From: Trichoplax adhaerens
Lineage: Eukaryota > Animalia > Placozoa
Length of the DNA: 64,000 nt
NCBI RefSeq assembly: GCF_000150275.1
Contig: NW_002060946.1
Span: 2,499,454 to 2,563,453, forward strand
Direction of reading: 5' to 3'
Within the stretch, counting starts at the first letter, position 1, and each line of letters starts with the position of its first letter. This document shows, in pieces, positions 1-64,000 of this stretch. The notes under the pieces were generated by a model, which saw only the letters and a list, made by a program, of their open reading frames with translations, was not told where the DNA came from and did no database searches. Both the position numbers and the translations under genes were made by a program.

Positions 1-310
1 TACAGGCAGTAGTTTACTGTGTTGATCTCACACAAGTACCGAAGTCCTGCGTAAAAAGAAAAGAGAAATTATTTCTACTTGATATCATACAAGGATAAAT
101 TGAGCTCTCAAGATCGTAAATCCAATCTAGACAGTAGTTTACTATGCCGATCATTAGCGTATTGATCGCTGTATAGTGAATTTCCTTTTATTACTCGTCA
201 TTTATGCAAGAAAAGTGAAATGACTTCTACCTGCTGTGGCATCACGCCAATCAACTGAGCTCTCAAGGGATCGTGAATTCAATACAGGCAGTAGTTTACT
301 GTACTAATCT
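1..310. repeat. Degenerate tandem repeat, unit ~130-155 bp, probably continuing left of the window
   Basis: CAGTAGTTTACT(G/A)T occurs three times (~7, ~132, ~289); TGAGCTCTCAAG..ATCGT(A/G)AAT occurs twice (~101, ~256); the intervening sequence is also partly similar (AAGAAAAG.GAAAT.A.TTCTAC twice). Confidence 0.7.
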
Positions 311-1234
311 GTCTAATACAGTAGTGTAAGGTAGAGTGGATTCGGTATTTTATGCATGCATATTAGAGGAGTCGTCTATATTCATGTTGATCTATCTATT
401 TATATCCTAAAGCACATAAACTGGCCCTAACCAGGCATAGCGAAAATAGTATGGCCCATACTTTGGCTTTTAAAATTTCATGTACCTTTACTGCCATAAG
501 ACCATGAAGATCTATCTTTACCCATGATATTACAGTATACAATACTTTGCGTACTGTCAGGGATCGTAGTCAATGAACGTTTCCCACTACGGTACAATAC
601 TGTAAGGTAGCGGTCAGCGAAAGCGCAACAACAAAAATTAAAGATCCGAATCCTGATGTAAAAGCTATTAAAAACCTGAAAATATAGCTCATCATATTTA
701 ATATCTATAGATGGTACTGCCAAATTTGTGAGCTTTATTATCCTGTTTATATGATACATGGGGATATTTAATAGGTTACTGAGTGGGTCATTTAACTGTT
801 ACAATTTTCGTGCACAAGTAACAGCCAGCTCTAAATTCAACCGATGAACTATTTCCGTTGGACGCTATTGTTTTTGGGGGATCCAATTCCTATATTGACG
901 TCAACGTTTTACTTTCGAAATTTTCATTTGCAGTCAAATCGTACTTCATTAGCATTGAAAAATTGACATAGAGAATCCTTCATTGTTTGACGTGCATTTT
1001 CATCAAATTTTCGACTACATTAAAGTACCTCAAATCCAACTCTACATCCTTCCAAATGGAGTTGATTTGGCCTAAAAATGCCCGTCGACAAAATTGATAT
1101 TGCACAGTGTTTGACCACTACTTGTACAGTATTTAGCCTAATTTACTGCCTGTCACTTGATAGTTGGTACTGAAGCACGGTTGACTAAATTAAAACAGGT
1201 GTAGTGCTGACGCAGTAGCTGACTAAAAAGGGAT

Positions 1235-1370
1235 ATACTGTAGAGTACGGAACAATACTGTCCTGTACTGCATGAGCTGTACAGTGTACAGTGCACTGTC
1301 CAGTGGACCGTACTGTACACTGTACAGCGCAAACCGATGTCTACTGTAAGCATACAGTAGAGTAAACAGC
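1235..1370. repeat. TACAG/CTGTA low-complexity tract upstream of the Rab gene
   Basis: Dense TACAG, CTGTA and GTAC words; the overlapping short ORF is Y/C/T/V/S-rich as a by-product. Confidence 0.7.
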
Positions 1371-2010
1371 ACTAAGCCTTGGAGCTTGCTAATGTCAACT
1401 GTTCAAGTTAATTTAATTTATTTAATGAATGAGTGAATTCAGTGAATAACATTAAAGTGCAAAAAGGATCTTTTGCACCTTTCAATAGGATGCATAGAAT
1501 ACACGCTTGAGTTTGCTTGCATTGTATAGTCTAGTAGAGACTGTCTCGCTGTGTGGAAATGGACTTGCCGGTTATATACTGTATACTGTTGCAACTTGCT
1601 CTGTCATTGGGGGGACTGGCAAAGGCAGTAAATTAGTATTTTGGGGATATAAATGATCGGTAGCGTTGCATACGTCGCAACGATCTATATGCATTAGACT
1701 AGAGTCATCGAGTGTATTAGCAACGTAAGCAAGAAGAGATTGTCTGACAAGTCTTTGATTGATAATTTCAGTATAGAAACATCATTGTCAAAGAGTAACA
1801 GTGATTTTCATGTTTTTGTATCATTAATTTCTATTTTACCACAGCTGTGGCAATATTCTCTATATTAAATATACTACCAATCTATTCAATAGTCCAACTC
1901 TGAACAGGAATCCATACCGGACACAACATTTTCCGACCATTTTATGACAAAGGTAACTAGTTTCATTTTTTTTTTTTCTCTCTCGCTCTCTCATCTTTGA
2001 AAATGGAAAT

Positions 2011-2083
2011 GCGCTTCATTGACACCTGGATGATGACCGTACAGTTGCGCTTCATCGACACCTGAATGCTGAACGTGCACTGT
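2011..2083 (+). repeat. 36-bp direct repeat (2 copies) in the putative Rab promoter
   Basis: GCGCTTCAT(T/C)GACACCTG(G/A)ATG(A/C)TGA(C/A)CGT at 2011 and 2047. Confidence 0.75.
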
Positions 2084-2903
2084 ACGTCATCTCGTTGATG
2101 TCACGCCAGCAGTTGTAACATCGACCTCTTGCAGTCAAGGAGAAGGGCGAAAAAAATGGCGACTTCTTTGCTACACTGAACTTAACTTAAACTGGATAGA
2201 ATACTGCTTTGATTTCGACATGGCAGTCAGTGAATTTATTTAAAGCCTTCAATTTTGTCTGAAATGTGATTCTTTTTTTGGTCCTGCCTTTGCTTACAGT
2301 TGATTTTGTAAAGCATTGTGTTTATTCAAGCAGTCGTGGGGTTTCCTCCCTAAAGAAAAAAATGCAGAGAGAGGGAGAGAAAAAAAATTATACAGGATAG
2401 CTAGTTGTTCATTTGGTCTGAGTTTCGACGACGGCAAAGCCTAATAAAGAAATGTTTACTGATTGAAAATCTCTTTTTCAATACCCTGCTAGAGATTGTC
2501 AGATACCGTTAAGCTTATATTTGGGATTGCAACCGTGCGTGCAAATTTTGTACCCGTAGCTTAAATTGATTTGGATACAAGAGCGAGAGTGGAGAAGATT
2601 GAAAATACTCAGAAGGATTCTTGCTAGGTATCATTAATCCTTTCGTCTTTGGAAAGCAAAGAAGTAGAAACGAGAATTTGCTTTCCATTATTCTAGCCAA
2701 GAAATTCAAACGAAAGCCTATCAAGTAAGTGAAATTGCATACAACAACTCCCTTGTTTCGCTTGAATGAGGACGTATTGAAAACTAAAAGATGATGTTAA
2801 GATTGTTTCTTCCTTATCGCACTCATTCTTCGATATTCTTCATTGACAAGAAACTGAAATAGTCATTTCCTTGCACTAATAGGTACAAAATACATTGATT
2901 GAA

Positions 2904-5900
2904 ATGAATGGTACTGCAGGAAACATGATCAAGGAAGGCAATTCTGGATTAATCGATGATTTAGGCGAAGATTATGATATGCTACTAAAAGTCATGATTG
3001 TTGGTGATGCTGGTGTTGGTAAAACGGCTTTGCTGCATCGCTTTAAGAGTAACGCCTACAATGAAAAATATTCCAGTACAGTTGGTGTTGATTTTTTCTT
3101 TAAGACAATCCATTCCGGTGGTAAGAAGATTAAGGTAATTGACAGTCTCATGTTATAATCTACTTTCTAATAAAGTAAACCCTGAATAATTTGATCACCA
3201 ATACAGTACATGATGACTACCATTTTCTTTTCATACTGTACGGTAATTTAATTTATTTATCAGTGAATATTTCATGTAATTTGATGATACTGAAAACTAC
3301 AGTGTTAAAGCACTTGCTATATTATTTTCTTGCATGGTGACATGATGATTATTCCTTTTCTTTGCACTTCCATTTGGAGTGACGCCAGAACTACTCAATT
3401 CGACATAATATTCCGCATTATATCACTATTTAGTTTTGAAAAATAACTACCTACTGGACAGCTACTTTCCCTATTCTTTATCACTCATCAACCTGCTTTC
3501 ATGTTGAGCCTCTTAATAACTTCTAATTTATTCAATCGCTATGTCATTATCACTGGGTAAAATGGAAGATAGCCTAACTAAGGAGTACAGTATTTACCTT
3601 CTTTTTGCAAATCATGATGTATCTTTTACATTATTTGCATGTGTATCATTTCTTAAACTGAATGGACACAGATTGCAGCTTATGCAATGGGAACAATAAC
3701 TTATTGATACTCAGCTTTTCATCTTAGACAAATGGTCCTGTGAAGATTTAATCAGGCGATATAGGAATTAAATTGAGTGTTCATAGACCGTTTATTAAAC
3801 CAATACATTAAATAATGGTGGTAGTTGAACATCGTGAAGCAATCCCGATATTAAATGACTCGTAAATGTTGACATTCTTCTCTAGTAGTGACTTGACTAT
3901 ACTCGAATTTTTATTGATTGTAGTTATCTACCTAGAACATGGCATATAAAGACGTATCCACTACTTTCATAGCCAGTATTATTTATTTAAATTGTTCAAG
4001 GAGAAGTATACTCGGTCCTTTCACGCAATTACTTACTATAAGGGAAGCAATGATTAATTAATAAAGTTAGCCGAGGATTATGAATTATTTTGTACACTTT
4101 ATTATGATAACAGTTTAACTTATCTTAATCAAAAGGAGTATTTCATTCGTCAAGATATTTCCCTGAAAATCAAGTAATCGGTCTTTTCCTTTAATATTAT
4201 ATTAATATTCAGCATATGTAATTATCATAGGTGTTCATCAAATAGTTCATGAATTTCTGATACGGACGATTAGATCTGATGACATTTGCTTCTACATGTG
4301 ATTTCGATAACACCTTCATTGCTCGAGATAACTCTTATATTCTTTGCGGGTAGTAATAATATCGAAGCTGTACTGAATTTTAGAGATTCTTTTGTCGTTT
4401 CGTCAATCCCAACGATTGGCTAATTTTAGATTAACAACTATTATGACAGTAAGAAGTTATTCCAAGATGATTCGTTGCAGCTTATGAAAGTTTTATTTGA
4501 TTTATGTTTGAAGTTGGAACTTACTTTCGATTTATGGAATGCTGTAATATAGACTAATAACAGTGTGCTAGTCATAGCATGAATAACCTCAATGATTTAC
4601 ATGTAAGCTCCTGAAAGCTTAGTTATAGCCGTATTTACGGTAGTACTTTCCTTCTATTAGAATACCGCGCGGTTTGAAACATATGGGAGTACCATGAAAT
4701 TTCATAGACTGTTGCCTTTAAATTTACAAGTTTATTGATTTAGAACTCCATGTACATCTCAATGTAACCTTCATCATTCTATTCTACTGTGCTTAGGTAT
4801 ATTCGTTGGGTGAAATAATACTTTAACTGTATTTGCTTATATTATAATTTAAAAATAGAACTAGTCTTTTATGAATGGAAATATCACTTTGTTACATATC
4901 TGGACAGCTGCTGAATTTTACATCAGTACAAATACTGTATACAGCCTTTATTGTATATAGTAGTATCTATAGTGAGTATGACCCATCAAATCAATCTGTG
5001 ATCAATTAAACATTAGTACACACCATAAAAGCTATACTATACTATATTATCCGAAAGCTATCGTACAAGGTATCGAATTGTGATCTCACGCATTGATACA
5101 TACAAGTATCTTATTTTTCATAAAGTGACTATACATCGTTACATACTGTAATCAAACTTTGTAGAGTTAGACAAAATCAATCTTGGAATTTTTCTATTTT
5201 ATCTGCTGCATAACTATAGTTAAAGCAATCTTTTTAGTGTTGAAGTACGCGCACATCTACGTCTCCTATTTTTTGTAAACGTCTATAAGAAAGTAATACC
5301 ATTAATTAATATTGTTTATGCGTTAAATGCGTATAGTGTATATTTTAGTGCGACTACATACTGTAGACCAATCGATTTATTGTTCTGCTGATTAATCAAT
5401 GAAACATCACGAGCACGTCTATATTTGATGTCAACGTTGATTCAGATATGAACCATAAATTCGTTACAAATTATAGTATTACAAGATTTATAATTTATGT
5501 AGTATTTCATGATTAGTAATCTTGCTGATTGATCTATTTAAATCATTTACGATACTATCTGTAAATAAGAATATTAGCAACCCACCTAAAAGAGTCACAG
5601 AGTTGATTCTTCCGGAATGGTTTCTATAATTTATCATATAGACCTAATAGATCCCGTTATGCAATCTAAACGTAATCGCAGCTTTGTTATTATAACCTGC
5701 AATCATCGTCATATTAAATCTTGACTGGATTAGATTAATTGGTATTACGTTAATAACTACCAAGCTTATTTACAATACGCTGTCACAGGCATTTTTATAA
5801 TTAGTACGTATTTATTCATTTATATTTTATTAATTATACTGTACATCTTCCCTCTGTACTGTAACAGCATACTGGCACGGAATATTACAAAGTATTGAAA

Positions 5901-8594
5901 CGAAGGTTACCGTATCTTTCTTAATACCTCCATTCGAGTATATCTGGCTAGTCATAGATTAAGATGGGATGATACTAACTCACCACACAATAATTAAAGA
6001 ATATTTTTGTATTGAAAAGATACAGTATCGAATCCTTAGTAATTAAATTATCATCTTTAGAAACCTCTATTTGCTAGTGCATCCTATGCCTATTTCCTGT
6101 GCTATTACTGATTATCTATATTGTTATATATGTTTATAACAAATTACAGAAGCAAGAAGATTGCAATATCGCGAACTTTTTGCAGTTGAGAAATCCAATT
6201 TTGCACTGCATATTTCCACAACGTTACTTATATGTGCGCTGCTATAAATATCTCATGATATGATATTGACTAAATCGCAAGGATTGTGATGTATTGCAAT
6301 CTGCTATATTCTATTTTCATTATTCGTTTACTTTTAGTAATTGGGCAGTTTTCTAAGGTAGTTTTTTTACATAAATGAATTTTCTCTCTACGAGCATATC
6401 ATAGCATTACTCAATCACTACTGTATTAGTAAAGCATCAGTCATAATTATAATTGGACATTTAATTTTACTTAAAATCTTCAGAAGATGAAATATAGCGT
6501 TTTATTAAAGCTTTTCATTAGGATAGTATTCGTCCATAATAGTTTTACGCACACTTTTAAAGTAGGATCGAATTTATATCGCTACAAAATTACGTACGTG
6601 CTTCACATTTGGCAATCCTATAAATTTTTAAATTCGAGTGAATACAATAAAATTAATTGTATTTGCAAACGTAAAATACAGTTTTTGTCGATGACTACCT
6701 ACAATCGACCATGCTATGTAATGAACAGACTAGTTAACCTTTTATTAAAAATGATACTTTTTTTAAGTTACTATAGCCGTATTTCTCATTCTTCTCGTTG
6801 CGCCTCCTCAGTCATGATTTTAGTTAAACTAGTCAGAAAATATTAAAAAAAGTTAATATGGCTAGAGATTTCTGAAGATCTAGTATCACATCCTCACTGA
6901 AGCTAATTTATTATTCATGTATGCGTATATATCCATAAGAGCTTCTCTTTTACTTTTCGTTAATCAGTTTCTAAAGTTTCAATTACGAAAGTAATGGCAA
7001 AATTTAATATAATCAAGTTTTTGCTCTATTAAAATATGTTAATTACTAACGCCTGAGAAACTTTTCTTGACACCAAATACTAAAAAATATTAAAAATTTC
7101 AACACTGGAAGCACGTAAAAAATGCACTTGTTGTAGGCGTTAATAGCTGCTCCACCAAAATACAAGACAAAGCATAATAAAGAGAATAGAATGTTTAGGT
7201 TTTTGATGAAAAAATTGGCAGTGTATTGTATAGTTGATGAGTTTAAAATTTGATTACGTAAGAGTCGAAATGATTGACATGCTAAAAATAGTTAATATTT
7301 ACCCATTGCAGTCGAATTCCTTATGGACAGTGGCTATGATGATAGTAAATTAGATCTAACGTACAGACTTTTGCATATTTATTTATGTATAATAATTATA
7401 ATTGTACTTTTATTGATCCAATAGTTACAAATTTGGGATACAGCTGGCCAAGAAAGATTCCGTACTATAACACAAAGTTACTTTAGAAGTGCCAATGGAA
7501 TAATAATCGCCTTCGACATTACACGTAAAGAATCTTTTTTGAATGTGCCCTTATGGCTAGAAGATATTAAAAAATATGCCGGTAAAAATGTAGTCTTGTT
7601 ATTAGTAGGTAAGTCAAACATCTTACAGAGGGTAATTCGTAATATTTCAATTATACAATTAATATTATATGTAAATATGCCATCTGTTATGGATAGTAAT
7701 ATACGATATCTGAGACGTAGTAGTGCAATCTCAATATATTTATGCAATTTAAAGCTGCATAGTAGCTTATTGATATATCTCTATGGTAATTACTTCCTTT
7801 ATTATACAGTATACGCGTACGGTATACATATATATACATGGATATCAACTGTACGCTTAGAACAGCTGTCGTAAAGTTGAATACTTTTACAATATAGTCG
7901 CTACAACATAGTACCTTTTAAAAACTCACTTTCTCCTCAAGTCAGCCGACAAAGTTTATCCTCTTTCTCTACATTGTATAATATAAATTTTATAGATATA
8001 AAAACAGAAAATTCCTAATACAAATAGAAGATCATTTAATGCTAGTTATTGCAACTTAAAAATTAAAATAATCAACTTCATTGGAGTGAATACTTCATGA
8101 GATAATCGCCCAGTTCACTTGCTATGATAACATATTAAAACCTTTCAATTTATGCGTAATATTCATACACAATTAGATTTCATGTATTTATGTGCTTTTC
8201 TAATTTGTGACATATAATAATCATAATGCATTAGATAGCTTGAAAGAGTATTCTATAGTTACTGATATTGATAAGACATAGTACCATTCTTCGAATAAAT
8301 TTCTTATAATCCTTTCTTAATTTTCTTGTTTGGAATGAAGGAACTAAAACTGACTTAGACGATTTACGGTCTGTTGAACTGAGTGATGTTAGAGCATTTG
8401 CAGCACATCATAACATTTTTGATGTAATTGAAACTTCAGCTAAGACGGACTGCAATGTGGAAGATGCATTTTATAAAATGGCTTTCGAACTGAAAAGAAT
8501 TCATGGTGATAATAACCCGACAATTAATCGATCTCAAAGTAATATTTTACTGCCATCTGAAGAAAAGTCTAAATCAAGTTGCTGTGGCATTTAG
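2904..8594 (+). CDS. RAB43: Rab43/Rab19-like small GTPase; exons 2904-3134, 7425-7608, 8341-8594; probable 5'UTR intron 2725-2882
   Basis: Spliced ORF contains GDAGVGKT (G1), [53 protein letters not shown] and C-terminal SSCCGI*. Introns are GT-AG with consistent phases. Motifs recalled as most like the Rab43/Rab19 subfamily. Confidence 0.9.
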
Positions 8595-11540
8595 TTTGGC
8601 TGCAAATTTTCTTGTTGGCAGTATAGTAACATTCGGTACACCGTATACGAGTTTTTATCGCCAATCAACGTTTTTTATTTCTGGAACTGATTGATTATTA
8701 TTTCCCGTAATTAACTTTAATAGCTGTTCTCTAAATACTGGCTATTAACTAAAAATATACCGAATATATATATTTTGTTTATCGTATATATTGCTTAATT
8801 ATGGAGTAATAGATTAATTAATTATTGGTAACGTAAATATCTCGTGAATGTGATATCGATCGCGATCAGAGTTCCTTTTATTTGATTGGAACCAATTCTA
8901 CAGACCTTATATATTCTCTGCCGAATCCAGAGTTTTAATCAAAATTGATAAATTCTAAATATTCAATTATTTGGAAGATGAAGTGATTATTAAAGATTGC
9001 ACTACGTAATAATTGTTCCGTGTATTATTTAAAATATTCTTATTTGCTCATGAAATCGGCTGGTAACGCGAACTTAGTGTTAATTTTTGCCGTTGACTGG
9101 CATCAGTTAATTGACTAATATTTTGGATTAACCATATTAATATGCTAAGGCTCAAATGGCATCGATATAATAATTAAAGCTACTATGTTAATATCTATTT
9201 AACATAGTTTGGTTATCATTTATAACTTAGATGCGAGCACTACCCTACTACTTCTTTCTTTTCTGGTATTAGTTCTAAAAATCGATCCTTGTTGTTTATT
9301 AGGGTATTTATATATTTAATTTATATCTCTTACAATTATTTACCTTGTTGAGTGGATTTTCTTTCACTGTACTATTATGACCGTTATTACTATTATTATT
9401 TATGTCGAAACAACTTCAATTTAATTCATAATTAACTTCTATCCGTCGATCTCAATTTAAATAGATTGTCATTTTAATCCTGTTTACTAATATCTAAAAA
9501 GTCATTTCTTTGTGACTGTATCAATGATTGGTAATTTGGCTGTTAGTCTAAATATAGCCATATAGAAGTGATACTCACTAATTGTACCTTATGAATAAAT
9601 AAATTCTTCACTTAGAAAGATAAACGATCTAGGTATGATAGCTATGAATTAATTGACCTTAGATTGAGTTAATATTTGCATTTACCTCAACTTTTCTATC
9701 TCAGTTCTAAGAATTTACGATTATACGCGTATGTTGGTATTGATTGTCGTTACTTTGCTTTTAATTGATAAAAAGCGTAAAATTATGATATTGTAGAAAA
9801 TAATTTCCTTAGATGAGCTCTAAATTGTAACAAAGTTAGCGTATTGAACATCTTATGTTACGGCAGATATTAAATAGCTAGTCAATATAGCGTGCTATGC
9901 GCTAAGTTTCAAATGATACTGTATTCCTAAAAGATCAGTTTAAAACATTGCCAAAGTTTAAGCTACTATGATGAATATTATTCGATTATATTCACAGCAA
10001 ACAAATGTAAGATAACGTGAAAGACATAGAGATTTGTGCAATAACTATAAGCAAGGTGATATATAATGCGAGTTACATTACTATTTATTAGGAATTATCG
10101 CTAATTAATATTAATAAAAGCGTAAAATGCATGTAACTGTACTTGACGACTAAGCAGACTTGTAAAGTAATCTGTTTTGATAGTCATAGATCACCGTGTA
10201 ATCAAATGAAATTGTAGCATAAATTATTGAAATATTTTAACTTCCGTCTATAGTTAATTAATTCGTTAGTAAATTGATAACGCTAACATGCTTTTCAGTT
10301 TAACCACAGATTAAAACATTTCATTCTTACATATGAATGTAATTATTCAACGAATTAAGGAAACTGATGACAGTTATTTAAGTTAATTGCTACTCTTCAT
10401 CTATACTTCCCGATGTTTATCAATTTGTTAATTTTCATCGTATGAATGAAAGCAATTACAGGTGTACCGGTACTGAATAGTAGTACATACCGGTAACATC
10501 CGGCAGAAATTTCAGAGATAGCAAAAATACAAATAAATAAAAATGGAATAAAATGCATATGTATAATACATTACTAGATGAATTGACCTACAATACTACA
10601 ATAATTAATTATAATGAAGCTTGATGACTCGAAATGTTAATAGATATCCACACGTTAGCATTATAGTTCTGCAGTTCGAATTCGCTGGTTTAATATTAGA
10701 TGTTAACCGAAGAGAGAGTTGATCTGATAATGCAAAGAAGATGCAATATCATTCAAAAAAGTAAAGGTATACACGTTTTATCTACTACTTTATGTTCATC
10801 GACAAATTTGATCTATTCCTTGAGCAAAGATTCAGCATAAATCCTTTAGCATAATTTGGAATTTACTATATTAATATTGAACGTTAAGAGGCTAGAATGA
10901 AAGGGATTAACACCGTTGAAACATGAACACTAGTTCCATACTATCGTCTGCTTTATTATTCATTGATAAATTCAATATATTTTATGTGACGATTTAGTCT
11001 GGCTATTAGAATAATGTAGATACATCAAGTACGTACGAGCTCATGAACAGTTATGTACCAATAGGATTATACATTATTTTCTTGCATTTATTCCATCAAA
11101 AGGAATATTTCAACATTTGACTCGATGATATGGTCACTGATAATTAATCATTCTGTAATGTCTAGTCAATGTAGAGAAATTGTTGACAATTGCTGCATTT
11201 AGGTAATTCCTTGCTTATTCTCTATTCATAACGAATAATCTTTATTAAATGAAAGCAATGAATACGAAAAATCTTATTTTACTATCAATTGCCATGCTTC
11301 TCTGGGGATGACCCTTTATTTGTATATCTGTAAATACCAGTGCGTTATTCATGATGAAACAATTTACTCCTTTTTCATGTTAATCAATTTCTCTGCTATT
11401 GTCTTGTTAATAGGATTGCAATGAATTAAAAGTGATTGATCTAATTTGATTTATGTCTATCCAAGATTAATTTTTATTTGCACTAGTTTGAACTTGATTG
11501 TATTTCCTTCTAAGCAACAATCGTCTTGATTTTATGGACG

Positions 11541-11554
11541 GTTTCTATGGTAAC
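11541..11554. promoter_or_regulatory. RFX X-box (GTTTCTATGGTAAC)
   Basis: Exact match to the X-box consensus GTHNYY-AT-RRNAAC, ~525 bp upstream of the ATG at 12079; a likely 5'UTR splice acceptor lies at 12053-12054. Confidence 0.6.
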
Positions 11555-12078
11555 TAACCATAATGTCCTTAGTTATCCTTGGGCCCTTTTTTATCAACCA
11601 CTTGTTGTTGTCGTCGTCGATTAAACCCAACTTGAGATATAATTTATTCCAGTTGACATAGTATGGAGTAGCCTAGCACGATATTTAATTTATCTTTTGT
11701 AACATTTAATAGTTTGTGACATTGTTAATCGGCTGCCTGTTCTCAACGACACCCATTGATATAATTAAGTGGACTGTAAAGTCGCTTTTAGCACCCATCA
11801 ATTTGCGTCTAAAATTGATTTTTTTAGAATAAGAAGAAAAGAGATACTTGTTCGTTCATATTTCACTCATCAACATCAAGTGGTATCAATTTTAAAGAAC
11901 GATCGCAGGGGGTTTCTTTAAATATAAACTTGAAATTGTATTAATCGAATCAAGAGTATTGAAATTCTCTTCCATTCCCATTGCGTTGTTGCTGATATTG
12001 TCGTTTATTAGCCAAAACAATCTATTTTAATTATTTTATACTATCCATTTCTAGTACTAATAGAGGAATTAGGGAAAG

Positions 12079-14031
12079 ATGGTTATCGATGATGAAACTG
12101 ATAACCAACAAAGCAATGAAATACAAACTAAATCAACTATGGGAAAAGAACCTATAAGTGATGGTCAAGAGCCATTGAATAATGGAGACCAAGCAAATTA
12201 TTACCAACGACTACAGTCACAATTACAAAACCAGGGTGCTCAAGATGGCATTGATCTTCAAGCTATTTTCCAATCTGAATCACTCGATTTTAAATCAGCA
12301 GACGATGTACTATCTGAATTTAAAGATGATAACTATGTTATAGAGAGAAAAGAAGAACCCATCCAGCATCATTCTCCAACCCCATCATCGAATATCGATC
12401 ACGATCAAAATCAACCTGCAAAAAACGATGATTTAAATGATTTCTACCAAGACGACGCTTATCAAGATAATATAAAACAGAATAATCATGCTTATGCTGA
12501 AGATCAATACGAAGATGATTTCGAGGAATTAATCGAAGAAGCAGAAACAGAGAATCAACGAATGATTACCAAGAAACAGTCGCAGGATATTGTTGAACAA
12601 GCAGATTTACATCCGACCCAACATGTGGTAGAAGAGACAATTACACAGCAGCATACAACCCCATTAGGTGAAAACGGAGAAGCATCGCAACCCGTAGTTG
12701 AAGAAATAATAACACAGCAGCATACAACCCCATTGGGTGAAAACGGAGAAGCATCGCAACCCGTAGTTGAAGAAATAGTAACACAACAATACCAGGCTCC
12801 ATTAGGCGATGATGGAAGTGTTAAGCCTAGCAGTGTTGAAAATCTTAGGCAAACATCACCATCGCATCAAGTTGAAATAGATATCCAACCGGACAAAGGC
12901 AGCATTCACGATGATCATTATAGTCATCATAGTGACGTTAATATAGCCAAGGATAACACAAATCAAGACGAGGTTAATTTTCATTCCCACGATACTATTA
13001 ATAGTAATCGATCATCACCAATTCCTACCCATCTTAATCAAGACGATAAAGAAGAAAAAGATAAAAATGATCAACATTCCATCCGATCCAATTCATCTAG
13101 CCATCATGGTATTGTAGAAAAACGACAAAATGATGAACAAGAAAATTGTCCAACAATTCATATTGAACAAGTTGATGGGCAACAACATGAAAGTAATGAC
13201 GATGATTTAATAAAATCGGAAAATTTAATACAAAGTGAAGTTAATCAGCCTGATGCAGAAAATAAAAATGATATTTCAGAACAATCTGTTAGTAGCAGTA
13301 GTCAAGATGAAGAAATGAATCGATTGAGGGAATTACTAGATCGAAATAAAGCCACAATGGTTCAACAGCATGATCAAATGCTATTAGATATGGATAATAA
13401 ATTACGAGAAAAAGACGCTGAAATAGAACAATTGAAAGGGTTGTTGGAAAAGCATAATTTAGAAGAAGCCAGTGAACAACAATATCGCCTATTGCAGTAT
13501 GAAAAACAAGTTGAGCAAAAAGATAATGAAATACAACAACTAAAGAGTTTACTTGACGAATTAAAGCAAGATGTTAATTATACTGAATTAATCCATTTAC
13601 GTGAGCAAGCTAATAGAGCCAATGCTTTAACGGTTCAGCAAGAATACTTATCACGGCAAATTACGGAATTTACTGAAATGGAATTATACTTAAGGGCGCA
13701 ACTTGAAGAGCTACAAACTAAATTAGATGTAACCAATAGAGAAAATACCTCACTAAGTAATAAATTGAAAGAATATAAACAAGGCGATGAAGTAAAAAAT
13801 CAGAAAATCGTTGAAATGGAGGATGAATTAGCTTCAATTAATGACGAAGTACAACGATTACAAAATATCGTTAGTGAAGCAGCAAGTAAAGGTAGGCGAA
13901 AATCTCTCGGTAAATCAAGTCGAATAGACCATTCTGTTCCACAACCTGCACCTACAGAGAAAAAAGTCAGTCATCAAAGTAAAGATCAGCGTAATAAACA
14001 ATCTAATTCACGATTTTGTAGCGTAATGTAA
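12079..14031 (+). CDS. Uncharacterised 650-aa protein: acidic disordered N-terminal region, C-terminal coiled coil, basic tail, CaaX box (CSVM)
   Basis: 1953-nt uninterrupted ORF; D/E/Q/N/H-rich first ~410 aa; heptad L/E/K/Q pattern ~aa 410-600; KGRRKSLGK basic patch; ends SRFCSVM*. Confidence 0.9.
   Translation: MVIDDETDNQQSNEIQTKSTMGKEPISDGQEPLNNGDQANYYQRLQSQLQNQGAQDGIDLQAIFQSESLDFKSADDVLSEFKDDNYVIERKEEPIQHHSPTPSSNIDHDQNQPAKNDDLNDFYQDDAYQDNIKQNNHAYAEDQYEDDFEELIEEAETENQRMITKKQSQDIVEQADLHPTQHVVEETITQQHTTPLGENGEASQPVVEEIITQQHTTPLGENGEASQPVVEEIVTQQYQAPLGDDGSVKPSSVENLRQTSPSHQVEIDIQPDKGSIHDDHYSHHSDVNIAKDNTNQDEVNFHSHDTINSNRSSPIPTHLNQDDKEEKDKNDQHSIRSNSSSHHGIVEKRQNDEQENCPTIHIEQVDGQQHESNDDDLIKSENLIQSEVNQPDAENKNDISEQSVSSSSQDEEMNRLRELLDRNKATMVQQHDQMLLDMDNKLREKDAEIEQLKGLLEKHNLEEASEQQYRLLQYEKQVEQKDNEIQQLKSLLDELKQDVNYTELIHLREQANRANALTVQQEYLSRQITEFTEMELYLRAQLEELQTKLDVTNRENTSLSNKLKEYKQGDEVKNQKIVEMEDELASINDEVQRLQNIVSEAASKGRRKSLGKSSRIDHSVPQPAPTEKKVSHQSKDQRNKQSNSRFCSVM
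12625..12816 (+). repeat. In-frame 69-bp (23-aa) coding tandem repeat, ~2.8 copies
   Basis: VVEE(T/I)(I/V)TQQHTTPLGENGEASQP units start at 12625, 12694 and 12763; the third is partial and diverged. Confidence 0.9.
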
Positions 14032-15716
14032 GAAAAAGGAATAGATCTAACATAAGGATGATTGTATGCCGACAGGATAACACAATAATTTTAATATTCA
14101 CTGTTTGCTACAGTATATCGATCAATTTTGTGCGTAAATATTTGTTGCATCAACCTTATTGACAAATGTCTTGATTAATTCGTAATTTATAGTGAGTTCG
14201 TTTATATGAATTACCTAATTAGTTTAGATTGATAGATTAAGCCTTATGTCAAATCACCATAAGACTAATTTGTAACGATTTAATTTATCCGCTAATTACA
14301 TCTAATTACTTACAATAGAACTCATTTTTAAGCTTATTAATACGCGGTATCTGCCAATGTTGTATATAACAGATTAAGAAAAAATCGATCGAAGACGCCT
14401 AATCTTTGATTAGTATCATTACTGGTACTAGCGGTATATGATAGTTTGGATAAATCAAAATCTTGTCCTAGACATCAGCGATGATGATTAATATCTTAAT
14501 TTGTAATCTATTGGACCTAGTAATCATTTAGATTTACGCTGAGGTTTCTAAATCTACATTGACATAATTAGACATCGTCGTATCCATAGCAATAATTACC
14601 GTAAAAGGACACTCTACCAGTAATTAGGTACGCCTACCATAAATTCAATGCTATTAATGCAATTATCCAAACCTTAATGAAAAAATTGTAATTATTACCT
14701 CATACTTACTATCTTTAATTATAAAATTATGATATTAGCAAAAATATGTAGTAATGGGTATCATAACTATTAGAAATTTATTGAGATAAACTACCTCTAT
14801 ATTACTCGTATAATTGTTACCCGTCCTTAATTATACTAAAAACGGCATAAATCATTAATTATTTTTGTTTTGGCCAGCTGTTAAACTTCTGGACATGTTT
14901 GGTCTTGTAATCTTGACTATTCGAATTCTATCTCCTAGTTGATCTATATCGTCAGCCGTGCCAAGGGATAGACTCCAGTTAATTGAATGTCGCTATTTTT
15001 ATGTTTAATCATTAATATGAGCAATTGGGTAACTCACACTATTCAAAACAATTGCATTATTGTTAAGCTACGGCATCTGAGTTAATTTGTTTCATTCCAA
15101 GATTAATAGATCCTAACTCAGGTTTAATGACTTATACATCTTAATCAATCATTAATTTTAAGGTAGTAGTTTTCCATTTGATAATTGAAATCTTTAGTCA
15201 TTATATATTAGCATTTGATGCATACATATTTAATCTATTTTCATAATAAAAATGATGATTGTAAACCGTAACCGCAGAGTAGAGCGTGAAATTTAGCTAT
15301 AGTATTATGTATGACTGTATTGAATGTCTTTTAGAAACAGTTGATACTAGGGATTATAGCGGCTAAGATCGGTTACTTTACTCCTGATTGCAGTCAAACC
15401 TGATTTCTATCAAGAAATTCAAATATAATTTTCATGACTCCTTACCAGATTATTTTAATATAAGGGAGCAAGTCATGTAATTTAAGAATTTGACAATAAT
15501 ACAGGATATAGTGAAAGGTAGTATTAAAGGAGATTTTTATTATAGAAGCATAAAAAATCTTGATGTGATAATGTATTATCTCAGAAAGCAAATCATTAAA
15601 ATTCGTACGGTACAATAATATTCTAATTACAAAGGTAAATATTTTTTTCATCGCACCATGTAATTTCATATAGTACAAATCGAACAAATATTGTCCAAAA
15701 GCATTTCTACCAAATG

Positions 15717-18700
15717 TTAACTATCTGAGCTTTCCAACCATTTTCTTTTTTTGGCAGTATTAAGATACGGCCTAATTTTCCATTCAACATCTGCTGTATT
15801 TTCTTCGTCGATAGTGCCTAATCTTATTGCAAAGACTATAAAAAAACCAAGAAATGCACAATTATTCAGTACTAATGAAATAAATATAGAAATTTTAGTT
15901 TATAAAATATTGTACAGGCAAGTGTTAAATTCAGTATCATAGCATATAAATTTGTAAATTACGTGCAGTATATATTAAGTAATCAATATTTAAAGGTGAT
16001 ATACACTTAATGTCTACATATTTATCTATCATACGAACGTTTCATTTCAAATCTTGGACCAACTTCCATTAACTCGATATTGCCTTCGGCTCTTTTGTAA
16101 ACGTGATGTCTACAGATGTTCCGTAAAAAGTTAGAAAAACATCTAATGCATGCTTATATATATATTTTTGTAATACAGCATACTCTTATAATGCCGCCAA
16201 ACAAACCTAAAAGAGATAAAATCATCATCATTTGCAAAGGTGATAATTCGTCGTGTGCTTTCTTTTGGAACTGGAAATAGGTACCGTAATATATTTTTAA
16301 CCTATAAATTGGAGTCCATTAGAAGATCCATAAAACTTTAAAGCAGGGTACTGTATAGTCTATCTTAGATATATATTTCAAAAAAATTTAACAACGTACC
16401 CTTAAGCCAAGTTTAGATGAAAATTTATGAAAGATTAGATGTGGATAGGCTTCAGACATAGGACCAATGTTTTCAATATCGTGTCTCATTACAACATTAG
16501 ATAGAGTAAAATAAGCCGTTGGACCGTAAGGAAGATGAGATACAATCATACCATCTATAAAATGATACGGAATATTAAATAAATATTGTTGATATTTCGA
16601 TTTATAGATAAATCTGGTAACTCTTTAAGCATATATATACGACGATACATTTAATGTATAGCCGCTTAAAAGATATTTTACCTGGTTGACCTCTGTGTTC
16701 ATGTACAATAATTAAATCAGTCACATTATTCGCTCTGCAGGCTTGAATTAGTTCGCTCAGTACATGATTACCGCGATTCATTCGTTGACAATTTGGAAAT
16801 ATTAATTTCATTTCCTTCAATAAATAAAAATATAAGATTTTCATTACATTAATGTATGTCATAAGGCTTATTTCTAAAATATGAGAATGGCTATATCGAA
16901 TGAAATACTGTATCGGGTTAATATTCTGAATTAAGTTTTGTACGACTGTATAGGTAGTTAACTCTTAATTCAATAAACGATGCTGTAATGGTATCAGTGG
17001 TTGTGATGATGACGATGTAGATAATTATTTTTATTCAGTTTATATATCTTTATTTGCAGCAAGTATTGCAAATACCTACTGCAGTAATATGAAATACCGT
17101 ATACATTATGCAGGAACATGTATATCTAATTGCAACGAATGCACAAATATAGTTATTCAGTTTGCAAACCTTCGCGAATTGCTTTAATTTTGAACTAGGT
17201 TCATGAGATGTTGTGATCATTATACTTGGATCATTTACGCCAGCCCATTTATATTCATCATCACGATCTTCTATATATTCTTAATTGATCGAAAGTGATA
17301 TCGAAATCAGCATTAAAATTCTTATTACGCTAATAGTAAATCGATCATAGTTGTCTCCATTTATGCTATCGCACTCGGGTTCTAATAGAATGTGCGCTGC
17401 TGCATTCTACCCTTTCACTTACACTCAGAAAATCTTCTATATAATTAGAATAGCATAGGCATGTATTACAAGGTGAAAGTTGATATCTACTGGTATTGAT
17501 ACACTTGTAGTTGATTTCGTTAATACAATTTATCTGTACTGGATTATGTCAGAGATGAAATGAAGCTGTAATTATTCAATTATGATAGTCATTTTATAAT
17601 TCGTACAGTATTATTTTCTAGAGATTATCCATCCGAAGTCTGTGATATAACCAGACTATACAGAAGTTTGTATATCAATTCGTAGTAAGTTCTTAGCATA
17701 GATTAGTGGATTTTGTCTGCAAATTGTCATTGCACCAATTGGCTAGATAGTTCTTTAACGTTTAAATTAATGATACTTACTATCGGTATTTCTATCATCA
17801 AATTCAAGCTCTTTACGTAGTTCTGCTTCTTCCTTTCTTAATTCTGTTGGGATTGGCTTGCCCGCTAGAGCATAGTAACGATCGATCATTAATTACTACT
17901 GTGTTGATGGTGTAATAAATGCTACGTATGTGCAGAAACTTGAAAAGTCACGGCAGCAATTCCAAAACCAAGTGATACTATGTTGAATTACCTTTCAATC
18001 TCGGTTTACAGCTAGCATATCTTAACTAAAATTTCTATAATTAAAATTAGGTTCCTAAGAGTAAAATACTAGCTAAATGATGTCTGTGCCTTGCATCTAC
18101 GTACTGATAACATGCATATTTAGCTCAAATTTAGTAAAAATTTTAGTTTGCTGCTAGATTATCTATGATTACAATTATTTAGTTCGCGAAAGTACAGCTG
18201 TACTTTCGCGATACCCTACGATACTTATTGCATCAGCACATGCATAGTAGTGCACAATATACTTATTTAGGTCCAATACACTGCAATTTCTGTTCGTAGA
18301 CCTTCCATGATCAGCACTACGTTCACGAGAATACAAGCAATAACTTACGATATTTACGCTTTGTACAGTATCTGTATACTAGTACGTATACAAAGTACTT
18401 AGCTTAAATGTGTTATAAATTAGTTTACTATTCAATTAGCTAACTACGATTACTACAGTTGGTATTGGTAAAAATGTATGTGATAGTATATTAAGACACC
18501 CACCCGTATTTCCATTCACATATTCGTATGCATAATATTTAGCTTACATACGTTATAATTTAGTTTTAACGTTCTATTAGCTAACTATGATTATTGCAGT
18601 TGGCGTTGGCAAAAATGTAACTGATAGCTTTAATATATTAAAGGCACACGTATATCTCTCGACATACCCATAAATAAATATTTAGCTCAAATACGTTATA

Positions 18701-19234
18701 ATTTAATTTTACTGTTACATTAGCTAACTACTATCGCTACAGTCGCCATTAGTCAAAGTGTGAGCGACAACTTGTTGAGGCAGACTGCAGGGATACGAGG
18801 ATCTCTGGCTACACATGCGTTATATTCAGCTCAAATACGTCGCAATATCAGCTTTTACAACTGGGTTAACAAATCGCAGAAAGAGGTTACTTACAGTCTA
18901 TGGCTGCCTTTAATTTCTTCTTCTTTTCATGGATAGTTCTCTCCTGCTCTTCCTTAGCTTTCCTATAAATATACTCCTTCCTTTCACGTACTTGTCTTCT
19001 TAGCTACAAATAAAATTAAGGTCGTGCTTCAAGATCAGTCATTGTGACACTTGAGTAATTTACATCATTACATTTATAACAATGCAAAAGTAACGATTTG
19101 ATATAAATTCTGTTCAGTATAAAGAGAGGAAGAAGGTAGGAGAGGGAGAGACAGTAAAAGAGAGAAAGAGAGAAAGAGAGAGAAAGGAAAGCAAGTTTAA
19201 ATCTCGAAGTGCAATGGCGAGCCTCTCTTACCAT
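15717..19234 (-). CDS. IMP4: U3 snoRNP protein IMP4 (Brix family); exons 19234-19232, 19003-18895, 17864-17781, 17279-17170, 16814-16682, 16554-16400, 16301-16207, 16109-16039, 15835-15717
   Basis: Spliced protein M|[16 protein letters not shown]...[12 protein letters not shown]...[26 protein letters not shown]...RHDI...[12 protein letters not shown]...[14 protein letters not shown]; all phases consistent. Confidence 0.95.
18399..18845. repeat. ~140-144 bp minisatellite (3 full units plus a partial) in IMP4 intron 2
   Basis: Units TTAGCT.A.AT.(C/T)GTTATAA.TTA...TTAGCTAACTA..AT..(C/T)T.CAGT start at 18399, 18539, 18682 and 18826; more degenerate copies near 18120. Confidence 0.8.
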
Positions 19235-20731
19235 GTTGCTTCTTCTTGGAATAATGATACTGACATGCGCAGAGCTGATTAAGAGTTAATTCATACTTAA
19301 CTAGCCACAATACTCATACATAGATAGAGATCCTATAGTAAGCCCTTAAAAAGCCGAAATCTCCAAAGATGTCATCGAATAGCTTTTCCAATTTGAACTA
19401 TCAATGCTGTTTATGTCGACATAGATTCTACCTAGTAATTAATATGCTCGGATAATATCTTACAAGCTTACGATTGAGTTGAATTGCGAAATTTTGCAAT
19501 AAATTCAGTAGTGATGAATGAATAAATTTATACTTTGTTTTTCAATGAAACCAAGACATGACTTCGTAAAGGATAGTAAAGTGTTTCAGTCATATCCTAT
19601 GTAAAACGTTCTACACCGACTTACGGTGAGTTGCACTTGTAAAAGAGAATTTTTAGCCGATTTATTTTTTAGTACGGGAGAATTAGGGTAAATTAGCTAG
19701 AATTGTGCAAGTTATTGCAAAGATTGTACAAAAGTCATATCTTCGATACTTTATAGCAATGATACTGCCTATATTTGATGTTTTCCTCTTCTTCTCTAGT
19801 AGAATATGAAATAATAACACTCAAAATATAATAGCTGAGAATATTGATTGTGCAATGTGCAACCAAAAGTATCCAGAACTAGCTACACAAAATTTGCGTG
19901 CTTCCAGATCCATTGCAATAGTGATAAAAGATTATAATGCAATATAATCATACGACGTACATGTTTTTATATTGATGCGTAACTTCAGAATTAACACCGA
20001 TGATAATAATTATAATCAGAAACATCTAGAGCTAAAAATAATTATTATATTTAATTTTTACCGGAGTACTGTACTTTAGCAGGATCTCTTATACTTTTAA
20101 TAAATAGCAAAAGGTTGTCCTTAAGACCATAAATACTGTAGATGAGTAAGATATAGCCTTGATAAATTAGTAGAAACTACGGATATGTAAATAGGATCAT
20201 CTTCAATTTTTGAACGGTGTACGGTAGAGCTAATAGATATCGAAATTAGCTTCGAGCACACAATCCAGTGCCAGTGCGCAATTTTCAATAAATCATTAAA
20301 GCTCACTTTAAAATGCAATATGCCCTTAGATCCTGTAATTTATCCGAAATCGTCCAATTCAGCAGCAAAGTCTTAGCAGCTAAGGCTAGTCGTAACTAAA
20401 TAGAAACATCTTTAATTGTCAGTGCTCGTTTATCTAAAAAAAATCACCGGATGTAACTATAGGAATTCAAGTAATATTTTATTATTTTTGTTCCGTATTT
20501 GGTAATCATGCAACGATTTCTAATAGGTCATATAAAATTGCAAATCGCTCATAAACAGGAAGTATCGGTCGATGAAGTTCATAGAAGAAATTAACTTCAA
20601 AATTTCCTTCAATTAATTACCAAGTAGCATCTTACCTATGTATATACATTGCATTGGGCATTGTAAAATATATACAAATTTTGAATAGAATAGTATAGGT
20701 CGAACACAGAAGAAAAATTATAAATTACTAG

Positions 20732-22915
20732 TCACTTCTTAAAAACCAAACTTTTGCAAGTGTAGGCGTAGTGTCCTCGACTTCCACAACGGTAACACAC
20801 TATATTCCGGCAATCGCGAGCGTAATGTCCTCGGCCTTTACAGCGATAACATTGTACATCCTCATCAACCTTTTTCGAAATGCTACTTTCTGTGATACGC
20901 GTTAACTTATTTATTCCAGCCTTGGTGCCTTGCAAATTCTCATAATTTAAGCCATTGTTTCGATTATTGATCGCCTTACCATGCGTCATTGGTTTATCAA
21001 GTACTTGCTCGGTTACGGGTTTATGGCTTAATAACGTATCTTCTGCAATCAGTATTGGCTTAAAACACGTACTTTCATCTGCGTGTGTATATAAGTTATT
21101 ATTATACATTCTATCAGTTTGCAATTTGTCATGCACTTCTCTTTCCAGTCGAGGTCTTTTGTGAAGGTTTTCTTCACGAAGCAGTTCCTCCGATTTGTTA
21201 GTTTGTGCATTGTCGTCAATTTTCTTGTATATCGTTTCTAGATTATTTCCAGTTTGTGGTGTTACCTCCTCATTTTTTTCATGTTGCGGAGATAATTTTT
21301 CTATCATTTAGTAATGTACAAAATAGATGATGATACATTAAGTTATGAAAAAGAGTGAACTTTTCATATTGATCATCTGGCAAATTATGACTTATTATTT
21401 TCGCCGGTTAAGAAATACTGTAGTTTATAGGACAGATAATAAAATTCAGAAATGAAAGTTTATGAACAATTTAGAAAGTTTGGATCTTTCAGCTCTTTAC
21501 ATTTTATAATGTAAGCAATGTTATTACATTTATAAAAATGATATTAAGAGGTCTAAGGTTTACAATTAGTAAAAATAATTAATTGCTATATATAGCATGC
21601 AAGCTTATATCCTTCTGTAGATCTGAAATTAATATACGGTACTAACCCATTAAAGATTTAGAAGTAATAGTAACATTTCTGTTCTTGCAATTTTGAAGAT
21701 ACGTATCTCCTTTTTGGTCTTTGCATTTTTCTCCTAAATGGCTAGCTCCGTTGCAGCTATAATATTGACCTGCAAATATTACCAGACAAACGATATTTCA
21801 AAAAGTAAGATAAAGATGCAATGAGATTCACTACTATCTACGCCTCTACAAATCCGGAATCAACTACCAGCCTACAGCACTACAGATTTATGGGCATTGC
21901 AAAGATTTCGATTCTTACCATCTTGAAGATAGGTGTTTCTTCTCGGTTCTGTACAGTGGCTCGCTAAGTGGCCTACTTTATGGCATTTATAACAGCGCCG
22001 ATCTATGATAGTATAAGAGCAACCAAGTTCAACAACTACTATAGTATATTTATCCAAGCGTATGCTTTTTTAGACCTGGAATGTGTCTCATTTTTACGCG
22101 TATGTAGGAATAAAATTGTGATGAGATATGAATGTATTGTGTAAATAAATTGGAATGTTTTAAGTGTTTAAAATTCAAACCCAGTTGCGTAAGTAAACTA
22201 CGCTGTAGTACCTTAAGTAGTGTATCTACAAGGACTACTACCTAAGAGTATATCTATTATTAAAAAAATTAGTTGTCATTAAGGCACTACAATATACGTA
22301 TGTTGAGAAGTCTCTAACCTTCCGTATAATTTGGACAATTGATAGAAGAGTGATTTGTTAAACCACATTTATAACAAGCCGGAGCTACATTTAATAATTA
22401 TAATTTGATCATTAGGTTAATGATACTCTATCATAACAAGTGATAACGCTACACTACTGTCACTTTAAGTTGGACTAGTTGAGTTAATGTATAGGCAAAT
22501 AGATTTAAGTATGTGTACATCGTAACAATACGAAAGCAACAAGATACTGATTCATGATAGACGGTTGTACTGTACGCCAAATTTTATTTTATCCATCGTA
22601 TCACCGAAACACTAGCGATATCATTGAACAATAATGAGATACCAGAAGCAATTTTGTTGAATAAGTCGTCTTCAAATGGACAATAGGCACTAACGTGGCC
22701 AACATTACCACATAGAAAGCAACGGCAATCTAATGGTATTACAAGGAAAGAATACTAGTCAATAATCGTAGAATGTAATCAGTGTCTTACAGTAACAGTA
22801 GTTGAATCTTAATTACAGTATATATTGCCTATATATATTACTATTATTCTGCTACAAGCTATTCATCATCGATGATCAGCTTACCTCTTAGATTGTAGTA
22901 CTGAGCTCCAATCAT
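20732..22915 (-). CDS. Multi-CCHC zinc-knuckle nucleic-acid-binding protein (~319 aa); exons 22915-22885, 22729-22643, 22384-22319, 22002-21919, 21769-21647, 21300-20732
   Basis: Five CX2CX4HX4C knuckles (CFLCGNVGHVSAYC, CYKCGLTNHSSINC, CYKCHKVGHLASHC, CYRCKGRGHYARDC, CYRCGSRGHYAYTC) plus one degenerate (YYSCNGASHLGEKC); five GT-AG phase-1 introns give an open 960-nt frame. The start exon is least certain. Confidence 0.8.
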
Positions 22916-23294
22916 GAATTTCACTTTGTATTGACACGTTTAGAGTACTCTGCACGTACAGATGATCAAATATTGTTTTGTATTTTTGTTTTTTTTTGCA
23001 AGTGACGCGTATCGAATTGAAGAAGAGCTGTGCCTGCTTGATCTTATTTCAACTGCCTCAAGTCAAACCATCTTCGGAGATTTCTCAACGAATACTGCAT
23101 TCCACACGTAGGTTAACTTTAGGGTCAGCGATCATGAGCGATGTTGCGTGCATTAAAATGCAACTGTCATTTATAATATTGCTGATACCTTATTAATTTG
23201 TCATCCTATTCTGTATAGTGTTTGAATGAAGATCCACCACAGCCCCAATTTGGGATTTGCTCGCATCGGTTGGTTTTCAATTTGGTTGCAAGTC

Positions 23295-24100
23295 TACAGT
23301 ACTGCTACAGTACACTTTACTGGGCTAGGGTAGCCCAATAGCGTACAGTACTGTACTGTACAGTGTACAATGTACAGTACGGACAGTGCGGTATGTACTG
23401 TACAGTACTGTACCGTACAGTACAAGAATTTGCCTACAGTACAGTACAACGTACTGTACACTGTGCACCAGAGAGTTCCCACAGTACTGTACTGTATGTG
23501 GCTAGTGTGGTTATTGTTCTACGCTACCGCACAGTACAGTACAGTATACGGTAGATGTACAGTACTGTACAGTAGTACTGTACCGTATTTGCTAATGAAA
23601 CCTACTACCGATTCCACGAACGTAACAGTTATGAGTCCAATGACTAAAAGTAGAAAAAAACGATTCAGAGAATCATGGACCTTTGTAGTACTGCAGCAGT
23701 GCAGCGCTACATTATTGTCTTGTGTTTTTCTGGCAGTTCCGTAAACAAAAGACTAGCGCATACACAGACCTGATTGTCAAGAACTTGTACACTACAGTAG
23801 ACAGTAGACTGTACACTGTACAGTACAGTGCTGCACAAGTTTTTCCACAGCACAGCCTGCTGGTCAGCTTTGTACAGTACTGTACTGTACTGTACAGTAC
23901 TTTACTGTACACAGGGAGACTGCTGGGTGAGTGGCTAGCCACTAGTCTAATCTTATGTGGTGACTTTTTGAGCGCGTTGGCGTTGTGAGTCTACAGTATA
24001 TAGTACTGTAAGATACAGTACAGTATGATAAAAAGAGACTGTACTCTACTATACTCTTTTGTAGCTGACGCGTACTATATCGTATAGTAGTGTATAGTAC
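23295..24100. repeat. Long TACAG/CTGTA palindromic low-complexity tract between divergent genes
   Basis: Many TACAGTAC, GTACTGTA and TACAGTACTGTA words on both strands; produces several spurious YCTVQYST-type ORFs. Confidence 0.85.
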
Positions 24101-27100
24101 AGGACGGGATGTTTCCGCTGTGTTGCACTCGCACAACAACAGATCATGTAACGAAAGGAAAAAACAAGACAGTCCATAAAGATTCAAAATGGCGGAAGAT
24201 GCGACGAAGGTAAGGTGTTGAATTTCCATTGGAAATATGCACAACTGATTGCCGCATTTTTATGCGAAAATAATGAAGGACTTTGCTCGTTAAGCATAGT
24301 TTAATGCCATCATGTTCAAATTCTTTTAATCTTGATAGAATCTGGGAAAATTTGCACAACCGTCTAATTTTCATTCAATCGGCTACGACGCTAAAATGGG
24401 TCGTGTGAAAAGTGATGATCCATACCTACTGTCGTCGGATACGCCGCTTCAACATGATGTAGACTTTGGCATAACACAAAGTAAGGATACATCCAATATA
24501 GCAGACTTGCTCAATAGTGGAACTAGCCGATCAGATACGACAGTATCGTTTTATGGACTAGGTAAGCTTATAGGGCTTGTATTGATAGCAGGCAAAAGTA
24601 AACGCACAGCTCTTGACGGCAGAAAAACAACATTAACTGTAGTGAAATGTATCATATGGACAACTGTGAAGTTCATTCAAACTATTGCAGCTGTTGTATA
24701 CCCCATATTTTGCATTATTCATGCTTCAAATTTATTCTATTATGATCAATGACGTTGTGATACTCTTTTGCCCAGGTCAGGATGAAATTTTATTTATTTT
24801 GACTATTTTCAAAATTGACGGATGGATTTAGCAAAAGTGCTTTTTTTTGTTGTTGTTTGCCTTGCTACTAGTTGGTACCGTGATAGCATGTTTCTACCGT
24901 GTTGGTATTGAATTGAATTTTCATCACCCATGAATGTTGTTTTGTAAGCTTGAGTAGTACTGTGGCCAGTACAGCATTTTTGATACAATCTTAGAAGATA
25001 GAATTTCATTTGCAAGTATTTGACGATAAAATGACAATGAAATGGCAGTGTAATTTTTTTCTCAATTTTTCCGTCATTGCTTATGCCATATTCTCTTTTC
25101 ATGTTGGACGTTACAGTACAGTAGCACGTACTGTACAGTACCACGTCACGTTGAAATTCAATTAACGTACTGTACAGTACACTCTCCAGTACAGTTGACT
25201 ACGGTGCATTATAAGGTTTTTTCTAGGCATATACAGTACTATACACGCTATCAGTACTGTTTCTACTGTACAGTATAGTATTCAATAAGAGGGTCGATGA
25301 ATTTGCTCTACAGTGTAAAGTACTGAACTGCTCAACAGTCACACAGTGAAATAAATCGACATCCAGCTCGTGATAGACGTTGATAGAAATCTCTATAGTC
25401 TCTGTCTATCGACTGCGATAGGGTAGTCATATACTGCAAGATCGGCTAGACTACGATCAACGCTTTTCTTTTTACCCTATCTTTTACTTACCTTTATGAA
25501 GGGCTAGCAGACAGTGATAAAAACACCGTACGCCTACTGTACTGTATGCGTATGATCTAGACGCAACAAAGCAGAGCAGCATGTGGTACGCAATCCACAT
25601 TCACTGAATGAACTTGAACGTAGCCTAGATGCATCAATTATTCCTGGGCTGCAGTATAATGCCAATCGTGCACTCATAAGTCTACACCCCTATCACTATC
25701 GTTCGATATGGTGATGCTTTAATTGTCATCATGCATCTAGGTATTCATTTTACCTTGCTACATGAATGATGCAAATTATGATCAATTTTACTCGAAATTT
25801 TCCTCTGCTGTACACTGCATACAGTATACAGTCTACAGGACAGGAGTAGTTTTTTTCCTTTCCAAAGATCCTTTTCATTCTCTCTACTCTACGGTACATA
25901 GTGTACGACTATCAAAAACACTTTTTGTCGTTGAATGGCCGATATCTATGTCTACACTGATGGTATTTTACAACTGCTCTTGTTAACGTTAAAAACAATT
26001 CTAAGTCGATGTGGGCGACTTTAGCTTACTATATTTATTTTAGCCTAAAGAATCGAAAAGCCGTTACGTGAAAGTCAACCTTCAACATGGTACAAGTCCA
26101 AAGAAAATTTCACTCTTAACTTAACACAAGTACGTTGTTGTTTACCGTTGGTCATAGTCCGGTCGTCTAGGCGGCTGTCGACACTGCCGTTGATGTGCCG
26201 CCGATACATTGATATGAACAAGTATCGCTATCAAAATGCCCAACATTGATTTAGTCCAGTCCATACCTTTCGATAGACTTTGGAGGAGTATACGGTGTAT
26301 GCAGCCCGTACTGCTTTATGCTTAACCGACAGTAAAGCACAGGACTGTCTACCATCACACCTCCTTCTTTGATTTACTACTTCAGTAATAGACTAGGAAT
26401 ACATCTTGCGTAGGGGCGGATAAGAAGAACTCCGAGATCTTGTAGGCGGATAGGTTAAAAGTAAAAGTACCATCAATAGCTGGCATCAGACCATTAATGC
26501 ATACAGTAGTCGTACCAGTTATAAATGATTAATACCTACCAATATGTAATATTAGTTGAATGTCAACACACCGTGCAGTAACTTAATTGCATTTAGGATC
26601 TTGTTTATTGATGGATTATACCCACTGATGACAATCGTACTTGACCAATGCTATCTTGGGCTATGTTTACACGCATGTTAGAGAGACTCTAAGAGTAATC
26701 AAGACATGATTGATCAGGCTAACTGCCACCAAGTTGTTTGTTTGTTTAATAACTTATGTTTTATGCGTCATCTTGGTATGTGAAATGCCATAATCTTTGC
26801 CCAAATTTAACCAATTAACTGCATCAGTACTTGCAATTATGGTAGACTTGATATCTTCTTGAGGCATACCTGACCAACAGAAGAGTAGAACAACAACAAA
26901 GTAGTCATTATGTTACAGTGGATACGATATAATAAATATCACACACCTTGTACTGGTTCATTTTGAACTTTCATCCATTATCTTCCTAGTGTCATTATCA
27001 AATTAATTAGAAGAAAAAAAGTGCAACTCAAAAAATGGATTGTGATCAAATTTGATCGTAATTATGTTATCAATGTTGCTAATTACTCTGTATCATCATC

Positions 27101-27101
27101 A

Positions 27102-28953
27102 ATGACAACAGGCGATATCGGAAGTGATATGAAATCTAAAAAGTCCAGAATCATTCCACCTGCTCTGGACATCTGTTCTCATTATTCCACTGGTATCAAC
27201 AATCCTTTACCAAGTCCTAATAATCTAAGTTGGCTAACCGATTTGGCAATCATCGCTACTAGTCCGCAAAGCCCGTTGATGCAAGCTACCTACCAAAATG
27301 CTGCCAAAAATCGAGGTGCTTACCTATTTTAATTAATCAACAACCGATTCCTTTATCTTCGATCGGAATTTGTTGTCAGTTACAAGTAAATCATAACTAG
27401 TGCAGTGATGATAGCGGACTGTAGAGTGGGATTATTCAATCATTATCGACTGTAATTGACACATACAATGGATATCACTATTTTTTTAAAAAGCTTACTA
27501 TTATTTGTAGATCAAATAAATACCCTTGAAGATCAATTAAAAAGGAGAGGTAATAGTGATTATAATCTATTAGGGAGTGGTCAAATTATTCGAAAAGAAG
27601 CAATGGAATCAAAGGGAGAATTTGGTGGCGATCATGCTTCCATTACTCCGTCTTGGTTGTGCTTCATGAAGGGCACTAAAATTAAATTTTCAGCATCTAA
27701 TCAACAAGTATCATGGATCGCTGCTGAAGAATTAGGTAAAAACGATAAGCTAGTGAGGCAATTGGGCCAGATAGAGGGGCCTACAACTTATGCACCGTTC
27801 GGGTTGAAGCTTATGGAAGTAAAGGAGATTAAAGGCAATTCAGATAAACGAAAAAGAAAAAATTTATTAATTATGCGATTCTCATCAACTGTCAATGGTC
27901 AGCCGCGAATAGCTGCTAGATGCCTAGCAGACCATCCTTTTTATGTAAAAGAAAAAGGCTGGTCATCATTTTGTCCGGAATTAACCAATTCACAATATGG
28001 AATTAATAGCAAATTCTTGAAAATCAATGATGTTTGTATACCGCCTCCATCAAATGCTGAAGCTTTCAAGTTCGATAAGTGCGTATATACATTTAACCAC
28101 CTTTGTACATTTATTTAATTTAAATATGTAGCATAATTCACGATGCTTTAATCAAATGTTAGCTTTCTTGTTGAATGATATCCTTTATATACTTACTTTT
28201 CTTGTAGATTAAATTTAACGGCAATGGACTCTTCTGCTGCTTTAACGTTAAGTCGGATGGGGATGGCGAAAGTACGGAACTTATACGCTATAGCTAATGT
28301 TTATTTTTTTATTTGTGTGTGTATGTGCTTTATATTTTGATGGTATGAAACAGCTACGCATGCAATTCGTATTATTTGTTATCGAATATTAATAATAGTC
28401 ATGTTATACCTATGCTTTACCAGAAATATAAATCGGATGAGTCGCCTATGGGTTCTCCTTCCAAGAAAAGCAATGGAAGCGATAACGGTAGCAATAGCTC
28501 TAACCAGCAAAGTCGGATGCAATCAGATCGTGCAAAACGACCTATGAACGCATTCATGCTATTCGCCAAAAAGTATCGAGTAGAAATTACTCAAGCACAT
28601 CCTGGCAAGGATAATAGGTATCAATTTTTAGCATTATCATATTTTATTGCCTAATGGACGTTGCGCTGCAGGCAGATTAAATATTAATCGATTACCGTTT
28701 TTTCAGGGCCATAAGCGTTATTTTAGGTGATAAATGGAAATCAATGGAGACGACAGAAAGACAGCAATACGCCGAAAAGGCAAGAATTCTAGCTGAAGAA
28801 CACAAGAAAAATTTTCCTGATTGTTGGAAGCGTAAAAAGACATTAAAGGTGACTATTTCGTATCTATTTTGCTCTGTTTTAATAAGTTTACGCACTTTAT
28901 ATTAAATTTATCAAAATTTTGGATTAAATGACTAATAGAAAAAGGTTAGCTAG
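27102..28953 (+). CDS. HBP1: HMG-box transcription factor HBP1 (AXH + HMG box); exons 27102-27315, 27511-28078, 28208-28271, 28424-28617, 28707-28848, 28939-28953; probable upstream exon ending at 24209
   Basis: HBP1-type motif WLTDLAIIATSPQSPLMQ; AXH domain (WLCFMKGTKIKF...DHPFYVKEKGWSSF.P..T...YG); MDSSA; HMG box KRPMNAFMLFAKKYRVEITQAHPGKDNRAISVILGDKW...PDCWKRK. Exact start and last micro-exon are less certain. Confidence 0.92.
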
Positions 28954-31358
28954 AAATCTCGAAAGATTAACTACCGTTAGTCAGCGCGGCCAGCACCGAT
29001 TTTATATTTATTCTTAAAGCCTTGCAAACTAAGACTGCTTCACAAACAATGCAGCGGCATTCGTCTGGCGTTATAGGCTATTATTGGCGTGTATTATAAA
29101 TGTAAATTGTTTTAAACTCGATCTTACGAAAAGTTTATTTACGGTTTTGCATATTTTAAAGAAGTTACTGTCTTTGCAACATAATACATCGTATGCTGTT
29201 GGGTGTCTTACAGAGATTAGACATTGGCGGGCGTCAATCGATCGAGCTAAATTTAATTCATACAGTATTTAAGGTGAATAAGGGTATTAGTTGTATGAAA
29301 ATAACTTGATAGAAAGACGTTTCCAAGGCATTATGGTATTTGTTGAAATGCCTAATATTGAACCTAGGCTACCTTGTAAATGTACTAAATTATATTAGGC
29401 AGAGTTTTATCGTCGATACATTCGTGATAAACAAGGAAAAGCAATAAGGTGGAGTAGTGTTCAAATAATTTTAAAATAAGATTAATGTAATTTAGATACT
29501 TGACGCGTAATTCTACTGTATAGCCCTTCTGTTAGAGTATGTTATTGTAAACTACGCTAGATGAAGTAATTACGATGGCCTATTGGCCAGATGTACAGAT
29601 GACTTTTGCCCTTAGAAATCGTAATGACTGTACTTGTATATCTAATTGCTTATTTTATGTTTTATTCTCAGGGAACAAATCTAATGTTGTTCCCTTCCTA
29701 AATTTTGGCTGTAGTTTAATTGTTATTTCTTATTTGAAAAGTAAAATAGATTTGTGTCAGGATTGCCATGTGCATTAAATTACTTGTCACACTCTGTACC
29801 TAAGATTTTAAAAATCAAACAAAGCTTTAGCTCACAAATTTTGGTGTAGATGCCAGGTAGTGTTGAGACGATATTAATGTTTCATGTATACGTTTACATT
29901 GTGTTAAGAAATTTTAAAATATAGCAAATAAACCTGTAGATTAAGTCAATAATAATTATTTCAGTACTATGGCACTATCGTAGTAGAGTCAGCAAATTTT
30001 GATGTTGTTTTGGCTAATCAACTACTTTACGGAAGATTTTCTTTTATCATCTTGGAATTACCTAGATTTCCTTGACTGAACATAAGCAAAAATATCCTAA
30101 AATGGTACTATGCTGGATTATTTTTTATATAAATAAAATAAATAATTAATATGTGAGAACTTGATAATCATAAGATTTGGTGTCTTCTTGTGGTAATAAT
30201 TAAGTAAGAAACAGTAGATCTTATATGCAATATAGCACTGTGGATAGCAACATGTGCATAAAGTAAGGCAATAATGATTTTAGATCGGTTAAATGTTAGA
30301 TTTAGCATTTGAGTATGAGTAAGATAACACCGTACTCAGTTCTAATTATAAATTGCGTTTCTACAGTAGAAGTAGTAATTACTTGTCAATATAACTCCAA
30401 TAAGTTGTACTTCTTCAACTGTTAATCAGCAGTAATTAAAGCTGCGAAAGTTTTGAGGACTACATAATATAAGGTTATTGATATATACGTGATTACTTGA
30501 GAGATTATAATGGGGGAGTAAAGAAGTCGTTCTATGAGCATGATATTGCCTATACTGCGCATACAAGTTGAGCAAATAATAATAATATTCATTCTTACTA
30601 TTTTACGGTTACCAATATATATATGCATTTATGCTTACCATGGATAGTAAGTACGTAAGTAATGCTAAAGAGTAATGAGTGTTAAATCTCCATCTACATA
30701 TAGCAGTTTACCATAAAGCTTGTAGACACTAATATTTAAAATTGAAAATATGGAATTAAGTGAGGCATAAATCTAATTATCCTACATGCAACGCTGCAAT
30801 TTCAGCCATCAAAAACTATATAATTCGTAATTTACTATAATTTAAAATGTCCTTGATTCATTTACATAATTTAATGTAAAATCGTTGAAAATTATAGTAA
30901 AGCAACAGGGTTAATACATATTTATTACAATATCAATGATGGAGATTTTAGAATCTGTTAAGCGAAATTCATCAATATTTTCCTTTCTACACCCAAAAAT
31001 GAAATAAAACATGATTCAATCTATGTAATGATAATGTCTTAGAAAGTGTTTGAAGTAACAAGTTAGAAATAATTTAATTCAATATTCATCCCACAGATAA
31101 ATTCACAATTTATTCTTTTAGATATCTAGGCAAAAGTTATCAAGTCGCCATTTAAAAATTTACTATAAAAAACAGAGCATCAAATCATATATGCAAAGAG
31201 AACGTATGTTTAATTATTTAACAACAATATCAATGAAATTATTTGTGTTGTACAAGTCGCTCCTTTAATAAAGCATATGCAACTTGATTGCAGTAATTTG
31301 GCTTTAACTATAATACAGTCCTTACTTTGCTAGTTTTGAAATGGAAATAGATCATAGA

Positions 31359-32237
31359 CTATACTCGACTCTCGATATGCCGTACACCTTGATGTGGTAT
31401 CGTAGCTGACTTATCAGGGGATGCATGTCTTTCGATGAAGTAATAATGCAATAATTCGTCACTATTTAATGCGGTTATAATGATATTTTTCATAAACAAT
31501 ACTGAAATATCTTTGTGATACCTACGCCATAAGATTATTCTTAAAATCAAGAAAGGTATATTGAGCACAATCAAGCTACATATTTTGTAAATAATCTTAA
31601 ATGTTACTTGATTAGAACGGCGTGACATATGTAAATCGTATAATGCAATGGCTGGCAAAAGGAAGTTAATACTCGACAAGATAAGTAATATGACCTTAAT
31701 AGATAATGAAACAGTAAATTCTTCATCATCAACAAATAAATTCTCCAATATTTCCACGCCATCGAATAGATCTAAAGTTACTTCGTTGGCTAGATATCCC
31801 ACATAATAATTGCGAAATTGCGATTCATTTCGATTATGATGAGCATAGACAAAGACTACGAATAAAAACGGGGTACAACTTAGAGCTAGTTTAAGCATTC
31901 TTGGGCCAAAATAGAATTTCCTCTCTAATAAATCAGTTACGTTCACAAACAGCAATATTACTTGGGGTATTAAATTCAAGCAATAGATCAACCAGGTAAT
32001 ATAACAGAGTGACATTGTATCACGAAGGTTGTTAGAATCAGTTTTGGTTGCAAATTTAATAGGTCTAAAAGTGACGATAGACCAATAGATTAATACGATA
32101 GCTCCAGGTATATACCATAATAGCCATGTTGAATTAATATACAAGCTGAAAAAAACGCCAATTAATCCTAACTGGCATGATAGAAAGACAATACTGAGTA
32201 AGAAAGAAATCCATTCCAATACCAGTTGATACTTCAT
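31359..32237 (-). CDS. TMEM121/CECR6-family multipass membrane protein, copy 1 (292 aa, intronless CDS)
   Basis: Multiple hydrophobic helices; family-like motifs WLIY, LDLFD..E.LE.LF, LP..AL.D, LNIPFL..R, ISVLFMKNII (compare recalled TMEM121 LDLLD and SAIFVGKNVV). Confidence 0.8.
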   Translation of the reverse strand: MKYQLVLEWISFLLSIVFLSCQLGLIGVFFSLYINSTWLLWYIPGAIVLIYWSIVTFRPIKFATKTDSNNLRDTMSLCYITWLIYCLNLIPQVILLFVNVTDLLERKFYFGPRMLKLALSCTPFLFVVFVYAHHNRNESQFRNYYVGYLANEVTLDLFDGVEILENLFVDDEEFTVSLSIKVILLILSSINFLLPAIALYDLHMSRRSNQVTFKIIYKICSLIVLNIPFLILRIILWRRYHKDISVLFMKNIIITALNSDELLHYYFIERHASPDKSATIPHQGVRHIESRV

Positions 32238-34227
32238 AGCGATGATGGAAGGCTAGAGTAATTTGCGAGTAACAATCTTCGAGGGTCTCTACTACACACC
32301 AGATATCCAATGATAGACTTATTCACTGTATAAACAATGAATTAATGTTGGCAATGGACTTTACTAGACAATTGATGAAAACAGTAGGAAATATGATTAA
32401 GGAGTACTGAATGTCATGCAAGTAAAGAGTAAAAGGAATACCAATTTTGGCCAATCTTTCGCTTAAGAAGGCGGTTGTTAGTAACTCATTGGACTACCTC
32501 CACACCTCGCCATCTTGAACTCTCAATATCGTCCGAGATTTGATACTGTTTACTGTATGAGTCGGCACCTTTAATTCAGTACTGTACAGTACAGTACGTC
32601 GTAGAGTAAAGTACTGTAAATTACTGTCTATATACTGTATACAACAACCCCATCATCAATACAGTCCAGTACAGTACAGTACAGTATGCTATAGTACGCC
32701 TTAAAGTGCAAGTGGCCCGCCCTGCCTTGCAATAATCATAAACTACCTGATACAGGGACTTCTCCAAGAAAGCTATGGGGGTTAGTTTCTTTCTTTCTTG
32801 GAGGACAGTAGTCCCTGCTTTCTTACAGACTGTATGATAATGATTATGTCAATGAAAATGGCTGTGGTAGGCGATGAAGAGGCTGCGCTATTGACTACGT
32901 TAGATATTGCAATCACAGAGATAAAGTAGGGAAAGGTCGATTTTACCTCCATGATCGGAATGATGAAAGCTGCGATAGCCCTTACCGAACTATCCTATTT
33001 TGGTGTTGTAATGGTGTATATGAAATGCAGTTTGTCATGATTATAACATGATGACTCTATGAATGGCAACGATAGATATACGTTACTATTCATCCTATTA
33101 ATTATACATGAATTATTTAAAATGAAAGGATACTAGACGATCTAAAGGAATTGAGAATGAACCAAATCATCGTGCAGTTGTATGCGTAATTTCAAAATCA
33201 TGCTAGAAAATGGGACTGTAATACCAAAGTAAAAGTGATTTAATTAATACGCTTTATACCAGCAATCTTTAGTTCTAACCGGTAACTTCTATACTCTGCT
33301 ACAAGCTGCAGTATTTAAATGAATTATAATATCGATCAAAACTGTACATCAAAGTAAATACATTTATACGCGTATAACACTGTATTCGGACATACAAATC
33401 ACAATACCAGTTTGCCTTTATACGGAGCCTAAAGCATAAACATAGTATGAAAAACGACAGACTATAACTCAAATCATCCGAACAGGAAAGATCTTATTTA
33501 TTTTCTATCATTTCCAATGACAACAATAACAATCTCAGATAAAGAATAAGAGCTTTAATGTTATTCTGAAAATCCTTGTAGTTAACTCAAGCTGACATTA
33601 TCATCATCATCTATTTCGCTGTACAATTCTTGATGAATATTATCAACATTAACTGTTAAATGGATAAAAATAGATTTCTGTATCGCAATAATACTATATA
33701 CTACAGAAATCTTACATAAATGTTAGTGCAGCCCCGAATTAGGTTAGGATTATAGGATTGTACGACAACGGATAAATTGAACGTTCGATTGCAAGATTGT
33801 GCGTCTGTTAGAAAATGATGATTACAGCATGTATTGTAGCAATTCTATTGAAATATTTATATTAAGGTTCCGAGATACACAGTGTAAATAGATTGTGCTA
33901 AGTAAGTGATTACTGTTAGACTTGTATTGTGACGCTTCTATTAGAAGCATGAATGATGAATAGTCGCACAATGGTAAATTTAAAACTAACCTTGCAACTT
34001 AATTGGCAAGATAAAATTGTGTTACAAAAGAATCATTGAGTAACTAATTGTATATTAATCTATTAAATGATGCATTTTATTGTAATAATTTAAATAGTCT
34101 AGCTACAATCATATAAATCTTAAGCTAATTTGCGGCTGCACTACAATAACGTAACAATAAACAGTTTGTTTCTTGTCAGTAATTAATATTGTTACGATTG
34201 GTAAAAAGAGCAAGAAAGCTAATCATT

Positions 34228-34347
34228 TCATCTGTCTAGAGATATCTGGTCTAGTTTTGAGAAGAATTTTCTGCATGATTGCAATAATTAGTGAAAGTAC
34301 TTAATTATCTGACTCGTATGAATTAGATCCAATTATCTAGTGTCTCT
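34228..34347 (-). pseudogene. Duplicated, decayed copy of the COG5 terminal exon
   Basis: Aligns by eye to 43428-43590, including acceptor TTTTAG|AGAGACACT and the TCTCTAGACAGATGA end; reads RETLDNWI* (premature stop) and has an internal deletion. Confidence 0.8.
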
Positions 34348-34888
34348 CTAAAATTGCCAGACAGGGGAGTAATTCCAGCATTTAGATCTATTATTAAAAT
34401 ACTTCACTTATCAATGATTCAGTCTATGTAATGATTATGTATTGGAAACTGTTTTGAAATAACAAGTTAGAAAAAATTTAATTCAATGTTCCTTTTATAG
34501 ATAAATTTACAATTTATTATTATATATATCTAACCAAAAATCATCCAGTAAGTATTTAAAACCTTATTGTAGAGAAAACTAATAAAGAGCATCAAATTAT
34601 ATCATCTACAAAGAGTACACATGTTTATATAACAATATTAATGAAATTATTGGTGTTTTTAACCGATAAATAAATTATATTGGCTGTCGAATATTCTTAG
34701 GTCTGAGCTTGTATAACTTTGAGCTTTACTTTAAGTTACTTTAGAGACGCATGTAATACAAGATTAATTAGGATCAGAACACGATCTGACCTATGAGCTC
34801 GCTTATAAATTAGGTAGATATCGAAATCCTAATGATAAACTATCTACTGTATAACAATCAATGTCATAAATTTATACTTTACTATGAT

Positions 34889-35543
34889 CTAACATGGCGA
34901 CGTACGAATATTTTGATATCGTCCATAAGCTGTTGTATAAGAGTATGCAAGCGTTTGTCTTTCGAAGCAATATCGCAACAATTTATCACTATATAACGCG
35001 GTTAAAATGATATTTTTCATAAACAATACAGAAATATCTTTTCGATAACTACGCCATAAGATTATTATTTTTATACACAAGTAAGGTATATTTAGTATAA
35101 ATAAACTACTCAATTTATAGATAATGAATATTGCTAGATAAGAACTGGGTGGCTTACGTGTATGTTCGCATAAATCACATAATGCCAATGTGGGCAAAAG
35201 GAAGTTGACACTACAAAAGAGCAATATTAGTACCTTAATGATTAAAGAAATAGTAAATCTTTCACCATCAATAAATAAATTCTCCAACATTTCTACAGCA
35301 TCGAATAGATCTAAGCTTACCTCATAAACCAGATAAGCCACGCAATAATTCTCAGATTGCGATTTATCTCTATCATAATAGACATAGACAAAGACTACAA
35401 ATAAAGCTGGAGTAATGCTTAACACTACTTTAAGCATTCTTGGGTCCCAAAAGGATTTCTAATCCAATCGATCAGTTACGCGAATAAAAGTGCTAGTACT
35501 TTGAGCTATTAAGTAAAAACTATAGATAGACCAAATAACATAG
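34889..35543 (-). pseudogene. TMEM121-family copy 2, 5'-truncated pseudogene
   Basis: 182-aa C-terminal ORF; in-frame TAG at 35459-35461 where copy 3 has GAG; indels upstream; homology stops at ~35543 and joins upstream-flank sequence. Confidence 0.85.
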
Positions 35544-36009
35544 ACTTTCATGAAGATTGTGTGAGACTAGCTATGCAAATTGTAGTATCAAGACTGAAGA
35601 GGCTACTCTATTAACAACATTGACAATTGTACACAATCTAAAGGAATGCACTAGAACGAAATCATCATACAGTTTTATACGTAGTTTTAAAAGTTATCCT
35701 ATAAAACTTAATGTAATAGGAAATATAAGCGATTTAATACACTTCATATGAGCACTCTTTAGTTCTTACTGGTAACTTCTATATTCAGCTACAAGCTGCA
35801 GTATCCAAATTAATTATATAATATCGACCAAAACTGAATATAAAAGAATAAAGGAACCAATACATTCATATAATATTCGGACATACGAATTAGAATACTA
35901 TAATATGGAGCCTAAAGTAAGTATACATTCAACTAATTCTGAAATTGACAGGCTACAACTTAAACCATCCGAACAGAAAAGATCTCACCTATTCGCAATG
36001 AATAAAAAA

Positions 36010-36539
36010 TTGAAGAGCTTTAATGTTATTATTAAGATCTTTGTAGTCGTCTCAAGCTAATATTATTGTTATAATCTATTTCACTGTACAATTCTTGACC
36101 AATATAATCAACTTTAACTATCAGATGAATAAAAATAGATCTATGTGTCGTAATAATACTTTATAGTACAGGAATAATGTATAACTGTACTTTAGTCATA
36201 AACTAGCTTAAGATTAAAATAATAGAATTGGACGAAAATAGATAGATTAAACGTTTGATTGTAAGATTGTCCAAGTGTCTATTCGTAGAAGATGATTACA
36301 GTACGTATTGTAGCAATTCTATTGACATGTTTGTATTAAGATTCCGAGACATACAGTACAGTAAATAAGTTATGCTAATTACGCATGTGATTATAGTGGG
36401 GTTTGTTTTATGACACTTTAATTAGAAGCGCGGACTAAGAATAAATCACTTGAAAGTAAGTTTAGAACTGATCTTGTAACTTAATTGGTGAGATACAATT
36501 ATGTTACTAAAGAAAAAATCATAGTATAACTAATTGTAT
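36010..36539. repeat. Near-identical segmental duplicate of 38819-39343
   Basis: ~530 bp identical by eye except a 5-bp TACAG indel and two substitutions. Confidence 0.9.
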
Positions 36540-36691
36540 AAATAAATGATGAGTTTTACTTTAGTACGCATAATTTAGATAGTCTAACTACAATCAGGCT
36601 AACCTTAAGCTAATTTATGATTGCACTACTACAACGTAACGTAATAAATATTGTTATGGTTACTAAAATAATGGCAAGAAAATTGGTCGTT

Positions 36692-36812
36692 TCATCTGTC
36701 TAGAGACATCTGTGATGCTAGTATACTAGTAGCAAACGGTCACACAGATGAAAACTAGATTTGAGAAGAATTTCCTACATGACTACAATAATTATAATTA
36801 GCGGAAGTACCT
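36692..36812 (-). pseudogene. Second decayed partial copy of the COG5 terminal exon
   Basis: TCATCTGTCTAGAGACATCTGTGATGC...AGAAGAAT...CATGACTACAATAATT matches 43428-43530. Confidence 0.75.
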
Positions 36813-37148
36813 TATTTGTTTATCTAAATTGATTTTAGTCTAAAGTTATAAATGTTTAATGAATAACTACACTAAGTCTATACTGTAATATCGAATAGCT
36901 TATTGTGGAGTTTATTCGTTCTCCACCTAGGTAATGGTGTCAATAAATCTTGCTTAACCTATAATCTCATTTACTGATCAGTTAAATGGTCATTCTACAA
37001 AGGCGATATTAATTCCAAGTACCTATTTACACATTCACATTATCACTACATTAGCACCTGTAATCACGTTTATTCGAAATAGTAAAATAGAATAGTTAAC
37101 AAAATTTACTCTACGCTAACATAAATACAAATAAAAATATATATTTTA

Positions 37149-38045
37149 TTACACCACATTAGAATTTGCGCCGTTATCTTTTTTGAGACAATAATGAAAT
37201 ACTTCTTTAATATGCAATACAACTGTAATTATATTTTTCATAAACAATACTGAAATATCTTTCTTATATGTATCCCATAAGATTACTCTCATAACCAAGT
37301 AAAATACATTTATAATCAAACTAAACACTTTATAAATAACCTTAAATGTTACGTAATGATTGTCTAGTCCACGTATATGTTTGCATAAATCGCATAATGC
37401 CAATGTGGGCAAAAGGAAGTTGATACAAGAAAAGATTAGTATTAGCCACTTATCGGTTACAGAAACCTTAAATCCTTCATCACCAGCAAATAAATTCTCC
37501 AACATTTCTACAGCATCGAATAGATCTAAGCCTACTTGGTAAACTAGATAAGCCACGTAATAATTATCAGATTGCAATTGATCTCTATCATGATGGGCAT
37601 AGACAAAGACTACGAATAAAGCTGGAGTAATACTTAACACTAGTTTAAGCATTCTTGGGCCTAAAAAGAATTTCTCATCCAATCGATCAGTTACGCAAAT
37701 AAAAAGTGTTAGTACTTGGATCACTAAATATAGACCATAGATCAACCAGATAATGTAACAGTGCGACAATTTATCCCATACCCTTGACATGAAACGACGA
37801 AGACTTTGCGGGCATCCGTTACAATTAAGGGCGCAGCCATGATTGACTTCGTTAGCAAAATTAACAGGCTTAAAGGTAGCGAAAGACCAATAGATGAATA
37901 TGACACCACCAGGTATGCCCCACCACAATGCCCAAAGTGGATTAACATACGTATAGAAAAAACTGCAAATTGATCCTAACTGACATAATAGAAGGATAAT
38001 GCCGACAACGAAAGAAACCCATTCCGATATGCATTGACAGTACAT
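37149..38045 (-). CDS. TMEM121/CECR6-family protein, copy 3 (298 aa)
   Basis: Intact ORF paralogous to copy 1, with a Cys-rich insertion after the second TM segment. Confidence 0.82.
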   Translation of the reverse strand: MYCQCISEWVSFVVGIILLLCQLGSICSFFYTYVNPLWALWWGIPGGVIFIYWSFATFKPVNFANEVNHGCALNCNGCPQSLRRFMSRVWDKLSHCYIIWLIYGLYLVIQVLTLFICVTDRLDEKFFLGPRMLKLVLSITPALFVVFVYAHHDRDQLQSDNYYVAYLVYQVGLDLFDAVEMLENLFAGDEGFKVSVTDKWLILIFSCINFLLPTLALCDLCKHIRGLDNHYVTFKVIYKVFSLIINVFYLVMRVILWDTYKKDISVLFMKNIITVVLHIKEVFHYCLKKDNGANSNVV

Positions 38046-38818
38046 AATTCTATGACGATAATTTGAAGGCTAGAGTAATCAGCAAATAACAACCTTGCAC
38101 ACGAGACATCGGGTGATCGAATTCGATCCACTGTGTGAAGAAGGATAAATATAGGAATACACTCTATGATAAAATTAATATAATTGTAAACTATTTATTC
38201 ACTCTGTTTTAGATGAAGTCTTTTGTTCTGTATAAAAGACTTCGTTGAATCGGTGTGAACAATACTTAACTACAACATAGACTCCCTACTGTATTCCAGC
38301 AAAAGAGTCTCTGACAACAGCTATAGAATTGCTTAGAAAAGAAAAGTCTTTTCTATTTCTATGGCTACAACCGGAAGTAGTCCCTGATTACGTCTATAGA
38401 GTGACTTAGAAGAGGAAAGTTTTTCCCCTTCTAAGTCTGTGAGTTACAGTAGGAACTGGTCCCTGGATTTGGTATGACTTTATGTTCAAGTGGGTCTGCC
38501 TTAGAATGTCAAAGTTCGGTCACAGAGTCTATGTATAGACTTTCATAAACATTATGTGAGACTAGCTATGCAAATTATAGTATCAAGACTGAAAAGGCTA
38601 CTCTATTAATTACAATTGTACACAATCTAAAGGAATGCAATAGAACGAAATCATCATACAGTTTTATACGTAGTTTTAAAAGTTATCCTATAAAATTTAC
38701 TGTAATTGGAAATATAAGCGATTTTACACACTTCATACAAGCGCTCTTTAGTTCTTTACAAAGGTCTCTCTATTCGTTATGACTTCCAATGACAATAATA
38801 ACAATTTAACGTAAAAGA

Positions 38819-39343
38819 TTGAAGAGCTTTAATGTTATTATTAAGATCTTTGTAGTCGTCTCAAGCTAATATTATTGTTATAATCTATTTCACTGTACAA
38901 TTCTTGACCAATATAATCAACTTTAACTATCAGATGAATAAAAATAGATCTATGTGTCGTAATAATACTTTATAGTACAGGAATAATGTATAACTGTACT
39001 TTAGTCATAAACTAGCTTAAGATTAAAATAATAGAATTGGACGAAAATAGATAGATTAAACGTTTGATTGTAAGATTGTCCAAGTGTCTATTCGTAGAAG
39101 ATGATTACAGTACGTATTGTAGCAATTCTATTGACATGTTTGTATTAAGATTCCGAGACATACAGTAAATAAGTTATGCTAATTACGCATGTGATTATAG
39201 TGGGGTTTGTTTTATGACACTTTAATTAGAAGCGCAGACTAAGAATAAATCACTTGAAAGTAAGTTTAGAACTGATCTTGTAACTTAATTGGTGAGATAC
39301 AATTATGTTACTAAAGAAAAAATCACAGTATAACTAATTGTAT
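38819..39343. repeat. Near-identical segmental duplicate of 36010-36539
   Basis: See partner feature at 36010-36539. Confidence 0.9.
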
Positions 39344-39866
39344 GATGTAAGTAATGTGATTATGTGTTGCAAACTGTTTTGAAGTAACAAGTTAGAAATA
39401 ATTTAATTTACTTAATATTCATTCTATAGATAAATTCACAACTTACTATCTTATGATTTATCTATTTAGCCAAATATCATCAAATTACCAATTAAAATCT
39501 TATTATAAAAAATTAATAAAGAATAAAGTATCAAATCATGTCGCCTGCGAAGAGTACATATATTTTTATACAGTAATAATAATGAAATTATTTGTGTTTT
39601 AACTAATAGGTATTACTGTCGTACATTCTTAGATCTAAATTCGTGTAACTTTTAGCTCTACTTAAAAGTAAGTTAGAGTATACATATAAGGCAAGATTAG
39701 TCACGATCAGAACATGATCTGACTTTTGAGTCCTTTTATAAATTAGGTATCTAAATTAATTCACTTATCCTTACTGAAAAATAAAATAGTTTTACAATTC
39801 TATAACTCTAATGATAAGCTGCCTACTGTATAATAATCAATCCATAAATTGATACTTTACAGTGAT

Positions 39867-40419
39867 CTAACACTGTGAGGTACGCTCATCTGGATATCGT
39901 GTAGTAGCTGATGTACTACACTGAAGAGGAAGTACACATATCTCTTTGGAAGCAATGATGCAATAATTCGTCACTATTAAATGCAGTTGTAATCACATTT
40001 TTATAAACAATTAGGGTAAGCCCACGTTGCACACCTTTTATTTATGGTAACGAAAGTAACTTTCCTGAAGCATTTAATTTTTAACGAGTTTATTGTGCGA
40101 TTGATGACAATAACAACCGCTATTAGAGGCGTAATAGATTACCATACAGTATTTATGTTCTTTAGTATTCTTATAAACAAGTAAGGTATATTTAGTACAA
40201 ATAAACTACATAATTTATAAATCGTCTTTAATATTACTTGATTAGGCGGCGCAATTCACGCATATGTACGAATAAATCGTGTAGTGCAATTATAGGTAAA
40301 AGAAAGTTAATATTAGAAAAGACTAATATCAGCTGCTTTATTAATGGATAGGTGAACGTTAAATCCTTCACCATCAACAAGTAAATTCTCCAACGTTTTT
40401 ACATCATTGAATATATCTT
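39867..40419 (-). pseudogene. TMEM121-family copy 4, fragmentary pseudogene with an internal ~150-bp replacement
   Basis: Remnants of LENL, NINFLLP..AL.D and L.IPYL coding sequence; 1-nt deletion in the FMKN codons; unrelated sequence at ~40012-40165; 5' half absent. Confidence 0.78.
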
Positions 40420-40983
40420 ATAAAGTCCATTCTTTCTATACCGGAACTAAATTATCAATACAATAAATTAAATTAGCTACAATTTTAGTCTAGCTAAGAA
40501 AAAGCTTTATTGATAAGCATTATAGGCAATCAATAGTTACTATCTTCTACAAGATGGTAATCTACATGTTTGTAGTCTAACACCCGGACTTATTCTTAAC
40601 TTTGTATCTTCTAGATAGGCTTTTTTACATCCTTTCCCTTATTTTCCTGTTTTTATTTATCTGAAATGATTTTAGTCTAAATTTATAAATGCTTGATGAA
40701 TAAACTTTTATTTTAAATCTATACTGTAATATCTACTAGCTTATTATGGAGTTTGTACTCATCCGCGCATTAATCTCAACAAATCTTGCTTAACGTATAA
40801 TCTCATCTACTGGCCATTTAAAAGGTCATTCTACAAAGGTGATATTAATTTCAATACGCCTATTTATACATTCGTATCATCATTGCATTAACGTCCATTA
40901 TCATATTTATTCGAATTAATAAAATAGAATAGCTAACAAAATTTACTCTATGCTAACATAAATACGGTAAAAATACATATTTA

Positions 40984-41841
40984 TTACACCACATAAGGGG
41001 ATGCATCACGACTTCTTTCGCAGCAACAACGCAACAATTCATTACTACGGAATGTGAGCAACATAATATTTTTCATAAACAATACTGAAATATCTTTGTT
41101 ATAATTACGCCACAAGATCACTCTCATAACCAAGTAAAATACATTTATAATCCAACTAAATATTTGGTAAGCAGTCTTAAGTTTTACATAATGGTGTGAC
41201 CCGCGTATTTCTCGGCGTAAATCGTATAATACAAATGTTGGTAAAATGAAGTTAATACTAGAAAAGATTAGTATTAGCCACTTCATGGTTGAAGAAATAT
41301 TAAATTCCTTACTATGGATAAATAAATTTTCCAACATTTCCACGCCATCGAACAGATCTAAGCCTACTTCATAAACTGCACAATTTATGTAATAATTATT
41401 AGATTGCGATTCATTTCTATCATGATAGGTATAAACAAACACTGTAAATAAAAATGGGGTAATGCTTAGTACTAGTTTAAGCACTCTTGGACCGAAAAAT
41501 GATTTCGCATCTAATAGATCAGTTACTTTAATAAAAAGTGCTAGTACTTGAGCTACTAAGTTTAAGCTATAGATCAACCAGATAACATAAGAGGGCGACA
41601 ATATATAGCATATACATTTTTTACCGGTGCAGCTATTATTATTTCGGTCTGCAAATTTAACAGGTCTGCAGGTAACGATAAACCAATAGATCAATATGAT
41701 ACCTCCAGGTATACCCCACCATAATAACCAGTATGGATTAACATACATCCGGAAAAAAACGCAAATTAATCCTAGCTGACTTGATAGAAGGATAATGCCA
41801 AGAAACCAACAAAACCATTCGGACACTCGTTGATACTTCAT
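40984..41841 (-). CDS. TMEM121/CECR6-family protein, copy 5 (285 aa)
   Basis: Intact paralogous ORF with the same motifs (LDLFDGVEMLENLF, KDISVLFMKNI). Confidence 0.82.
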   Translation of the reverse strand: MKYQRVSEWFCWFLGIILLSSQLGLICVFFRMYVNPYWLLWWGIPGGIILIYWFIVTCRPVKFADRNNNSCTGKKCICYILSPSYVIWLIYSLNLVAQVLALFIKVTDLLDAKSFFGPRVLKLVLSITPFLFTVFVYTYHDRNESQSNNYYINCAVYEVGLDLFDGVEMLENLFIHSKEFNISSTMKWLILIFSSINFILPTFVLYDLRREIRGSHHYVKLKTAYQIFSWIINVFYLVMRVILWRNYNKDISVLFMKNIMLLTFRSNELLRCCCERSRDASPYVV

Positions 41842-43427
41842 ATCTCTATCGATGATTTGAAGGCTAGCTTATTCAGCAAGCGACAATCTTATACGCTAGA
41901 TATCGAAAAATCGAATTCAATTTGCTGTATAAAGAATAATTAAACGTAGGAATGCTCCTTACGATGAAATTGATGAAAACAGGAGGAGGAAATATGATTA
42001 AGAGTACTAAATGATATCTAACTGTAAATAAATGGAGAGTCCATATAACCAACTTTTTTATTTAAAAATTGCATAGGTCAGCACTTTTATAATTAAGTAT
42101 TATTCATATACACTTATTGACATTAAATTATACTATACAAAGACTTGAAGATTTTAGTTTAAGCGGTGTAAACAATATTCGGCTCTACGTCTACAACACG
42201 GATCCCATACTGTTCCGAAGAGTCCCTAATTACAGCTATAGGGTTACTTTCAAGGGGGGGGGGGGGTCTTTCCCTTCTATTTCTATAGTTGCAATAGGAA
42301 GTAGTACCTGGTTTCGGTATGACGTAATATTCAGGCGGTTCTACCTTAGAATGTCAAGGTGTTGATTGTTATAGGGTCCTTTATAATGTACTTATTCAGC
42401 CTTTCATGCAGACTGTATGATATTGGCTATGTAAATAGTAGTAGCAGACTAATGTTCTGTAGTGGTTGAAAGCTGAGGTGGCTGCTCTAATTACAATTAC
42501 TACTACCTTGGCCATTGTAATCACGGAGGTAATACGGAGAAAGGCAGATTTTATCTATATGATTAGAATTATGAAAGCTGTGATAGCCCTTACCTAACTA
42601 TCCTATTTTGGTGTTGCAATGATGCAGCATGTGAAATGCTGTCTGCCATGATCATCACATGACGGCTTTATGAGAGACAGCAATATACTGTATATGTGTA
42701 TTCTGTTACTACTCGTCCTGCTATACGGATTATTTAAATTAAATTAAATTATACCAGACGATCTAAAGGAATGGCGATAGAATGAAATCATCATGCAGTT
42801 TTATACATAGTTTTGAAATCATACTCGAAAACTTACTATAATAGGAATATACAAGTAATTCGATACGCTTCATGGCCGCACTCTTTAGTTCTAACCGGTA
42901 ATTTCTTTAGTCAGCTACAAGTTAAAGTATTTAAACTAATTCTTGTCAATCAAAACTATATATAAAATATTAAAGGAACCAATACATTCATATATAGTAT
43001 TCGGACATAACAAATGCGAATTAGAATATTATTTACATACTACAGAGCGTAAAGTATAAGTACATTATGATATCGATAGACTAAAACTCAAGCCATCTGA
43101 AGAGAAAAGATCTCATCTATTCGCTATGATTTCTAATGACAATAATAATATTTTCATATAAAGATTAAAGAGCTTTAATGCTATTGTTAAGATCTTGTGG
43201 TCATCTCATAGAGGTATTATCGTTATATTCTATTTCGCTGTACAATTCTTGCTGAATATTATCAACTTTAGCTGTTAAATGGATAATAATAGGTTCCTGC
43301 ATCGTAATAGTACTACCGTACGTGTGTATCTATAGAAATCGTACATAACGTAACAATAAATAATTTTTTTATTGTCAGTAATAAATATTGTTACGGTTAC
43401 TCAATAATAGTTAGAAAATTGATCATT

Positions 43428-46400
43428 TCATCTGTCTAGAGACATCTGTGATGCCAGTATGCCAGTAGTAAAACGGCCACGCCGATGAGAACTAGCTTTA
43501 AGAAGAATCTTCTGCATGACTACAATAATTGGCGGGAGCACTTTATTATCCGAGACTCTTACGGATTGGATGTAATTATCCAGTGTCTCTCTAAAATAAT
43601 CGGATAGGGGATAATTTCAGGTATTAGGTTATATATTATTGAAGTAGTTTACTTATCAGTAAGATACATTCGTAAACCATACCTGATTAAACCTAATCTT
43701 TCCGATTCGTCAGGATGATTGTCAATCCATTCTGAGTACTCCTTTTCCGTCCATTTAGAAGCCTAAGAATGTAATAAATACTTCATATCGATCAACAGGG
43801 TAACAATAAGCGTAAAAATTCAGCCAAGATAACTTTTTTACATATCCATTCGAAAATTAATATGTATAACCTTGTAGGGCGAAGGAAGTTTAGGCGGTGC
43901 TCGAGAATATAGAAAATTTAATACTAAAAAATATGGTAGATTCTCTCCTAAAGCTGGACTGCCTAGAATATGTTCTGGTGTTTGGAAGAGCAATGGCCTA
44001 AAGCATCTTAAGACTTTGTAGCTTTTTCCCAACTCAGAAAGCTTAGTACATATCGAGCCAACTGCTAATTCCATCTATGCATAGGTATACAGATATTATT
44101 TAAATCGGTAAATCTCACCGCATATGTCAATATAAAATATTATTGCCCTTGCATGTTATTCACCTGGGCCATATCTGCTGCAATTTTCAGTTTACCAGCG
44201 TCAGATATAGGGCGAACCAAGCTTATGTGTCGGATAAATAGTTCAAGTACTCTACTTGCCAAAGAATTAAGCCTACCATAACGAAAGAGTTTGAACTTCA
44301 CTTAGATTAAAAGATTATATTGCAGTAGGGAGAACTGAATTGATAATACAAACATTTCATCTACTATCTCGATGCAATCTAATCTGGCAAGATAATCTCC
44401 TTTAATCCGATCTGTAAATCTCTATATAAGTAAGGATTTAGGATTAAACTTGATAGTAGCAAGTTATAATAACTATATAATTATGTCGGTATAGTTTGAA
44501 GTTTCCGAGACCTGGATATCCTTGATAAAAGAGGAACACTCAGATTTGGCTATTTGATTCTCTGTCTTTTCGCTATTAAAATATTGATTCGATAATTAAA
44601 ATCATCTTGATAATATTTTTACCCTAAGTTTAGTCTTACATTGAAAGATAATTATAAATTAAAATACCAAACCTAGCGAAATCTTCTTGATGAATTTTTA
44701 AAATCATAGCTTCAATTGTTTTTGACATAGCCTTAACTAATGGTTCTACAGCCTCTTTGATCATGTTTAAAGCACTCTAAAAGTTAATAGGTTTCGATGA
44801 AAATGGTACCTCGAAAGACTAATATGCTTAGTTACACATTCTAATACCAACACAATACAATATTTATATCATATTTTCTATAATTACTTGTATTGCGGGT
44901 TCAACTACTTCGATGGTCTGGGGAGCGAAATTACCGGAATGAATTACCTAATTTGAATGTAAGACTAATTATAATCACAGTAGCACACACGACAACAAAC
45001 AAATTTATAAAACTAAGCACCTTAGAAACTGCAGTACACAAATAGTAAATGCTGTTTATGACCGTCGCATTACGGGTTTGAGCTCCAGTCATGGCCGCGG
45101 TTAGTTGGACTGCATTGGAATTTGTGACGATCTATAAAAGAAAAATGAGATAAAACAAAAATATAACAAAGGATAACTATAGAGAAATAGTAAGTCAAAG
45201 TAATAAAGACATATATACCAGACGTTCACACTTAGCGCAATAAAGTCTTATAGTTTTTGAAACATTCTTCGCAATTGCTAAACTTAGTCTTGTATCTACA
45301 CTTGCGGCATTTAGTTCACTGTCAAAAAGATAAATATATAATAAATGACTAAATAAAATGTTGTTCTTGGAACCATTCATTAGCTAACAGTAGCAAGCCT
45401 AGTATAGCATAGTAACACGTACTTAGCAACAGTCTTTTCGATATTTGTTAATTCTTCACGTTTCGGTGGCTCCTTTGCAGTGTCAGGAAAAAAGGTGTTG
45501 ATAGGATCGAACAGACGCGACAATGAACGAGTAAGATAAGCATTCTCGAATGACGATAAAGAATCTCGCAAAGCCAGTTCTGGGCTAAAGGTATTGGAAA
45601 AAGGATAACAGTCACTCTCCTCCAGAACTGTGCATGAATATAAGACAATTATTAGCATTTTATAAACTTAAAAGCAATATTTACTTCAGCTCATTCTCCG
45701 CCGGAAAATTGAAAACGTCATCCTTTCCCATGACAGGAGTTATTAGCGGTACTGAAAAAACTGAATTGTCATAGTCGACACTTCCTAAACGTACTGTCGT
45801 CACCTGATCTATAGTTACACTATAGGGTTTCAATCTCGACCATAAATCGTTGTAGAATCTCAGTAATTTGGGATATTCACTTTCAAATGTTTGCTTTAGA
45901 AATGTATTATCTAAAATTGCGGATCAAATAATCAAGTACTGCATAACTATGCCTATATATTCTGCGAATTGAATAATTGCTACAGTTTAATATACCTTCG
46001 GTTGCTCTACTTAGTTCGTGCGTTAAAATAAAAATAACTTTTTTCCAAAATGCAGCCATAACCGTTGGATGTCCGTCCTACAGTTAACATTGTAAACGAC
46101 ATTTTTAAACTGCATGCAGCTCTAGGATGCCGACAGAGATAAATTCAACTTACTTACCTTTAGTAATTCTTCAATAAAGCATAGATGAGTTACAGGATCC
46201 TTTTTTTTAAATAACACTTTTTCTAACACGGACATCTAGAAAAGAAGTAATGCCTAAGATATATCAATAACAACAACTGTTAGTGACTATAGTGAAACAT
46301 ACCTGTACACAAGTTTCATATATATTTCCCATCAACTTCTCCATGCCTTGCCATAGCGATACCCTCCAAGCTGCAGCATTCCCTGGCGTTGGCATCACTG

Positions 46401-48613
46401 CACGTCCAGGACCAGTGCTACCTACAATCGTAATTATTAAGTAACAATAAAAATATAGACTAAATAATAGACTAAAAGTATTTATTGATTTGAATTTTAA
46501 TGCAAGACATTCGTGCTATAGCATTATTATGCCATACTAACGTGATTGGATATGGGTATTGGGATCGAGTGTTTCACAAACACATGATTCTAAATTGTTG
46601 CAGGATTTCTCAATCACTTTTTGCAAGATCAATTGCAACTTTTGTAGATTATGGAACACTTGCAATCCGGTAGCTACTTTAGTCTGATTCTAAAATTTTC
46701 AAGTCGATAATTCGCTTACGCATTATTGCTAAGATTATCAATACTAACGCTGCCTTAATAAAGCTTATTAAGATTCTCGAGTAGACTTACTTGCGATTTC
46801 ATCCCATCGGTTAACACTAACATAGCTTCATTTTCAATACTTTGACGAGCTTTCTCAATCTTTTGTTTATCTTGTTCAATCATCTGCAGTAGAATAGTAT
46901 TATTTGAAAACTAATTATAATCTATTTCTTACAAGTATGATACAATTTATGAAACGAGAACATTAGTAAGTTCAATTACCTGAATGTCAGTCAGATCCAT
47001 GCTATTATATAAATAATCTAGAGTATTAGGCAAAGAAGATATGTAAGATAACTTTAGCCTTTTATGATATAGTAATCTTGAATATAGTTTATTAACGTCT
47101 AGACTTTATCCATAACTGATCGAATCGCATTTTGATGTATTTTCACTTTTTAATGTTGAGGTACTCTACAGCGTTATGGATACATCAATATACTGTAAAC
47201 TACAATTTCATTACAGACGCATTAATAAACGTTACCAAGTTCATTTAAACTCTGCGCAGCATTGGTTAGCTCTTTTAGTCCACCTTGAAGTTGACCGTCC
47301 AAGCGGCGTGATAAATATAAGACTCGAATGACACATCGTAAAATATCGCAGGCAATCTAAAAATAGCAATTAAGCATTGATATGAGTGTCTGTAAATATC
47401 ACCGTTAATTGCATGTCCCTTTAGTAGCAAAACAAATATCGGATAACCTTATGTTCCTAAAGATAACATCACTGCGTAGTCACAAATGTACAGTCATGAA
47501 CTATATGATACACGCACAGGTGCAGCCTGTGAAATGGATGAATTAGCTAGTTCGTTTGAAATACCTGCAGATTGCGCAGTTGGGCAGTGCGGGATGAAAT
47601 CATCTTGTAAGGATCTACAACCTTTTTTTGTATTCTGTCATAATGGTAGTAGAATATAGATGATATCGACATCAAAGTATTTGGTATTTGAATTAATTAA
47701 TATTGTATGTGCACACTGTTATCGGTATTTCATTAACAACTTTCAGAACTTGTCTTTGTTATTTTACGATCTCGTCAGTTACATGCGTCATAAAGCTGGT
47801 GTTGGTATTAATCAAGTCTAAGCTAAAGACACGAACAAGTGAAGCTAAAGCTTTCAAGTACTAGTAAAATTTTACCTGCCAACGGTTATTTGTAATGATT
47901 CTATCCTACTTTGCATCATTTTCAGAACACCTGATTATTTCACAGAATCCAGTGGTTAGTCAAAGTATCGTTTATAACAGAATCATCATGGAGTGCGCTA
48001 TTTTTAATTGTATCTTTAAGCCATCTACAACTACTATTAGATATTACAGTATTCTTTCCTTGATTATTGTATCCTAAAAGCATTTATAGCATGAACAGCA
48101 TCGATACTACAATTTTTGTAGATACCTTCTAGAGCTTCAATACTAGTCGCTTGAGAGAGTAAATCATCATGATGTGCTACGACCTAATAACACAACAATT
48201 ACGATATCAATGTCAATGTTGATAGCAAGTATTCAATGAAGTCTAGTAGCCATGCTATTCTTTCTGTCATCATTAAGGGAATAAAATTAATAAAGAGTAT
48301 GACTTATTTATTGATGAATCCGAGTTCGTTTACAATTATCTATCAAACCTGAGAATGAAGTTCACGATCGAGCGTGTTAATTCCAGCAGATAATTTCTGC
48401 AAAGAGTCATTAATCTCTTGGCTTGCTATAATGATATTTGCATACTGTTTGGCATCAAATTCTTCATTTAGGAAAATTTCATAAGCTCCTATGGAAAATA
48501 GAGTGACTATTCATTGATGATTGCTTAAATTGTAACGATTTGTTAAAGTTCTTATCCAAATTTATTGAATGCTTACGATCATTTCGGAATTCCTCAAGTA
48601 CTTTTTCATCCAT
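43428..48613 (-). CDS. COG5: Conserved oligomeric Golgi complex subunit 5, multi-exon; first coding exon from 48613, last exon 43590-43428
   Basis: Exons translate to [142 protein letters not shown] and [11 protein letters not shown]. Confidence 0.93.
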
Positions 48614-48912
48614 CGTTCAACAATCGCCTTTTCAACGTCAACAACTGCCAATTTCTTGCTTGTAGTATACGTGTAATAATCAATTTATTGCCCCTTAAAT
48701 CATGAGATTCTTCGTTTACTAACTTTTCTACTTTAGCAATCTTGTGGATGCCAAAAGATTGAATGATTCATTCCTAAAGGGAACCTGGCAAATGCAGACT
48801 AGCTTTGTCAGCTTTCTTCCTCGAGTTGAAAGCGAAATCTCTATGGTATCGGACTGACGGTGCAAGTAAGTCCTTCTGGTACACCAGCTGTACCGTACCG
48901 TACCGTGACGAG

Positions 48913-49243
48913 GATTCTCATCAGACGGACGGATGTTTCGACTCAATCAGGCCGTCTATGTCCAAAAATGACTACTTAGTATGAGCCTTTCGTGTTTGAT
49001 TTTCGAAATTACTGGTGTGAATTTAAATGACATTGACGATCTTTTAGCACTATTTCCAAGCAGCAATTTAGTAACAGATTCAATGTAATATGACTTCATT
49101 GAGAAAAAATCGGTCAATTCACAATCCACATACTTAAGTATGACCATAACTACTGTACTGTACAGTATAACTAAGTGTTTGGCATAATATTTCTCTGGTC
49201 GAGCAGAGACCGAATATGTCTGTCCGTCCGAGAGTGATCAGTC
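48913..49243. mobile_element. Possible degraded MITE/fold-back element in the COG5-LSM3 divergent promoter
   Basis: Imperfect inverted ends: TCAGACGGACGGATGTTTCGACTC...TATGTCCAAAA..ACTTAGT versus the right-arm reverse complement TCGGACGGACAGACATATTCGGTCTC...TATGCCAAACACTTAGT. No target-site duplication identified. Confidence 0.35.
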
Positions 49244-49691
49244 CAAGTCTTCTTCTACAATTGATCGTGAATATTGACGTCACTTTCTACTGACTATACT
49301 GTTCGATACAGTAGCGTTCACTATGTTCTACCGTACTAGAAATGAGTTTTCTTTATTTTTCTCTATGAAGACGCCACTTATTGACTCAGCGCAACAGACC
49401 TTCGCTAGTCGATGATATTCTACCTTTGGTCATGTATCGTACAGTACCCTTAGGTCTGTCAGAAACTATTGAAACTGAGAGAAAGTACAGTTGTCGTTCC
49501 TGCCGGCGCATAGTTCTATACAGGACACGAGTAAGTAAAATTTCAAATGCTTACTGTATAGAAGGTAAGCTATGGGATGGGCTACTATACAGCAATAGAG
49601 TCTGACTGTAATAGTACATACAATAGTAACTATAACTGACTGCAATCAAGACCAATTAGTGATACTGCGCATAATCCGATCTGTCAGCAAA

Positions 49692-51015
49692 ATGGCGGAA
49701 GTTGCTACCAACGAAGAAACCTCCAATACTGTTGAAGAACCTTTAGATTTGGTCCGATTGAGTTTGGACGAACGAATTTTAGTCAAGATGAGAAATGATA
49801 GAGAACTCCGGGGAAGACTTCATGTATGTTTTTATTCAAAACTGAATGATATCTAGCTTACTGTACTGTCGTTGCTAATGATGTCGGGCAGGCCAAGCGC
49901 CAGTCGAAGCTGCAATAGCGTTGCAAGCATGTAGAAAGCACCAACACTAGACATCTTGCATGAGGATAATAATGCGTGGCTTCTAGATGGTATCATGCGA
50001 TACATGATCCAATTAATGTATGCTAGAGTACTATACCATTCGATCATTTCTATCTTATGCTAGTTTAAGACTAATTTCTATGTTTTGACGTCCATTGGTT
50101 GATCTTTTGCCATCATTGCAGCAAGGAAGAATAAGAATAGGGAAATTAAAGGGTTAACTCAGGCCCCGATAACTTAGTCTTGTATTGTCTTGTCTTAGCG
50201 CTCTGCTAACTTAGTCTTGTATTCAATCATAAGATTCTCTTGGAGCCAAAATATGCAGTCGCGGAATTCTATGCTTTCGACCTTAGCAATAAGATGATAG
50301 ACTTGCACTGTTCTACTGTTAACAATTGTCGCCTCTTGATATCTTGATGAGATAGGCCTACGATCAACATTTAAACATGGTATTAGGCGATGTCGAAGAA
50401 ACGATCACAACTGTAGAAATTGACGATGAAACATTTGAAGAACTATATAAGGTATACGATGCATACGGCACTAGCTTTCAACGATACTAAATTTTTCAGT
50501 TTATTATTATGCTCTGTTTTACGCTAGCTGTACATGCATACTTGTACAGTACGCTAAAGTGATTGCACTTCAAAGGACCAGACTAAATGAACAGAGTCGC
50601 TAATTTTGCTACATCTTGATGGTGCACTGTACAATATTAGCGTTCTAAAATCGTACGATGATTGTCGCATACGCTTCTATATAGTTTTCCGCAGTGATTA
50701 TTCTTAAAGAATAATGTAATTCGTTTACAATCAATGCGAATGCATTTTGTTTAGCCTTTCATAAGCTTATGAATGATGGAGACTTGAAGATTTCTAGAAC
50801 ACTAATAACTGCTCCTTTTCCAACTGTAGTATTTTTATCTGTTCTCTTACGTCAATTGAGCATAACGACTAGTTAAACTGTGTATTAGTTGGCATTGAGT
50901 AACGCTTGACTTTTTTACCGATTTAAAGACTTCCAAAAGACAAATTCCAATGTTATATGTACGTGGTGATGGTGTAATTTTGGTCTCGCCACCGCTTCGT
51001 GTTGGAGGTGTATAA
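49692..51015 (+). CDS. LSM3: U6 snRNA-associated Sm-like protein LSm3; exons 49692-49823, 50356-50451, 50929-51015
   Basis: MAEV...[32 protein letters not shown]|[32 protein letters not shown]|[28 protein letters not shown]. Confidence 0.97.
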
Positions 51016-51984
51016 GATATGCTTAATTTAACTTAATGTATGAATATTTGCACTGTCAATGCTTTCGTAATATCAAATGGCATGGCCATATTGTGGCAAC
51101 GTTTACTGATGTCAATGTGCTGTAAATTCTCGATCTATGTACTAAGTACAGTACTAACGATACATTAGGCATCATTCTCACACTACAGTACAGCGTAAGT
51201 TATTGCAAATTGCAGACTTCTTTTATCCATGTACGAGAGCATCGCGTGGTAGAGCTCCTAAATTTTCGAGTAGATTGAAACCTTAATAGAAAGTGCTTAT
51301 CTTGACACTATACCCTTGTTTATACCGAAATAAATTTCTTAATGTATTCCTATCACCTGTTACAAGTTATGCTTTTATGTCAGAAAGAAATCAATGATTG
51401 CGATGTTATATTCATACTAAATAAATCTGTATATTTGTTGTATTAATCGGATGCGTTGTACATAAAGTGTGTGATCCATATTTGTTATTTTATTGCTTAT
51501 TTAGTTAGCTAAAAAAACGTAGGACGTAGGAGGTTGCTATTAACTCAATTAAGCGTTAATCATGCAGCCTTCCATATGATCCACCGAGATTTTCAACCTA
51601 GAAAATAGTTGAACACATTACTGTATATTATTTATAATTTACTCCATCTTACCACCAAGCTGATTATTGTACTAAATTTTTTATGAATATAGTTTATAGA
51701 ATAACAATACTGTCTTAAGGTTCAGTGTTAACCTTAATTAAGTCGGCAGCATGCTAACTATCGCCGCTTATGCAATATACAACATGGAAAACATACAAGT
51801 ATCGTAGTAATGCATTAAAAATTGTTAGGTATGGGGCAATAATTTATAACTCAGCCAATATACTTACGCATTTAATGGAATATGCTGCTATCATTAATCT
51901 AAATCATGTCGGTATATACGGTATGAATAAGCATATAGACATACTGGCTATTAGCTAATTTCTAGTAATCTAGGGAGGGTGCGT

Positions 51985-52495
51985 GATGCTGTTGGCAGCA
52001 GATTTTAATTTGAGCAAATCAAGTAATGCCCTATTGCAAATGAATCTAACAAAAAATTGTTCCCAAAATTTGGACACTGAAAATGTTCTAACATTTTAAA
52101 AAGTAGATAAAAAAACTATACAGGGTTAAGAAACGCGATATATACTTGTATCAGTAGGCATATACGTAACATAATCGTACGATACTTTGTGGCTATGTTA
52201 AACTTCAATTGGCGCTCATGTTGTATACACAATCCAATTATATCCATGCATGGTCCTGATTTTCAATTGCTACTGCTATCGGATTTTATTGAACCGAACA
52301 AAAAAAATACTGTACTTTGTCTAACGTCATTAAATTGCGTAGAACGCTGTTTTCCTAAAAAGTAATATTAGGAGATATAGCTGATATGGAACTTACATTA
52401 TATTCAATTGATTCATTGTTATCAACTTGCAAGCAGTTAATTTCATAGAGTTGGGGATGAGAGACCAACAATCGCATAAGTAATATATAGTACAA
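51985..52495. repeat. Diverged duplicate of the p38 3' flank (53690-54197)
   Basis: Shared colinear blocks: CGTGATGCT, TTTGAGCAAATCAA.TAATGCC, TTTGGA, ACAG.GTTAA(A)GAAA.GCGATA, GTCTAAC.TCATTAAA, AAAGTAA, AGTACAA. Confidence 0.7.
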
Positions 52496-54239
52496 TAATA
52501 ATAATCAAGTACTGTACACTACTTCAATTAAATCTGCCCTAAAGCAATAATCGGACTTCTATATTATGGATCGTAGGTCCATTTACTCCTGCTAGTAATA
52601 TTCGTATACAGGTATACATGCAGAGCATCTACTACAATTTACAATATAAAATGCTTTCACTTTTAAAATACTATCTTGTGTATATTATCATAAAATCCAT
52701 TCACACCTTGTAGCAATTTTACACTTTTTAACCAACTTTATTTATCGATTATAAATACGAGGACCTCTATACATGATTACCACAAATAATTCCCCAAGAT
52801 GCCTAAACCTTAAAACCAGAAACCAATGTCCAGTGTAATTATATTAAACTAACATAAGTATAATAGACTACTTCACAGCAGATTAAAGAGTCACTATGAT
52901 GGATTTAAGTTAAACTGCTTTATTATAAATTAAATCACTAATGGCTGCCTTCATAACCAAAATCAATATAGCGAAGTTTTACGACACTACGCAGCACAAC
53001 GCTGAGAAAACAAATAATGATCTTAATTAAAGAGCTGGCCTTACATATTCTCACTTGGCTGCCGTTGGTGGAAACTAGAATTGTCTTCATATTCATGCTG
53101 AGTAATTTTATATATTTTGTTGTATCAATCGTACATGTGCATGCGTATACTGAATGCGAGGCAGTATTTATTCTGTTGCTTGTTCAGTTAGCTCCAAAAA
53201 ACATCAATTAGGGATACAGTAGGCTATTAATTTTATTCAGAGTTAATTGTACAGTCTTCGGAATGATGTGCCGACATTTTTAGCCCAGCCAATAGCTTAA
53301 CGCATTAAATCGTTCTTCAATCTATTTATCTCATCACGGACTTGATAATCTTATTGAATTCTTATGTATACAGGCTGAAGGATAACAATACTATTTCAAG
53401 GTACTGTATAACTTTTATTTGAATCGATTTCACATTAAGAATCGCTGCTTCCCGAAACATACAACGTTAAAAGATAAAAGTATCAGAAGAATTAAAGGGC
53501 GTAGGGCATAATCAAGCTAAAAAAATGTGCGGCAATAAGGAACCAAATTTATAATTCAACAAATACAATTCTATGACGGAATACAGAATCATCATTTGTG
53601 CTGATTTACGTCAATACATACGGTATGCATAATTATAATTCGTTAGATTGTATATTACACTTAGTTTCAGATAACCATTTGTAGATAGGAATACGTGATG
53701 CTATTTGTAGCAGTACATATTTGAGCAAATCAAATAATGCCTAGATGTAAATGAGCCTATTAATAACTAACATTCTCGCAAGTTTGGATATCTAAAGTAT
53801 TGTATACGTACATTGTTAAAAAAGTATAAAAAATACTACAGCGTTAAAGAAATGCGATACTATATATATATTTATACTATATACCTATATATTCATAGTA
53901 TAATTCATAGCTACGTCAGATCTTATTTAGTGATCATACTATGTATATAGTATATTCTAATACACGTCATTACTACCACCGGGGTTTTATCGAAGCGGAT
54001 AAAAATATTTCGTCTAACATCATTAAAAAGCTTACGAAACCATTTCCCTATAAAGTAACCGTGAAAGATATCTTATTTAGCAGAAATTGACATAGAACTC
54101 ATATTACGAGTATAATTAAGGATCAACTATCTACAGCAGTAAATAATGTTAAATTGGTTGTTAGCCTCTAACAGTTACTCGGTGATTACAGTACAAATTT
54201 ACGTGAAATTCTTTAATGCTCACCTAATAATTGATACGT

Positions 54240-57447
<3,208 letters not shown>

Positions 57448-58320
57448 CTTGCTGCCTAGCAATCGCTTTTACCTTTCGGCTAGAATAGATGAAAGTTGAC
57501 AGTTAAGGCTAATAAACATGTTGAAGTTTATCAACAGTACTATTGAATGCATCTTGAAGAGGGCTATCGTATTCAATTAGCCGTCGAAGGAAATTAAAAG
57601 GTGGAACTAGAGTCAACAAACGCTTGTGTTGTAGTTTGCGATATGTAGAGTCGTTGACACTACAGTATTGCGCCTTGCTTCTACTACGTATCGGCAATGG
57701 AGAAACTGCCTCCTTTTACCCTATCGTCCAATCCATAGTCTAATTGTATTGATAGATCGCAAGCTTGAAATCCAATATGAGATAGAGAATGCTCTCCAAT
57801 CAAGATGATAATACTTTTTATACCACTTTTATTTCTCCTTCACGTAGTCTATTTTTACGCTTACTACGGCATCTACTGTTACGTCAATAAATCAATACAC
57901 TACCGTTGAAAGTTGAAAATAGATTGGTGCCAGATTGGCCAAGTAAATCACTTGATAATACACTATAAAGGATTGTTTTGCATTTAGGTATGCAAACATT
58001 ACACTACAAATCATTCCTTCAACCCTAAATCAATCTAATACTTACTGCGATGAGAATAAACCAGACCTCTTGGTGCCGCACAAATCAGCTAAGCAAAGCT
58101 AAGGAAAATGTCTAGATGATGAAGTCAATATATTATATATATATACATATAAGTTGTGGACACGGTTTTCAACGCCTTATAGTATAGTCTTCTAGTGCTA
58201 GCTACTAATGCTGACTGGACGGACGTGACGCCATGCCAACAGGAGTATCAAGACTGTACTGTTGGAGGATCATCCCTCCTATACGAAACCTAGCCTACGG
58301 GATAACAGCATCAACTGTAA

Positions 58321-58371
58321 TTTACCATGATTTGACCATGATTTGACCATGATTTGACCATAATTTTACCA
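58321..58371. repeat. 11-bp tandem repeat (TTTGACCATGA)n in the p38-GNL3 divergent promoter
   Basis: TTTACCATGA TTTGACCATGA TTTGACCATGA TTTGACCATAA TTTTACCA. Confidence 0.85.
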
Positions 58372-59066
58372 AGAAATAAACAAAATACGTTGCGCCATTG
58401 GTTGCAGTAGTATGCCCATCAAAACATCCAATTGACTGAAGTGAGTAAGACACAGTTTTACACTCATGAAATCAAGCATGGCAGTTTTTCACTCACTACA
58501 CTACTCTTCATTCATCAATTTTACTCTAACCCATGTTTCAATCACATTTTATTCTGGCTTACTAGGCAGTAGTGATAAGATTTCATTTCTGTGAAATTGA
58601 AATACTACCCATTAGTCACTGATTTAATGGCGTATTTTATTCTGATATTATGCGATCGCTCTTTTCATGACATCTCCTCCTACAAGCATCCCACTTGCAT
58701 CCAGTCACATTGAGTAGGGAATGGCTTATTGCATAAAGGTGTCACCCTTACTAAACTATCGAGGTAATACTGACCAACATACTAAGAAGGGAATAGTCAT
58801 CGAGATGACAGCTTACTTTGCACACTATTCCCAACTACATTCACTGCTGGACTTTGGGTACAATACCGTACAGTCCATTTATACAGTACCTAAATGATTG
58901 TACAGTACATTGGACACTGTCAAAAGGACGCTGTAGTACATGTGCGAAACCGGGTACAGGTACAACACCAGTCCAGCCATTCCGACCAAATCAATTTTTC
59001 TTGCTTACCTTGCTTCTGCAAACATCTATCAACATTGTCATTGAGTAAGAAATTAAAGGAGGAAAA

Positions 59067-62000
59067 ATGGCCAGAGGAAGTAAGCTCAATGATGATAAGC
59101 ACTATACTGCATAGATAATCATGTTATAATTAGTATTTATCTGTCTTTCGCTTCATTAGAAAAGCAAAGCAAGCGTTTGTCAGCTAGGAAACGATATAAA
59201 GTGGAGCATAACGTAAGTAATTTGCAGAGGTTAAGAATGAAGGAGAACCATCACATCGACATGCTCACTTCAAAATGACAAATTACAGTTGTGTTATTGT
59301 TATCAAGTTTTACTGTCATCAAGGCAATCCTTTATGCCTGTGCTTATGAATGAAATTGATATTTTACTCACTTGAATGTCTGATACCGTAGAATGGAGTA
59401 ACTCAGACTACAATCGTGTAGCTAGCAAATGCAAAGATTGAACGTTGGTGATGATCATTTCCAAAGTTATGATCAGTTAATTAGCCAATATCTACCATTC
59501 TTACACTATTTTATTACGTTGAAAAGGTTCGAGAACATCGGCGAAAAGTTAAGAAAGCTGCCAAAGAGCTAGCAAAGAAGGGTATTAAAAAGGGTAGGAC
59601 ACTATTGTAATCTTCAATGGAATGCATGTAAACAGGAGCTTTTGATAGATACCCAATTGCCCACACTTGATTGAAGCTTGCATGTACTGTAACTGCCTTT
59701 GCATCAAAAGACTGCTAATCAAACATGATATCTACAGTATAATTGCATATAACAAGAACAACAGTGAACCTCTGTGTCACTATCATAGGACTAAAGTTGA
59801 AGCTTTCCCTATACAGTATAATTTTAACGTGTGGTATCCATAAACATAGGATCCAAGAAAGATCCTGGAATACCTAATTTGTATCCTTTCAAGGAGCAAT
59901 TACTGCGTCAAATGGAAGAAAGAAAATTACGGGTAGGATAATAATTTATTAGTCAATCTAAGGTACAGTACATTCATTAACAACGTTAATGATACAAAAT
60001 ATTACAGTCGTAATATCTGTAATTAATAAATATACCTCAATGATGCATACTATCAATCACTGAATATACTGGGAATGGGAAATATTGTAGATTGAACAAG
60101 ATCGAGAGAGACGCAAGTTAGAAAGACATGAAGAACTTAGTAAACGTAGAGACTTGAAAAGCATACAAGCCGATGCTGAACGCCGAGCTGAAGAATTTAA
60201 TAATAGGGTATACACTTCTGCTACGGTAGCTAACATATTAATTACAATACAAGTATACCCCAAAAATTCAATTCCACATTATAAGTAACATCTCTAAACT
60301 CTATTTTAAAATTATTTAGGTATTACAAAATGCCGAGGAAGCAAACAACGGACAGAATGAAATTACTGGTAAGATCCAAATTGCAATTATAATAGCAATA
60401 CTAGCATTCAATGCAAGATTCTAATAAAAAATGTCATAATATTCCCTTTTCTTCTATTTTTTGGATAAGTATATGCGGAATGTTTAACATATAGCTCATT
60501 TTTTTTTTATAGAACAATCTAGGAAGCAATATTACAAAGAATTTAAAAAGGTTCATGATAGAAGTACTAATACCTAACTATTTTTTATGCACTATAATCT
60601 GATCGGATCTCCTCTAAAATTTTTCTACAGGTTGTTGAAGCAGCTGATGTGATATTACAAGTATTAGATGCTCGTGATCCACTTGGGTGCAGATGCTTAG
60701 AGGTATTATCTACTATATAATTAGGAATTCATCACCCTTAAGTTTTATAAATCTATTTATTAACTTTAAAAAAAATTAGGTAGAACGTGCTATTTTTTCA
60801 TCTGGATCTAAAAAGAAACTAGTATTGCTATTAAATAAAATTGGTATGAAAAACACAATGATGATGCAAATTAAAAGTTTTATCTGGAGCTACGTATTGA
60901 TTCATTCATTCTAACCTATTTGGGTAAATTGTGTTATTATAAGATTTAATTCCTCGTGATAATATCGAAAAATGGCTTAAGTATCTCAGGAATGAGCTAC
61001 CAGCCATAGCCTTTAAAGCATCAACTCAATCTCAAAAAGATCATATTGTAAGAACCCTGACTCTTTAGTTATACATATCTAATTTGTGCCGCTATCATCG
61101 ATACTCACGTATCTCTCCAACTTGTTATCAGGCTAGGAGTAAAGTTGCTGTCACCACAGCTTCAAAAAATTCATTAAATGCAAGTATTTGCTATGGAGCA
61201 GATACTCTCATGAAATTATTGTCTAATTACTGCCGTAATTTAGGCTTGAAAACTTCAATTACGGTTGGTGTTGTCGGTAAGTAAGCCAAGTAAATAATGT
61301 AAAGGTTAATGAACGACCTCGATATGAACAATCTCTTACTAAACTGATTTACTTATCAGGATTGCCTAACGTTGGAAAGAGCAGGTATAATACTCTTTCA
61401 TATCTATGCTTTCTGAATTTTCAATTTTTTTAGCTCTTTATAAATTTTGTTGTATTTGTAGTAATAACTTTATCTTTATTGATAAATTGCCGTTCTATCT
61501 AGTGTTATCAATAGCTTGAAAAGATCTAGAGCATGCACAGTCGGATCAGAGCCAGGAGTAACAAAGTTAGTATTCACCTTGTTTACTTGATTTTTACATC
61601 TTCAAAGTGACTCTACACAAGCAATAAACTTGACAATGATCTAATGCAAAATTTCTTTATCAGGAATATGCAAGAAATCAACTTAGATAAGCACATAAAG
61701 TTATTAGATAGCCCCGGAATTGTTATGAGCAAGCGCAATGACAATACTGGATTAATTTTAAGAAATTGTGTCAAGGTATAAATGGTTTTACAAATCATCC
61801 ATAGCTCTACCGATTTTATGTTACGCGCGTATCACTCTTTAGAAAATTATATAGTTTCCTCTGTTTTCTGTTCACTTTCTAGCTGGATGAAGTCCAAGAT
61901 CCGATCCCTGCTGTAGAAGCTATCTTGAAAAGATGTAACCGTCAACAGGTATGAAATTAGGATATTTTATACATTCTCTTATGACCTTATTTTAACTTAA

Positions 62001-63576
62001 CGGCACCTACATGACGATTCGTATCAAGCCCTATATATCCATGATGCCGACTAATTAACGCAATTACTGATATAGATTATGGAAAAGTACTGTATTCCTG
62101 AATATAATAATGTTAATGATTTCCTGTCTCTTCTTGCGCATCGACTGGGCAGACTAAAGAAAGGTATCATTTGATGTCATCACATTAACTTTTAGATGCT
62201 ATATCGATTATAATTACTTAATCGAAAAGTACTGTATAGACTGCAATTTTGCTAAGTCAGTATTAATAATTTAGGTGGAATTCCAAACGTTGAGGCTGCC
62301 GCTAAAAGTATTCTTACCGACTGGAATAGGTTGCGTAAAAAATAGACTTACATATTTGCTATCTTAGAACTGATTTTATATTGCATAACTAATCCATATT
62401 ACTACTGATGACAGTGGAAAGATATCCTACTATACGCACCCACCGGAGCAACATAAACTGCCTTCCCACATTTCTGCTGAGATTGTCACTGAATGGAGTC
62501 AAGCCTTTGATATTGTTAGTTCCGCATTAACAATAACCAGGACGTTAATCCATCTTTGAATAGATAGTCTCTAATATTATCTTGTTATTATTTTGTAGAA
62601 TACTTTATTAAACGATGAAAGACAAAATTTACGAGGTAATGCACAAATTTTTTGCCTCAATAACAACATATAAGTCAAATTGGGGCTACAGTATATGTAA
62701 TCTTGTTGTTGTTTAGATCTGGCTATCGAAACTGATGTAGAGATGACAGATGCGGTAGGATTAAATCCTAATGATTTAATTGATGAAGAGAGTATTGGAT
62801 CGGTAAGAACTCCCGTTGCATACAAACTGTAGCTACTTTCTATCCGGAACAACCGGATGCATTCGAATATTTTTTATAAGTACTTTTTATTAAGTAAATT
62901 TTTCTGCAATCAATAATTATAATAGCAAGATGAATATAGTGATGATGATGATGATGATGAAGAGGCAATGTCTATGTCGGAAGACGAAGTCGATGACAAT
63001 GTTAGTGCAGTATTACACTGAGTAACATCAGCTTGAAAATATTAACTGAGTATCGTAAAGGGTTTAATGTATACGTTGTAAAAATATGCTATATCTATAG
63101 AACGAAGATGAGTTAGTGACTGTTCAGATACGGCCGAAGAAATCGCTATCTGAACCCTTAGTCAAACAGAAAGGAACTAGCAATTCTCCTAGTACATCAA
63201 ATATTCCAATCGAGAAGCTGAGAAAAAAAGTAAGTGACTTGGTATATTCGACAGTATACATTATCGCTACTGTATCTAAAATAGTTGTATTGCCATTATC
63301 TTGTTTAATTAAATATCTGTAATTGGTAACTAATAAAATGCATTTTAATATATAGCAACTTAAGAAACAACGAAAAGAAACTCGTAGACAGGGTTGGCCG
63401 GCTTTTATTAATTGCATTAGTAGTGATCTCTGTCTAAACTCAGTTCGACTTAAAATCTCATCTAACTTACTGTTCTTTTCTTAGAAGCCAGACTATTACA
63501 ACAAAATCCTGAAAAAGATCCTGACGCTATGAATGATTCCGATGATGCTTACAACTTTGCAACCGATTTTTATTAA
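59067..63576 (+). CDS. GNL3: Nucleostemin-family circularly permuted GTPase (GNL3/GNL3L), multi-exon
   Basis: MARG|[23 protein letters not shown]; [16 protein letters not shown]; [19 protein letters not shown]; LLNKIDL (G4); [13 protein letters not shown] (G1); LLDSPG (G3); YYTHPP; acidic tail; ends [11 protein letters not shown]. Confidence 0.94.
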
Positions 63577-64000
63577 TGTGATACTAAATCAATTTAGTAT
63601 TCACAAAACTGATTTAATTAATGTACTGCGATTGTATTGTATGTATCCGACCAATGTATTTTTATAACGGCATCATTTATGACGATAGTAATTAAGTAAG
63701 ACCAGATAATATTCTCAGAGTTTATGCATAGAAATATGTACATTGGTATTATAATAGCTATAAGTTTTTCCTTCAAAATAATAAAAGAGAGAAATCTTTC
63801 GATAATTTAGCAAGATCAATATAAATCATTTTAACTTTGAATTTGTTATAGCTTTATAAAAGTATTAATAGTGTACGACAAATATTTTCATATCGAGCAT
63901 CTAGTCGCATGATAGTAAAATAATTGAAGAGACAATCACTATTTCTTTCTTTTTAGGCACATAGTAGTGGCATGAAGCCGCTGCATACATGCAGTATACG

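What the first reader, a model, noticed from the sequence alone, without database searches (positions are those of the whole stretch)
11541..14031. Orphan farnesylated coiled-coil protein with an RFX X-box and a PDE6D-type ciliary CaaX signature: candidate undescribed ciliary protein
Seen: a perfect X-box GTTTCTATGGTAAC at 11541, a near-X-box GTATCCATAGCAAT at 14580 downstream, and a protein ending in a basic stretch plus S-R-F-C-S-V-M. Established: RFX factors bind X-boxes to drive ciliary genes; CaaX ending in Met is a farnesyltransferase substrate; high-affinity PDE6D cargo sent to cilia (INPP5E, ending STICSVS) has Ser at -3 and a large hydrophobic residue at -1 of the prenylated Cys. Here -3 is Ser and -1 is Phe. 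Inference: two independent signals, one in the promoter and one in the protein, point to a lineage-restricted membrane-tethered ciliary or basal-body scaffold that I cannot assign to a known family.
Basis: partly seen in the sequence, partly recalled or inferred. Interest (0 to 1): 0.8.

Follow-up and report, generated by a model that had tools for sequence, protein, structure and literature searches.

The report
Prenylated coiled-coil protein, candidate ciliary
This Trichoplax gene is not an orphan: it belongs to an unnamed animal family of lipid-anchored coiled-coil proteins whose conserved promoter site and conserved tail both hint at, but do not prove, a role in cilia.

Summary
The window is Trichoplax sp. 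H2. The ORF 12079-14031 (+) is TrispH2_004724, 650 aa, ending NSRFCSVM. The X-box GTTTCTATGGTAAC at 11541 is real. Alone it is no more than chance (about 0.8 expected in 64 kb). However, a second placozoan whose protein is only 56% identical has it at the same distance from the ATG, differing only at degenerate consensus positions. The near-X-box at 14580 is chance.

"Orphan" is wrong. Profile searches found collinear relatives in hemichordates, a sea cucumber and unidentified marine eukaryotes (hhalign 97.8%, E 1e-12). All have an acidic disordered N-terminus, a roughly 100-residue coiled-coil core and a CaaX end. Twelve of 12 distinct tails read S-[K/R]-x-C-a-a-X. A Brix gene sits tail-to-tail downstream in both Trichoplax and the sea cucumber. 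The sea cucumber locus has three X-boxes (4 strand matches against 0.14 expected).

There is no Pfam, PDB or fold match and no literature. The tail fits the published PDE6delta high-affinity rule: Ser at -3, hydrophobic residue at -1.

Best reading: an RFX-driven, prenylated dimeric scaffold of the ciliary or periciliary membrane. Expression, transcription start and localisation are all untested. This is a new family built from known kinds of signal, of moderate interest.

The parts
11541..11554 (.). X-box (RFX-type palindromic site) GTTTCTATGGTAAC, 538 bp upstream of the ATG
   Evidence: Exact consensus match. Identical in T. adhaerens (L002 9463). Conserved as GTTTCCATAGCAAC at -558 in the second placozoan (L001 3622), with changes only at degenerate positions.
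11594..11608 (+). Conserved 15-bp block TCAACCACTTGTTGT. It is the longest exact match in the 700-bp upstream alignment. Candidate core promoter or start of a non-coding exon 1 (inferred).
   Evidence: 15/15 identical between the two placozoans against 50% background identity. It lies 53 bp and 46 bp from the start of the X-box in the two species.
11642..11661 (+). Conserved block ATTTATTCCAGTT... (18 of 20 identical). Function unknown.
   Evidence: It starts 101 bp after the start of the X-box here and 100 bp after it in the second placozoan.
12048..12054 (+). Candidate 3' splice acceptor (tttctag) of a 5'-UTR intron, 24 nt before the ATG (inferred)
   Evidence: Sequence. Similar pyrimidine-AG sites lie 12-44 nt before the ATG in L001, Ptychodera, Apostichopus and L018. 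In L018 the intron is proven by the cDNA-like contig L008.
12079..14031 (+). Single-exon CDS, 650 aa plus stop: TrispH2_004724 (RDD43802.1), ortholog of T. adhaerens TRIADDRAFT_55416
   Evidence: There is an in-frame stop 9 nt upstream of the ATG.
12079..13296 (+). Residues 1-406: acidic N-terminal region (net charge -63), mostly disordered, with short conserved motifs
   Evidence: In the AF2 model most of residues 1-406 have pLDDT below 50, apart from a few short helices.
12499..12603 (+). Residues 141-175: conserved acidic helix (QYEDDFEELIEEAE...). It is placozoan-specific.
   Evidence: AF2 models a helix at 141-175 with block pLDDT up to 90. It is nearly invariant between the two placozoans. 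It was not seen in relatives from other phyla.
12631..12785 (+). 69-bp tandem duplication (2.2 copies, 94% matches) encoding a 23-aa unit VVEExITQQHTTPLGENGEASQP
   Evidence: The extra copy is absent from the second placozoan.
13297..13893 (+). Residues 407-605: two long helices (407-498 and 501-605), a coiled coil
   Evidence: AF2 pLDDT is above 90. The heptad register is constant from about 505 to 605.
13579..13902 (+). Residues 501-608: the family-defining core (VQxEYLxRQ...E.YLR...L..KLK....D..K...I..ME.EL)
   Evidence: hmmsearch hits with E from 3e-7 to 8e-4 in 1.84 billion proteins. hhalign of the placozoan profile against the other phyla gives 97.8%, E 9.9e-13, over 108 columns. Alignments A4 and A8.
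13894..14016 (+). Residues 606-646: disordered, basic, Ser-rich linker with RRKS conserved in placozoans. It ends in S644-R645-F646.
   Evidence: S at -3 and K/R at -2 are present in 12 of 12 distinct family tails.
14017..14028 (+). CaaX box C647-S-V-M650, a predicted farnesylation site
   Evidence: Sequence. The same four residues end Rheb, a farnesylated PDE6delta cargo (primer sequence in PMC5512577). A Cys four residues from the end is invariant in the family.

Best explanation
The gene encodes a member of an unnamed, ancient animal family of prenylated coiled-coil proteins.

Shown:
- The CDS is a single exon.
- The protein has a roughly 400-residue acidic disordered N-terminus, a roughly 200-residue helical rod whose last 100 residues form the conserved family core, a basic disordered linker, and the tail S-R-F-C-S-V-M.
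- Relatives with the same layout and an invariant S-[K/R]-x-C-a-a-X end occur in hemichordates, a holothurian and unidentified marine eukaryotes.
- An X-box upstream is conserved within Placozoa and recurs at the holothurian ortholog.

Inferred mechanism:
- An RFX factor binds the X-box next to a conserved promoter module. It switches the gene on in ciliated cells, probably through a non-coding first exon and a 5'-UTR intron.
- The protein dimerises through the coiled coil.
- Cys647 is farnesylated. In the other phyla, where X is Leu, the Cys would be geranylgeranylated. The last three residues are then clipped and the new end methylated.
- The lipidated tail, with Ser at -3 and Phe at -1, is carried by the prenyl chaperone PDE6delta and released by ARL3-GTP at the cilium.
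- The rod then sits with both lipid anchors in the ciliary or periciliary membrane. It presents the conserved core and the long acidic arm to partners.
For: - Identity and gene model.
- Architecture.
- Family: an exhaustive profile search found 8 hits in all. Five of them (P0006, P0007, P0008, P0009, P0011) align to the coiled-coil core, are collinear and end in CaaX. A sea-cucumber member was added. Ten further eukaryotic loci came from a metagenome scan. hhalign gives 97.8%, E 1e-12.
- Tail: S(-3) and K/R(-2) in 12 of 12 distinct sequences.
- Orthology: supported by the Brix-domain gene lying tail-to-tail downstream in both Trichoplax and Apostichopus.
- X-box in Placozoa: conserved at the same distance from the ATG, with changes only at degenerate positions. 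It lies just upstream of the two best-conserved blocks of the upstream region.
- X-box in Apostichopus: sites at -1231, -95 and +2809 relative to the ATG. That is 4 strand matches against 0.14 expected, and 0 of 100 shuffles reach this.
- PDE6delta rule: S(-3) with a hydrophobic residue at -1 gives nM affinity and ARL3-specific ciliary release. K(-3)/S(-1) of Rheb, which has the same CSVM box, does not (PMC5512577).
- Geranylgeranylated RPGR also reaches cilia through PDE6D (PMC6678300).
- All sequenced metazoans examined have RFX and IFT genes. RFX regulates ciliary genes in worm, fly and human (PMC2873420).
Against: - No expression, transcription-start or localisation data could be reached. 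The X-box is 538 bp from the ATG and its distance from the true start is unknown.
- One X-box in 64 kb is what chance gives.
- Neither hemichordate ortholog has a convincing promoter X-box. The GTTGCCTTGG... site lies in an 81%-identical block that looks like a coding exon of the neighbouring gene.
- In the one unidentified species with promoter sequence, the consensus X-box lies in the last intron. Only a 13-mer variant lies upstream.
- RFX factors also have non-ciliary targets.
- The -1 residue is T or S in 4 of 12 tails. Phe at -1 and geranylgeranyl versions of this tail have never been measured on PDE6delta.
- Presence of PDE6D, ARL3 and ARL13B in Trichoplax was not tested here.
- No family member has been reported in any ciliary data set that I could search.
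Confidence: 0.4

Rival explanations
1. Same protein family and the same prenyl anchor, but not ciliary. On this reading it is a general plasma-membrane or endomembrane coiled-coil tether or scaffold. The S-[K/R]-x-C tail would serve another purpose, such as a phospho-switch, another prenyl chaperone or lipid-headgroup contact. The X-box would be used by RFX or another factor for a non-ciliary programme.
For: - Everything structural fits equally well.
- X-boxes are not consistently present at orthologs in hemichordates or in the unidentified species.
- The -1 residue varies.
- The basic Ser-rich linker with RRKS resembles the electrostatic or phospho-regulated membrane tails of small GTPases (own knowledge).
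Against: - The X-box is conserved in Placozoa within 50%-identical flanks.
- X-boxes are enriched at the holothurian ortholog.
- Ser at -3 is invariant, which is exactly the residue that hydrogen-bonds to Glu88 of PDE6delta.
Confidence: 0.38
2. A nuclear-envelope protein of the lamin-B or Kugelkern type. The farnesylated C-terminus plus a basic patch would target a coiled-coil protein to the inner nuclear membrane.
For: It combines a coiled coil, a basic patch (KGRRKSLGKSSR) and a CxxM end. Drosophila Kugelkern has this general layout (own knowledge, not tested).
Against: - There is no intermediate-filament rod or lamin-tail match in Pfam or PDB.
- The basic patch is not a canonical K-K/R-x-K/R nuclear signal, and it is not conserved in the family.
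- Most relatives end in CaaL, not CaaM.
- A conserved X-box is not expected for a lamina gene.
Confidence: 0.08
3. A mitotic or kinetochore farnesylated coiled-coil adaptor in the manner of Spindly, CENP-E or CENP-F.
For: Those proteins are farnesylated coiled-coil proteins (own knowledge).
Against: - There is no sequence or profile similarity to them.
- Their CaaX boxes end in Q, not M or L (own knowledge).
- The coiled coil here is C-terminal and short.
- No motor or dynein-adaptor motifs were found.
Confidence: 0.03

Closest known systems
INPP5E, GRK1 and RPGR: prenylated ciliary cargo of PDE6delta released by ARL3
   Same: They share a C-terminal CaaX preceded by Ser at -3 and a hydrophobic residue at -1 (S-x-I-C in INPP5E, S-x-M-C in GRK1, S-R-F-C here). 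The tail is disordered. A geranylgeranyl form occurs in RPGR, as is predicted for most family members.
   Different: There is no homology outside the tail. Those proteins are enzymes or regulators, not coiled-coil rods. Phe at -1 has not been measured. Binding, release and localisation are untested for this family.
Rheb, a farnesylated low-affinity PDE6delta cargo that is not ciliary
   Same: It has the identical CaaX box, CSVM.
   Different: Rheb has K at -3 and S at -1, which gives low affinity and release by ARL2 as well. Here the residues are S and F. Rheb is a GTPase.
X-box/RFX-regulated ciliary genes (the DAF-19, dRFX and RFX1-4 regulons)
   Same: It has a 14-bp palindromic site matching GTHNYYATRRNAAC upstream of the gene, conserved between diverged species.
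   Different: In C. elegans the sites sit 100-250 bp upstream of the coding sequence. Here the site is 538 bp from the ATG, with a probable 5'-UTR intron in between. RFX dependence has not been shown.
Lamin B and Drosophila Kugelkern (farnesylated coiled-coil proteins of the nuclear envelope)
   Same: All combine a coiled coil, a basic patch and CxxM.
   Different: There is no IF-rod or lamin-tail domain, no conserved nuclear signal, and family members mostly end in CaaL.
Paralemmin (a prenylated and palmitoylated coiled-coil membrane protein)
   Same: Both have a coiled coil plus a C-terminal CaaX membrane anchor and long disordered regions.
   Different: Pfam reported no family for this protein, so no paralemmin-type domain was detected. 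The paralemmin coil is N-terminal, and its CaaX is flanked by palmitoylatable cysteines, which are absent here (own knowledge).

Membership tests
Unnamed S-[K/R]-x-CaaX coiled-coil family (Placozoa, Hemichordata, Echinodermata, unidentified marine eukaryotes) | Conserved coiled-coil core of about 100 residues (YL.RQ...E.YL[RK] ... L..[RK]LK....D..K...I..[ML]E.E) | tested here: met
   hmmsearch E from 3e-7 to 8e-4 against 1.84 billion proteins. hhalign 97.8%, E 9.9e-13, 108 columns. Alignments A4 and A8.
Unnamed S-[K/R]-x-CaaX coiled-coil family | C-terminal S-[K/R]-x-C-a-a-X, reached through a short disordered linker | tested here: met
   12 of 12 distinct sequences. The window protein ends S-R-F-C-S-V-M.
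Unnamed S-[K/R]-x-CaaX coiled-coil family | Orthologous genomic context | tested here: met
   The Brix-domain gene lies tail-to-tail downstream in Trichoplax and Apostichopus, with 64-71% identical exons. It is not seen within 10 kb in the two hemichordates.
CaaX prenyltransferase substrates (farnesylated) | Cys at the fourth position from the end, a small or aliphatic a2, and X = M/S/Q/A for farnesyltransferase | tested here: met
   C-S-V-M, identical to the Rheb box. It is C-I-V-M in the second placozoan. Actual lipidation is not testable here.
PDE6delta high-affinity, ARL3-released ciliary cargo | Ser at -3 and a hydrophobic residue at -1 of the prenylated Cys | tested here: met
   S644 and F646. 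The rule is from PMC5512577. Across the family, -3 is always S, while -1 is F/V/L/I in 8 of 12 and T/S in 4 of 12.
PDE6delta high-affinity, ARL3-released ciliary cargo | Nanomolar binding to PDE6delta, release by ARL3 but not ARL2, ciliary enrichment | not testable with these tools
   This needs peptide binding and localisation experiments. Presence of PDE6D and ARL3 in Trichoplax was not checked: the protein searches were exhausted and there is no literature hit.
RFX/X-box ciliary regulon | Consensus X-box in the promoter region | tested here: inconclusive
   There is an exact consensus at -538 from the ATG. The transcription start is unknown. A 5'-UTR intron is likely, which could place the start close to the site.
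RFX/X-box ciliary regulon | Conservation of the site at orthologs | tested here: inconclusive
   Met within Placozoa and in Apostichopus. Not met convincingly in Ptychodera or Saccoglossus or in the L012 species.
RFX/X-box ciliary regulon | RFX-dependent expression in ciliated cells | not testable with these tools
   No expression data could be reached. The gene identifiers are absent from the searchable literature.
Lamins and the intermediate-filament family | IF rod domain and lamin-tail Ig fold before the CaaX | tested here: not met
   No Pfam hit. No significant PDB sequence hit. No fold hit.
Spindly, CENP-E, CENP-F and paralemmin (other prenylated coiled-coil proteins) | Family-specific domains detectable by Pfam or profile search | tested here: not met
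   No Pfam family for the window protein or for any relative at a curated threshold. None appeared in the exhaustive search.

The most novel reading that the evidence does not exclude
This is an ancient ciliary-membrane scaffold family that predates Bilateria. It is present in placozoans, ambulacrarians and other marine invertebrates, and is so far undetected in vertebrates, arthropods and nematodes. Its invariant S-[K/R]-x-C prenyl tail would show that the -3/-1 PDE6delta/ARL3 sorting code, defined on mammalian INPP5E, was already in use in the earliest animals. It would also show that the code works with either farnesyl or geranylgeranyl.
Probability: 0.3. Interest if true: 0.7.

Novelty: new member of a known kind. 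Interest (0 to 1): 0.5.

Why it matters
If the reading holds, it adds a structural, non-enzymatic cargo to the short list of prenylated ciliary proteins. It would give a natural evolutionary test of the PDE6delta sorting code, because Ser -3 is invariant across phyla while the lipid type switches. It would also supply a marker gene for RFX-driven ciliated cells in placozoans and echinoderms, where experiments are feasible.

There is also an immediate practical point. The public T. adhaerens model (B3RUU4 / XP_002111415) is mis-spliced at the last codon and hides the CaaX box. The hemichordate relatives carry misleading automatic names ('golgin subfamily A member 6-like', 'DNA ligase 1-like').

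Tried and rejected
- Pfam on the window protein and on six relatives gave nothing above curated cut-offs, only generic coiled-coil noise.
- A PDB profile search gave only generic coiled coils, E 0.004 or worse.
- Foldseek of the AF2 model against the PDB gave nothing (best E 5.4).
- No Rfam family and no tRNA lies around the promoter blocks.
- The near-X-box at 14580 was rejected as chance.
- The hemichordate GTTGCCTTGG.. X-box-like site was rejected as evidence. It sits in an 81%-identical block with 3-nt indels, most likely a coding exon of the minus-strand neighbour.
- The upstream small GTPase was considered as a possible ARL gene or as the real owner of the X-box. It is a Rab with a CCGI end, on the same strand, and it stops 2.9 kb before the X-box.
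- P0010, a protist transcript, matches only the 23-aa repeat and was not counted as a relative.
- The word-indexed searches added only one new member.
- The promoter of the L004/L018 species could not be reached, because exon 1 runs off the locus.
- DNA for the P0006/P0013 contigs was not available.
- Literature searches for the gene identifiers, for Trichoplax plus X-box and for Trichoplax plus PDE6D found nothing relevant.
Full report
**Source and gene.** The window is AT-rich eukaryotic DNA, about 33% GC. The ORF 12079-14031 (+) translates to 650 aa and is 100% identical to RDD43802.1, hypothetical protein TrispH2_004724 of Trichoplax sp. H2. It is not human, and no viral or toxin issue arises. 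The T. adhaerens ortholog is TRIADDRAFT_55416 / B3RUU4 (P0003, 663 aa). It is identical except that the old gene model splices away the last codon. Genomic T. adhaerens DNA encodes the same ...NSRFCSVM followed by a stop. The CDS is a single ORF, so no exons had to be joined. For multi-exon relatives I worked exon by exon, by reference, or used contiguous cDNA-like ORFs.

**Checking the observation.**
- GTTTCTATGGTAAC sits at 11541-11554 and fits GTHNYYATRRNAAC on both strands. It is the only exact match in 64 kb. Shuffles give 0.78 strand matches, and 20 of 100 shuffles reach 2, so by itself it is unremarkable.
- The downstream GTATCCATAGCAAT at 14580 is one of 20 one-mismatch matches against 18.65 expected. 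It is not conserved in a second placozoan. It is chance.
- The tail S-R-F-C-S-V-M is as described.
- The 'basic stretch' is a 45-residue disordered linker with net charge +8.

**Conservation of the X-box.** A second placozoan is represented by Logan assemblies L001 and L003 and proteins P0002/P0004, which are 56% identical to the window protein. It carries GTTTCCATAGCAAC 558 bp before its ATG, against 538 bp here. Only 0.07 strand matches are expected in that 6.7-kb contig. The 700-bp upstream alignment is 50% identical overall. The X-box differs at three positions, all degenerate in the consensus (Y/Y, R/R, N). Within 120 bp downstream lie the two best-conserved blocks of the whole region, at 11594-11608 (15/15) and 11642-11661 (18/20). 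This is a classical phylogenetic footprint of a promoter module.

A pyrimidine-AG acceptor-like site lies 24 nt before the ATG, at 12048-12054. Similar sites lie 12-44 nt before the ATG in the second placozoan, Ptychodera, Apostichopus and locus L018. In L018 the 5'-UTR intron and a non-coding first exon are proven by the spliced contig L008. So the transcription start may be near the X-box, but this remains inferred.

**Not an orphan.** Pfam finds nothing. An exhaustive HMM search with the placozoan profile against 1.84 billion representatives gave only 8 hits. Apart from a placozoan fragment and a repeat-only protist hit, the five weak hits (E from 3e-7 to 8e-4) are collinear with residues of about 500-610, and every one ends in a CaaX box:

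| Protein | Source | Length | End |
|---|---|---|---|
| XP_070558664 | Ptychodera flava | 267 aa | SKVCTIL |
| XP_006814795 | Saccoglossus kowalevskii | 243 aa | SKSCEIL |
| P0006 / P0013 | echinoderm-like | 411 aa | SKTCVIL |
| P0009 | unidentified | 211 aa | SRTCVIL |
| P0011 | unidentified | 123-aa fragment | SRLCLIL |

- A profile search added an Apostichopus japonicus protein of 501 aa ending SRTCIIV.
- A metagenome scan added ten intron-containing eukaryotic loci with tails DSKVCVIL, DSRICVIL and NSRLCLIL. Two of them are cDNA-like ORFs of 540 and 588 aa that show the same long acidic N-terminus. Their taxa are unidentified.
- Profile-profile comparison of the placozoan alignment with the others gives 97.8% probability, E 9.9e-13, over 108 columns that exclude the tail.
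- Independent support for orthology comes from the Brix-domain gene, which lies tail-to-tail just downstream in both Trichoplax and Apostichopus, with 64-71% identical exons.
- None of the relatives has a Pfam family, a significant PDB relative or any literature under its identifiers. Their public names are automatic and misleading.

**Anatomy.** AlphaFold2, run on a shallow alignment, gives these segments:
- Residues 1-406 are essentially disordered apart from a few short helices. The clearest is a conserved acidic helix at 141-175.
- Residues 407-498 and 501-605 form two long helices with pLDDT above 90.
- Residues 606-650 form a disordered tail.

The N-terminal region has net charge -63. 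The heptad register is constant from about 505 to 605, which is the family core. The N-terminal motifs are placozoan-specific; other phyla share only the acidic, disordered character. A 69-bp tandem duplication at 12631-12785 is recent.

**The tail.** Over 12 distinct sequences:
- Ser at -3 is present in 12 of 12, and Lys or Arg at -2 in 12 of 12.
- The -1 residue is F, F, V, V, V, V, I or L in eight tails, and T, T, T or S in four.
- X is Met in placozoans, which predicts farnesylation. It is Leu in most others, which predicts geranylgeranylation, and Val in the sea cucumber.

Fansa et al. 2016 (PMC5512577) showed that PDE6delta affinity is set by positions -1 and -3. Ser -3 hydrogen-bonds to Glu88, and a hydrophobic -1 residue sits in a hydrophobic pocket. 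INPP5E (S/I) and GRK1 (S/M) bind at nM affinity and are released only by ARL3, in cilia. Rheb (K/S) and transducin gamma (K/G) bind weakly. Rheb ends in the very same CSVM box as the Trichoplax protein, so the difference lies exactly at -3 and -1. Geranylgeranylated RPGR also uses PDE6D to reach cilia (PMC6678300). The -1 half is only a tendency.

**X-boxes at other orthologs.**
- Apostichopus has consensus sites at -1231 (followed by a GC-rich stretch, plausibly the promoter), at -95 and at +2809 relative to the ATG. That is 4 strand matches against 0.14 expected, and none of 100 shuffles reaches this.
- Saccoglossus has a perfect palindrome 1.2 kb downstream of the CDS (2 strand matches against 0.21 expected). 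It also has GTTGCCTTGGCAAC at -1886. That site and its Ptychodera counterpart at -5311 lie in an 81%-identical block with 3-nt indels, most likely a coding exon of the neighbouring gene. I do not count them.
- In the one unidentified species with promoter sequence (L012), the consensus X-box is in the last intron. Only a 13-mer Drosophila-type variant lies about 370 bp before the ATG.
- So the association holds in two independent lineages out of about five that could be examined. This is more than chance but not universal.

**Interpretation.** The gene and the prenylated coiled-coil family are solid. Regulation by RFX is likely in Placozoa. All sequenced metazoans examined have RFX and IFT genes, and RFX controls ciliary genes in worm, fly and human (PMC2873420). 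FoxJ1 is present in Trichoplax (PMC3493443). Ciliary localisation by way of PDE6delta and ARL3 is a coherent hypothesis that fits two independent conserved signals, but it is not demonstrated. The main rival is the same membrane-tethered scaffold acting elsewhere in the cell. Nuclear-envelope and kinetochore analogies have little support.

**Limits.**
- All three word-indexed protein searches and the single exhaustive search were used. No exhaustive search with the broadened family profile could be run, so absence from vertebrates and other phyla is not established.
- No Trichoplax expression data, genome-wide X-box calibration or check for PDE6D/ARL3 orthologs was possible.

Noticed in passing
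L002 10001-13066 (T. adhaerens) versus window 14017-14031: The public T. adhaerens model (B3RUU4 / XP_002111415, 663 aa) splices out the final Met and stop and adds 14 unrelated residues. This hides the CaaX box. The genomic ORF reads ...FCSVM followed by a stop, as in sp. H2.
   Followed up: yes
window 12631-12785: There is a recent 69-bp tandem duplication (94% matches) encoding a 23-aa VVEE.I.QQH..PLGE.. unit. A protist transcript (P0010, MMETSP) carries a similar repeated ..PVVEE.I...H..PLGED.. unit (E 6.5e-4). This may be convergence or a shared short linear motif.
   Followed up: partly
window 15717-19234 (-) and L007 16933-21506 (-): A Brix-domain ribosome-biogenesis gene lies tail-to-tail downstream of the family gene in both Trichoplax and the sea cucumber. 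This is microsynteny kept between Placozoa and Echinodermata.
   Followed up: yes
window 11595-11602; L001 3669-3676; L012 about 479-486; L007 about 8817-8823: The 8-mer CAACCACT lies 46-55 bp after the X-box in both placozoans. It overlaps the X-box-like 13-mer upstream of the gene in L012. Apostichopus has AACCACA about 47 bp after its -1231 X-box. This is a post hoc observation of unknown significance.
   Followed up: partly
L007 12810-12823; L006 14964-14977: Exact X-boxes lie 1.2-1.3 kb downstream of the stop codon of the family gene in Apostichopus and Saccoglossus, between convergent genes. The Saccoglossus site is a perfect palindrome, GTTTCCATGGAAAC. They could be enhancers, promoters of unannotated genes, or chance.
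   Followed up: no
window 31359-41841 (-): There is a tandem array of four CECR6/TMEM121-family membrane-protein paralogs, each an intronless ORF of 182-298 aa. The copy at 34889-35437 is N-terminally shorter.
   Followed up: partly
window 2895-8594 (+): The upstream neighbour is a multi-exon Rab-type small GTPase ending in CCGI. It is on the same strand and stops 2.9 kb before the X-box.
   Followed up: partly
window 20732-21307 (-) and 27456-28118 (+): Two further genes were seen: a zinc-knuckle (zf-CCHC) protein gene and an AXH-domain (ataxin-1/HBP1-like, with an HMG box in the T. adhaerens model) gene.
   Followed up: no
L005 4540-4860 and L006 7965-8285: The two hemichordates share an 81%-identical block upstream of the family gene on the opposite strand. 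It is probably a coding exon of a 427-aa protein with no Pfam domain, arranged head-to-head with the family gene, and it contains an X-box-like GTTGCCTTGG.. sequence.
   Followed up: partly
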